Below are positions 1 through 64,000 of a DNA stretch of 64,000 nt, one piece after another. The stretch is taken from NCBI RefSeq assembly GCF_040956055.1, contig NC_090911.1, positions 1,524,830 through 1,588,829 of the forward strand, written 5' to 3'. The stretch is from Brachionichthys hirsutus (taxonomy: Eukaryota). The position numbers and the translations under genes were made by a program. Each line of letters begins with the position of its first letter. Within the stretch, counting starts at the first letter, position 1. The notes under the pieces were generated by a model. That model searched no databases. It was not told the origin of the DNA and was given only the letters and a program-made list of their open reading frames with translations.

Positions 1-3000
1 GAAACACACATAGTTCAGAGGAGCTGTGGGCTTACAGTGAATGTCGGAGACTTCTCTCTTTTGCTCCGCTGAAATATTCCAGTAAAAAATGTCTGATTGT
101 TCTATGAACAAAAGCACAAATGAGGACGGCGTCACTTTACACACAGGATGACATCAGCGCTGGCTGGAGGTTAGCAGAAGAATCTCACTGTGTGTGTTTG
201 TGTACCTGTGTGTCCTCAGCTCGCACCCTGTGGCGTTGGCTGTATCTAGTAGCGTTCAGCTCCTGCATGCACACAAACACACACAGGAACAAACACGTAA
301 AACCTTGAATACAGTATCTCAGTGAATATTTTGTGTTATGCCTTCTCACACTAAAATGCTGCCGATTCACCGGACAGATCAACCCTAAACTAAATGGTAT
401 TTCCCTTGAGAATGAGTGTTAGTTACTGCACTCTGCTGGGGCACTGAAGTACTCGAGTACCGCACCCTTTCTGTGTGGAACCAGAGCAGTCAGAAAAGAT
501 GAAGCTGATAAAACCCTCGTGAAAACGGTGTCAGAGTATTTGAGCAGCGCTAACACAATCTGCAGTTTGAGCGCTGACATTGTGTCCGCGTGCTCCGGTT
601 ACAATGGAGGACATGCAATGTCAAGTCGATGCAATGGATGCATGTTTGTTACTAAACACAGTTTTCACATGTATTGGTTTTTATTGCATTGGCCTCCGTT
701 GGAATGGGAAGCGGAATGCCGAGGAGGAAACGTGTCCGTCTGTCTGTTAGAGGTTTCTAGAAAGGCTGAACCGGATCTTCTCGCCCACTGCAGGTCACAA
801 CTCGCTTCAGACCGCGTCCATCAAGCTGTCCGCCGCCACTGCAGACGGGAACGGGCCGAGAGATCATCCTTGATGTAATCAAAGGGAGCAGCTAGGAGTC
901 GCCTTGCTGGGGGGCGGGGGTTGTTCTCTGAATTATGTGTAGGTTATTATATTATTAATACTGTATAAGAGTAATAATAGACTGACTAAAAGGTAACAGT
1001 GTCAACTATTTTGTGTTTCTCCCCTGAGTCTGCTGAAAAATAAACTACTTGACCCCCAGAAAACATGAATCCGGTCATTCAGAGCGTGGAAATGGACAAA
1101 ACGGTGTCCTGTACTCTTTGTAAAATGAAAATATAACTACTCAATCACTGTTTTGGTGAACCGAAGATATTACGCAATGCCTCCAGCGTCATTGTTTGTG
1201 TGCCTGAATGCCTGTCGGGTGGGTGGGGTGTTTAGAGATATCGCTTTGGCCTCTCTAAGACTTATTGCTCAACATGCCAAGTCCAGCACGACACAGACGC
1301 TAACAAACTTAAAGTACTACGTCACAGTTCTCTTTTCTCCACCAGGCCCATTCGATAAAATTCAGTCATTCCCTCTGTTCAGACCAAAACAAAAATGTGT
1401 TGGTTTCTTTCTTGATATGTGCAGAGAGAACATAATTTACAGTTAGTACTTCATCATTTCTGGCTGCTGTGTGTGTGTGTGTGTGTGCGTGTGTGTGTTT
1501 TTGTGTGTGAGACTTAGTTCCTAAACAGAAAACACAATTCTGTTGCTTGTTTTTTTATTTTTTTTTAGCTCTCCTTTTTTCTTCAGCAACTATATGCTGA
1601 ATTAAGAGAGAGAAACTTCTTCTTTCCATTTCTTACTTCTTGTTTTTTTTAACAGCTGGTTGAATCAGTTTTCAGATGTCAGCAAATATAGATATTCTAA
1701 TACTGATACCGAGTACTATACTAGGTTTCCCATTTTCACAGACTGGAAACTTCTGCGTCCTAATTTATTTGAACTGCTGCCTGTTCTTAACCTCTGGGAT
1801 GGATTCATTCAACCTAAAGCGAAACGCTGCTGCTCCACGAAGGATCACTTACAGCATCTGTAGGTCGTGAAGGCGCCGGAGGAGTCGGCCTCTCGGGATC
1901 GTTTCTTTTCATCTGCAAGGAGTATTCAGCATTACAAAAGGCTCCAGTCATAAAAACCTAAAATACTCTCTACACTTCAGTAAACCATCTCAGTAAAGTT
2001 GCCACAGAGCTAATTATAGATTTATTCAGTACCTCTGGAGGCTTTGGAGGAGGTTTAGGCTGTAAACAGAGACGAACATATTAGTACTGCATACATGAAA
2101 CAGTAGTATCGTTTTTCTCTGCTTTACCCACAACGTCTTGTGTATTCTCTGTAACTCTGCTTACCGGCCTTGGTCTCTTTTTGACTTCTGGCCTCATCAT
2201 CCCTGCCTCCATTTTGCCTGAAACGAGATCATCACATCTTCACACTTGCTCATTTCTCCATCCAACAGTCCAAAACACACAAACTCCATTATAATAAGTG
2301 CCCCCCAAAAAAGCAGCAAATCCTCATAAGAAAGCATTTTTTTTGAGGGGGGGGGGGGGCTGAAATAATTAATTACTTATGAAAATAAAATGATGAGAAA
2401 GCAACAATATTCTCTTTTGTATTCAGATAGATTTGAGATAAAATCTGAATTCTATGCTACGAGATTAAAATGTTTCTGCTGCAGGTGTGTATTTGTTAAT
2501 AGGATAAATTATGCTGTAAATACAACAAAGAAAAATAATACTACGGTATGTAAATACATGTCACGTGTAAGTACACTTTAAACGTATACTGTACGATATT
2601 CTCGCCATTGTCAGATTAACAAACATCCAGCCTCTTTGATCTTCTTTTCAACGCCTTCATTCACTTGGTTGCAATGTGCCAACAAAACTCAATGAACTAC
2701 GTAATCATTCTGATTCCTTACTTGAATTAAAAAAGAAACAACTCCAGATTCAAGATCATTAGCTGATCAATCAATCAATCAGTCAAAAAAATTAATGAAT
2801 TTCATTATTATGTTCTTAAAGGAGATTGTTTCAAGCCGTGTTTGTTGTTGGAATGTTTAGATGTAAAACTGATTTCCATGGAACTCAGCCAGAATCGACT
2901 TCCATTTGTGTGCAGATTAGGATAAATGTGTTGTTTTTGTGAACATTCCTAGATCATTTCAATATTTTCTTTCATTTCTCATAGAATAATGGACCATGAT

Positions 3001-6000
3001 TACAAAAGAATTAGGTGTACATGAGTGTGACTGATTAATTTAGGACAAAGCTTAATTGAATTAAAGGAGCGTTGACAAGGAATGAGGTCATTTATTTCAA
3101 GTTTGCGTTCCTAGAAGCCAAACTAACAAAAGATTTTTAGATCATAAATATAAACACACAATACAATTGTTTAAAAAGGTTCTAGTCTCCCATAAAAGTA
3201 AAACATTTAAATTAAATAAATTAAATTCAAAGCCCTATCAGGCTTATCAAAAATCAGAGTAGACCTGTAACAATAATTTAATGTTACTACAGGTAACAAT
3301 CCATCATTTAATTGGCCAGATCTATGAATTATACCGGAGACATTATAGAACATTTTGAAAAATATGACATGAAAGAAAGTGAAGATTAAAAAAAATAATA
3401 TTTTGTAATTTTGTAATAAAATTAATTATTCAAACAGGGAACTAAATAAATAATGTGCTGTAACACAAACAAAACAGGTAAAACAGCTGCATCTATTCAA
3501 AAGTGACTGAGCAGCAACCCAGAATATTTATGTATATTAGGTTCTGTGTAAAGTACTTCTGCGCTAGAAGTACAATAAAAAATAAAATAAAGCTCCAGAG
3601 GAGTAAATCCCTCATTAACTTCTGTCACTTTGTGTTTGACCGGTTTAGAGAAGCGCCACATCTTCGCTAGCGAATCGATGAAAGTTTAAAATACACTCGG
3701 ATATAAACAACTATCATCTAAAACTGAACAACTCGATCAACCGTGACGTCATCCTGTCACCTACCGAATACCTGAAGACTGTTCAGGGACACAGTACTTC
3801 ACATTGGGTCGGAACCGACCAACAAACAGCTGCTCAGGCTGGGTCGACGTCATCCCCGCAGAATTTAAACTTCACCGCAGCTGCACCCGCGGTGCGTTCA
3901 CGAGCTCCCGCAAAACCCCGAAATCACAGCTTCGCTACTCCAGCGGGTTTTCGTTTGTTATTGTTGTACACGCGGCACAATTAATTTTTTTTATGTTCAT
4001 TACGTATATCACATGACATGTTAGATACATTTGATAAATCAGCGTGGCTTTACAATCGTGAAAGAAACTTTTGTAAAAATATATGTTTACATTATTTAAA
4101 ATGTTTATTTTAGAGTTAAACAATAAAGAAATATTGATATACACACACAATCGATTCGGCTTCCAGTCTCCATCAACATATCTCAATCACTAATCAACAC
4201 TCAAAGATATTCTGCCCACCTGTGACGTAAGTTTCATATTTCAAGTTGCAGTATTTACCTTTACATTCGGTAACTAAAATATTTCACCCAAAGACAACAC
4301 GAGTTACAGGTCTAACAAAGCATCTCGATCAACACGCCATACCTGTGTTACACCCCCCCCCCCCCCCCCCCCCCCACAGTGAAATCCTCCGCTGTGGAAT
4401 CAGGTGGATTCATGTACACCAAAAGACCCGTCATCAAAAGCCCCTCTCAGACTGATTTCAAAGAGGACAGGTAGAAATGAACGACAAATATCTCACCTGC
4501 TTTTTCTTTTTTTTGCAGTAGGAGCGGATGCGAGGCTCCTTCTTAGCTTTGAGGTGGCTGTGGACTCACCTGGGAATGGGGCGGGGCAGCTCAAGTCTAC
4601 CTGACACCGTGGGAGGGACAGAAACGCGTTTCCCAGTGTGACACTGACTCAACAGTTTCACGAGCATCAGCAGAAGCTACATAGAAACCGACACAGAAAA
4701 GGTTTGGCCATCTTGCATCTTATTGTGAACTCACAGCCAAGAGCTGAAGTGGAAAAGAATCGAACCCTTGATTTGACCCACATCATCAGTTTTTATTAAA
4801 TTTAGCTGGTGGATTGTATATATGGTATATAAATAATGTACATTTTACCTCTCTAAATGATCACCAGACACAGACCAGCACTAAATACAAACTAAAGTTC
4901 CATGGATCATTCCAAATATTCCAGTTTAAAATATGGAATATATTGGAATTATACTCATGGGAGACTGATATCAATACTGCTGCAGCTGTTGATTAGGTTT
5001 TATGTCATATGTAGGAAGAAATGGGAAACATTTGACATAGAAACACATTTCTGTCATCTCAATAGGGTTCTGACCATTAACGTTTATATAAAAGGTTATA
5101 TAAAATCAAACTAGAACTTAAATTGTGTCAAAATCCTTCAACATCTTCAGGTAGCAGCCTTCCATCTCAATTTGTCACAGACAAATATTTAATCTAACTC
5201 TAACTCTAACTCTGAAAACCACAAGCTATGTTTGTTTATCCAAGTACAACAGGAAATACCAGCTCGAATGATCAGACAGAAGGAAATACATTTCATAAAA
5301 AAGTTTAAACTGACAACTTGGTTCTGTTGTTTTAAATAATAAAGGTTGGATCTACTTTTCTGAAACATTTTGCACATGAAAATAATTATTGACTGAACAA
5401 ACAACAACTGCAACAAGATTGACAAATAAATACGAAGGTGCGTATGAATAAATTATGACTAAAATTATGAATGAGAATAAATGTTCTTTTTTAAAAACGT
5501 CACAATAAATGAACTTTAGTTTGTTTTTTTTGTGGACAAGCTGATGCATTCCTGTAAGTGTGAGATCCTATTGGCCCAGTCAAGAGCGTTTTACACCTGT
5601 AAAACATGTTCTCACACGAAAGAGGAAAATACAATGGACGAACCTGTCAGACTCCCGAACCCTGATTGTACCTTAATTTCTACCTCCATCAATGAGGTTA
5701 GGTTATGTTATGTATGTTTTTGTTTTTAGGTACAATTACATAACGGGGAACTTGAACTAGCTTAGCGGAGGTTCATGCTCCAGTAATTTACCATGACATA
5801 CTTATGACTGCTGTATTCATGAAAAACCAGTTACGTCAGGCATTCAAAAGTTAATGCCGACTGTTACACGTCAAAGTGCTCAATAAGTGGATGTTAACCC
5901 TCCCTGAAGATAAATATTTACCCCTATTGAGTATTAACTAGAGTAAATGTTGCTGACGGAACCATTCCAGGATCCAATAGGATCGAGTAACGACCAGTTC

Positions 6001-6551
6001 AGACTGAGACTGATCAGCCGACCACATCAAAATGTATTCCCTGCATCATCAAGGCACTGATCCATTAGAGTACAAAATCCTTATCGAGTCAGTGAATTCA
6101 TCTTTGTTTTTCAAACACAAGCAGTGCACTTGAAAAGTTCAATAACAGTCTAGAATTACTTGGAACATTTTCCTTTTATTAAGTTAAACTGCATAAAATC
6201 AAATACATGAATGAGATAAATCTCTGAATCGCATTTTCTTGATAGACATGTCAGTTTTTATTTTAATAGGTCTGAGAAGCGTAATCGAGAAGAGCACGGG
6301 TCGTCACTGTCGTGTAAAAGCGCTTTGGACTCCAGAAGCCCGTCTCTTCAGGAAACAGTTCATTTTCACCACTTGAGTCTCCAGACTGAAGTTTGCCATT
6401 TTAAGAAACTGGAAATGCAAACAATGCAGATGCTCGTGTATTGATCCAGCACATAAAAAAACCAACTTAAATGTTACGTAGGGGAACTAGTGATGATTGA
6501 AGCTCCCCGATGAAGCCACAGTTCAAAGACGTCGCCGTGTTTACGTTTCTG

Positions 6552-7506
6552 TCAATCATAATCTCGCCTCTCAATGTCTTCTTTGATGGCTTTTTTAATG
6601 CGGTCAATTTCGTCTTCCTCTGAACTGTCATATTTGTGATCTTTCCCTTTCTCGTCACCGCCCAAGGCAGCCGACTGGTTGGCGCCGCTTTCTGGCGAGG
6701 TGGCCTGCAGCTCCTCTCGGATGGCGTTGAGCTCCACCAGACCATCGTGCAGCTGTGTGGCCACCTCCCGGATTTTGGCTGCAAACTCAGACTTGGCCCC
6801 TTTCTTGAGTTCCTTCGAGTCTTTGGCCACAAAGTAGATGTCCATACCCACGAAAAGCCCAGTAAGAACGCCAGTAGCCATACTGGCAATCTGGACCGCT
6901 CTGGCTGCTGTGCTGCCGGCCACATTGGCGATCTGTACCACGCGCATGATCTCGTTAGCGTTGATGAGGATCGCCTTCCCTGCCATGGCGCCGTCCTCGT
7001 AGAAGCTGCTGCTGAGCACAGGGAAGTCTCGGTTGTAGGCGTGCTTTTTCATCTTGATCAGGTCGAACCTCTTCAGGTTCTCGATACCCTGCTTGATGAA
7101 TTTCAGGCACTTGTTGAGGTCCTCCATCTTCTCCTGATAGTCCTTAACAATCTTCTCTACCTTTTTGCGGTCCATAGAATTGTTGACCTGGTTGGAGATG
7201 CCGGCCCCAGCCGACGTCAGCCCACCCGCCGCGGCAACACCCAATCCCACCGCTGTCACAATAAGGGACGTTCCGAAGGTGACTGGTGCCAGAGCGAGGC
7301 CCGCGATGGTAGCCACGCCCCCAATGGCGCTGGTGGAGCCGCCAGTAATTTGAGCGATCTTTGTGTTTTTGTTGAACTTGTCCAGTCCGTCTGCGATGCC
7401 GTTCAGGTCTATGACATGCTGCCAGAGGCTCTCGGCGCGTTCTGAGAACAGCTTGTTGAAGACGCGGATGCCCTTTTGCACCTTCTCTGCCGTCACAGCG
7501 AATGCT
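6552..7506 (-). CDS. Apolipoprotein L-like, terminal coding exon including the stop at 6552-6554
   Basis: The translation AFAVTAEKVQKGIRVF...ITGGSTSAIGGVATIAGLALAPVTFGTSLIVTAVGLGVAAAGG...MDRKKVEKIVKDYQEKMEDLNK matches the APOL membrane-addressing/pore region (compare human APOL1 LAPFTEGGSLVL). A polypyrimidine tract and cag acceptor sit at about 7507. A tttatt polyA signal lies near 6255 on the minus strand. Confidence 0.8.
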
Positions 7507-7735
7507 CTGAGAGGAAGCAAAAGAATTAGCTCAAGTTTGCACGAGTCCGTCTCATACAAATGTTCCTGTGATATCCAAATTCCTGTCCAGTAACATATAT
7601 GGAATATGTCTTCATTTCTACAATGCAAACTGCTTAGCAAATCTGGACATCTTAACATTGAAGCTACATTTGCTAAATATGGGGGGGGGGGGGGGGGAAA
7701 GACCTATTTGAACCTTCACTTACTTTGCCTCTTCT

Positions 7736-7787
7736 TTTTCAGTCATGTCATCCTCTTGAGGCGTGTCTTCCCATGCTGAGAAAGTAG
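7736..7787 (-). CDS. Apolipoprotein L-like internal exon (..SWEDTPQEDDMTEKEEAK)
   Basis: It has a cag acceptor and a GTAAGT donor. Its phase (2 nt in, 2 nt out) is compatible with both flanking exons. Confidence 0.6.
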
Positions 7788-8465
7788 TGAGGAATGATAC
7801 TTAAGATGAGATGAACTAGTCCATTTGTTCAGCTTACTTACAATTAGGAAGAAGGCTTGAACATTAAGGATATCCAAAAGCAATAATATTTCCACCACAT
7901 TTCAGATCCAGGCAGAAGGGATTTATTCCCATCGGCTTTTCCGAATGGGAAAATGTGTAAAAGAGAAGAAGCTCTAAGGAACATTAATCTGAAAATGTAC
8001 TCTACATCCAAGAATATGGAGCATTCTGACTCAACAGAGCATTAATATAACTACTGAAACCACAGCTGTCCATGTATAGAAGTAGAGTCTTTAGTCCCTA
8101 GAAAGGCCCGACACTAATGTTGGGATGAAATATCCCGACTTGCAGAATTTGTGCAGCTGATCATTTAGATCATTTCTTTGTTAAGCCGTGCAACACTGAA
8201 CTCAGAAAATCATTTCTTATTGGACCCGGCTTGGTGCTGCAATGCTAATGTAGCAGTGCCAGAACTGAGCCCACGTTAAGTGTTGTCCCAAAACCGTTGA
8301 CATAAAATCTTTGGATCACGGTTGTCTAAAATGTATGAAGCAGTGATAATATCTGTTTGATTAGAACCTCGGAACACAAGCTCTACGCAGTCTCAGGACA
8401 GGGATGCAAACTAATATTTAGAGATTAAGCTGCTCAAAGAACCAAAAAAAACTGTTGTAACTTAC

Positions 8466-8505
8466 ACTCCACTGAGTTCCACCAATCCATAAGACGTTCC
8501 GCATC
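8466..8505 (-). CDS. Apolipoprotein L-like internal exon (DAERLMDWWNSVE)
   Basis: A tttcag acceptor and a GTAAGT donor flank it. The phase-1 exit matches the next exon downstream. Confidence 0.5.
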
Positions 8506-8623
8506 CTGAAAGATAGCATTAGATTACTATTTTTAGATGTGTATGGGTCGCGTTTCTTTAATAGCATGGCATCAGAATATCATGGAATGTGATATGGTGA
8601 CATGTCTTGCTCCAGAAACCAAC

Positions 8624-8701
8624 CTCTCCCTCCCCAGTCTGTGTTGGCCCGATACGGAAGTCCTCCAGCCGGTCAAACAGGGACCGGTTCCCACCTTCAT
8701 T
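8624..8701 (-). CDS. Apolipoprotein L-like internal exon (NEGGNRSLFDRLEDFRIGPTQTGEGE)
   Basis: It has a ttcctgcag acceptor and a GTTGGT donor. It is 78 nt and phase 0. Upstream coding exons and the start codon were not resolved. Confidence 0.5.
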
Positions 8702-9344
8702 CTGCAGGAACACAAATCGTACAGCTTAAAAGCAGACATGGATGCAGCTTCTTGCCTTTGTAGTTTACAGTAGTTCATGTGCGAGTCACTCAGGCAACAT
8801 GGCTGCCTTTATTTTCCTGTCGCTCTGAGCTCATTCAAGCGATCCCACGGATGTTCTGCACACGGAAAAGGACCGAGTTCTTTTCTCTTATTGTGGAAGT
8901 GTTGATCCAGCATGTCTGATATTATCATTTGTACTGACTTTCTAATGTTATCTTGTCACTAGCGGAACACGAAACGGTCCCAGTGTGAACGCAGCTTAAG
9001 TGGAAAACCACACATTTCAAATGTAAACTGAAATCATAGAGCCATGTCCTCGTTTTGGCCGTGTGTGCGTGCCGTAGACAGAGAGGAGGAAGTGGCTGTC
9101 GGAGGATTCGGCTTTTTGTTTTCTGAAAAGGGAAGCAGAAAAACAAGTTGGGGCACATTGCGGCCTAAACTAATCGTGTGCGCTCGGGGCATGCCCAAAC
9201 ACTTTGTGGTGGAGTACAGGTGTGTGTGTGTGTGGGGGGGGGGGGCAGTCAAGGATGGGTCAGGTGACTGAAACAAAGCCACAATATGAAAGGCGAATCT
9301 CGCCTTCTGGTGCACAGACACCGACACCAGAACGCACTTTAACT

Positions 9345-9470
9345 TCAGCAAAGTTCAACTGTGAGAGGACCGAGGAAGAGTAAGAGAGTGCCTGATGAGG
9401 GTTGAATCTTCTCTACCTCTGCCGTGTTGCCTTCATCCTCGTCTTGTGCATTTTTCTGGGCAATTTTGGC
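9345..9470 (-). CDS. Unassigned gene, putative terminal exon (AKIAQKNAQDEDEGNTAEVEKIQ... then stop). The phase is uncertain
   Basis: There is an acceptor at 9471-9473. There is no further donor before the in-frame TGA at 9345-9347. Confidence 0.35.
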   Translation of the reverse strand, partial: AKIAQKNAQDEDEGNTAEVEKIQPSSGTLLLFLGPLTVELC

Positions 9471-12400
9471 CTGGAAATCAGAAACACGACACAAAAAAAG
9501 GCAAGAATGAGAATGTGGCTGAAAGACTGAACATCAGATAGATCTAGTTTGCACAAGTCATGGGCGAACGCTACCTTGACCCGAGGCATGAACGGGTTGT
9601 ACCGCTTAGGTTTCTTGACTTTTACCTAAAAATAACAAAAATAATTAGGTTAAAATGAGCTCCTGGTGGTTTTCATTGTAACAATCAAGCAAAACACTGT
9701 TTCGACAATGTGCATGAAGGAAATGAACAGAAAGACCTCCTCTGCTTTGTCTTTGCCGTCCTCCTTCTTTTCCTCCTGGGATGCAGAATCCTCTTTGTCT
9801 CTCGGACCTTCGTCTTCGGACAGAGGCTGACGTGGGTGCCACAACGGAATAAACGATTGAACGCGTTAATGACCTAATTTAAACCTACGACGTACATAAA
9901 AGGTGAAGCACACATCAAATACCTTGGCTGCAGCTCGCTGTAAAAACGCATTATGGCTTTTGGGTTTCTTCACTTTGGTCTGTTACAGAAAGAACCGAAT
10001 GTTAGCAGACGTGAGAAACAGCAACAAGTTATGAGCACCAATAACTGGGAGGCATTTGATCATGTTCTCTAATTTTGATCATCTTATTCAAACATACATT
10101 TATTTATTTTTATTGTGCTTCAGAATATATTTAACTGATGCTCTATGCTTGTGTTTAAATAAATTCATAAAGGGCTATGCAGTGACCTTGAAGTGTAGGA
10201 ATTTCTAGTCTTCTCTCAAGATTCCGTCGCTGATGTACATTTCAATAGACTTTTTAATTATAATTACACATAAAGGAAGCACCATCGACTCAAACAGTGG
10301 CAGAGCTGTGTAAATACACACGCGTTAACTTTTATTTACTCCGTATTAGACACAGTTGTGTCATTATGAGCTCATCCTGTACGACCTTTAACCCCACGAC
10401 CTCACTGACCTGCTGGGGCTCGGTGTGGCTGGAACCACCAGCTTTGGGTATGTCTGATAACAGACATGATAACAAATATAACTAGGAGTAATGTCTCTTA
10501 ATTTGAAAGGGACACAGGAAGTTAGTTAAAACTTCCATTGTTAATGCTGAACAGACAGGTGTGTGTGTGTGTGTGTGTGTGGCACGCTGCTGCGGACACA
10601 TGTGTGTCTTTCATGAGTCTCACTGATCCGGCTCTGGAATGAATGAACTTCTAAGCAGGAAGCAGGAAGAAGAACAACATGTTACATCCACCGATCAGTG
10701 CGTTTGTTTTCCCCTCCTTGAAGCACATTTAGGCCGACACTGGGAAAGGAAACTGATGAAGGCATAAACTCACCGCGCTGCCTCCTGGCCGGTCGGCCTC
10801 GCCTCCCCTTTCAGTCTTGCAGGAATCCTCATTTTTGATGCCTTCGTCATCCGATTGGTTCTACAGCGAATTGGACGCATTAAATTTTAATTACAGGGCG
10901 GTGCTTTCCACATGCCTGACGTGTTGAAGCCAACGGTGAATATGCTGATCATTGAAGACACAGGCGTGTTCCTCTAATTTTAAAATAATCCGAAACCACT
11001 TTCATATCGTCTTTGAGGTCTCCTCCAGATGTTTGCAGACACGCAAGCAGCTGATGATCCTAATGCGTCCGCTGTGGGCCATCGCCTGCCTCACCCCAAC
11101 GTTCAGTGTCAGGGTACGCGCACCGGCGTACATCACAGATAAACTTGCTATGTTTATTTAACATTTCTGGGCCAAAGCATGCGCGGACCTCAGTCCGTAG
11201 TTTGTGTGCATGTCAGTACCTGATGGCAGCTCTTCTGCTTTTGCCAACCACGTTTTGCTTCCCTGTTGAGTTCCTGAAAAGGAACCTTTAACCGCCTAGT
11301 TAATAAGCTGTCAGTGAAGTAGATGGATACGCCTCATCTCTGAGACACAGACAGATATTATTCTCTAAACAATGAACGACTAATTCAGCTCCTCTGACAG
11401 TCTGCCAGGCATTACTGTTGGTTCTGCCGTTTCCTCATAATCATGGGAGAAAACAAAGCATGCCTTACGACCCATCTAACATGATGGCATAGAGACGCTC
11501 TTCTATTTGCATGAGATGCAACACTTTCTTCTTGTTGACGGAAAAATGACATTTAACTAACGCAACTCGTGCACTGACAGATTCCATCTCACACGTTCAA
11601 ATTCTCATTTAGCAGAAAGATTCAGCCAACAAACACATCACAAAGATTACCTGCTTATCTTCAGCCCCTCCTGGTTCCACTCTGCTGCATGTGGACGTCC
11701 CTTTCGTCTCCTGTGGATAGATCACAGCTGTAACAAGGCAGCGCAACAGGCAGCAAAGGAGCGCCAGCACAAACCTCTTCCGTTGGTCGGGAGGGGAGCT
11801 GCGGGCTTTCACTTCGCCCCTTCCTCTCTCGCTGGATCATCTTGCCTTTGACCTGACGAGATACCGGGGGAAGCACAGAGTCAGCCACTGAGGGGGAAGC
11901 AGGAGGCTCTGACGAAGAACAAGCTGGATTTAAAAGGGCAGGCAACAGGAAGGAGGATGCGGCGAAGGCAAGGAAGAGGAGGAGTGTAAGGAGGAAGGGC
12001 GAATTAACAGAGATATTTAACAAAGTTGATCAGCTGTGCGTGTGCGTGTGCGTGTGCGTGTGCGTGTGCGTGTGCGTGTGCGTGTGCGTGTGCGTGTGCG
12101 TGTGCGTGTGTGTGTGTGTGTGCGTGTGTGTGTGTGCGTGTGTGGTCATTGATGACTCATGAGTGATGTGAAAACAGACTGACCACATTTGGCTTCTCCT
12201 CCACTGGCATTTCTGCTTTCTTGAGACTCTCAGGGTCTTTATGGTCTTTCTGAACATAGAATTCAAAATGTCAGCAATGAAACCAGATCAAGCAGAACCA
12301 GACTCATAACTTCAGGAGCAGCGTATTACGGTCTTATTAACAATCTACTTTACGGCCCTGAACTACATCTTTAAGGTTCTTGACTAAAACACCTCTTAGA

Positions 12401-15400
12401 TCTTCGGGCGCTTGTGAACTATGTCTGCTGTGAGGTCATAGCTGGCCTTCAATCTAAAAGTTGCTTCACAGGAATCTGAAGCAAACGCCTGCCTGGGGTG
12501 TGTCAGAGACCAGGGAAACATAAAAACACACACAAAAAGTGTATTTTGAATGAATATGAAACCTTTAAGTTTTCAAAAAAACTCTTCCTGCTTTTCCTGG
12601 AAGCCTGTAATTTATTATATAATCTTGAAAATGCAAACACGATAAGATACGGTACTAAAGACTTTCCTTTTTAACAAAGCTTATAGTCAATCAATACAAT
12701 AATCAATATGCTGTCATAGGCCAGCGCTGGTGGCTTAACCTGCTGTGACACACTGAGCTCCTCCCTCTCTATCTGGTTATTCATGTTATAAATATATATC
12801 AGTAATCCCTGCAAAAACGCTGACCCATCCAAGTCAGCATTAAAGAAAATAAATCTGAGATTATACTGGATATGACTGCTGATCAGTTTCAAAGATTTAT
12901 GAGTGCCTTTTGAAAACTCTTAAACATTCTGGCAGACAACCTCTGGATAGAAATTATAATAATTTCATTACGCTGCCAGAAATGTTGCAGTCAAACAGGA
13001 AGAAGTAAGAACACACCTTTGTCTTGCTGCTCACAGACGGCTCGTCGTCATCCGAGGCCGCCAGCTTCTCATTCTGCAGAGAGAACACGAGTCCTTCTTT
13101 AAAGAGAATCGCACCCCTACGCTTCTCTGACCTACATCCAATCCAAACCGCCCTCACTTTGTTCGCATGTCGAAACGGATTCAGCTTCGTCATTGCCTCG
13201 GCAAATTTACTCTGAATTTGGAATAATACAGAAAGAAAAAAATGATCGACAACAACAACAAAAAACATTAAAACCGAAAGAGATTTGCATTTAAAACAAA
13301 AGTAAGCAAAAGTGTACCAACCTGCTTGTGACCCTCCCCGTTGTTTAACGCCTCCTCAGCGTCTGACGCAGACTTCTGAAGATTCAAACAAGATTTATCA
13401 TCAAATACAATCATTAGTAGATAGAGGTAAAAAAAAATTTTTTTTAGCAGATTATCTACCCATAATCCATAATTAAACTGGGATTTATTTTACACCCGAA
13501 CTCAGAGGACAACGTGTGTTCACCCCCCCCCCCCCCCCCCCCCTTCAGCTCCTGCTTCATGGTGTTAAGGAGGGATAGAAAAGTTTCTGTGAAATGTAGT
13601 AAAACATCATCATTTCTTTACTTTACGTAATTAGCGTATTCGTTCTTGACTCATCACCAAAAGTGTCGCTGGTGAGGTCACAACCAATGAATGGCATCAA
13701 GGTGAGCTGATAACACGCAGCACTGATCGATCATTAGAACACACCCCCTACCTGGCTTTCGACGTAGAATGTGCTCCTTGTTGCGCTGAAACCGTCCTGA
13801 AATAAATCAGCGAGAGAAAGATGCAGATTTTATTGATTTATTTTTGTCTTAAGAGACGTAATCAGGACCTCCTGGTGTTACATTTATGTATCCTGAACGT
13901 ACCTGCTTGGCTTTAAGCTTCTCTGTCGTCATGGCGATATCCTTTGAGCCTCCCGATTGTTCAGCCTTTGCTTTTTCCTGTAAAAACACACCACAACACA
14001 TCACCGATTTCAGAACACGACATTCTGACACGCTGGACGGACAAAGCAACTCCCCTGATACAGAGATCGATTGATCCGAGATGAATTTAAAGGATTCTTT
14101 AGGGCCTTCGGGACAGAAAACTGAAAGCAGCTAAAAGCTGACGCGTGTTTTGTTAATGTTCACAGCAAGTGAAGACGGATGAGCAGCAGAAGACTCGCCT
14201 TTGAAGGCTTCTCTGTGAGAGCGTCGCTGCTTGCAGCAGGTTTGTCTTCCGCAGACAAATCGTCCTACACAAAAAGGACAGAGACAGAATGCAAGACACA
14301 AAGATAAGTAAAGACAATGAAACATGCACTATTTGAGTAAAAGAAAACAAAAATCCATCCGATTAGCCTGCTTGATCCATGGAAATCAGATTCTTAGATT
14401 AGTGAAATGCCAAAAAAAAATACAAATGTTATAATCCCTTTATCTGGATCACCACCGAAATGCGATGGCATCTTTCCAGGATCACGTCGCCTCCTCTCCA
14501 GGTTCTGTGGAAATCTGCTGAGTAGTTTTCTTGGACCCGAGCCCAAGGTGAAGGCAGAGGTCAATATTAAAGGGTCCACGGAGAGCATTTTTATCTGATT
14601 ATCTTTTGACAAAGGAAGTAAAAATCTGCCGTCAACTCGGTAGCTATAATCCCATATTTTTCGTGACACCTTCTTGGATTCTACCAGAGCCCCTTGACAA
14701 CCAGCTCAACAAATGCATTGACAAATGTCACATCAGGACAGAAAAGATCTGAAAAAGGATTTCTATTTGCAGCCCGCCTTACCTGAGAAGGAGATTTCGT
14801 GACTTTCTTTCTGAACACACCGCTAAAGAATCCTCCTTTTTCCTGACACAATAACATGAAACCAGGACTGAAGTTATTGCTGCTTGTTATTTTTCATTAT
14901 GGGATGGCGTTGACAAAATGAACCTTGGCGCCGCCGCCGTTCTCTGTGAGATTGTCACTGCTGCCTGAGAGTTCGCTGTGTGCGGACAAATCGTCCTGGA
15001 GGTGAGACACAATGTCGGAAAAATCATTTCAACCTTGCTCTCGGATTTTATATCGATACAGTTTCAGGGCACGATCACACTGACCGATTAAAATATGACA
15101 TTAGCCTTACCTGAGATTGTGTCCTCAATCCACTGGGCTTTGGGGATTTTTTAAACATGCCACTGAAAATCCCTCCCGTCTCCTAAATCAAAAATTATAT
15201 GAAGATTATAGTCCAAAACAAAGGAACGAAGTTAATCAATCCTGCTCTTACAACCTCACCTTAGCATTGCTGTTCACGGACAGACTGTCAGTGCTGCCTG
15301 AGAGCTCGCCGGGTGCAGACAGGTCATCCTGGAGGTGATAAACATCTGCTGATATCATCGTCATCGTCATCATCATCATCATCATCTCTTCAGGTGTAAA

Positions 15401-17519
15401 GCATTCAGATGATTTCACCTGAGATTGCGTTCTCCCTCCAAAAGTCTTTTTAAACATCCCACTGATTATTCCTCCACTCTCCTGCGTCATGAAACACAAT
15501 AACTGCCATATGAAGCATTCTCCTTGAAATAGTGAAAAACATCAAAACACCGGCTTGTTTTATTGTTTAACTTAGTTAAATAATTGATGAGACTCACTTT
15601 TGCGGCATTTTTCTCAGCCGGCCCGTCGGTGCCCGGCGTGAACTCATTCTCCAGAAGATCCTAAACACATAATAATCATCCGTCAGCCATTGAGCGGGCC
15701 GTGGCGTTCTCCTGACAGGCAGCAGAGGATGGCGTTTCACCTGAGAAGGCCTCCGGACATGCCCCGGTTTAGGAGATCGCTTCAGTATTCCACCAAACAC
15801 ACCGGATCTCTCCTTCAGAGAAAAACAGGCTACGGTTTATTTCCACCGAGCGACAGCACAGACTTCGAACCAGAGCATCAGAGGCTGAACCGACCTTCGA
15901 TGCTTTATTGTCTGCGGCGTTCTCGCTGTTGGCGGACGGTCCAGGATTGTCAGAGCTGCCCTAGAAAACAGGAAAAATGTGGCATTTTTGATCTGCATGC
16001 TTCTATGAAACTATGGAGACACACGTTTTATATTATTTTCTGAGATGAACTGGTAAAAGATTTGCGTAAAGAAGCAGCACAGACACACAGGATGAGAAAA
16101 CGAATGGCCATAGAGAAACACACATTAAAACTAAATTGAGAAAACATGAAAGAGATTTTTTTGGGGTGTTTCTGTGATATTTGCATAACGTTCATCGGAT
16201 CACATTTAAGGCACAGGAACCACCAAATGGTTTTACCTGTGGCTTAAATGATAAATAAGGAAGTGAAACTGGTTGTTGATTTGTTGATAGACTTGACTAA
16301 TATGCTAAATTTCAGTTTAATATCGACAGTAAAGTCAGAAGTCCTCTCCCAACCTGGAGCTGATCCTCTTTGGCTGCTTTGGCCGTCTTCTTAAACATTC
16401 CTTTAAACACACCTCCTTTCTCCTGAAATGAGAAGATAAGACTAAATGATAGAAAAGAAAAAAGATGGGACAAACGTAAATAACTTAGAGAGCCTCACCG
16501 CGGTGCTGCCGTCCGTCAGACTGTCGCTGCTCTTTGAAAAGTCACTAGTGGCTGATAAACTGTTCTGTAGAGTTAAAACAGGCATAAATACATAAATCAT
16601 CAATCGGGTTTGCGTAGGCTAAATTCAAATGAGGAAAAATTCCTTTTTTCCGTTTCTGGTTATTCATTTTAAATGAGTCAGGCGTTTTAAAGATCAATAA
16701 TACCACCTCACCTGTGCGTGGACGGAGGGCTCTGCCGACTTGGAGGACTTTTTGAACATCCCACTGAATAATGACGGCTTTTGCTGAATCAGGAGTGGAA
16801 AACGTTTCACATTAAACTACAATAAACTAATTTATTGTTGAGTCGTGGAGAGGGGGTAGGTTTAAATAAGCTAAGGCTTCATCCTACTCCTTTTCGGACA
16901 TGCTGTTTGTATTATTATTGTTGTTTTGACATTGTTATTGTTAGTTTGACTATTATCATTGTTTTCGGTTTGTTTGTTTTCTATTTGTCTTTTTAAATTG
17001 CATGTTCGAAATAAAGCAATCAATCAATCAATTCACAGCAGAGAGAAAACGATCACTGGTGGATGGCTGGTTATTAACTCTTTCACCGCTGATGTTCTGG
17101 TTCTGGTTCTGCTCTGTAAAGTCAGCCTTTCATCCTGCTCATTGTTAGAAGTGGAGTCTATTCTGCTGGAGTATAAAGCCAGGACAACAGAAACTGTGTG
17201 GCATGACGTCAGCGGGTAAGGGGGGGGGGGGGCAGTAAACAACAGCCCCCACCTTTAGCCAACGTTGCGTTTAAACACAGACTGTAAACACTCACGTCAT
17301 CTGCTCCCTCACATTCCAGGTCCAGTTCCAGGTTTTCATACCGCTCCTGTCAAACAGCAGGAATCATTTCCACCGTCACTTTTTAACTTTTTCTTATTTT
17401 TCCACACATTAAGCGACAAACGAAACAATAAATACTGAAACGGTTTGTCCCGAGCAAAAACTACAAAGACGTGACAGCACGAACGCTAACGAGCCAAGTC
17501 AGCTACATAAACTCACCAT
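9345..17519 (-). CDS. Unassigned multi-exon gene (locus span). About 25 or more short exons encode a low-complexity K/S/E-rich protein with recurring GG(I/V/F)FSGMFKK and LQDDLSA..ELSGS motifs
   Basis: A chain of short minus-strand exons each shows a pyrimidine-tract/AG acceptor and a GT donor with compatible phases. Examples are 17296-17346 (ERYENLELDLECEGADD), 16712-16783, 16499-16564, 16354-16422, and approximate exons near 15595-15660, 15435-15480, 15290-15340, 14940-15000, 14190-14270, 13896-13970, 13745-13795, 13322-13380, 13140-13195, 13028-13084, 12195-12258, 11648-11712, 10785-10855, 9935-9985, 9575-9640 and 9420-9470. The ATG at 17517-17519 is the last codon of a mostly 5'UTR exon 1 (donor GTGAGT). 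A GC/CpG-rich putative promoter lies at 17.55-17.85 kb. The product is not recognised. Confidence 0.6.
16354..16422 (-). CDS. Unassigned gene exon (EKGGVFKGMFKKTAKAAKEDQLQ)
   Basis: It has a ttcatttcag acceptor and a GTTGGG donor. It is 69 nt and phase 0. It repeats the motif seen in the exons near 15435 and 16730. Confidence 0.6.
16499..16564 (-). CDS. Unassigned gene exon (NSLSATSDFSKSSDSLTDGSTA)
   Basis: It has a ctctacag acceptor and a GTGAGG donor. It is 66 nt and phase 0. Confidence 0.6.
16712..16783 (-). CDS. Unassigned gene exon (QKPSLFSGMFKKSSKSAEPSVHAQ)
   Basis: It has a ctgattcag acceptor and a GTGAGG donor. It is exactly 24 codons. Confidence 0.6.
17296..17346 (-). CDS. Unassigned gene exon 2 (ERYENLELDLECEGADD)
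   Basis: It has a tgtttgacag acceptor and a GTGAGT donor. It is 51 nt and phase 0, and follows the exon-1 ATG in frame. Confidence 0.55.
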
Positions 17520-17952
17520 CACCAGCTCGGCGTCAGCGCCCGTTTATTGTTTGGGTGTTGTTTGTTGTTTCGCCTCGGTGAGACGTTCCGGGCTCCCCGT
17601 CACGGTCGCTTCTTTTACCTCCCGGTGGTGAACCTAAAGCTCCTCCCGAAAACAAAGCTCCAGACTTCGGATATTAGCCGCTTGACCTGCGTGGGGTGTC
17701 ATGATACTCCACGGAACTTGTTCATCCAGTTTTCTTTCTTTTACCTGCAGGGCGTCGCCCAGAAGAGGGCGTGTCTGCCTCACTCACCTGGGAGTTTGAC
17801 ATCAGCCCAGTGCTGCTTTCAGGTGCTGCTTAGGAACGTCGGAAACGCTGACTAGTGGCGCGCACATTGAAAAAGTGACGCTATAAACCTTTATTTCACC
17901 GGGTAAGCCAATTGAGAATTAACTCTCTTTTTCCCAATAACGACCTGGACCT

Positions 17953-18105
17953 AAGGTGCATGTTTTGGGTGGTGGAAGGAAGCCAGAGAACCCGGAGAGA
18001 ACCCACGCAGACAGCATGCAAACTCCTCACATAAAGTTGGATTTGAACCTGCGACCTTCTTGCTGTGAGGCAACGGCACTAACCACTGCGCCACCGTGCT
18101 GCAAA
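17953..18105 (-). mobile_element. A copy of the same SINE family in reverse orientation
   Basis: Its reverse complement reads gcagcacggtggcgcagtggttagtgccgttgcctcacagcaag..ggttcaaatcc..tgtgaggagtttgcatg. Confidence 0.65.
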
Positions 18106-19325
18106 TCTAATCTAAATCTAAATAATCTAACTCTAAAGCACATTGAATGCAAATTCTCATTATCCTGAGTAGGACTTGGTTTCAGACGCTGGTTCCGTTT
18201 GTTCCGTCTTCAGTTTGTGAGACAGAGCCTGATGCCGTAGAGAAACATCTAAATCTAAAGCATCTGGTGATCCAGGCGGCGTCATCCATCGGGCTGGAGG
18301 AAAGTTTGCCTTAGAATGGTGCCACTTGCAACAGAGGTCAATTCTTAATTTGTTTCTGAAATACATGGCTTCAGGAGCGACAGACTGTTGTGTAGTCATA
18401 ACTCAGAATCATCTTTATTGATCAAATGTGTACACAAATAGATTTGGTTTCGCTCAAATCACTTCGACACAGGTGCAAGGATAATTTTTACCTTTTGATG
18501 CATGCACAATCAGGGAGGCATGGACAACTTAGGATAAAATAAAAAGAAGAACTGACAGTACTTTGGTCTGAGGCCACACTGAAATATTTATTTAATAGAA
18601 CATTGTCGCTTAAGTTACATGGAAATCAAATCACACGAATGTCAGACACGAAGGAGATTGAACAAATGTAGGACTATTCCCATAGAGATTAGTTTTCTGT
18701 TAGATTATACGACGCGGTTCAGTCCACTTCAGATTATATGGAGTTAGATGTGGCTTGTGTCAATAAAACCAAAGCACTGCAGTGCAGATAACAGATGTGA
18801 AAGCTGATAATCTGGATTCACCATCATCAGCCATTCATATCTCACAGCCACCTTTACTCAACTTTGCATGAAACCTGTATCAAGTTACAACTAACAATGA
18901 GATTACACATTTAAAGCACCATTCACAAGCAGCTGGATGAAATAAGGCCGTCTCCCCCAATCCAAAAGAAATAGTCCTAGTTAGATGCAAATCCTGTTTC
19001 TTTGAGACATCATACTGAATCTGTTGAAAAAGCAACCTTTTTTTTTCATTCCTGAAAAACATAAAAAGACGACAAAGTGCTGTTTTGAACAAACCTTTAA
19101 TGTCAAAGAAAAGACCTTCATGCTTCTTGTAGCCACATCTCTTGTTACTACTCTCACTTAACACAATTCAAACTAAAGAATTCAACAAACAAACTGATAT
19201 TTTTTTTAACTTTAATTTTTTTCCTGCTCATTTTGTCTGCAAGTTTCTACTGCTACTACAATCATTAGCATACATGTGCATTACCGTTTATATTGTCAGC
19301 TTCAACACAGCGATTAGTGTTTCTA

Positions 19326-19457
19326 TTAAATGCAGAGTTTCTCTTTCCATGAGAGGAAGTAGATGTTTCCCTGTTCATCACCACAAACCAGCTCAGTGGG
19401 CGTTTTAGGGTTCACTTCCAAATGCACGACAGGTGCGCCACACACAAACATGCCCAC
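19326..19457 (-). CDS. tep1: TEP1 terminal coding exon (VGMFVCGAPVVHLEVNPKTPTELVCGDEQGNIYFLSWKEKLCI, then TAA stop at 19326-19328)
   Basis: It has a tttctgtctgtgtccag acceptor and is 44 codons including the stop. Its C-terminus parallels human ..GLFRCEGS..AVGDVQGNVYFLNWE. Confidence 0.75.
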   Translation of the reverse strand: MGMFVCGAPVVHLEVNPKTPTELVCGDEQGNIYFLSWKEKLCI

Positions 19458-22400
19458 CTGGACACAGACAGAAAAAGATCGTCAGACCATTTACAGTGAA
19501 TCCTATGCCATTTGTTACCTTTACCAAGAGGCAGGTTAGCCACGTTCACCATGGCAAAGGTTCACATTCAACATGTAGATATGAAGCGGGATTGATTTTC
19601 TCATCTAATAATCAGCCGGAGAGGAAAGGACTGCAAACCCTAAATGTCAAACTGTTGTGTCGAGAATCTGCTGCACCTGTTTTTTGGTATTTCTGTCCCA
19701 GAGCTTCACCGTCCGGTCGTAGGAGCCCGAGATGATGACGTGGTCGGTGAGTCTCAGCACACTGATCCTGTCACTGTGGGCCTGTGGGATCACACATCGT
19801 CATTAAAACACACGCAACCGTCTCTGATGTCCCCTCAGCGTTGAACGATGAATTGATGCTGGAACTGGCAGTTAATCAGGTGTCTTTTGGTAATCATAAC
19901 TTAGTCAGCGATAGTTTGGGCTTCCCATTAAGTCCCGACCAACAGCCAGGATTATTTTGTCTTACAGGTTTTCTGCCGCTCCATGTAGAAGGTTCCGGTG
20001 GCCGGATAAACCACATGTTGCCCTTCACGTCTCCGCACACAATCAAATCTGAAAGAAGGCAAGACACCCTGGGTAGCCACAGGAAACACAAACTGGCAGT
20101 GCAGATGGCATTTCTAGCTGATGTTTATTACCCTCAAAACATGCACCTCTTTGGCCTCCTTCAAAACGGCCCTAAAAATACACCTTTTAGGGGGACAGAA
20201 ATGGAGATAGTCATCACGACTCTCTCCGGATCAAGCCCCCCCCCCCCCCCTTTTTTTTTGTCCACCTACGTTGCACATATTAATTGCCTTAGTAATTTAT
20301 TGTAATTTATGTAATTTATTGTCATTCATTGTCATTTTGCATCAGTGGTGTAATTTATTTTAGATTAATTGTTAGTTTGCATCGGTGGTGTAAAATCATT
20401 TTATTTTTGTTTTTCTAATGTTACGTTGCATCAATTGAGTTATTGAATATTGGTTTTATTTGTATTTGTATTGTTAAATTTGTATTGTTAATTGTGGATG
20501 ATTTATGTATGAAGGACTTTCAACGGAAACAAGACCGCAAGGGCTTTTTTGAAATGCTCCTCTTAGACAGGATGTTTGACTTTATCTGTACTGTAATACA
20601 TGCTACTGTGTGACTGTACTTGTACTCCAACATTCTATCTAATAAATATATTCATTCATTCATTCATTACCTCTGTTCAGAATTACAGCCGATATCATGC
20701 TTCCCTTTTTCTCCTCCTCGTCAGTCTCCAGTGCGACGGAGCTGAAAGCTGAAGTGAGGGGACTTTTTGGGCCCATGGTGAACTGAGGAACGAGACATCA
20801 GTAATGAGTGTGGAATAATACACCTGAATGACTTCCCTTCTGTCGGAATACAAGCACTGCAGACAAAGGAGCAATTATTGTAACCAATAAATGTCTACTA
20901 AACAAGGAAGAAATTATTGTTTTTACAAAAAGACAAGCAGTACATTATGAAATTAGCAAATATATTTAATTTCACTAAAAGAAATTGATGGTGTGTTTTG
21001 TTCTTGATATTTAGAAACTAACCAAGAAGCTGATTTGAATCTCTCCCTCTGCATCGCCAACCAGCCACATGCTTTTCTCATCATTAGGGATCAACCCCAA
21101 AATTCGGACTCTCAGCTCCAAACTGCAAAAACAGAGAAGAAGAAAGTCCGCTCACTGTGCAAGACAAAAGCTGGGAGTATTATATCTAGCTGAGCTAAAC
21201 TGTACAGCAAGAGACACTCGATAAACAAAGACTTAAATGTTAATTGCTGTGAACATTCAGAATCATTCTGGTCCACCGTACAGGCCTCCTGTAGAACAAG
21301 ATTCAAATTTATGTATAATGTGATCTGGTAATTTTAAGAAAATACCTGCTGACAGGATGGATTTTAAATGCTAGACAGTTCCAAAAACTGGTTATTGAAC
21401 GAATTTATATTTTAAATAAGTAATATTTATAGTAATCTGCCCTGAGCGAAGGGTTAAAATAACGCTATTCAGCCCCTGAGCATAAAACACAGGATGCAGC
21501 TTTACCTGGTCACACTCCTGCTCCAGAGGTCTTTCTCCTGGCAGTTGATGTCATATAATTTTCCACTGTGCGTCAAACCCATCAGGACTGAGCAGTAGTG
21601 GAGGCCGACCACTGGCTGCTTCACTTTGTAGCTGTTGACCTTCAGCAGGCTGGACGAGCAGGGACACGGGACAGGACAGCTTAGTGCCACCAATTAGACG
21701 GCGTATTTCATTCCTGGAACCTAAATATCAGGTCATGTTTGCAACTGAGAACTGGTTCTCAAAAGCAAATACAGCGATACACCTTGAGATGAGAGTATAA
21801 TTAGTTCCTGGACCGAGCCGGTAACTCCAGTTACTCGTACCTCAAATAAATTATTCCCATAGAAAATAACTGGAAAAGAAACACAGGCGTTTATTTTATT
21901 TGACATTTTGACTATTTGTTACTCTTGACTGAACAAAGGTTGAAAGTTTTTTGTGTTTTTTTACCTTGCAGTGCCGTCTTGTTGATTCCACACCAGCTTC
22001 CACACATTGATGTAAAGTTTCATGCAGCTGACAGCAAACTGGTTATCGGGCATGGAGCAGATAGCGGCGATGCTGCCGTCTGAAGCCTGACACACACACA
22101 CACACACACAATGTAATCACACAAGCATGAGGTGTTCAGAAAACAGACCTTTTTTCGGTGTGTCCTCACCTGCTTGTAGCCAATCACGGCGTTGTGCTTC
22201 CATAACTCGAGCAAACCAGATTCATAACCAGCGAGAAGCAGATCGTGTACGGGAGAGAAACAGAGGGCTGTGACTGAGCCTCTCTGAGTGGGGGAGCGCT
22301 CTGGAAAAGCAGCGCATGAACAAATGTTGGTCAGGATTTTTAGTCTGACCCCTGGAGATGAGCAGTTTCTCCTGCAAGTCAAATCAACTCTAAACTGTCC

Positions 22401-25400
22401 TTTTACTGTCCAGCCACCGGATGAGGTCTGCTTTTCTCACCAATGGTCACTGAGCATGAATAGCAGCGCACTTCAGAGACATTTCAGCTTTAATCATGCC
22501 TCTGAGGCTAAATGTTTAGGCTTCCCTGCCTTAATTACAGCACCGCTCAATGATTTCATCTAGACAAACAAAATGTATTTTTCTCTTTAGAAAACGCTGG
22601 ACATGTTTCATTATAAAGTGCTGAACATTTACAAGAACTGAAAACAAAAATAATAAGCAGCCCATAAACAAGGAAAACAAATTAGATATTTGCTAAAAAG
22701 ATCCTCAGATTAAAAGAAAACCCTGAAGACAATACTTTGAGTCATCGTGTCTTACCTCTTGTCAAAGTCCAGCATCGTAAGGAGCCGTCTTCGGAAACTG
22801 AAAGGAATTCTGGGAGCCCTTCTTTGCGAGCGACTCCACGTATCGCACCGCTGTGACCCTGGAAGGTGTTGAAGTGCTCCACCTTGAAGTAAAAATAAAT
22901 AAGAGAGGAAGATGGATAAATAAAGTGTGTGTGCATTCTTCTACAACAGCCCTGAGGAGGATACTCTGTGAACACAACAGGAAAATGATTCTAGTAGGAT
23001 GTAAATGCCTGACGAGCCTTTTCTTGTTTTACGTTGACTGACAGACCTGTAAGGGTTTCAGGAACTGCACTGTGCCATCATCGGAAGCAGTGACAACAGT
23101 CAATTCTCCTGGGTTCTCTCCTTCGATGTCATCTTAAAAACAATGGAAGGAATTAAAAAAGAATTGTTACAAAAATCTTACAAATCTGCCTCACTGGTTA
23201 TATGAAAAAGAGATGGAGAGTCAAAGACAACATGTGGAAGTAAAGGCATGTTTTGCACACGGCAAACCTTTCATCGGTAGGACTGAGCAGTAGTGGATGC
23301 GTCGCTTGTGTGCAGCAATGTGGCAAATTTCAACGCTCGCTTCCCAGGTCCAGACATGCAGCGACCCCTCTGCACAGCTGGCGACCACATACGGCCCCTG
23401 CATAGAGAAAATACCCCGATGAAACATTTTAACAGCCACAAACGCTAAAATAAACATTAATTTAGGGGTTCAGGAGAGACGAAAGCCACACATACTGCAT
23501 GTTTGCCGATAGAGTGATGTGTGACTGCTCACCTGAGAGCAGACAGATGTCAGAGGACTCCTCCAGGAGATTTCTTTGAGGTATCCTCCATCCTCCAGGT
23601 CCCAGACACAGAGCTTCCCATCATTCGAAGAGCTAACCTGGAAGGAAGATGAAAGGCTGGTGAAGAGCGCGTGACTCAGGATAGGACCACGACTCCACCG
23701 CCAACAGCGCCGAACACAAACGTTATGCAAATGTACCGCACAGGCTGGAGTCCAAACGCAGTCGGTGACCCAGTCTCTGTGAGCGTGAGGGAAGGACCTG
23801 GATTGAACGGCGGGAGAGACGCTCACATTCCACACCATCAGGGCCTGGAAGCAACACAGAGCCAGTCCGGCGTTCGTTGGGTTAGATAGCGACTCAACAT
23901 CTGGACCTTTACCATCACAGACACCAATTGTTTCATTTGCATGAACACAATGTACAGGCCACTGATGAAATCATTCTTAATTGGTGTGGATATTTACTTG
24001 CTCTTGTTATTGCATTGACCATTATCCCATCTAAGATTGATTATAGATAAATAAGACAGCCATGCTGTACTGCGTTTACATCAAAACCAAAATCCCGACT
24101 TTGTCACAACGCCAAAGTACAAACACGTCATACGTGATCTTTTCCACCAGAGAGCAGCTGGGCACCGTCAGGGCTGAAAGCCAGACAGGTGACTCCTCCA
24201 GTGTGGCCCCGGAGAAACACCTGAGGATCAATACAGGGCTCCCGGGCCAAATCACTCAGCAGCCACAGCGCGATGGTGCAGTCCTCTAATTCAGCATAAT
24301 GAAACAGTGATTAGCATCAAGTTCGCCTTTGTGAGAGACTGATGAAGCCTGTTACAAACCCAGTGAGGGTCTCGTTGTTACTTGACGCCACTTACCTGAA
24401 GCTGTGGCCAGGTAAGTGGCGTTTTGCGCCAACGCCAGGATGACGCCCGCTTGTGCACCAAACAGTCCCCACATGTTCAGGCCTCCCAGTATTCCCGCTT
24501 CTCCTTCATTCCTCTTCCAGACCCTGACGCGTTTGTCACTTCCTCCAGACAACAGCAGGTTTGGTTCGGTGTGGTCGTCGCCCAGGAAGACCCACAGCAG
24601 GCACAGGACGGACACGGTGAGGTGATCCGAGGCCCAGATCTTCTTTGCTACGGTTGAAATAAGTAGAACTGATCATGTTTATCGCATCAGTTGTGTGCAA
24701 AAACTTAATATAGAAGGGAGGAGACATGTGAAAGAAATTAGCATATTACTGGTACATGAATAGAATAATGTACAAAATAGTTGTTAGCCAATATTAGTAT
24801 GTATGGTTTGTATCAGCTTTATCTATAAGACATTGCCTAGTCCTGTTTGTAACTGCAATATAGAGGTTTTAATTGATGGACTGATGGCCGACTTTTAATT
24901 TATTGGCATCACTGCAGTCTTAGAAGTTAATTTGATCAACTCAAATGCAAATGAACTGATATTTATCAGAGAAGGGTTGGTCTGGTGAGTGCATAAACAC
25001 ACCGGAATCAATACTGAAGAGCTTGAGACCATCGCCATGGTAACCCACAGCAGCATAGTCTCCATCTACAGCCACGCACAAAGCAGCAGGCTCAGAGCTT
25101 GCAGACTTCCATTTCTTCAGAGGAGGCTCCAGCTCGCACTGGAAGACCAGAATAGAGAAAATGAGAAATGAACATTTTCATTTATGTGTCAACTTTTATT
25201 TAACAAACAGAAAATAAAGGCAAATCACGCAGTAAAGATGAATATCCAATAATGCAACGTGTTTAAAATAGCTAGGGAGCTTACGGCATCGCTTTTCAAA
25301 GCAGCAACTGAACGTCCCAGTCCAACTGACCAGAGATGGAGCTGTTTCACAAAAACACAAGTGATCACAGAAGAAAAAGGCAAAGGTTAATGCTGAAACA

Positions 25401-28400
25401 TTCCTTGTGAGCACCAGCTTGGTGCAGCACAAATATCCTGCAGAGACCTGTCTCAACAGAGAGCAAGAGGATGCTGAATGTAGACGGACGTAAACCAAAA
25501 ATGCTAAATTAAGCAAACTGAAGAAACCAATGATGAGATGCACACCTTCAGAATTCAAACACAACATGAGGGACATTTGTTTTTAAATGTCGTCTTGTAC
25601 TTTTTGAGGAGATGCTCAAAATACACCAAATAATCCTTCTGTCCTTTTTTTCATGAATTATATCTGGTGGCTGACATCGTTGATATGAGCGTCAATGGTA
25701 GGATATTTTCAACATTCTGAAAAGTTTCAATTTCTGTATTCAATTTAACTATAGGAGGTTCTGTACAAACGGTGACGTCTCACCATGTGATCAGATCCAG
25801 CGCTGAGCAGCATCTTGCCTTCATCAAGCAGGGTTAGCGTCTCTGTGGCTCCAGAGTGAGCCTGAAAACATCCTACACAGGTGGAGGTGGGCACCGACCA
25901 CACCCTGATCTCCCCAGCCACCGAGCCAGAGCAGAGCATGGAGGAGGAGGAAGCAAAGGAGAGAGAGTGCACCGAGCGGCGGTGACCCAACAGGGCCTGA
26001 GGGAACAGAGGGATTTGTGTATTACGGTATATAAAAACAACATCCAAAGTTCATCCATCAGTTGGGATCTGAATGCCTCTGTGGCCTTTAAAAACAAGTA
26101 AATACATAGATGTCATCCATGCATCAACAGAAAAATGAAATGAGTAGAAATGTAAAGGTAATTTTAAAATACATTGTATTCTATTGAAACATTCAAAGGA
26201 CAACTCAGACTAGAACATGCAAGTCCACCCTCAACAGGTTCTAGATTCTGGCGAGTTCTGCTAGTAGTGGATGATGTGGCCGCAAGTCTCAATCCCAACA
26301 CAAGAATGAGCTTCTTTTAAATATACATCCTCAACCAGCTGACATCACCTGGGGCAATATTCACACTTTTTGTTTCCCCCAAATGTGCACTTGTTCTCCC
26401 AAAGGCCTGAAACATGCCCGTGCAAAAATCAGTGGACTTCCCCTTTAAAATGCCATTTCCTGTCCTAGTTTTTGATTTCAAAGGGTGAACGTTACGTTTC
26501 GGCTAGCAATGACTGACCGCTTGAGTTTTATTCTGGAGCCAGTTCCACACAATCACGGTTCCATCCCAGCAACCAGTAGCTAGCAGGCGATCTTCTGGGT
26601 CAAAGGTCACACAGGCCAAAGGGCTGGTGCTTTGCATGGTTGCTACCACATGACCTTTAGCAGAGGACCAGACCTGGCAGGAGACACTCAAAACGAGTTA
26701 CGGAGCTCATCAGTCTAAGCAGACAGCAAAACTCACATTAAAAAAAGCCCAACCCCTATTCTATAACATCCGGCATGCTGTGTGAAAATAAATGTTTTGT
26801 TCATATCATTGAATATACAGTAAAAAAAAAAAAGTAAGTAGTAAGAAGATACAAACTTTTATTTTACTAATCAACTCAATTGATTTTTATAAAATAAGTA
26901 TTAGCATAATCTGAACCGGGACCCTGCAGAACATTTAAAAGTTTCGTTTACCTGGGATACATAGTAAATACTCTCAACTACAAAATGATTAAACGCAATA
27001 CAGAAAACCAAGGAGCAAGACGATGAAAGAACAGACGGTTACGTTTTCAAACACTCGTATTAAATGACGGCGAGACGAGACTAACCTTCAACGTGCAGTC
27101 CAGCGATACAGTGGCGATGTGCTTCTTGTCTGTCGTGGTGTCGCTTGCTGTTATTGCATTAGTGTGGCCATCGATAAGAGCAGTCCTGCAAGAAGACAAG
27201 CACTTAGCCTGCACAATAAAATGATGCTTTTTATGTTCCGTGCTACTGTACGACTATTCCCTCCGACCTGCAGCCTGTCCCAATGTCCCAGATCTCAATT
27301 CTTCCATTGAAGGAGGTGGAAGCGAGGTGTCCATCCTTCAGGAAGAGACAGCTCGAGATGCCGTCGCAGCTGCTCACCAGCAACTTCACTTCCTGAAGGC
27401 ATCCACGAGGGGGCTCATGTTCAGAATCTCTCTAAGCACGCATGAACACCTGTAACATACCTGTCCGGTCTGAGTGCTGATGAAATGCAGTAATCCCTTC
27501 TCAGTGCCGACCGCCATCAGCTCTCCATCTGAGCTCAAAGCCACACAGGTTGGTCCGGATGAGAAGGTTGACACCAGTTTACTGCGACGAGGCACACAAA
27601 CCCAAAAAACACGTTACTACGCGTCTACGCAATTAACACAAGGATAAAAAGACAACAACAAAAATACAGCTCCCAAACGTAATAAGAACATTTTGGGAAC
27701 ACAAGACGCTTCCAGACAACCAGTTTACCTGGCCTCATGTTGAAGATGGCGGGTATTGTTTAGCCACTCGACCACACGCACACTTCCTTTTCCCACCAGC
27801 CCTTGCGCCCAAATGTGAGCAGAAGTCTCAGGAGGTTCGTTCAGAGCTTGCTGAATGCAAAGAGCTGGCCAGGAGGACAGCAGAAGGGCGTGGCGCTCCA
27901 GGAAACTCCGGCATTCCTCGAGACGATCCTGGATTCCAACTGAGAGCACAAAGAGAGAGCATTTTACGGGGAATAAAGCACACTTGGAAGTGATTTGAGT
28001 ATATTTATGCACTTACATGAAGGAATGGATTTACGCCTGTCATCTACCAAAAATGCACAGGATGCAAATGTTAGCATAAATGGGCTGTTTAAGCCGCACA
28101 ACGTGGGAATTGAATGAGTAAACAACCAACAGATTAATGAGACCAAAACCGTCAGAGCGTAATGACATTCATCATTCATGCTCACCGTAGGAGCTGTAGG
28201 TCTCCAGTAGGTGGTGCAGGAGGCCATGGCGGACATTAGCATACAGGAAATAGTAGCTGGAAAGCAGGGACTGAAGGGCCTCCAACTGGCCACTCTGAAT
28301 CTGAACAGTAGGAATGAGAAACTGCATTAAGTACCACACACACATACAAACACAATACAATAGTCGTTAATGCTTCTCAAAAAGAGAGAAAACAGTTCGT

Positions 28401-31400
28401 TAGTGATTAGAAATACAGAAATGCTTGTTTTCCATATTGCTAAATATTTGTATATAGTTTGTGTACTGAACCATGAAAGTGCAGTTTCTGATGCTGTAGA
28501 GCAGCGGTCACCCGCGAGCCATGGCTTCTCAAGAGTTTGTATAAAATAAAAGACTTCTGAACAAGTCAAATCTGTCCCCTACCTTGTTAAAACGTTGTTA
28601 ATAATTAGTGCCAGTAATCATTAAACATGATCAGTGTATGTACATAGATGAACATCATTAATGATTAATGGTACATTGATACACACTTCTGAAATAAAAC
28701 ATTTGCTCAAACTGGTAGCCCTTTGCATGAATCGGTGCCCAGAAAGGAGCCCTCGGCTTCAAAAAGGTTGGTGACCCCTGCTGTAGAGCATTTATTTCTG
28801 TCCGATTTCTGACAGAAGACAACTAACCAAGGAGGAAGGCAGGTGCAACACAGTATTAGTCTCGCAGTGAAGGAAGGTATCGGTCCCCTGTTGGTCAGCT
28901 AGTGCCCACAAATGACCTGAGATAATAAAGTAATGCACATGTAATTAAAATACACAGGATAGTACACATATTTCTGCAGCCTGTGGGTACTTCACCTGCC
29001 AATACAAGGTGAGCTCTACTTCTGTCACTTTCTGCTGGGAGGAAAAAGTCCTCAAAGGTCCTCCTCACCTCTGGATTGGTCAGAGTCAGCTCATTGTCAG
29101 ATGTGTGGCAATGAGATGGTCCAATCAGGCTGCAGGAATGATCAGGTACATTTTTATTATCTTTAGGATGTCTGCAGAAATAGCTAAAAAGGCATTTTAC
29201 TCCAAAATGTACATTCCTCAGACAGGGAGCAAATGTGAAAACATAATAATTGTATAACCATTTCGGCTATCAAAATGTTTTACATTTCAGTGGAACAAAG
29301 AAAGAACTGGGAAAATAAAAACCTAATTAAAATGATAGCTTCAACTTGCATACCTTTTCAAGCTGTGCACTATACGAGTGAACTTCGTCATTGGAATGCG
29401 CCCTTTGGGACTCCTGGACAGAGGCAGTACTTCCTGCCATGATGCACGTCCGCCCAACGAGGACAGGTCGTTGCACGTGCTCAGAATGGCACACAGGTCG
29501 CTCTCCCTCAGGGCTGTGGAGCACAGCGAGAACATGCCGAGGCGAACAGCAGCAGCTCAGCGAACCATCGGTACAACGTCCTTTCAGCATCCTCTGAGAT
29601 TGTACTACCAGCCAGTCTAGCATCAACCTCTCACCGGTGGCGCTGACAGTGAAGGCAGCCAGGGCCCAGCGGAGTCCCACGAAGCCTCTGTACTGCAAGC
29701 AGAGCCTGTCGAGGCTGTAGTGCACCAGCTGGCTCAGAGACTGGGGCAGGCCGTGGAGGTTCTCCTTCAGCTGAGGCAAAAGCAAAAGCAAAAGCAGCTC
29801 AGGCACACAGCAGGGCGCTCGAATATCTCTAACTGTCAGCAGAGTCGGTAGTATGAAGGGAAAATGTTTTCACTGACAAACAGCAGTGAGAAATCTAAAG
29901 GAAATCCATCTTCAGTCGGGAAGTGTTTAGGAAAGTATTAAAACCTTATCAAAGGAGGCGAAGTTCCTCAGGTCTTCACAAGCCAGGTGCAGGTAGAGAG
30001 GATTCACGGCTCCCTTCTTCATGATCAGAGTCTGGAGCTGGACAGACGGATGCAGCAGCGTTAAAGGAAAGAAACCCAAAAGTAATTAAAGAAGCCTTAA
30101 CGGACCAGTATCAAGGATTCATGGAAATCTCTTGACCATCCTCTCCTGGCATTTTCCCGTTAGGGGTTGACAGAGTGGAGCATCTTCTTCCAATCCTCTC
30201 TCTCTCCTGCATCCATCCATGGTCTCCCTCACTGGTCTTCCTCTTCTCCTCTTGCCTGGCAGCTCTGTCCTCAGCATCATTTTCCCTACATCGCTATCAT
30301 CTCCACTACATAGACTCTCACTTTCCGTCTCTTTGCTACCTTCCACTCCCTGGATCCTCACTTTTAACTCCTGTAATTCTCCTCTTCTGCAGATTCGTTC
30401 ATTCTATAACACACACACACACACACACACACACCTGATTGTTGAAAGCAGAGTCACTAAGCTTCTTCCCGAACGTGTCCAGTCCCTTCTGAACGATCTC
30501 CTTCCGGTCCGACATGGTAAGCTGCCCCAGCGTAAACAGGGTGGCGTTTGTTTTCTTGGCCATGGTTTGTAAGAGTGCCGCTTTGGATGTGATGCTCACG
30601 ATCAGACAAACACCCTACAACAAAAAGAGCGTCTGTGTTATTGGCGCAGAGAGAACAGTCGCAAACAAAGCGATCAGAAGGCGTAAATGTAGGTGGGTTG
30701 TTAAGGACACCATTTATAACAAACCTGATAAATAACAAGAATCATTTTAATATGTTTTGTCCTGCTTCCGACCCAGTTATACGTCGAAAGATCAGAATTC
30801 TAACAGTTTGAAGAAAGTTCCATCTAATCAAGTAGCTTGTGTGTGAGGATTTTCTTCTTAGAAACTCACCTGTGGAATCTGTTGTGGTATCCAATCACAG
30901 CTCTGCTGGTCTCTGCCGTCGCGAACAAGATCCACCCCGTCGACGAGCAGCACCAGAGGTTTCTTCTTCACCTCATTCAGATTGGAGTGGAATTCCGACA
31001 GCAAATCCCTTGGATCAAACATAATGAGAGGTGGCTGTGCGGGTTTAGAGAATACGACACGCGTGTTAATTTGACCTAGTACATTCAATTTTCTTCAAGA
31101 AAACTCAAAGTGTAGGTACTTGTAAGAATAAGGAAGAGGCGACTCCTCCTCAGCTTCTTTCATATTCCGCAACTGCTGAACAAGAAACTGAAGCAAGATT
31201 TCCACAGAGCTCGCCGACTGGCTGGCAGTGGTAGAGTAGGAGACGACGTTACAGATGAGATTTGTCCTCGACTTAATCCCAGTCCTGAGGGCATCGGCGA
31301 GGGCAGCCTGCGTGGAGAGAGAGCTAATAATGGTAGCAATGCTTCCCCATGTCGAGAACTTATCTACCTGACAGTGTAGTTTAAAGTCAAACACAAAGCT

Positions 31401-34400
31401 ACATCTCTGGAAATCTAAACCCTTAAAGACAGCTTGGTGACTCAAATTACCCCGATGACAGACGGCAAAGAATTAATGAAGAGGAAATGTATACTCTCGA
31501 TAGTGTTTGTCTGGTTGTTGCAGTTTCACTAACTTTATTGTACAATGGTGGAAACAACTCATCATTTCATACCAATTTAGTTTTAAATGGAGGTCAAAAT
31601 GGATCACATCATGTCTGACAGCTGACACCAAGTTACATGAACTAACTTGGAGCAGTAACTTGAATCTAGTGCAACAAAACAGACTATAATGACTGAGATA
31701 ATTAGTGATTGCTTTTTGCCCAGTCCTAACGGAACCCAACCGCCATCACCGGGTTAAAGGTCGCGGCAGCCAACGCAACACAACGCCATTCCTTTGAGAA
31801 CTTTACCATGAAAACAGTTTTGCCGTGTCCAGGTCCTCCCTCCACCAACATCAACCCTCCTTTGATCTGGATCTGCTCCACTGTCTCAGCAGCATTGTGC
31901 AGCAGCTTCGCCCGGCCAAAGAACTGCCTCCGCAGCGCCTCCTGGTGGACATCTTGTATAGTTGCGTTGGACAAAGCGTCTGCCTCGTCGCTCTTCTGTC
32001 ACATGAAGACAAGGCTTTATTTTTATATATTGAAAAACACGTGTGTTTGGTGGTTTTACACAGAGGAGCAAAAAAAGTATAAGCACAGACACCGACAACC
32101 AGTAGCCAAGTCCAATCCTGAGTATTTCTTTTAGGATAATTATGACAATATTGTCAAACAATAATTACATTCTGTTCATTTTTGTTCAAATTTAATTGTT
32201 ATTTTCTGGTTAAAATGTTACATGCAAAGTGATGAGTTTGCAGTTTTTTTAATATATAAATTAAACTATTCAACATGTGGGCAGGACAGAGGCGTAGTGG
32301 TTAGCGCTTTCGCCTCACAGCAAGGTTCAAATCCGTTTGGCTTCTATGCTCTCCCCATGTCCGTCTGGGTTTTCTCCGGTTTCCTCCCACCTCCAAAAAC
32401 ATGCAATTTAGGCAAACTGATTACTTCAAATTGTCCATGGTGTGTGTGTGTGTGTGTGTGTGTGTGTGCACGTGGTTGTTTGTGTGCCCCTCGCCCATAT
32501 GAAGCTGGGATAGGCTCCAGCAACTCCCGTGACCCGCAAAAGCAGAAAAGTGGAAGAAGACGGATGGATGGATATTCAACAGTTGATAAACAGCAGCAAC
32601 ATATTTTTCTTTTTTTTATTTACTTATGGAAACTCCAAACGCAGGAAGCCTTCTTGTAGCGCTTGTATTTTCGTGTGGGATTGCTATATTTACTTAATTC
32701 AAGTATTTACACTCCATATCTAGCATAACCTGGTTTCCGGTACCTTGAAAATGAAAACTGAATTATCAGAGTGACTCACTTCCACAAAGAGCTTCACAAC
32801 AGCCATCCACAGGTCTTCAAGTACAGCCTTGGCAAAGCCCTCCAGTTTAGTCAGATATGGTTTCCCATCCACGATACCGCCCCACTCACACGAGTAGCTG
32901 AGAACGAGAAAGAGAAAACGTCTTCTGATGCTCTTGCATTTCAGAATGCTCGGACAAAGAGCATCTACTACATCTCTAGTGCGTCTGGTTTGTGTGCTAC
33001 ACAATAATGTGGAGAGAAGGAGACGAGCTATTCGAGTCCCGGTCCTGACCGATGCCGTGAGCTCATAAGAGAAGAGAGGCCCCGTAATCCACGGAGAACA
33101 TTTCTCAAACAGTAAAAATGGCGCTTCGCAGCTTTTAGTACGACTATAACATGAACGGTCGAACAATTACGCCATTTCTAAGGATGTAGTCATTTTCCTT
33201 TGGTCAGCGACAGAATTCAGAGTTGATGCGTTAAATGAATACGACTCTAATGATGTAGTTAATATATTTTAACACTGAAGCTTCAGCATTAAAGGATCCC
33301 ACATGACTCACTTTTCAGTAACCTTGGCCTCACTGGCCCGGACGCTTCTCTTCAGATAGGCCATTTTTGATTCAGCCTCCTTCGATTCTGGAACAAAGTC
33401 AGTTCTCCAAGCCACCGGAATCGATCTGAGAGAAAGTTAAGACACAAAGCAGTTGAACAGAACCACAAATATCTTGAACATACAACCCATAATCCTTGTA
33501 ACACCACTTTAGGAACTCTCAGAACTTGGTCAACAAGGTTAGAGTTCAAACTGGATGTCAATGAGACCATGCAACGATGTCACCTCGCTCTTTACTAGCA
33601 TCCCCACCAGGGAAGCAGGAAGGACTGTTTAAAAAAATAAAACAGCTCACAAAAGACCACGCCGCCCCACAGAACAAACCTCACCGGGACCGCATCCTCC
33701 TGGACCTTTCCTGTGTAATCCGCACTCCATAATGCGTGTATAATCCGTACTTCATAACGCGGGTGTATAATCCGTACTTCATAACGCGAGTGTATAATCC
33801 GTACTTCATAACGCGAGTGTGTAATCCGTACTTCATAACACGAGTATATAATCCGTACTTCACAACGCGAGTGTGTAATCCGTACTTCACAACGCGAGTG
33901 TGTAATCCGTACTTCACAACGCAAGTGTGTAATCCGTACTTCATAACGCGAGTATATAATCCGTACTTCATAACGCGAGTGTATAATCCGTACTTCATAA
34001 AGCGGGTGTATAATCAGTACTTCATAACGCGAGTGTATAATCCGTACTTCATAAAGCGGGTGTATAATCAGTACTTCATAACGCGAGTGTATAATCCGTA
34101 CTTCATAATGCGGGTGTATAATCAGTACTTCATAAAGCGGGTGTATAATCAGTACTTCATAAAGCGGGTGTATAATCAGTACTTCATAATGCGGGTGTAT
34201 AATCAGTACTTCATAATGCGGGTGTATAATCCGTACTTCATAAAACGGGTGTATAATCAGTACTTCATAAAGCGGGCGTATAATCAGTACTTCATAACGC
34301 GAGTGTATAATCCGTACTTCATAACGCGGGCGTATAATCCGTACTTCATAACGCGGGCGTATAATCAGTACTTCATAACGCGGGCGTATAATCAGTACTT

Positions 34401-37400
34401 CATAACGCGGGTGTATAATCCGTACTTCATAACGCGGGTGTATAATCCGTACTTCATAACGCGGGCGTATAACCCGTACTTCATAACGCGGGCGTATAAT
34501 CAGTACTTCATAACGCGGGCGTATAATCAGTACTTCATAACGCGGGTGTATAATCAGTACTTCATAACGCGGGTGTATAATCAGTACTTCATAACGCGGG
34601 TGTATAATCCGTACTTCATAATGAGAGTGAATAATACTTACTTTATAACGTCTGGGTCTCTGAAGTAACAGAACATTCGCTGGTCTGCGCCGTCTGGAAA
34701 AAGAGCCTGGAACTGACGGATCTCCAGCTCAGTGATTGACAGGCCTGCTGGGGCCGACGCCAGCTGCACACAAGGAACATTTTACTTCTCCATTTCTAAA
34801 TGAAACATTTTTATTTATTTTTTATTTTAAAGCAATGAAGGTTATATCATTTCTACAGAACTGTGATTGGCATGATCAAGATTACACTTCTTGATTGAAC
34901 CATTTCGACTGTTTTTTATTTCAACCGTAATGCAACAAGTGACTAGTAACAGCAGCTTACATTATGAAACACTGGACACATTTGAATCCAATGAGGACAA
35001 TATCAGATTGCGATCCCTCGTCTTTTTCGTTTTATGGGACAGAGACATCAAGTGTGCAACAGCAACGCTTACCCAGCTGTGCTGTGGCAGCTCAGGCAGG
35101 ACCGGTTTGGGAGGCACCAGGCCGTACCTCTCGCCCAGCATTCCCACCATCATCTGGCTACGACACACCTCTGACAGACACAGCTCTGTGGCCCGGCCCG
35201 ACTCCTCCTCCGTCACACCCCAGCGGAGCTCCACCTCCTGCAAGTAGATGCAGTGGAATGCAGCACGGCGGCGGAGCTCCGGGAACACGCTCCTAACCAA
35301 GACGTCACGCTCGGCATACATGTCTCTGAAGGTGGAGGAAACAAACACACGCACAGCGTGCCACCTGGAGACGGAGAAAGGAAATGGTGTTAAAGGTCAG
35401 GGTGAAAATTCATGGAAAGACCGTCCACATTGGGCGCCAAGCTAGAAAACCGCTTAGAACCATTTTGTTGTCACAATTAAAATGACCTCAACTTCGGGGT
35501 TGGTGGTATTGCATCAACACTGTCTGGGGTCTGAGGGCTCTCAGCTCCCTTTGGTGGGGGGATGTTGAACAGTTTGTCTAAATGTTCCACATGGTCCAAC
35601 AGCCTGGAGGATCCTCGTTCTGCCACAAACCTGATCACACGAATAAATGTTAAACGTTGCAGAAAACACACCTGTAAAGTTTTGATATCACTCAACATGG
35701 TAACCATAAAGAGTGTCCCTGAGCCCTGTTTGTTAAATAAACTACACTGGCTGTTAACATAAAGATGTAGAAATCATCCTCGTGTAAGTTTTGGCAACCG
35801 TTAAAAGACAGAGCCATTATTATTGTACTGTAATCAGAAATCAATGGTTTGTCTTCAAGTAAAATCGGGTTTATCGGGTCTAATAAATGTTTGTGGCTTA
35901 AAATGAGCAGCCAGACATTTTACCTGAGTATCTGTTCACTGAAACCAATCAGGTTGACACAGTTGCTGTCTGAGGGGTACTCCGATGAGCTGCAAGACAT
36001 CAATACGAACGTAAATAGGTTCCCAAATTAATAAAAAAAAAAAAGAGGCTAAACAGAAAGTGTTCGATGCGATTGGTTGGAGTATAACTTTAGCCTCCCA
36101 GCACTATCGATCAGATAAAGGAGCAACAGCGGCAAAATTGAGCATTACCGTCCGGTCAGATGGACGTTCACCACGAGAGCCTTGTCATTTATGTCCTTCC
36201 TGTAGCTGCTGATGGCCCACTTAACAACCTCAGTGACCCAGTGATCGGTCAACACAATGATGTTGTCTACCTGAAGCACAAAAGCATGCACGGAAGGAAG
36301 CATCTTAATTATGACAACGTAGGTTGGAATAAATGTGATGCTAATATTTGAGTTATCGTCATCAGACAAGTAATTTAATGCAACATCCTAGAGAAACAGA
36401 AAAAGAGCACAGCTTAAAATAAGAGTATGAAAGCTGGAGATTAAACATTGATTTTTGCAACACTACCAAACACCAGATTAGATATATGTAAAACGTCAAC
36501 AAAAACAGGATGAAATGATTTATAAATTGTTTTTAAAACATAAATGCAATTTAAAACTGTGTAAATTCAAGATACTTAAAGTTCAATCTGTTACTTTTTT
36601 ATGCAAGTAATATAAATTCATGTCTGTTTATTATTTACCTACTGAAGGATTGAAGATCCTGGACAGTCGGTGTTTTTTCATAATGTGAAGTTTTTGTTCA
36701 TTTTGAATGCAGAAGGTAACATATTCAAATTCCTTGGATGAAATGTCCTTAAACTCTTGAATTATCTACTTGCTCAGATTTTGCCATTGTGATAAACTTT
36801 GCTTTAGAAGGGCGGGACTTTAAACAGCATCTTGTGTTATACTTAATTATATATTTTGTTGATTTTTTATAAATATGATTTGGTACATTGTTAGACATAC
36901 TGTCCTTTGTATTGTTTTCAAATGTTTTGAATGTCAAAAAGGATTACTAAACGGACCTGGGGTCGCCCAGAATAAAGACTTTTTTGAAAAATCTTCGAAC
37001 TCACCAGGCAGAATCATAGAGAACAGCACCCAGGCAGAGAAACAAATATACATCTCAAACATATCCGTGTTTATACACACACACTGACCTTGTTTTCCTT
37101 GGTGAACAGGATGGACTGGAAGTCACATTCATCTGAAAACATGTCACCGGCCTGTGAACACATACATTTCCTTCTTGTACAAGAGCTTCACTTTGATTGA
37201 ATGACACCACATTAATAATTTATTATCTGAACCACATTATGGTATAAAATGGTACTGACCTTTACTTGTTTCATCACACTCTTGACGTTATCCAAAACAA
37301 CATCCGACTCCAGGTTGATTTCTTTGCACTGATACCAATCCATGAAGTAGAGCTGGAAGTCCTCCGCTCTGTTGCCAATCATCAAGGAGAGCAAAACGGC

Positions 37401-40400
37401 CACCTCCATCACCTGGACGAAAGTCAAATGGTGGAAATCATTTATTTATTTGTTTGTTTATTTATTTCGACCACGTAAACAACCATGAATAAAATGATAA
37501 AACAATGCCAAATACATGCGCACACATATACATAAACATAAATACATATATATACTGTACACATATGTAAAGACATATTCACACACACACGCAGCACATG
37601 TAACATTAATTAACAATAACTCGAACAATAAATAATAACCATAATGCACTAACTATGCAATTTATGTGAGTGAAAGGGAGTAGGAAGAAGTAAATACTTA
37701 TTTAACCCTACCCCTTCTAATCATCAAGAAATTAAGCACAACCCCCCCCCCCCATTAGACTTACATTGCTCAAACCTGTGTTGATAAATTAAGCATGGAC
37801 CCCGCTGTTCTCTCCAAATGTTCATTTCTTTATTCAAAGTGTTACCGTTGTTCAGTTGCGGCCATTTTTAGGACACAATATCGATGACAAGTGTCAGCCT
37901 GGCTTCAGGACAGTGCTTTTAAATTTGATGAACAAATCGGCCCTGTGGTCAAAGGTGCTTTTTATCCAAGCGTGAAGCTTTCACCTAAAGAATTGGCGGC
38001 ATCCATGCCTCATCAAGACTCAACCACTGCAACTCCCCGTGTGCGGGATCAGACATGTTCTTTGTGGTGCCTGCAGATGGTGCAACATGCTGCTGCTCGC
38101 CTTTTAACTAGCAAAACAACAAAAATAACCACATCGCAGCCGGTCTGGCATCCTGTCCACTTCAGAATGGATTTTAAGATTCTGCTGTTGGTTCTTAAGA
38201 TGGTACTTAGCTTAGCTCATGCATGTCAATAAACCAGCTAGAACACTGAGGTCGTCAGGTGGGTTGCTGCTGGATGTCCCAAAGTCCAGGCTCAAAACTC
38301 GAGGGGCCCGAGCTCTGGCCCCGACTGCCCCTCAATTATGGAGCAGCTGACCTTTAAATATTAGAACTGCACAGACTCTTGAGATGTTTCAGTCGTTGAA
38401 GACTCATCGCTTCTCGCTGGCTTTTTTTTTATATACGGACTGCTTTGAGTTTTGTGATTGCTGTACATTTTATTTTGTTATATCCTTTATACTGTAATGT
38501 TCTCTGATTGTACTTTTCTATTTTATAGTTGCATTTCTTTGTTTTAGGGCTTTTTAGATTGTATTTAAACAATTGTATAAACAAATTTGACTTTGTTAAT
38601 TTTGAAGAGAAAACAGTCCCTTACAGTCGGAGTGAGTTTGTCTTCCTCCTTTTTCTTCCCTCCTCTCCTCTTGTCTTGGTTCTCTTCTTCCTCCTCGCTG
38701 CTTTCTTCCTCGGATTCTCGTGGCAGACAGAAGTCTTCTTGGAGGCGTGTATCAGACTGCATGTTATGGGAGATTAGAATGGCGGTCCGTCCGGGGAGCG
38801 GGGGCACGTTGTGGCAACAGGAGATCTGAATGGCCGCCTCCAGAGCGCTGCGGTAGCAGTTCAACAGAGGAATGGTGTACTTCCTCTCACTGGACACAGA
38901 CACATTCAAAGTGAGGATACAGTTCCTCGTTTTAAATCCACACAGATGTCAACTTCTGTTTCTAGTCTATATAGTTTTACTTACCTTTCCCAGTAATTCT
39001 AACTACTTTTGTTGCACAAAACATTTGATACTTTGCTGCAATAACTACAAATCAGAAACGTAATGAACATGGAGTGTATCAAATAAACACTTCTGAACAT
39101 CCATCGCATCATACTTGGCCTTCTGGAGCTCAGTCTTTTTCAGCCGGTATTGTCGGTAGATAAATGGCACTCCAAGTGCTGCCCGGATCCTGTTCCTTGG
39201 ACTTGTATCCCAGTCCTGACGACGGAAGCGGATGCTTTTGGGAATCTTCTTCAGGATTCCCTTCAGGATGTCTTTGACAGGTGGCAGAGCTTTCTGTGAT
39301 TTTGAGGCTGAAGGACAAAGAGAGGAGATCTGTGTTCTCATTTTCTTGCTTGCTTGCTCCTGCTTTTAGATTAAAACAAGACATTTATTTGATGTTGAGG
39401 TGGACTGTTTACACATTTACTTAAGTTCTACAGAATAAATAATTGGTAGATTTATTCAGAATACACATCTGTAATGACACCAATTTACTGTATATATTAA
39501 ATCAACGTTTCCATCCTATTGTTGAATGCTTTCTTTATGTTTTCTTCATCAGGCTCACCCAGAGCGTGAAGCTGCATGATGACTTTGTAGGCAGTGAGGA
39601 ATCTGAAGGGGAACAGTCGGCTCTGAATGATTGCTCTCTGTCGGCAGAGAGAAAGCAGCGGTGAATAACAGGTCTCACGCAAGTTACGCGAGACCTGACA
39701 GAAACCGCAACGGCCAACTGACCTTGTCGATCAGTCTCTCGAGAATCTTCTGGTGATGAACTTCACTGATGCCCACATTTATCATGTTCCTCAGATTCCT
39801 CAGCATGGCCATGAAGGGGAGAGACCGATTATCTAAACACCAGAGATATTACCGGTACTCATTAATGTATGTGATCGCAGACACCCGTGTCCACATTCTG
39901 GACCAGATTAGGTATTACAGGTCCGTATATTCAGACAGTATTATTATACACGTCTGCAGACATGGTTTTTATCTTTATAGCAAACACAGGAACCCGCTGG
40001 AGAATAAAAGATTCACCTTTCTATCTATGAATCAATGCATAGATAGAAAGGTGGTTTGGCCAGGCTACTCTGAAACAGAAAAAGGGTTGGATGTAATTGT
40101 TAAATGGTCAGGTCGTCTGCTTGGTGAAGCTCAGACCAGCCCTGCATCCTTGTACAGTCGGCAGGTGCAGAGGAGCGCCTCCTCCGTGTTACGGGATGAC
40201 CTGCACCCCCTGTACGGTCATTTTGTCTCTCTGGCCTCTGGGCGGAGGTTACTAGTGCCAAGGTGCCCAACTCAGCGGTACAAGAATAGCTTTGTCCCGA
40301 CTGCGGTGGGTTTGCTGAATATGCATTAGTCTGTATTTTAATCCTTCATCTTTTTATCGGGTTTTATTTTAATCAGAGTCTTAAATTTTGGTTTGTAACT

Positions 40401-48538: not shown

Positions 48539-51500
48539 CTCCATCGGTCATGCTTCCTGCAACGCCACCAACCCGACTCAGGTACGTCAACGGAGACCCC
48601 CCCCCCCCGAACGTCAGGACATTCATTTGCCGTTTTCATGTCTTCAACCCCATTGAATTTAATTTGTGGTCGTGTTGGTGATGGGAAGGAATCTCCACAA
48701 TGATTAATATTCATATTCGCGCATCCCAGTATGGAACCAGAGCGGCAGCTAATAAGTGCTGATCATCAATTGGCCAATGACTTGCATGCCTAAATGTTTC
48801 ATTGATGGTATTCTATTAAATACCCTAAATCTATGTTTTTACCTGTACAGTAGTCCCTCATTTACCGTGGGGGTTACATTCCAAAAACAACCCGCAATAA
48901 GTGAAATCCGCAATGTATAGTAATTTTTATTTTTTTTAATTATTATTATACATGTACATAAATGTTTTAAGGCTGTAAAACCCCTCACCACGCACTTTAT
49001 ACACATTTAACAGTCAGGCATTAATCTAAATAGATTGTTTCAGTATTATAGAATGAAACCAAAGATCAAAACCTGTTTTCAGAACTAAATATAAATATAT
49101 AGTACGTACAGTAAACGTTTTCCTGTTAATAATGTTAAGGCGTGCAGGTCGAGGAAAGAGCCGCTTGGAGTGCAGAAGAACAAATATTCTACTCGTGCTG
49201 TCTTTAGCCTCTCATGCTGCTTTACTGGATAGCTTAGCACAGCGGAACGGCAGCGGCTACATGTATCAACAGGAAGAAACAAAACCTAAAAGGGACGTGA
49301 CGTTTATGCTCCTACAAAATAAAAGCCTCTTTTTACACAGAGAATAAGAGCGCTATTAAACAAACGCTTAACAAATAAACATGATAGCTTTTAGAAATGA
49401 CGAATTTAATTTTAATGATCAACCTACGAGGTTGAACACATAAGAAGTTATTAATAGCGACTCGCGCGTATTTCACAGTTCCTCCGACCGCGCCTCGCCG
49501 CTTCAAGGCGCGTTCAAGTGTAGAAAAAAATCTGAAAAATTGCATTAAAACTATATCGAGGGACTACTGTAATCAAATGTTCTGCGGATGTTTGTAATCA
49601 GATATTGTGTTCTTTCTCTTCATTCCAGACGTTGTAGCGTTCTGGATTCAGCCAGACTCCCGTGACCAGCCGCTGGTTTTATTTTAACGACGGCACGCTG
49701 GGCTTCTCTTTCTGCTCTTACAGGAGACGACACTGAATCCGATCAACTCCGAACAGAACATGTGTGATTTAAATGAAAGGCCCACTGTCCCCCCCAGTGG
49801 GGGAACCTCCTGGAGGTGTCACCGGACCGCTCTCTGTTTGGATCGGTCCATCTGAACTTTTGTCTTGGCCATTTCAAGCCAGCCAGCTAACCAGTAATGC
49901 TCTGGGTCCGGGGCCCGGCCCGACCGGGACCAGAAGTCGACGAGGTTCCCGCTTTGTTACAGACTTGGCCTGAAACTGATCCCACAACGATGGAATTTGC
50001 CCGAGAAAGATCTTGAACTTTGGGAGTAATACAAAACAAAACAAAGTGTTCTCGGCTGTGACGGAACCTCTCCTGAATACATTTGGTCCTTTTTATCCAG
50101 TATTTTACAGAAAGAGTTTCGTTAAATGAATGTTTCTCCTACCTGTAAACATTTCGGGGGGGGGGGGGGGGGTTGAATCTAAGTGTTTTTCTGAGTAGGT
50201 CAGCTGAGTGATTAGCGCTGACTTCAACATGCTGCTACCTGCTGAGAGGCTCGGGAGGTCAGAGGTTTTTCATTGGGTCATGGTCGCGTTGGCATCAATT
50301 TGAGCACTTTCTTCCTTCAAGGCTGATACCCCCCCCCCCCCCTATAAGGTCTGGGATGAAAGGTGTGTGCTCAGATGAGCAGGGACGACCCATCCTGAAT
50401 ATGACTGAGAGTGTGTATTGTGTGTCTTTATGTGTGTGTTGACTGTAAATGGCCCAGGCGGGTTCACGTTCCTTTTTAAAGCTAGGTTTTAGCTACGAGT
50501 CTTGCTGTTACACGTAGCATTGGTGTTCAGCAGGGCTGCTTGTGCGGCCCTGTTGTGCTTTGAGTGCGACTTTTGGGTTTCTATTCCACCAAACACCCTC
50601 GGGCAGATTCTTGGACCAGACCCCGGGAGATGCTTTTGCCATCTGGGTTATATTGATGCCGAACCGTGGAGGCGTGTGTTTTGGGGTCCATGTTTGCACC
50701 GTGTGGCGTTTGCTCGAGGCTATGGGCAGCTGATGGTTCATGAATGAAGCGGCTCCGCCCTCGAACTCTTCTCTTTGGTTTTTTGGGTTATGCTTTTCGA
50801 TATTTCCGGACATTGTGAACGACGGCGTTCCTTTACCTTCCGTGTGTCGATTGCCTCTGCAGGTGTTTCTCGTGTTTTTGTGACTGAGGTGGAAGCACAA
50901 TAAGTACCACTGCTAAACGGAGGCTGCCTGCTGTCGGGGCAAACTGGGAAGAGACAGAAACAGGAATTCGTTGCTTCTGCTGCCTGATCAAAAGGTGATT
51001 GGGTGTTCCAATCTGTGTTTGAGAGCAGTGTGGATCAATTTAGAGGTCAGGTTTACCGCTGCCCACGCCCCCACCCCGCACACACACACACACTCACGCA
51101 CTGTTCTGGTTCTGGTGTTCTGCAGTTTAAGGTGCTATGACGAGTCCCACCACTAGAGGTCAGGCCTGTGCACGTTTATCTTTTATGTATTGAATTGAAA
51201 CATTGCCAAAAGTCTGTGCTTTGGGGGCATTTTGTGGGAGCGTGGAGAGCGAGCTGCATTGATTATTAGGTGTTCGTTTGTTGTGATAAGTTATGATGTC
51301 GTCTACTTTGACTGGGAGGGGCTGCGTGTGTTTGGGTGGGGGTGGTACTGTTTTACTCGCTTACCCCTTCTAAGCTGTGTGGTGCAATACCTGGGTTGTT
51401 AGCGATGCTAACTAAACGCTCGGAGTAAACTCGCTCCTCGCCAACCATGGATGCTATTTTGTATGAATTCCCATAAATCCATTGAGGCCATTGATCCCCC

Positions 51501-52929
51501 ACGCGCCGAAGTATCTGACGAGAATGTCACCACAGCTGTATCTGCATCATCAAGATACGGACAATCTGCCTTTTCTCTGGTGTAAAAACGAATTTACATT
51601 TTATTTATTAAATTGTAAATATGTACCGGTACTGCAATTCAAGAAAAACATGGCTTGGTCTTCGTCTGTTCAATATACTGTTTCTAAGCGCCAACCTTTT
51701 GTATGTCTCAGAAATTGTTTTATATGTATTTTTTACAATAAATATGCGTGCGAAGTGTTTTGTGTTTAAGTGTCAGTGATTGATTTGTGTGGCTTTTTTG
51801 TGCCGTTCAGTGAGAGCTCAAGATACGAAACATTATTTTCCACTTGACACACTAACTTTACAAATGTGTTGCACAAATCTTTGTGACATAATTTCAAACT
51901 TTTTTTTTTGACGTTTGTTGTTCACAACAGAAACTGAGTGGCCTTTTTAAAAATCAGCTGTTACTTCGTGTCTGAGCACGAGACGGATGTAAAACTGTGT
52001 TGCTGAACAGTGATATCACAGATGGACTGAAATTTCATTTTAGTTTCACCTTCAGTTTGGATTCATGAAAACATCCCGAGTCGAGTCTGCAAACTTAAAG
52101 AACTTCTGCCTAGCAACAGCTGACACCGATCCTTAGTAACACATTACATTTCAGGTTATGTCCAAGTTTATTTAATGTTGCTTCTCACGCAGAAAGCGAG
52201 CGTGTTCTGAGAACTGGACCGTGCCAGACTGACCCGAGTCACCTCGGAAGTCCCCGGACCTCACACGGACAGCCTCACACGAAGTGGAGTAATAATGGTG
52301 TTTCCAATTTCCAAACTCTGAGCCTCCCCGTCTCGCTGACGGGAAGTGAAACTCCACATCAGGTCGGCAGAATAAAGTGTTTTGTTCTGCCTCCTCCCGG
52401 CACCGTGCCATTGGACCGTTGGTCTCAGACACTTCTGGAATCCAAGCAGAAGTAAGCAGAAACTACTCTTTACTCTCAATTGTTGTCAACAATGTTATCT
52501 TACTGTCGACCTCATCTTATATACTGTGCTTGTTGTACCGGTAGTAATTACAGCAGGATATTAAAGGGTCTTTTAGTCCAGATGAAAAGTAAATATATGT
52601 TTCCATTTAATTTACTAGTGTCTACTTTTGGAATGTCTTTATGTGGGCTGACCCTTTAGTGTCGGGAATGTTTTATGAACCTAACAAGGTTTATTTGTTT
52701 TTAAAGGAATTTAAGGACATTCTTTCACACTGACAACAAACAAACCAATGAACGACCTCCAGCTGTCTTGGTTCTCTGGCATTGTTCATATTTCTAGCAA
52801 CAATATGTCTTTTTTTGGGGGGGGGGCTCATTGTAACGCAAACATGTTTTCAACCATGGATTCAAATTTCTGGTTTATTATGGGGGACCCTGACTTCCAG
52901 AGAGTGAATGAGTCCAAGACTTCTATTTT

Positions 52930-53400
52930 TCTATAAAATGACAAACCGAAACGTTTGTCCTCTGTCTGCTGAAGCGGTTGTCCTCTGTCTGCTGAAGCGG
53001 TTGTCCTCTGTCTGCTGAAACGGTTGTCCTCTCTGCTGAAGCGGTTGTCCTCTCTGCTGAAGCGGTTGTCCTCTGTCTGCTGAAGCGGTTGTCCTCTGTC
53101 TGCTGAAACGGTTGTCCTCTCTGCTGAAACGGTTGTCCTCTCTGCTGAAGCGGTTGTCCTCTGTCTGCTGAAACGGTTGTCCTCTGTCTGCTGAAGCGGT
53201 TGTCCTCTGTCTGCTGAAACGGTTGTCCTCTGTCTGCTGAAACGGTTGTCCTCTCTGCTGAAACGGTTGTCCTCTCTGCTGAAGCGGTTGTCCTCTGTCT
53301 GCTGAAACGGTTGTCCTCTGTCTGCTGAAGCGGTTGTCCTCTGTCTGCTGAAGCGGTTGTCCTCTCTGCTGAAGCGGTTGTCCTCTGTCTGCTGACACGA
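52930..53400. repeat. Minisatellite with 23-29-bp units ((ctgctgaa(a/g)cggttgtcctct(gt)) of about 18 units)
   Basis: It is a direct tandem array immediately upstream of the putative TMBIM 5' exon. Confidence 0.9.
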
Positions 53401-53471
53401 GAGAAGAGGCCCAACTGCTCAAGTTTTACTTCCTGAAGTTCAGTCCGTTTCTGAGAAACGAGTCAGCAGCG
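53400..53471 (+). other. Putative non-coding 5' exon of the TMBIM gene (approximate)
   Basis: A GTGAGT donor sits at about 53472, 550 bp upstream of the acceptor at 54020-54022. The stretch has no coding potential and lies just after a minisatellite. The link to TMBIM is inferred only. Confidence 0.3.
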
Positions 53472-54022
53472 TGAGTGTTTCACAAAATATAAAACCACAA
53501 GAGAGACATGTTCACTATTGATGAAGGTGAGAACTGTTCATTTATTGGTGAGTGTTACAACCGAGGTTTCCACGGCAACAGGTCAGGATGAGACCAGAGA
53601 CCAGAGCTGCTGTCCCTTCGCCCTCTTTGTAGCCACTGATTACTGATCAGCTACAACCTATTGGAAGGAGGCGGAGACAAAAATGAATGATCAGGCCAGA
53701 GGGGTGGTGTGTAACTGTGTTATAAGTAGAGCCAGAATCCATCAGGAGTTGGCATACCCCCCCCCCCCCCACTATGAACAAAAGCTCTTTCATTTTAGCA
53801 GTCAGCTCTAAACAAATAGAAAAGCTGTGTAAGAATGTCGATTTTGTCATTTCTCAGTCACAAACGGCTCTTTTTTTGAATAAACAGGTGTAACTAAAGG
53901 CAGCGTGTGGTAGATGTGTGGACACAATGTGTTTAAGATAAATAGTATTTGTCAATGACAAATACTCCACAGACTCAATGTGATAAAATCTAATAAACAA
54001 TGACTAAATGCTCTCCTCCAGA

Positions 54023-54274
54023 ATGTCGGACACAGCGGACGTCCTCACAGAGACGGAGGCCGCTCCTCCTGGTTACGACTCCACCTCACCGCCTCCGTCC
54101 TACTCCTACCAGGAGCAGCGACCTCCACACAAAGTGGACACGAGTTGCTCTCAGCCTGCTGCTGGTTATGAGTCTTTTCGGGACATTTGTCCAGAGGCTC
54201 CATCGGACACGACTCCCCTCATCACCTCATCATCTTTTTATGACAAGAGCGTGAGGAGAGGGTTTGTCAGAAAG
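54023..54274 (+). CDS. tmbim1: TMBIM/Lifeguard family (TMBIM1-like) exon 1 (MSDTADVL..PPGYDSTSPPPSYSYQ...FYDKSVRRGFVRK)
   Basis: The exon is 84 codons and phase 0, with a GTTTGT donor. The motif F.DK.VRR.F(I/V)RKV preceding TM1 is diagnostic of the Lifeguard/GRINA/FAIM2/TMBIM1 family. The PPxY-like N-terminus is most like TMBIM1. Confidence 0.75.
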
Positions 54275-54488
54275 GTTTGTGCAACGCTGATCAGGGATAT
54301 CCGTCTATCACGCATTTGAAAAAAACACAACTTTCTCTGAAGTTAGATCAGCTGTAGTTCATGAAGGTAAGTCCATTTTTGGGAATTGATCAATAATCTA
54401 GTAAGGTTGTAATAAATAAATAACCATCCTTTTATGCATAAAAGAAATGATTCTAAATCCTGACAGCTGCTGGGGCCTCTTTGCACAG

Positions 54489-54680
54489 GTCTTCAGCATC
54501 CTGGCTCTTCAGCTGCTCTTCACTTTCAGCGTGGTGTGTGCGTTTACCTTCTCCAGCGTGGTCAAGCGTGCAGTGCAGATCAACCTGTGGGCCTACCTCA
54601 GCTCCTTCATCATCTTCGCCATCGTTGTCATCGCACTCAGCTGCTGCAGGTCCTTCAGTCGCCGTCACCCCTGGAACCTT
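54489..54680 (+). CDS. tmbim1: TMBIM1-like exon 2 (VFSILALQLLFTFSVVCAFTFSSVVKRAVQINLWAYLSSF..RRHPWNL)
   Basis: It has a ttgcacag acceptor and a GTGGGA donor. It is 64 codons. It parallels human TMBIM1 VYSIISVQLLITVAII...RRRFPWNI. Confidence 0.7.
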
Positions 54681-54800
54681 GTGGGACTGGCGAGTTGTTT
54701 TTTTAAAACATTCTTGACACTTTGACTTTGGAATCAGAGCAACATTTCTTTTTTAATAAATAAATTAGAATTGTATTTCAAGGTTGAATTTCATGTGCAG

Positions 54801-54929
54801 GTTGTGGTCACTCTGAGCTTGTCCTACATGGTGGGAACCGTCGCCTCCTTCCATGACACCATAGCTGTTGTCATCACCATGGGAACAACGCTGGCCATTA
54901 CTTTCACAATCATTGGATTCTCAGCACAG
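54801..54929 (+). CDS. tmbim1: TMBIM1-like exon 3 (VVVTLSLSYMVGTVASFHDTIAVVITMGTTLAITFTIIGFSAQ)
   Basis: It has a catgtgcag acceptor and a GTCGGC donor. It is 43 codons. Confidence 0.7.
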
Positions 54930-55027
54930 GTCGGCGCTGCATTCCAAAATCCAAGGGATTGAGAACTATTACAAGAGTAAAAAGAAGTAAAAGTAAAAGC
55001 TAAACGCGCTGCCGCTGTTCTCCGTAG

Positions 55028-55171
55028 GCCCGTTTTGACTTCACTCTTCTGTCTGGTGTTCTGATGATCCTGCTGGTGGACCTGGTCCTGTTCGGGGTCT
55101 TCAGCGCCTTCTATTACTCCTACGTTGCTGAAATCGCCTATGGATGTCTGGGTGCCCTGTTGTATTCACTG
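55028..55171 (+). CDS. tmbim1: TMBIM1-like exon 4 (ARFDFTLLSGVLMILLVDLVLFGVFSAFYYSYVAEIAYGCLGALLYSL)
   Basis: It has a ctccgtag acceptor and a GTAAGG donor. It is 48 codons. Confidence 0.7.
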
Positions 55172-55442
55172 GTAAGGAAATAATATATATATATATAAAA
55201 TCAGATGTCTGAAGATGTGTGTGAAGGCTTCAGGCTTTCAGTTCCCTCGTAAAACAGAACAGAAACTATTTCTACCGATACACTAATTGTGGTTTTATTA
55301 CTTAGAAACCTAGAATGTGTTTTAGGGTATCATCAGAATGTATTTTTTCTGATACCATTTACCTAGAGATCAAGCCCCCCCCCCCCCCTGCTGATTCCCT
55401 ATTGGTAATGCTTTAACCGGCCCCCCTGTCCTGATCCCTCAG

Positions 55443-55577
55443 TTCCTGGTGATCGACTGTCAGCTGCTGATGGGGCTGATGAGTCACCGCCTGGATCCAG
55501 AGGAATACGTCAACGCTGCTCTCATGATCTACATGGACGTCGTCCTCATCTTCCTCTGTCTGCTGGGAAGGAGATGA
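55443..55577 (+). CDS. tmbim1: TMBIM1-like exon 5 (FLVIDCQLLMGLMSHRLDPEEYVNAALMIYMDVVLIFLCLLGRR, then TGA stop at 55575-55577)
   Basis: It has a ctgatccctcag acceptor. It matches human TMBIM1 FLAYDTQLVLGNRKHTISPEDYITGALQIYTDIIYIFTFVLQLMG. A (CA)n tract starts about 20 nt after the stop. Confidence 0.75.
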   Translation, partial: FLVIDCQLLMGLMSHRLDPEEYVNAALMIYMDVVLIFLCLLGRR

Positions 55578-55594
55578 AACAGTGCACGCAGCAC

Positions 55595-55745
<151 letters not shown>

Positions 55746-56331
55746 AAGCCCGCGGTGGAACATCCTTTATTATCATCATCATGTTGAAACGTCAGTGAAT
55801 GAATATCAGTGTTCTGACAGAATCCTTCTTATGCATAAACAAATCAATCAGACAATCCCGTCAGAGCAACATTTAAAACAACAACAACTTGCAAGGCATT
55901 TTACTCTCTTGACATTTTGGCAATTGTTCAGCAGAATAACAGATAAGATGCCGTGTGTGACGAGCAATGCTGTACAGATTACATGATCCATCTTCGTCCA
56001 ACGGAACCTTCAGAGTCCAACTGACCCGACGTGACTCGACGTCTACAGCAGGCTTGTTCAGTGACTGGTTCACTGTAAGGATGCCGTTAGTTACCGTCTG
56101 AATTAAATAATCGTGGGGAAAAACAACTATTCAAGCGGCTCCCTAATTTGCCATTTAAAATGATATAAAAGCTGGTTTTATTCAACCACAGAGAAAAGCA
56201 GTGAGTCCTGACATTCGGCGCGTTTGCCTGCCCCAAGAATAAAAGCTGAGCAGCATCAACCGTAAATGAGGGGCCGAGCGGTGCGTCATCCATCCCTTGT
56301 GGAGGACAAGCCTCCCCGAAACACCCCGGCC

Positions 56332-56491
56332 TCACCACAGCGAGGAGTAGTTGAACCTGATCCGGAGCAGGTACCGCATGCGAGCCTGAGCAGGGTTGTA
56401 AACGATGAACTCGTTGTACAACAGGGAGTAACTGCTGCGGTTACCGACTCCCGTCTTCCCCACCGGCCCGACCGGCACGGTCGCTCCGTCC
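56332..56491 (-). CDS. parp2: PARP2 terminal exon (DGATVPVGPVGKTGVGNRSSYSLLYNEFIVYNPAQARMRYLLRIRFNYSSLW, then TGA at 56332-56334)
   Basis: Human PARP2 ends ..LNYNEYIVYNPNQVRMRYLLKVQFNFLQLW. The acceptor cag follows a (CT)n polypyrimidine run. Confidence 0.85.
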
Positions 56492-56574
56492 CTGGGAGAG
56501 AGAGAGAGAGAGAGCCCTGTCTGTTGATTTGTCGCTTCCAAAACGTGGCGAATCGAATCCAAAAATAATGAAGT

Positions 56575-56775
56575 GATGCTTCTGGAAAGAATTTGGGCAG
56601 CAGTGGCTCAGTCTGTTTGGATTTGGGTTGGCCACCGGAGGGTCACTGGTTCAAGTCCCGGCCCAGACAAAAAGTGTGGACTGGATAGGGGCCAATCTAC
56701 CTCCATTTCTGGTCATTTTTTGCTCCAGGGCACTGCCGATGTGCCCTGGAGCAAAAAATGACCAGAAATGATGAC
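56575..56775 (+). mobile_element. tRNA-derived SINE-like element in the last PARP2 intron. It carries an internal perfect hairpin
   Basis: The head ggctcagtctgtttggatttgggttggccaccggagggtcactggttcaagtcccggc has A- and B-box-like elements. The hairpin is ctggtcattttttgctccagggcac-tgccgatg-tgccctggagcaaaaaatgaccag. Confidence 0.55.
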
Positions 56776-56918
56776 TTGATGGACCCAATCACTAATTGAC
56801 TCCAGCGAACTGTTATAATCTAGATCCCGGGCTAAAACGTGCTGCGCATGCTCATTTCATGGGTCCACACCAAAATGTGCGACCGATATTTAGCCTGTAT
56901 AAAAAAGCATCCGCTTAC

Positions 56919-57043
56919 AGTGTGACAGCGTTTTTGGGGTCGGGTCCCGTCTGTCCCAGGCCCTTGGTGCTGTGTTTCCCCGCTGGCAGCTTGTTGGCCT
57001 CATAGTCGGCGCCCAGCAGCTCGTTGCAGTCTCCCAGAGCGAC
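56919..57043 (-). CDS. parp2: PARP2 catalytic exon (VALGDCNELLGADYEANKLPAGKHSTKGLGQTGPDPKNAVTL; includes the catalytic Glu of the ExE motif region)
   Basis: It matches human VALGQCNELLEANPKAEGLLQGKHSTKGLGKMAPSSAHFVTL. It has a cag acceptor and a GTAAGC donor. Confidence 0.85.
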
Positions 57044-57334
57044 CTGCACACAGACACGGGGGACACGCGCTGAAGAATGCTGACTCACAGCTGGGCTCAA
57101 CACGTGGAGGGCGTGGGTTCAAATCCTGTTGCTTTCATGCTGCTAGGAATTGTGGCCTTCAGGCTTACGGGGGTTCGACGTAAACAGCCTGTAAGCAACA
57201 TCACCTAGCACAGTTTGTCTTAGGGTAACTACCACCGGGGCAAAAGGGCAAATGCTCGTCAGAAATGTCACCATTTCCTCAAACGAACTGAAAAGCTGAG
57301 ATCCAGAATGCAGACACTTTTCATGCTTATTACC

Positions 57335-57950
57335 CTCGCCAAAGGGGGGCGAGGGTATTGCAATTGGGTCTGTTTGTCTGTCTGTTTGTTTGTCTGTCCG
57401 CGCGCATAACTCAAAAACTAGTAACCCAATCGACTTGTAATTTTTACACAAGCAAGGTTCTTGGCGTTGATCCGGATCTGGATCCAGATTCTAGAATTTT
57501 TTAAAGGATTCTTTAACATTGCAAGATAGGGCACGTTTTGACATTTTTCTTAATTTCTTCAAAACGCATGGCGGTATGGATCTGATAAGTCACACATCAC
57601 ACATAAGTACTCCTTAAAGGTCTATGACCATGACTAATTTCGGCCGGATCCGGATCACAATCCGGGTCTGAGAGCTAATTTTCGTTCTAAAATCAGCATT
57701 TTTCAGGAGTCCATCCTGACCTCAATTTTGGAGCTAGAGACTTCACATTTGGTGTGAACACTCATAGTTCATTCTAGTTTCATATATGTTACAGTTGTAG
57801 TTGTATCTTTTCCAGTTCCGGAGCAGCAAGCTAAAGCAGGTTTGGCCCCTCTGATCCGGAAGCCCTGTTTACTGTCTTACAAGATCGAATAATCTTTTGG
57901 AGGCGGGGTCTGCAATCTCTGATTGGCTCTTATTATTATTATTAGATGAA
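57335..57950. repeat. Unclassified repeat in a PARP2 intron that begins with a terminal hairpin (ccctcgcc aaagggg ggcgaggg)
   Basis: It has a palindromic terminus, internal ggatccggatc-type inverted motifs, and no coding potential. Classification as a TE is tentative. Confidence 0.3.
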
Positions 57951-58002
57951 CTAAAATGATCTTCATCTGATACATGCATCGCGTCCCCAGAATAGAACTC
58001 AC

Positions 58003-58101
58003 CTCACACAGCAGCAGCAAGCCAACATGGCTGTTCTGATTGGCGAAGCAGTAGTTGGCACTTTTTGACGACACGTCAGCAAAATAAATACCTTTTCCAA
58101 A
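58003..58101 (-). CDS. parp2: PARP2 catalytic exon ([33 protein letters not shown])
   Basis: It matches human [33 protein letters not shown]. It has a ttttttag acceptor and a GTGAGT donor, and is exactly 33 codons. Confidence 0.9.
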
Positions 58102-58188
58102 CTAAAAAATGAAGGAGAAGCAGGGAAACCATTAAATGGTGCGGAAAACACGTCAAGAACAAAAGAAGTTCAAATGAACCCCTCCTAC

Positions 58189-58288
58189 CATGTAGCCGGT
58201 GACGGGGGCTTCTGGCGGCGCCACTCGGAGCCCCTGACTGAGGATGCCGACCCAGTTTGCCAGACGGGAACCGTGCCACAACAGAGTC
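58189..58288 (-). CDS. parp2: PARP2 catalytic exon ([34 protein letters not shown]; contains the H-G-S of the NAD+ site)
   Basis: It matches human [34 protein letters not shown]. It is 100 nt. Confidence 0.9.
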
Positions 58289-58414
58289 CTGGTGCACAAC
58301 GGCGTCACATCAATGTTTAAATACGGATTATTCTTGTCATAGCGGAAGTCAGAGGAACATCAACGTAGTTCACGCACGCAGCGACCGGAACGTGCACCGT
58401 GTGCTACTTATTAC

Positions 58415-58542
58415 CTGTTGTGTAACTGCGAGAGGAAGCTGTCGCTCTCCCCTTCTCTGTCCACCGAGAAGATGTCGAGGACGGTCATGGTGTAGTCGGA
58501 GTGGGTGGGGGCGTGAGTGCTCCGCAGGTACTCTTCTATCAC
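58415..58542 (-). CDS. parp2: PARP2 catalytic-domain exon (VIEEYLRSTHAPTHSDYTMTVLDIFSVDREGESDSFLSQLHN)
   Basis: It matches human VISQYLQSTHAPTHSDYTMTLLDLFEVEKDGEKEAFREDLHN. It is 128 nt. Confidence 0.85.
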
Positions 58543-58639
58543 CTTCACACAAAGAAGAGGAACGTTCGGACAACGTTCCCGTCAGCCTTTGCTGCTCTCT
58601 GAACTGCTATCCGTCAGATAAAAAGCTGAGAAGGGAGTT

Positions 58640-58858
58640 AGAAACTACAGAAATGCCTCCACATACGAGCGCCCCGAGATACGAGCGCTCCGAGATACGA
58701 GATACGAGCGTTCTGAGACACGAGCGCCCCGAGATACGAGATACAAGATACGAGCGCTCCGAGATACGAGATACGAGCGTTCTGAGACACGAGCGTTCTG
58801 AGACAAGAGCGTTCTGAGACACGAGCGCCCCGAGATACAAGCGCTCCGAGATCACGCA
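58640..58858. repeat. 15-bp minisatellite (gagatacgagcg(c/t)tc-like units) in a PARP2 intron
   Basis: It is a tandem array that also contains nested gagatac half-units. Confidence 0.8.
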
Positions 58859-59105
58859 TGTAATCTGGCCTGTGGGTCAGTGCTCCTGTAATCTGGCCCG
58901 TGGGTCAGTGCTCCTGTAATCTGGCCCGTGGGTCAGTGCTCCTGTAATCTGGCCCGTGGGTCAGTGCTCCTGTAATCTGGCCTGTGGGTCAGTGATCCTA
59001 TAATCTGGCCTGTGGGTCAGTGCTCCTGTAATCTGGCCTGTGGGTCAGTGATCCTATAATCTGGCCTGTGGGTCAGTGCTCCTGTAATCTGGCCTGTGGG
59101 TCGGT
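58858..59105. repeat. 29-bp minisatellite of 8 units (tcctgtaatctggcc(c/t)gtgggtcagtgc), contiguous with the 15-bp array
   Basis: It is a direct tandem array. Confidence 0.9.
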
Positions 59106-59206
59106 ACTCCACAGAGATTCTACATTCACCATTTCAAGCTCACAGAACTCAGTTCATTTTCTGCCGTGCACTTTTTTTCTGAATGGCTGTTGCGGGACAA
59201 ACAGAC

Positions 59207-59341
59207 CTTGAACTCGTGGCAACTGGACTCCAACGGCTGCAGCTGGCACCTGAGGGACGAGTACTGTCTGTCCAGGGGGTGTTCGTCACCGTCCTCGCTG
59301 GACTTCACCATTTTTACTGCTATCTCAATGTCACTCAGAGC
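59207..59341 (-). CDS. parp2: PARP2 exon (ALSDIEIAVKMVKSSEDGDEHPLDRQYSSLRCQLQPLESSCHEFK)
   Basis: It matches human ALGDIEIAIKLVKTELQSPEHPLDQHYRNLHCALRPLDHESYEFK. It is exactly 45 codons. Confidence 0.85.
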
Positions 59342-59539
59342 CTTGAACAAGAGCAAAGACCTGCGTCACAGATTAATGTGAAGACATGAGTCGAGTATTT
59401 ATTGACAGGAAAGGGAGGCGAAGGAATGCGGTAAAGGGCAGCGGGTGGAGGCAACCCCGTCACTGCAGGACCCGGCCTCGTCCTACGGAGCCGCATTGCA
59501 TCCTCCGACTGGAGATCTGTTAACAAGGAAATCCTTTAC

Positions 59540-59603
59540 CTCCAAAAGTGCAATCTTTTCCTTCAGCTCATCTTCTGTGCGGATGATTGGAGGAGTTTTC
59601 AGC
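59540..59603 (-). CDS. parp2: PARP2 exon (LKTPPIIRTEDELKEKIALLE)
   Basis: It matches human LRTPPLIRTQKELSEKIQLLE. It has a tttttcag acceptor and a GTAAAG donor, and is 64 nt. Confidence 0.8.
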
Positions 59604-59677
59604 CTGAAAAATGACACCCTTTAGATTAAATTCTGGAGCAACATCAGGGCATTTCTGTCCAGCCACATCCTCCTTAC

Positions 59678-59816
59678 CCAAAGTCATGAGGGATGCGGGT
59701 GTAGAACTGGTTGCAGGCTTCAAGGAGCTGGTGACTGCTGCCCTTCTTCTTTAAACAACCCTCGATCTTCTTCAGGGCTGTGTAGCCTGCACGGATCTGC
59801 TCTGAGGTCAGCTTGC
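59678..59816 (-). CDS. parp2: PARP2 regulatory-domain exon (GKLTSEQIRAGYTALKKIEGCLKKKGSSHQLLEACNQFYTRIPHDFG)
   Basis: It matches human GKLTVAQIKAGYQSLKKIEDCIRAGQHGRALMEACNEFYTRIPHDFG. It is 139 nt. Confidence 0.85.
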
Positions 59817-60024
59817 CTGAAGGTAGGAAGACAAACACTGAACCTGAAAATGCCCCAGCACGGCAATGAGCGATGGAATCCCTGTTCCCTGCAGAATTCA
59901 CTGTTACCGCACATTTATTTATTTCAGATTAAATTGCATCGAGGAAAATGTTAATTCTGGGGGTATTATTGAAAATAAAAAGTATATGAAAGACAGATTC
60001 TGGTAGAGTTAGAGTCAAACAAAC

Positions 60025-60178
60025 CAAGAGGAGCTTTGCGGATGTCAAACTTCATCTCCAGGACGCACTCCTCCATCGCTCTGAGGTCACAGATGAGCTC
60101 CAGCAGAGACTGGATCTTCAGATCCAGCTTGGATGGCCTCTTTTTGGGAACAGCGTCCACTGTGGTCTGGTTCTGCTC
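60025..60178 (-). CDS. parp2: PARP2 exon (EQNQTTVDAVPKKRPSKLDLKIQSLLELICDLRAMEECVLEMKFDIRKAPL)
   Basis: It matches human ..ESQLDLRVQELIKLICNVQAMEEMMMEMKYNTKKAPLG. It has a cag acceptor and a GTTTGT donor, and is 154 nt. Confidence 0.8.
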
Positions 60179-60276
60179 CTGGAGTCAAAGCAGAAATCGA
60201 CGTTCACAATGATCTGCTGCTCACGATTCACGTGCTAAATGTTATTGAGCAGCTCTAGAGACGTCCGGTCCATTAC

Positions 60277-60379
60277 CTTCTCGTTTTTGCTGAAGTCCAT
60301 GAACACCATGTCGTACTTTCCAGCGACTTTCTCAAACGCCGCTCGGTGTTCCCACTCGTTCTTGGTCTTATCAAAGAAC
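60277..60379 (-). CDS. parp2: PARP2 exon (FFDKTKNEWEHRAAFEKVAGKYDMVFMDFSKNEK)
   Basis: It matches human FLDKTKNNWEDREKFEKVPGKYDMLQMDYATNTQ. It has a tgttacag acceptor and a GTAATG donor, and is 103 nt. Confidence 0.8.
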
Positions 60380-60465
60380 CTGTAACAGAGCAAACCCAGT
60401 TTTACTGAAGCCGCTTCAGTGTGACACATTCGGAAATGCTAAATGCTAATTAGCGGCAGTCTCAC

Positions 60466-60541
60466 TTTTTCTTGAAGACATCTTTGGCCTTCTGCAGGTC
60501 TCCACCACAGGCAGTCAGACTGTTCTGACCCACTTTTCCCA
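60466..60541 (-). CDS. parp2: PARP2 WGR exon (VGKVGQNSLTACGGDLQKAKDVFKKK)
   Basis: It matches human VGKMGQHSLVACSGNLNKAKEIFQKK. It is 76 nt. Confidence 0.8.
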
Positions 60542-60651
60542 CTGGAGGAAAGAAAGCGCAAAACAAACATGTTGTTTATTATTTCAAGTTTCCAAAAAGC
60601 CATCCGAGCAGGAGGCTCGTGCTGCTTCCATTTAAACCCGCACAGGCTCAC

Positions 60652-60748
60652 CTCTGCCCCACCTCAGCCAGACGGCGTACGCCTTGGAGCCGTCGTCCTC
60701 CAGCAGCTGCATCAGGTAGTACTTGTTGTTGTTAAACTGGAGGTTTGT
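60652..60748 (-). CDS. parp2: PARP2 WGR exon (TNLQFNNNKYYLMQLLEDDGSKAYAVWLRWGR)
   Basis: It is a near-exact match to human TNLQFNNNKYYLIQLLEDDAQRNFSVWMRWGR. It is 97 nt. Confidence 0.85.
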
Positions 60749-60853
60749 CTACGCAAAACAGGCGGCAGGAGATTTGAATGCAAACCATGCACCTTTCTGA
60801 CTTCATCTGGTAAATGCCTTTCATTCAATGTTAAATATTATTCAGCAGCTTAC

Positions 60854-60904
60854 CTGATTTAGCATCGTGTCGTAAACATCAGTTCCTTCACTGTAAACAT
60901 GGGC
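60854..60904 (-). CDS. parp2: PARP2 WGR exon (AHVYSEGTDVYDTMLNQ)
   Basis: It matches human AHVYCEGNDVYDVMLNQ. It has a ttttcag acceptor and a GTAAGC donor, and is 17 codons. Confidence 0.8.
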
Positions 60905-61300
60905 CTGAAAGAGAGATGGAAGAGTTACTCATTATTATAGTTACTGATAATGTGCGGCAACTGCAGCTGATCTGAATGTTGTTATATGAAAATATTACTA
61001 TTATTATTATAATATGAGACCGGCTAAATGTCCATATCCCTAAATAAGAAAGACAATACCAAATACTTTAGCAATATCTTTTCCATATCAAAGGTTTCCT
61101 TGACCTGCTCACAAGATTACATTTGGGAGAGGTTCCACTACGCAAAATAAGGACTTAAAGGATTTAGAGTTGTGTATCGCGAGCTCTAAACTCTGCCCTG
61201 CTCACAGAAGGAACTGCAGCATAGCTAAAGCGGGCGTCGAACCACAACCTGGCCGATGGTAACACGGCTTTATTTTCTCATGGGGCCATGAAGACGGTAC

Positions 61301-61371
61301 CTTTCCAAGTTTGGCTTTGCATTCGGGGTCCACTGGTGCTTTTCCTTTCATGACCACTGTCCTCACGACCT
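61301..61371 (-). CDS. parp2: PARP2 exon (VVRTVVMKGKAPVDPECKAKLGK)
   Basis: It matches human KALLLKGKAPVDPECTAKVGK. It has a cag acceptor and a GTACCG donor, and is 71 nt. Confidence 0.75.
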
Positions 61372-61536
61372 CTGTTCAACATCCCAAAACCAGAGACCAA
61401 ACATTACTGTGGAAACCTGATCCAAGGTAATGCTATATATCTTAATGAAGCTGGAGATACCAAAGGAAGCTGCCATAGCTGCTAAGCTTTGTGGGTAATT
61501 CCTGAACACACACAGACAGCGTCAGGTTCACATTAC

Positions 61537-61680
61537 CTTCTCTATTTGTTTCCTCACTGGGCTTTTCTTCTGTTTTTAATTGACTCGCGTTTTGCCCTCT
61601 TCTTCTCTTAGGTGCGGGATGCTGACTCGTCTCCTCCTCTTCCTCTTTAACCTGAACAGTCGACTCACGATTCAAACTCT
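61537..61680 (-). CDS. parp2: PARP2 N-terminal basic/NLS exon (SLNRESTVQVKEEEEETSQHPAPKRRRGQNASQLKTEEKPSEETNRE)
   Basis: There is a tandem cagag acceptor at 61679-61683 and a GTAATG donor. The phase-1 exit is compatible with the next exon. Confidence 0.7.
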
Positions 61681-61898
61681 CTGAATAAAGGAAGAGAGAA
61701 CACATTTCAAATATTCTTAGGAACTTGTTTGACATAAATATCAAAATCATGCTCATGAAAATGAGCCTAACCCTCTTCGGAGTCCAAGTCAAACACCAAA
61801 TTGCAGCCATGGAAAAGACAGAAATGAGCAAAGTTATAGCTTCCTGTACGTTGCAGCGTAACAATGCCACAACACCAAACACACACACCTGGTTTTAC

Positions 61899-62098
61899 CG
61901 TCTGACAGCGGATCTTCCTCTTGTATTTGGTGACGGGATTAATCTGGAGCATTTTCTTGAGGTTCACGTCAAAAGATTTCCCGGTTTCCAGAGACAGAAG
62001 AAGAGTGGTTTGTCCTGAAGAGACAGCCGAGTCCAACAAGGCGCCGGCAGAAGGCGAGTACGGTTCCCATTGTCCTCCATCGCCTTCCCACTGCCACA
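61899..62098 (-). CDS. parp2: PARP2 inserted exon encoding a WWE domain (VWQWEGDGGQWEPYSPSAGALLDSAVSSGQTTLLLSLETGKSFDVNLKKMLQINPVTKYKRKIRCQT)
   Basis: It has a ttttccttgccgctcag acceptor and a GTAAAA donor. It is 200 nt, made of 2 nt plus 66 codons. It enters compatibly with the phase-1 exit of exon 1 and exits at phase 0. The motifs W.WE.D.G.W..Y ... S.D....M.Q.N..T...R.IR are the canonical WWE signature. Confidence 0.6.
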
Positions 62099-62881
62099 CT
62101 GAGCGGCAAGGAAAATAGCACGGATCTTATGACCACTGTGAAATTAGTTTCATCTCAAAAACAGCAGTTTATGCCAGAGTAATGCGATGCGACAAGTTTA
62201 TAAACAATTAAGCATGGAATAAAAAATGAACTATTAATATTGCTAATAACGTTTATATTTCTGTTGGCTTTATCCAGTAATAATTCAGAGTAAAGAGTCA
62301 AAGTAGGTAGTAGACAGTACTGTAACTCAGTTTGACAGCTCTGGAGAAGATTGATTAAGTATGACAATTACAAATATTTGCATTAGTAGTATTAGTGGCA
62401 ATAAAATGAATAATATTACTAATTTTAAAGCTCTCAGCCTTACCCACCAAGGTGAGTTACCTTTATAATAAAAAGTACCAAATACTCTGACTTCATTGTA
62501 GATTTTTTCCTCCACGAGTTTCCTAAAACTAACGTATCATGATAATTATTAGAAACAGAATGTATTTATTCTATGCTTCAATTATGTTGTTTAAAAAGCC
62601 TTTTGATGTAAGACACAGCAACACAAACGCATCAGTTCACCTGTCCTTTCAGTTTTACTGATACTAATATATAATATATAAGTTGTAGGCGCTGTTTTAG
62701 CAGAGAGTCGTTCTTTTCGACACTAACTTGATCAATAAGACCTGGAAGGACAATAAATAATGACATTAATAGATCCTGCTTAAAAGCTGCCAACTCTGCC
62801 CGGACGCGAACCGGCCCGAGTGACGTAGATACTGGCTAGCTAGCTAGCGAGCTAGCCTTCTACAGGACGCCAAGCACCAAC

Positions 62882-62954
62882 CTGTTTTTGACTGGACATC
62901 TTCATCCCGCTGCGCAGTCTGGCCTTTATTTGCCAGCCGCTTGGAAGACCTCAT
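62882..62954 (-). CDS. parp2: PARP2 exon 1 coding part (MRSSKRLANKGQTAQRDEDVQSKT)
   Basis: The ATG at 62952-62954 has an upstream in-frame stop (taa). The donor is GTTGGT and the exit is phase 1. Confidence 0.7.
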
Positions 62955-63349
62955 GGTGGTTTATTAAAACGATGGCGGAGGGAGACCCGACAGTCACCGC
63001 AGACAGGCTGCTAAAGGTTCCCCGCGGAGGAAGCAGGATCAGGATGTGTCACTCAATTATCTAAAGAAAATACATTCGTGTTAGAACCTCGTCAGAAACA
63101 GCTGACATTTTCTTTGCTATCATAATGGTTTAAGGGCAAAACTGAAATCAATAAAAAAGATATATCTTTAATAATAATGTCAACCTGAACTGTACGGCGT
63201 GACCCCTGGGAACAAATCTCAGGACCAGACGTTCCGGCTTCACTGATCGTCGGAATTATTTTGCGGGTGGAACAATACAAATATACTCTCGGTCCGGAAC
63301 TGGAAGCCGAGTTCCGGTTCCGGTTCCAACCCAAGACAGTCACTGAAGC
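62955..63349. promoter_or_regulatory. PARP2 promoter and putative bidirectional region
   Basis: The PARP2 ATG at 62954 and the candidate plus-strand ATG at 63350 flank this interval. It is CpG-rich. Confidence 0.4.
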
Positions 63350-63412
63350 ATGGCGTCCCGGAGCTTCGGCGCCTGTGTCCTCTGTCATCCTGTCCTGAGG
63401 ATGACGTGCAGG
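63350..63412 (+). CDS. Candidate first coding exon of an unidentified plus-strand gene divergent from PARP2 (MASRSFGACVLCHPVLRMTCR; identity unknown)
   Basis: The ATG has a strong Kozak context (gaagcATGG). The exon is 21 codons and phase 0, and ends at a GTGAGC donor. It lies about 400 bp from the PARP2 start on the opposite strand. Downstream exons are not in the window. Confidence 0.3.
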
Positions 63413-64000
63413 GTGAGCGCGGTTTGTGTGTGTGTGTGTTTGTGTGTTTGTGTGTTTGTGTGTTTGTGTGTTTGTGTGTTTGTGTGTAGCATCGTTGCTT
63501 TGGAGGTCAGACACACAAAGACCTGAGAGTTTAACAGTTTAACACACATGCATCCCATGAACAGTTCTTCTTCTCATAGCATCTCCTATTGCTAGTTTTG
63601 GCAGGGAATATGTTTTCTTAAGACATCAATTATTATATATAGAACTATATTGAATTAAGATACATTTTAGTGTAGCTGGTTTCATGGGAAGGAAATCCCT
63701 GAATCTAAATCGACTGCTGAATACAGTAGATATAAAACAATAAATAGACAACAAGCAACCATGTCCTAGTGTTTTGAAGTGTATTGTTGATTTCATCGTT
63801 CATGTGTTGCATGTAGCTACGGGCAGGATATCAAACGAATGATTTAATCAGACATGCCTCTGAGAATATATATCCATACTTTGTAATTTTACTAGAAATG
63901 CAACTAAATAACTTTAAAACTTTGGATATGTAAATCTTGAATCTGTCCGTCATGTTAAGTATCAGATAATCAGTGGAACTGACAAATACAATTTCCTTTT

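Follow-up and report, generated by a model that had tools for sequence, protein, structure and literature searches.

Work on zebrafish describes the fish protein as lacking a secretory domain and used the product of a 2.6-kb locus (PMC4492502). Fish apol1 itself is ordinary and is recorded in the databases for about 100 fish species; its N-terminal part is unstudied. We analysed a window of 64,000 nucleotides from the spotted handfish, Brachionichthys hirsutus, in which an earlier note had read a dense run of short exons on the minus strand as an unassigned gene between an APOL-like gene and TEP1, ending near 9345. The series is indeed present, from 17519 to 9417, and it starts as described, at an ATG-only exon followed by ERYENLELDLECEGADD; it belongs, however, to the APOL-like gene, whose 5′ two-thirds it forms. 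On the sequence comparisons given below, the mini-exons almost certainly represent coding exons 1–28 of one 32-exon gene, running from 17519 to 6552 on the minus strand, with exons 1–17 predicted. This gene is very probably orthologous to teleost apol1 (“apolipoprotein L, 1”) and encodes a predicted 956-aa protein with a disordered N-terminal extension (residues 1 to about 640, the front two-thirds) and a very highly conserved C-terminal ApoL domain. The coding exons of this model are as follows.

Exon 1, 17517–17519, minus: ATG only (M), donor gtgagt; orthologues begin M|ERYD
Exon 2, 17296–17346, minus: ERYENLELDLECEGADD, phase 0; 86% identity in tblastn with residues 2–15 of database protein P0007
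Exon 3, 16712–16783, minus: QKPSLFSGMFKKSSKSAEPSVHAQ, hydrophobic-basic module 1; DNA repeat family D4
Exon 4, 16499–16564, minus: NSLSATSDFSKSSDSLTDGSTA, Ser/acidic module 1
Exon 5, 16354–16422, minus: EKGGVFKGMFKKTAKAAKEDQLQ, module 2; D4
Exon 6, 15895–15960, minus: GSSDNPGPSANSENAADNKASK
Exon 7, 15741–15812, minus: ERSGVFGGILKRSPKPGHVRRPSQ, module 3, RRPS site (R..S match); 89% identity to P0001
Exon 8, 15598–15660, minus: DLLENEFTPGTDGPAEKNAAK, conserved SQ|DLL
Exon 9, 15419–15481, minus: ESGGIISGMFKKTFGGRTQSQ, module 4; D4 and D5
Exon 10, 15260–15328, minus: DDLSAPGELSGSTDSLSVNSNAK; D3
Exon 11, 15111–15182, minus: ETGGIFSGMFKKSPKPSGLRTQSQ, module 5, nearest to consensus by position frequencies; D4 and D5
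Exon 12, 14924–14995, minus: DDLSAHSELSGSSDNLTENGGGAK; D3
Exon 13, 14783–14842, minus: EKGGFFSGVFRKKVTKSPSQ, module 6; D4
Exon 14, 14199–14264, minus: DDLSAEDKPAASSDALTEKPSK, GC donor (gcgagt); D3; aligns with P0001 residues 249–270
Exon 15, 13903–13977, minus: EKAKAEQSGGSKDIAMTTEKLKAKQ
Exon 16, 13752–13796, minus: DGFSATRSTFYVESQ
Exon 17, 13322–13375, minus: KSASDAEEALNNGEGHKQ
Exon 18, 13158–13211, minus: SKFAEAMTKLNPFRHANK, first NPF, AMTKLNPFR conserved; internal Met is the P0039 start
Exon 19, 13017–13073, minus: NEKLAASDDDEPSVSSKTK
Exon 20, 12184–12249, minus: KDHKDPESLKKAEMPVEEKPNV
Exon 21, 11775–11852, minus: VKGKMIQRERKGRSESPQLPSRPTEE, conserved PxxPxR proline motif
Exon 22, 11651–11710, minus: ETKGTSTCSRVEPGGAEDKQ
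Exon 23, 11220–11273, minus: ELNREAKRGWQKQKSCHQ, probable cassette exon with good splice sites; absent from P0039 and P0001; like EELSRAERRALQKHHQ of P0007 and ELNRSVKGGRQKHKK of P0089
Exon 24, 10774–10860, minus: NQSDDEGIKNEDSCKTERGGEADRPGGSA
Exon 25, 9923–9979, minus: TKVKKPKSHNAFLQRAAAK, NPF degenerated to NAF in handfish
Exon 26, 9737–9826, minus: PLSEDEGPRDKEDSASQEEKKEDGKDKAEE
Exon 27, 9575–9625, minus: VKVKKPKRYNPFMPRVK, NPF invariant in 47/47 orthologues
Exon 28, 9417–9470, minus: AKIAQKNAQDEDEGNTAE, last exon within the interval of the earlier note
Exon 29, 8624–8701, minus: NEGGNRSLFDRLEDFRIGPTQTGEGE, first predicted helix
Exon 30, 8466–8505, minus: DAERLMDWWNSVE + 1 nt, first exon with a length not a multiple of 3
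Exon 31, 7724–7775, minus: (S)WEDTPQEDDMTEKEEA(K)
Exon 32, 6552–7506, minus: AFAVTAEK...RRDYD*, stop codon included, the ApoL domain (the APOL-like gene of the earlier note); Pfam PF05461; P0039

Instead of ending near 9345, the series is spliced by three further small exons (8701–8624, 8505–8466 and 7775–7724) onto the APOL-like reading frame at 7506–6552, with the stop at 6552. With the cassette exon left out, the spliced model agrees letter for letter with the B. hirsutus RefSeq protein P0039 (“apolipoprotein L1”, 586 aa) between residue 353 and the stop codon, and P0039 already connects mini-exons 18–28 with the ApoL domain. Exon 32, which is 99.7% identical to P0039, carries Pfam PF05461 at residues 645–899 (E = 1.7e-36, 126.7 bits, cutoff 25.9). 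In a database search, the conceptual protein aligns with real proteins at E = 7e-198, and orthologues are named “apolipoprotein L1” or “Apolipoprotein L, 1” in RefSeq/UniProt. The protein that had seemed to belong to no known family thus has a name, whereas its N-terminal part does have neither Pfam nor PDB relatives. Along its whole length, the model is collinear with P0001, P0002 and P0028 (residues 1–955 versus 1–991 and 1–1005, 64–77% identity). Collinear orthologues of 900–1030 aa with a C-terminal Pfam ApoL domain occur in about 100 teleosts, and among the best 120 of 153 matches nearly all are teleost proteins of 700–1030 aa with PF05461. An intronless RNA-derived Logan contig (L002, 4159 nt) encodes modules, NPF boxes and ApoL domain in a single open reading frame, 206–3184. 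The flanks agree as well: TEP1 domains lie upstream of apol1 on the same strand, and the tarpon locus L001 has an orthologue at this TEP1-flanking position, in the order TEP1 C-terminal propeller, apol1 and a 1128-aa ApoL paralogue. The handfish order is the same, the counterpart of the paralogue beginning at window position 2212 on the minus strand.

The ATG-only exon is followed by 28 consecutive phase-0 mini-exons of 45–90 nt, somewhat beyond the 45–75 bp first described, and every length from exon 2 to exon 29 is divisible by 3 (chance about 1e-13, computed for 27 exons). Donors are GT, as had been claimed for all of them, except for the one GC at 14199. Each hydrophobic-basic half-module occupies one exon and the Ser/acidic half-module the next, and the module exons are visible as DNA repeats of 62–84% identity (families D3 and D4); in tarpon, too, each half-module corresponds to a single phase-0 exon, of 69–75 nt. 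Since all exons are phase-symmetric, they may be duplicated, lost or skipped with the frame intact, which fits the interspecies variation in module number and the large number of predicted isoforms (up to X16). The cassette exon at 11273–11220 is skipped by the handfish and frogfish models, and a homologous exon is included in Chaetodon. Two candidate exons, 10453–10410 (44 nt, out of frame) and 9358–9338 (LNFAEVK), have no orthologue support.

The alternating modules were correctly recognized: six Ser/Asp-rich exons, including three clear DDLSAxxELSGSxDxL copies, are interleaved with six GGxF(S/K/G)G(M/I/V)(F/L)(K/R)(K/R) exons. The consensus of the hydrophobic-basic half is TKEKGG-[MVIL]-F-x-G-[MIV]-F-K-K-SPKP..R.QSQ and that of the Ser/acidic half is DDLSAxSELSxSxDSLSxN. 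Position frequencies over 227 module copies are 0.98 for G, 0.81 and 0.83 for F and 1.00 for K/R. The helical hydrophobic moment of the motif is only 0.31–0.40, and its near-invariant central Gly speaks against a stable amphipathic helix. C-terminal to the modules lie NPF-containing basic boxes (AMTKLNPFR, KVKKPKRxNPFMPR), the PxxPxR proline motif and acidic SDDEGLKEE spacers; the KVKKPK..N(P/A)F linkers noted before, which are Lys/Glu/Ser-rich, are present. Blocks conserved among orthologues include AMTKLNPFR, P.VPPRPTEEE and KVKKPKRHNPFMPR. NPF occurs twice in the handfish N-terminus versus 0.05 expected from composition, and one NPF is invariant in all 47 orthologues.

The disorder proposed earlier agrees with AlphaFold2 (47-sequence alignment), which gives residues 1–635 no secondary structure, with pLDDT < 50, and helices only from residue 638 on; the N-terminal 640 or so residues are thus predicted to be intrinsically disordered. 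The acidic N-terminus (MERYENLELDLECEG) carries no signal peptide, so an intracellular protein is expected. Lineage specificity is also upheld: searched against 1.84 billion representatives, a profile of the N-terminus picks out only 86 clusters, and the 19 of 20 looked-up clusters that carried a name were all teleost or gar. On this evidence the extension, that of the paralogue apold1a included, is confined to ray-finned fishes.

A single fish apol1 gene with a motif-array extension is, overall, the explanation that we consider highly probable. As to what the array does, we tentatively infer a flexible, alternatively spliced set of short linear motifs through which the ApoL domain, itself membrane-inserting, may be linked to membranes and to the trafficking machinery. 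On membranes of the endocytic or secretory pathway, the extension would place this domain on the cytosolic side. Acidic lipid surfaces would be bound weakly and multivalently by the repeated hydrophobic-basic motifs, with neighbouring RxxS and S-x-x-[DE] Ser clusters as a putative phosphorylation switch on lipid binding; EH-domain proteins would be recruited through the NPF motifs, and SH3-domain proteins through PxxPxR. These partner assignments follow what is generally known about such motifs. The residues after the NPF motifs are basic, not acidic, which does not match the preference of EHD1–4. One NPF is lost to NAF in handfish, which we count against the mechanism.

It is possible, though doubtful, that the extension is for the most part facultative: an internal start or promoter would give a short ApoL protein as the dominant product, comparable to the 586-aa RefSeq model or to the short protein of zebrafish, and the repeat exons would be tissue-specific cassettes, seldom included and with hardly any function in their own right. 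Because the RefSeq model begins at the internal Met of exon 18, the main product may be a shorter isoform, yet the repeats are preceded by a conserved start, M|ERYDxLDLDLECxGG, and RNA data yielded an assembled full-length transcript in which every type of module is present. The zebrafish study worked with the 2.6-kb-locus protein (PMC4492502), and several Siluriform (catfish) apol1 models of about 520–600 aa have few or no modules, which makes these dispensable in some lineages; module cores and NPF boxes are nevertheless kept from Elopomorpha to Percomorpha, with related motifs in gar, and apold1a keeps the same modules. Skipping of phase-0 exons is free of cost, and isoforms predicted per species are numerous.

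That each FSGMFKK segment is a MARCKS-like electrostatic switch, an effector-domain-type calmodulin/PIP2 site released by PKC phosphorylation, is improbable. The resemblance of F-S-x-x-F-K-K to GFSFKK, on which the earlier suggestion drew, and the Ser residues and RxxS sites beside the motif are offset by charge density: the MARCKS effector domain carries about +13 per 25 residues, whereas the modules carry only +2 to +5 per 20–24, with −1 to −4 in the acidic half that comes after each basic half, so that the units are nearly neutral. Residue 2 is Glu, so the myristoylation site is absent, a MARCKS Pfam match is lacking, and the motif-internal Ser is variable (S 0.48, G 0.33, K 0.15). The likeness is superficial.

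We also think it unlikely that the extension is a cohesive low-complexity domain, with GG-Phi-F-x-G-Phi-F as FG-type stickers and charged/Ser-rich spacers, forming condensates or ApoL self-association on membranes instead of binding specific partners. The chain is indeed fully disordered, with an aromatic sticker roughly every 45 residues, and some copies read LFGG or VFGG; each fish protein, however, has only about 3–7 copies, against far more in known FG domains, and a conserved basic tail, KK-SPKP, together with strict NPF boxes points to specific recognition.

Finally, an independent gene for a free-standing disordered basic/Ser-rich scaffold ending near 9345 is very improbable and was rejected: a terminal exon is imaginable on sequence alone, with a stop-free read-through from 9358 to a stop near 9263 and another piece ending at 9037, and a few database models have the N-terminal part without the ApoL domain (P0036, 481 aa; P0053, 555 aa; P0061; P0063), but those terminal pieces are without orthologue support, and P0039, matched exactly by the spliced model, the roughly 100 orthologues and the L002 contig all span the junction to the ApoL frame. 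At least one of the ApoL-less models is a truncated prediction, P0053 stopping at ...WEDTPQEEDMTEKEEANC, exactly at the exon before the ApoL exon.

The chain of short exons that runs along the minus strand between 9000 and 18000 is almost certainly the N-terminal extension of apol1, with the mini-exons and the apolipoprotein L (ApoL) domain forming one gene and one transcription unit. Each candidate exon was extracted by script together with its polypyrimidine/AG acceptor and GT donor, and the exon reading of the earlier note proved correct; exon lengths reach 90 nt, beyond the 45-75 bp it had given, and one donor, at 14199, is GC where it had reported GT at every exon. It had also placed here a separate gene ending near 9345, a boundary that is wrong, since the chain splices from 9417 to 8701 into what it called the 'APOL-like gene', a junction that gives P0039, the handfish RefSeq apolipoprotein L1, exactly. 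The assembled coding sequence comprises 32 exons, 2871 nt and 956 aa.

Principal exons of handfish apol1 (window positions)
17519-17517, minus: coding exon 1, the coding part being the ATG only, donor gtgagt
17346-17296, minus: exon 2, ERYENLELDLECEGADD, directly preceding six exon pairs
9470-9417, minus: exon preceding the junction into the ApoL part
8701-8624, minus: next exon, NEGGNRSLFDRLEDFRIGPTQTGEGE
8505-8466, minus: next exon, DAERLMDWWNSVE
7775-7724, minus: next exon, SWEDTPQEDDMTEKEEAK
7506-6552, minus: large last exon, the former 'APOL-like gene', traced along the window by P0039 and the Antennarius striatus protein P0001

The exon pairs give the extension its repetitive character. 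The first exon of each pair is hydrophobic-basic (QKPSLFSGMFKK.., EKGGVFKGMFKK.., ERSGVFGGILKR.., ESGGIISGMFKK.., ETGGIFSGMFKK.., EKGGFFSGVFRK..) and the second is Ser/Asp-rich, with clear copies of DDLSAxxELSGSxDxL in three of the six; exons further downstream encode the Lys/Glu/Ser-rich linkers AMTKLNPFR, SPQLPSRPTEE, TKVKKPKSHNAF and VKVKKPKRYNPFMPRVK. The module exons are also seen as direct repeats in the DNA (families D3 and D4, 62-84% identity). The lengths of exons 2-29 are all divisible by three, for which the chance, computed for 27 exons, is about 1e-13. Two plausible-looking segments are not exons. The one at 10453-10410, 44 nt long, would disrupt the reading frame, and no orthologue aligns to it or to 9358-9338 (LNFAEVK); terminal pieces ending at 9263 or 9037 are likewise without an aligning orthologue. 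The introns of apol1 hold simple repeats, namely a (GCACAC)n/(CA)n microsatellite at 12035-12150, a poly-G tract of ~25 nt at 13525-13550, a poly-C tract at 17220-17235 and a (GAT)n-like run at 15355-15395 adjoining exon 9.

The earlier note could not place the protein in a known family; the database search did. The 589-aa conceptual protein of the N-terminal part matches 153 database proteins, with a best E of 7e-198; among the 120 matches listed, almost all come from teleosts and are some 700-1030 aa long, most with a C-terminal PF05461 domain, and they are named either 'apolipoprotein L1 isoform X..' or by obviously spurious automatic names (starmaker-like, piccolo, titin homolog, dao-5-like, KAT6B), which many orthologues have acquired because of the low-complexity extension. 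A Pfam scan of these 589 residues gave no family, its sole match being a sub-threshold Halo_GVPC repeat (E = 0.14) that was judged spurious. Pfam places PF05461 at residues 645-899 of the assembled model (126.7 bits, cutoff 25.9; E = 1.7e-36), a match that spans positions 43-297 of the 298-position profile. Residues 1-955 of the model align as a single HSP both to P0002, from Morone saxatilis, and to P0028, a 992-aa protein that is 64% identical to them and that forms one uninterrupted ORF of a 4159-nt RNA-derived Logan contig (SRR27393481); the contig is therefore a spliced transcript, and it encodes the mini-exon part and the ApoL domain together, as do ~100 collinear orthologues that span both. 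The long isoforms P0001 ('isoform X2', 920 aa) and P0002 ('isoform X6', 1006 aa) are collinear with the model end to end at 67-77% identity and share with it the order of modules, the NPF boxes, the WWNxVE.WED linker and the ApoL domain. The handfish protein differs from them in having six hydrophobic-basic modules and a second NPF degenerated to NAF, and its SDDEG/KVKKPK box pair is single, whereas Morone has it in duplicate. The locus is an ordinary, normally structured and already catalogued teleost apol1 gene, and is not exceptional.

The handfish RefSeq model, on the other hand, is N-terminally truncated. P0039 (586 aa, Brachionichthys hirsutus) matches the window almost perfectly and joins 11 mini-exons to the ApoL domain; when the cassette exon at 11273-11220 is left out, our model equals it exactly from residue 353 to the stop codon. 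The window is accordingly DNA of the spotted handfish or of a source that cannot be told apart from it. It starts, however, at a Met inside exon 18 and, unlike the long apol1 isoforms of other teleosts, omits the first 352 residues. The exons upstream of that start (13211-17519) are supported by orthologues and by the transcript contig. For annotation, this means that the RefSeq model is short by 17 repeat-carrying coding exons (352 residues) as well as the cassette exon, and that many orthologue names are misleading.

The neighbouring genes place the extension within a conserved gene order. The following features flank apol1.

Features flanking apol1 in the window
about 19000-45000, minus: TEP1, domain matches
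34962-35354, minus: DUF4062, ORF match, E = 2.8e-12
23470-23838, minus: second beta-propeller of TEP1, ORF match
22020-22382: WD40-like pieces, TEP1 region
36-2212, minus: start of a second ApoL-family gene (apold1a-like paralogue), MEAGMMRPEVKKRPRP at 2212, exons reaching the window edge
near 2050, minus: further exon of this paralogue, PKPPPKPP
265-188, minus: further exon, ELNATRYSQRHRVRAEDTQ
83-36, minus: further exon, TGIFQRSKREKSPTFT

TEP1 exons thus lie upstream of apol1 on the minus strand, with TEP1 domains at 22-35 kb, and the DUF4062 and second beta-propeller ORFs bear out the earlier assignment of this flank. Within the TEP1 region, a 27-bp tandem repeat at 33712-34650 (35 copies, 92% matches) makes a spurious plus-strand ORF of 310 aa composed of YNPYFITRV repeats. 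The earlier note had proposed a check for orthologues at the TEP1-flanking position in other teleosts, and in the basal teleost Megalops atlantica (tarpon, locus L001) apol1 does adjoin TEP1: on one strand, the C-terminal propeller of TEP1 is followed by apol1 (772 aa) and then by an ApoL paralogue of 1128 aa. The order TEP1, apol1, ApoL paralogue is common to the window and to tarpon, the one other species compared, and the window paralogue at 2212 occupies the same position downstream of apol1 as the tarpon one. In tarpon each half-module is encoded by one phase-0 exon of 69-75 nt with ag/gt boundaries (QEKGGMLSGMFRRSPKP... and QDNLSTHSELSASNDSLTDNNNTK); this half-module exon structure, being common to tarpon and handfish, is therefore at least as old as the ancestor of teleosts. 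The module exons of tarpon apol1 (L001 11488-12185) and its paralogue (28204-29406) encode peptides 88-92% identical, such as QEKGGMLSGMFRRSPKPAE.. and QDKLSTHSELSASNDSLTDNN, and thus far more alike than the remainder of both proteins; such similarity suggests that the tandem paralogues have undergone gene conversion or have recently exchanged exons.

Beyond these two species, the extension was followed with a HMMER profile built only from orthologue N-termini. Against 1.84 billion cluster representatives it matched 86 clusters at E <= 0.001; 20 were looked up, of which 19 were named, all of them teleost except one spotted gar protein (P0188), so that among these nothing beyond ray-finned fishes was found. 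A 48-column profile of the single repeat unit, run against a collection of 5.8 billion proteins, returned eight short unnamed fragments only. Cypriniformes are absent from the matches to both N-terminal queries; the second of these, a catfish N-terminus, retrieved proteins of Siluriformes, Characiformes and Gymnotiformes. Many siluriform apol1 models have no more than 520-600 aa, and the modules are lost in some catfishes; the Neoarius form has 984 aa with SGGVLSGFFRRSPKP modules.

The profile matches can be sorted into three groups, one of them being apol1 itself. Another is apold1a ('apolipoprotein L domain containing 1a'), which lies directly downstream of apol1 in tarpon and in the window and carries the same two-part module (KEKGGIFSGIFKK... 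/ ...ELSASNDSLSDN) in up to ~11 copies before its ApoL domain; unlike apol1, it has an N-terminus of its own (MEACMMKPEVKKKPKPPKPPPKP) and no NPF boxes, its ApoL domain has diverged further, and a long charged tail forms its C-terminus. Examples are Sardina P0133 (1703 aa), Channa P0165 ('APOLD1/VERGE') and the Mastacembelus P0155 cluster. In the third group (teleost proteins P0169, P0187 and P0204) the hydrophobic motif is fused directly to NPF as NPGMFKGVMQKVNPFKS repeats, and the spotted gar P0188 has repeats of the GGISGMLWNPF / GGISGMLWNPFRS type. Together with GGVMGKILKNPF, which occurs in apol1 of many species, these fused motifs suggest, at the level of sequence, a common origin for the FSGMFKK module and the NPF box.

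What emerges is an array of conserved motifs, confined to ray-finned fishes and unstudied in function. Given the Morone orthologue and an alignment of 47 sequences, AlphaFold2 leaves residues 1-635 without predicted secondary structure at pLDDT < 50, with helices only from the SLFDRLEDF and LMDWWNTVE segments onward. Foldseek of this low-confidence model (pLDDT 45 overall) against the PDB gave nothing below E = 0.3 and generic helical hairpins only, a result that carries no weight in either direction; by sequence, the N-terminal 639 aa matched no PDB entry at E <= 1. Over 47 orthologues the conserved islands of the extension are KEKGG.FxGMFKK, RRPSQDLL, SQDDLS..ELSGS.D.LSE, AMTKLNPFR, P.VPPRPTEEE, SDDEGLKEE and KVKKPKRHNPFMPRVK, and residue frequencies, taken position by position from 227 module copies, yield the consensus T-K-E-K-G-G-[MVIL]-F-[SGK]-G-[MIV]-F-K-K-S-P-K-P-x-G-A-R-T-Q-S-Q-D-D-L-S-A-x-S-E-L-S-x-S-x-D-S-L-S. 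The extension contains several known motifs. First, NPF is the canonical ligand of EH domains, and the handfish N-terminus has it twice, at residues 357 and 557, against 0.05 expected, with NAF at 508; orthologues have three to five NPF each, one being invariant in 47/47, and the conserved ones lie in the region predicted to be disordered. Second, PQLPSR fits PxxPxR, a class II SH3 ligand. Third, basophilic kinases recognise RRxS/RxxS, and S-x-x-[DE] is of the CK2 type; the handfish protein has four R..S sites, placed ahead of acidic halves or inside the proline box. A clathrin-box reading of the N-terminal LELDLE was set aside by inspection, its acidic second position being unlike L-Phi-x-Phi-[DE].

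This array precedes an ApoL domain that is almost invariant over the 47 orthologues. Mammalian APOL1-6 and APOLD1 share with fish apol1 the Pfam ApoL domain and its Gly/Ala-rich hydrophobic helical hairpin; in the orthologues this hairpin, ITGGSTSAIGGVATIAGLALAPVTFGTSLIVTAVGLGVAAAGG, a putative membrane-inserting or pore-forming element, is present and nearly invariant. When the ApoL domain was compared with PDB sequences, the hairpin (model residues 669-782, window about 7420-7080) gave weak, borderline matches (E = 0.01) to alpha-pore-forming toxins of the bacterial ClyA family, in their hydrophobic head region (Vibrio MakA 7p3r, VCA0883 6dfp, Bacillus NheL1-like 6ezv), a likeness that Foldseek did not confirm. 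Mammalian APOL proteins have about 280-430 aa and are not known to carry a comparable repeat extension. Human APOL1 is secreted by means of a signal peptide, which the fish protein lacks: the handfish N-terminus MERYENLELDLECEGADD is, by inspection, acidic and without a hydrophobic stretch, so that the signal peptide expected of a secreted trypanolytic factor is missing. The zebrafish protein has likewise been described as without a secretory domain (PMC4492502). It has been proposed that the APOL family arose from an APOLD1-like ancestor, with APOL1 proper limited to humans and a few primates (PMC8557400); fish 'apol1' is thus better read as an ApoL-family gene than as a strict orthologue.

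Two kinds of protein invite comparison with the extension. First, the module had been likened to the effector domain of MARCKS, an analogy that fails. MARCKS/MARCKSL1 and the module have in common a short Phe/Ser/Lys motif in a disordered protein, possibly positioned at the membrane interface. The MARCKS effector domain, however, carries about +13 in 25 residues with interspersed Phe, and such a dense polybasic cluster is absent from the handfish protein, whose basic halves have a net charge of +2 to +5 per 20-24 residues, a charge density several-fold lower, and are neutralised by acidic halves of -1 to -4, leaving the units nearly neutral. Residue 2 is Glu, so there is no Gly2 myristoylation site, and neither homology nor, in the Pfam scan of the N-terminal 589 aa, any MARCKS match was found. 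Second, NPF-bearing ligands of EH domains include epsin, synaptojanin-170 and Numb, and the extension resembles such endocytic accessory proteins in its several NPF, its proline motifs, its DLL motif and the long disordered chain attached to a membrane-binding module. It differs from them in having no ENTH, ANTH or PTB domain, in that its membrane module is the ApoL domain, and in that its EH binding is putative.

On the strength of what is known of such motifs, we tentatively suggest that the extension may tie the ApoL domain to membranes of the endocytic or secretory pathway and to their machinery. The protein would be cytosolic, its extension would serve as a flexible tether made by alternative splicing, and phosphorylation could tune that tether. 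Phe/Met clusters beside Lys typically insert at the interface of acidic membranes. Given the missing signal peptide, the hairpin and the motifs, a tethered cytosolic protein is the most economical reading. Four observations count against this mechanism: the near-invariant Gly in the middle of the motif, the modest helical hydrophobic moment (0.31-0.40), the basic and not acidic residues that follow NPF, and the loss of modules in some catfishes.

A broader reading, which we consider possible but rather doubtful, joins these points. The two-exon GG-Phi-F-x-G-Phi-F-KK/acidic-Ser module would, with the NPF boxes, make up an extension for trafficking and membrane tethering that is at least as old as the common ancestor of gar and teleosts and is found in apol1, apold1a and the NPGMFKGVMQKVNPFKS group; the ancestral ray-finned ApoL protein would have been a large cytosolic motif scaffold with a membrane-inserting domain, and the motif would represent a new, undescribed class of linear motif. 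Zebrafish apol1 (NP_001025309, ENSDARG00000007425), which shares its gene name with the orthologues discussed here (UniProt, Ensembl), has the ApoL domain and no secretory signal, and has been described as a short protein from a 2.6-kb locus, with no mention of a repeat-rich N-terminal extension (PMC4492502, PMC4854397). This short protein has served to model APOL1 nephropathy; if the broader reading is true, kidney-disease models built on the short form of fish 'apol1' omit up to two-thirds of the native protein. If the extension does target the ApoL domain to membranes of endocytosis or secretion, this would also bear on the ancestral intracellular roles of ApoL and on how fish models are read. 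In the literature searched, no paper contained the motif peptides or the gene name apold1a, nothing relevant emerged on APOLD1 with zebrafish and a disordered N-terminus, and PMC6854765 does not treat APOL.

The remainder of the window holds further tandem arrays, a 23-bp unit repeated 20 times at 52948-53399, with two spurious ORFs of 163 aa, and a 28-bp unit repeated 9 times at 58859-59110, as well as (AC)73 at 55599-55744. On the plus strand, a GC-rich island at 46000-48100 (GC 0.575) contains a 182-aa ORF (46679-47227) that begins MGTRASRLQEDP.. and has no Pfam match, and the ORF that comes next contains CPFCSKPFPGGRIEDHLLSCL, a zinc-finger-like segment; the island probably represents the first exons of another gene.

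Follow-up and report, generated by a model that had tools for sequence, protein, structure and literature searches.

A WWE-encoding second exon in PARP2 of the handfish Brachionichthys hirsutus and the WWE-WGR-regulatory-catalytic architecture of animal PARP2

The 64,000 nucleotides of the Brachionichthys hirsutus genome analysed here (the window) hold a complete PARP2 gene, in which a WWE domain is encoded between exon 1 and the exons for the nuclear localization signal (NLS)-like region and the WGR domain. With high confidence, handfish PARP2 uses the WWE exon constitutively as its second coding exon, which gives rise to the one WWE domain that teleost PARP2 normally carries at its N-terminus and that stems from an ancient metazoan WWE-WGR-regulatory-catalytic architecture, of which the human protein is a form without WWE. 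For B. hirsutus itself, inclusion of the exon is indicated by the intact open reading frame (ORF), the good splice sites and the orthologues. Such a domain on PARP2 is already known, being the rule in teleosts, the normal state in fishes and in most animals other than placental mammals, widespread in animals, present in public annotations and in print since 2014.

The gene runs on the minus strand from 62954 to 56335 and comprises 17 exons encoding 642 amino acids, a model obtained by listing the minus-strand ORF segments and subsequently enumerating the GT/AG pairs that preserve the frame from one conserved peptide anchor to the next. Translation begins with the ATG at 62954, while exon 1 ends with ...AAAACAG|gttggt at 62882 (donor CAG|gttggt) in phase 1; the stop codon is TGA at 56334-56332. 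The exons, all on the minus strand, are as follows.

62882 to 62954, minus strand: exon 1, coding part, MRSSKRLANKGQTAQRDEDVQSKT and the first base of codon 25
61889 to 62098, minus strand: exon 2, the WWE exon as corrected below, 210 bp, phase 1-1, aa 25-95
61537 to 61680, minus strand: exon 3, aa 95-143, acidic and basic linker with an NLS-like KRRRG
61301 to 61371, minus strand: exon 4, aa 143-166, conserved VVMKGKAPVDPEC segment ahead of the WGR domain
60854 to 60904, minus strand: exon 5, aa 167-183, WGR domain begins
60652 to 60748, minus strand: exon 6, aa 184-216, WGR domain
60466 to 60541, minus strand: exon 7, aa 216-241, WGR domain
60277 to 60379, minus strand: exon 8, aa 241-275, WGR domain ends
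60025 to 60178, minus strand: exon 9, aa 276-327, linker and beginning of the PARP regulatory (helical) domain
59678 to 59816, minus strand: exon 10, aa 327-373, regulatory domain
59540 to 59603, minus strand: exon 11, aa 373-394, regulatory domain
59207 to 59341, minus strand: exon 12, aa 395-439, regulatory domain ends
58415 to 58542, minus strand: exon 13, aa 440-482, catalytic domain
58189 to 58288, minus strand: exon 14, aa 482-515, catalytic domain with His487 of the H-Y-E triad
58003 to 58101, minus strand: exon 15, aa 516-548, catalytic domain with Tyr521
56919 to 57043, minus strand: exon 16, aa 549-590, catalytic domain
56335 to 56491, minus strand: exon 17, aa 590-642, catalytic domain with Glu617

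Pfam assigns WWE to residues 25-88, WGR to 177-256, PARP_reg to 291-421 and PARP to 436-636 of this model, and the H-Y-E triad His487, Tyr521 and Glu617 aligns with that of human PARP2. As judged by sequence, the gene is a PARP2 orthologue, a clade 1 DNA-damage PARP for which PARP2 is a nearer match than PARP1 or PARP3, with full-length human PARP2 (765 bits) ranking ahead of PARP1 (449 bits) and PARP3 (200 bits) in a search of the PDB. The human protein (PDB 6X0L chain P) shares the basic NLS region, WGR, helical and ART parts, which can be aligned from residue 114 of the fish protein through to the C-terminus, with exon 3 corresponding to human PARP2 from residue ~53; ahead of the aligned part, however, no more than some 50 residues are present in human PARP2, and no counterpart of the WWE domain.

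Several further features accompany the locus. The acceptor of exon 9 (60172-60181) is NAGNAG-like, ccag|gag|cag|AAC, with in-frame alternatives at 60178, 60175 and 60172, and in Echeneis the junction between exons 3 and 4 varies slightly in a similar way among isoforms X1-X3. Intron 12 harbours repeats (58663-59110), namely nine copies of a 28-bp unit with 94% identity at 58859-59110 and, adjoining them, degenerate 16-32-bp repeats at 58663-58856, which jointly create long spurious ORFs in all three frames. Beside the gene lie a 23-bp minisatellite of about 20 copies (52948-53399), an (AC)73 microsatellite at 55599-55744, approximately 0.6 kb downstream of the stop codon, and a (GTTTGTGT)8 repeat at 63422-63487, approximately 0.5 kb upstream of exon 1. 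Mammalian PARP2 lies head-to-head with RPPH1, which encodes RNase P RNA. No head-to-head RNase P RNA gene is found within the window in the approximately 1 kb upstream of exon 1 (62955-64000), and an Rfam scan of 55000-64000 gave no match at the gathering threshold and hence no RNase P RNA gene beside the PARP2 promoter.

The first-pass annotation of this DNA had proposed an in-frame coding exon between PARP2 exon 1 and the NLS/WGR exons, and such an exon is indeed part of the spliced model. Its acceptor at 62098, ttccttgccgctcag|TG (ccgctcag|TG), was also correctly placed according to the splice enumeration; reading of the exon begins VWQWEGDGGQWEPYSPSAGALLDSAVSSGQTTLLLSLETGKSFDVNLKKMLQINPVTKYKRKIRCQT..., and the junction with exon 1, SKT|VWQW, is common to the handfish model and the orthologues. 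The 3' end requires revision. Two models of the junction between exons 2 and 3 preserve the frame in the enumeration: the one drawn at first, with the donor ACG|gtaaaa after 61899 and the second AG of the tandem cagag, so that exon 3 starts from 61678, and another with the donor CCAG|gtgtgt after 61889 and the first AG of cagag, with exon 3 from 61680. The segment at issue is the following.

61899 to 61908, minus strand: last 10 nt of the WWE exon as first drawn, the presumed donor GTAAAA being the next 6 nt, 61898-61893

In all 96 of the 96 teleost PARP2 proteins with a parsable junction, the sequence reads ...IR[SC]QTVK[PTA], followed by E (or D) and then SLN. The GTAAAA at 61898-61893 corresponds to the codons Val-Lys of this conserved ...QTVKP tail, and because all parsed orthologues read on through QTVKP, the exon ends at 61889 and not at 61899. 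A genomic contig from another fish (L001) provides a second view of the same junction: GTAAAA is there GTCAAA, retaining the Val codon, substitutions relative to the handfish fall mainly on third codon positions (ACG/ACA, GTA/GTC), and conservation ends exactly at CCAG|GT. On that contig, which has no tandem AG, the frame is open only with the donor after 61889, whereas the junction drawn at first leads into a stop codon. By these sequence comparisons, the true WWE exon is 62098-61889, with 210 instead of 200 bp, entered and left in phase 1, and the next exon starts from 61680. The donor had thus been placed 10 nt off and the start of the next exon two positions too far downstream, as the first AG of cagag is the one used, and once the donor is corrected, no compensation by a tandem acceptor is needed.

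The domain assignment itself stands. The exon peptide, VWQWEGDGGQWEPY...KYKRKIRCQT, scores as Pfam WWE (PF02825) with 59.1 bits (cut-off 21.1; E=5.7e-16), a match which spans profile positions 2-66 of 67, covers residues 25-88 of the protein and reaches 54.2 bits when the full protein is scanned. The resemblance to WWE is far beyond chance.

Whether this ORF belongs to PARP2 at all, or instead to another gene, overlapping or independent, or is a decaying relic left unspliced, might be asked because the public B. hirsutus PARP2 protein (NCBI, 572 aa, here P0019) has neither residues 1-73 nor a Pfam WWE call. This public model nevertheless contains the 3' third of the WWE exon (MLQINPVTKYKRKIRCQTVKP...) and so itself puts the exon in PARP2, while the ORF is intact with a near full-length WWE score, the substitutions against another species are biased to third codon positions, and conservation ends at splice sites. 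In addition, orthologous mRNAs splice the WWE exon to exon 1 and the WGR exons. Logan contigs representing such mRNAs contain exon 1, WWE, NLS and WGR in a single ORF, which effectively refutes an overlapping independent gene as the owner of the exon; the whole reading retains hardly any credibility, and a pseudo-exon or a chance WWE resemblance was rejected along with it. The WWE exon is accordingly treated in the following as part of PARP2.

The public protein deserves a closer description. Starting with Met74, P0019 matches the gene model with 100% identity up to its end except at one junction, where it joins 61876 to 61676 (GVCVC; ...VKPGVCVCLNRE...) in place of the conserved 61889 to 61680 (...VKPESLNRE...). 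Most probably, P0019 is both 5'-truncated and mis-spliced at the WWE exon, an annotation error which hides the WWE domain, and it could be corrected to a WWE-bearing protein of 642 aa. That its length equals an exact skip of 70 codons (642-70=572) is a coincidence, as the protein starts at Met74 within the exon and uses another junction.

It had further been argued that the WWE exon is a regulated cassette which some transcripts skip, giving a mammalian-like PARP2 without a poly(ADP-ribose) (PAR) reader. One part of this argument holds, in that skipping is frame-neutral (210 nt, phase 1-1) and leaves an open coding sequence, ...QSKT|ESLNRE..., and the acceptor of exon 3 is indeed a cag|ag tandem. 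The proposed mechanism, an exon of 200 nt combined with a 2-nt acceptor shift, falls because the donor was mis-called: it needs a donor that the orthologues do not use and runs into a stop codon in another species. The homologue search with the full-length model, which yielded 1,897 matches below 1e-30, likewise speaks against it, as no isoform skipping the WWE exon is present among the best 120 of the 1,897, a set that includes several RefSeq X1/X2/X3 isoform series and about twenty ORFs derived from transcripts, the latter located on Logan contigs of 2-4 kb. One of the Logan contigs (2,111 nt, run SRR28040486) carries a single uninterrupted WWE-WGR-regulatory-catalytic ORF of 650 aa and represents a spliced mRNA, since the PARP2 gene in the window has 16 introns. 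The search restricted to exon 1, WWE and exon 3 recovered just short genomic ORFs from fish assemblies, conserved and unannotated. Two matches come without a Pfam WWE call, P0019 and P0126 (Echeneis, 576 aa); both begin at the exon-internal Met of ...KKM[LV]QINPVTKYKRK and, from these start points, are 5'-truncated models and not skips. A regulated cassette is thus improbable. Equally improbable is the functional consequence it would have, namely that skipping in some tissues or conditions might switch fish PARP2 between a WWE form, recruited and primed by PAR made by PARP1, and a mammalian-like form without a structured reader. The WWE exon is preferably seen as a constitutive part of the transcript.

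The combination of a WWE domain with a DNA-damage PARP had been considered novel on the assumption that vertebrate PARP2 has no WWE. This assumption does not survive comparison: 118 of the best 120 homologues (of 1,897), all teleost PARP2, combine PF02825 with WGR, PARP_reg and PARP, further examples extend from platypus to sponge, and WWE-bearing PARP2 of non-therian animals was already described by Perina et al., 2014 (DNA Repair 23:4, PMC4245714). Neither Otto 2005 nor Citarelli 2010 refers to a WWE domain in PARP2. Most of the 118 are NCBI or UniProt teleost entries of 614-691 aa named poly [ADP-ribose] polymerase 2; the labels among the best 120 are PARP2, generic poly [ADP-ribose] polymerase and, in a few cases, 'hypothetical protein', but never PARP1 or PARP3. 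The best full-length match is from Antennarius striatus, with 87% identity over 100% of the query. Teleost PARP2 such as those of A. striatus (647 aa) and Micropterus salmoides (isoform X1, 651 aa) have the same domain order, 73-87% full-length identity and the same junctions SKT|VWQW and QTVKP|ES, with the handfish differing by species-level substitutions only, for example Phe67 for Tyr and Cys89 for Ser.

The wider distribution emerged when residues 1-271 were searched exhaustively against cluster representatives and the matches examined by Pfam scans and name look-ups. WWE together with WGR and PARP_reg and/or PARP is found in platypus (XP_028933514.1), the frog Leptobrachium, the painted turtle Chrysemys picta and the electric ray Narcine bancroftii and, among invertebrates, in the snail Bulinus, the tick Ornithodoros, the sponge Ephydatia and the nematode Aphelenchoides, while fragment models from the turtle Chelydra and the nematode Anisakis comprise WWE and WGR only. 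In animals, the WWE-WGR-regulatory-catalytic arrangement is the ancestral state, from which human PARP2 departs as the derived form. The mammals covered by this comparison are platypus, which has the domain, and human, which lacks it.

The number of WWE domains that precede WGR in animal PARP2 ranges from one to three. In platypus, C. picta, N. bancroftii (isoform X3), Leptobrachium, Bulinus and Ephydatia, the WWE domains are likewise N-terminal to the WGR, regulatory and catalytic domains, but number two or sometimes three, whereas the handfish and teleosts in general possess one; the PARP2 entries of platypus, frog, ray, turtle and sponge (P0141, P0139, P0151, P0294, P0150) have two, with three in one case. 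For platypus XP_028933514.1, the only protein compared in this way, match coordinates align the teleost WWE with the WGR-proximal one of the two, which suggests that the distal WWE domain was lost in the teleost lineage. As a separate observation, three frog and coelacanth entries named or clustered as PARP2 (P0190, P0295, P0279) contain two WWE domains along with MADF, BED zinc-finger or Myb/SANT-like domains and no WGR or catalytic part; these might represent unusual isoforms, gene models joined in error or fusions with domesticated transposases.

An AlphaFold2 model of the exon-internal sequence, of moderate confidence (pLDDT 70.8), has the order b-b-a-b-b-b-b-b and displays the half-beta-barrel with one alpha-helix that characterizes the WWE fold. 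In a Foldseek comparison with the PDB, the top 11 matches are all WWE domains (TRIP12, HUWE1, RNF146; probability 0.93-1.0, TM 0.54-0.60), and several of these structures contain ADP-ribose, ADP, ATP or iso-ADP-ribose. By sequence and by profile comparison, the WWE domains of HUWE1, DTX1 and TRIP12 (E-values 3e-10 to 7e-10) are the closest solved sequences, HUWE1 and TRIP12 being also the closest folds (Foldseek probability 1.0, TM approximately 0.6), with DTX1 absent among the fold matches listed. These relatives, including DTX1/Deltex, are ubiquitin ligases, in which ADP-ribose reading is coupled to ubiquitylation and not to PARP catalysis. The WWE domains of PARP7/11/12/13/14 belong to the same Pfam family and are also located beside a PARP catalytic domain, but are much more distant (ZAP and PARP11, E-values 0.6-0.8; PARP14 a weak fold match only), and their carriers are clade-3 mono-ADP-ribosyltransferases and not DNA-damage PARPs like PARP2.

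The prototype iso-ADP-ribose reader, the WWE domain of RNF146, has been characterized at the level of individual contacts: Q153 and Y107 hold the adenine, R163 and Y144 the AMP phosphate, and the substitutions Y107A, Y144A and R163A abolish PAR binding, while the ZAP WWE has a Trp at the position of Y107 (PMC8853533, PMC9367489). The handfish domain shares the fold with RNF146 (PDB 3V3L), albeit with a weaker profile match (E=1.5e-3), and the profile alignment equates Y107 with Trp28, Y144 with Phe67, Q153 with Gln76 and R163 with Arg85. The Gln and Arg are thereby kept, both being invariant across 18 aligned teleost sequences, and an aromatic residue occupies the Tyr107 position; differences from RNF146 are the Phe in place of Tyr144 and an Asp, invariant in the aligned teleosts, at the position of Arg110. 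At codon 67 (61970-61972, minus strand), the handfish has Phe, against Tyr in 90% or more of the teleost PARP2 sequences aligned, and Phe67 may weaken ligand binding in the handfish. On this alignment, the AMP sub-pocket appears largely intact, with the C-terminal extension of RNF146, which contributes the phosphoribose sub-pocket, outside the aligned region; the specificity could be for ADP-ribose or AMP-like ligands, as in ZAP, or weaker.

Because three of the four key RNF146 contact positions are conserved or conservatively replaced (the fourth being a Tyr-to-Phe change in this species) and the nearest solved relatives HUWE1 and TRIP12 bind ADP-ribose or ATP, the WWE domain probably reads the ADP-ribose polymer, with iso-ADP-ribose or an AMP-containing unit of PAR initially made by PARP1 as the putative ligand. 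The domain would help to bring PARP2 to damaged chromatin or hold it there, favouring PAR-primed activity. For the human protein, this task has been assigned to the basic, disordered N-terminal region, which is reported to bind PAR, DNA and RNA and to mediate recruitment dependent on PARP1 as well as PAR-primed activity (PMC6089979). From the PAR binding and PARP1-dependent recruitment of this region, the likeliest role for the WWE domain would be that of a structured version of the human N-terminal reader function.

Alternatively, the domain might be a structural or protein-interaction module which no longer binds ADP-ribose polymers. Some WWE domains of the PARP family have been reported not to bind iso-ADP-ribose, Phe67 and the invariant Asp replace RNF146 Tyr144 and Arg110, respectively, and no experimental test of whether any PARP2 WWE binds PAR or iso-ADP-ribose was found in the searchable literature. 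Against this stand the counterparts of the adenine-binding Gln153 and the phosphate-binding Arg163 in all 18 aligned teleosts, the Trp at the stacking position, as in ZAP, and the crystallization of the nearest WWE domains of known structure, those of HUWE1 and TRIP12, together with ADP-ribose, ADP or ATP, which make loss of binding the unlikely reading, though less so than the other alternatives considered above. A reader of ADP-ribose polymers remains the preferred role for the WWE domain. Human PARP2 has been reported to need PAR binding by its N-terminal region, and PARP2 of fish or frogs would be a convenient system in which to address the question of a structured reader as it applies across most animals.
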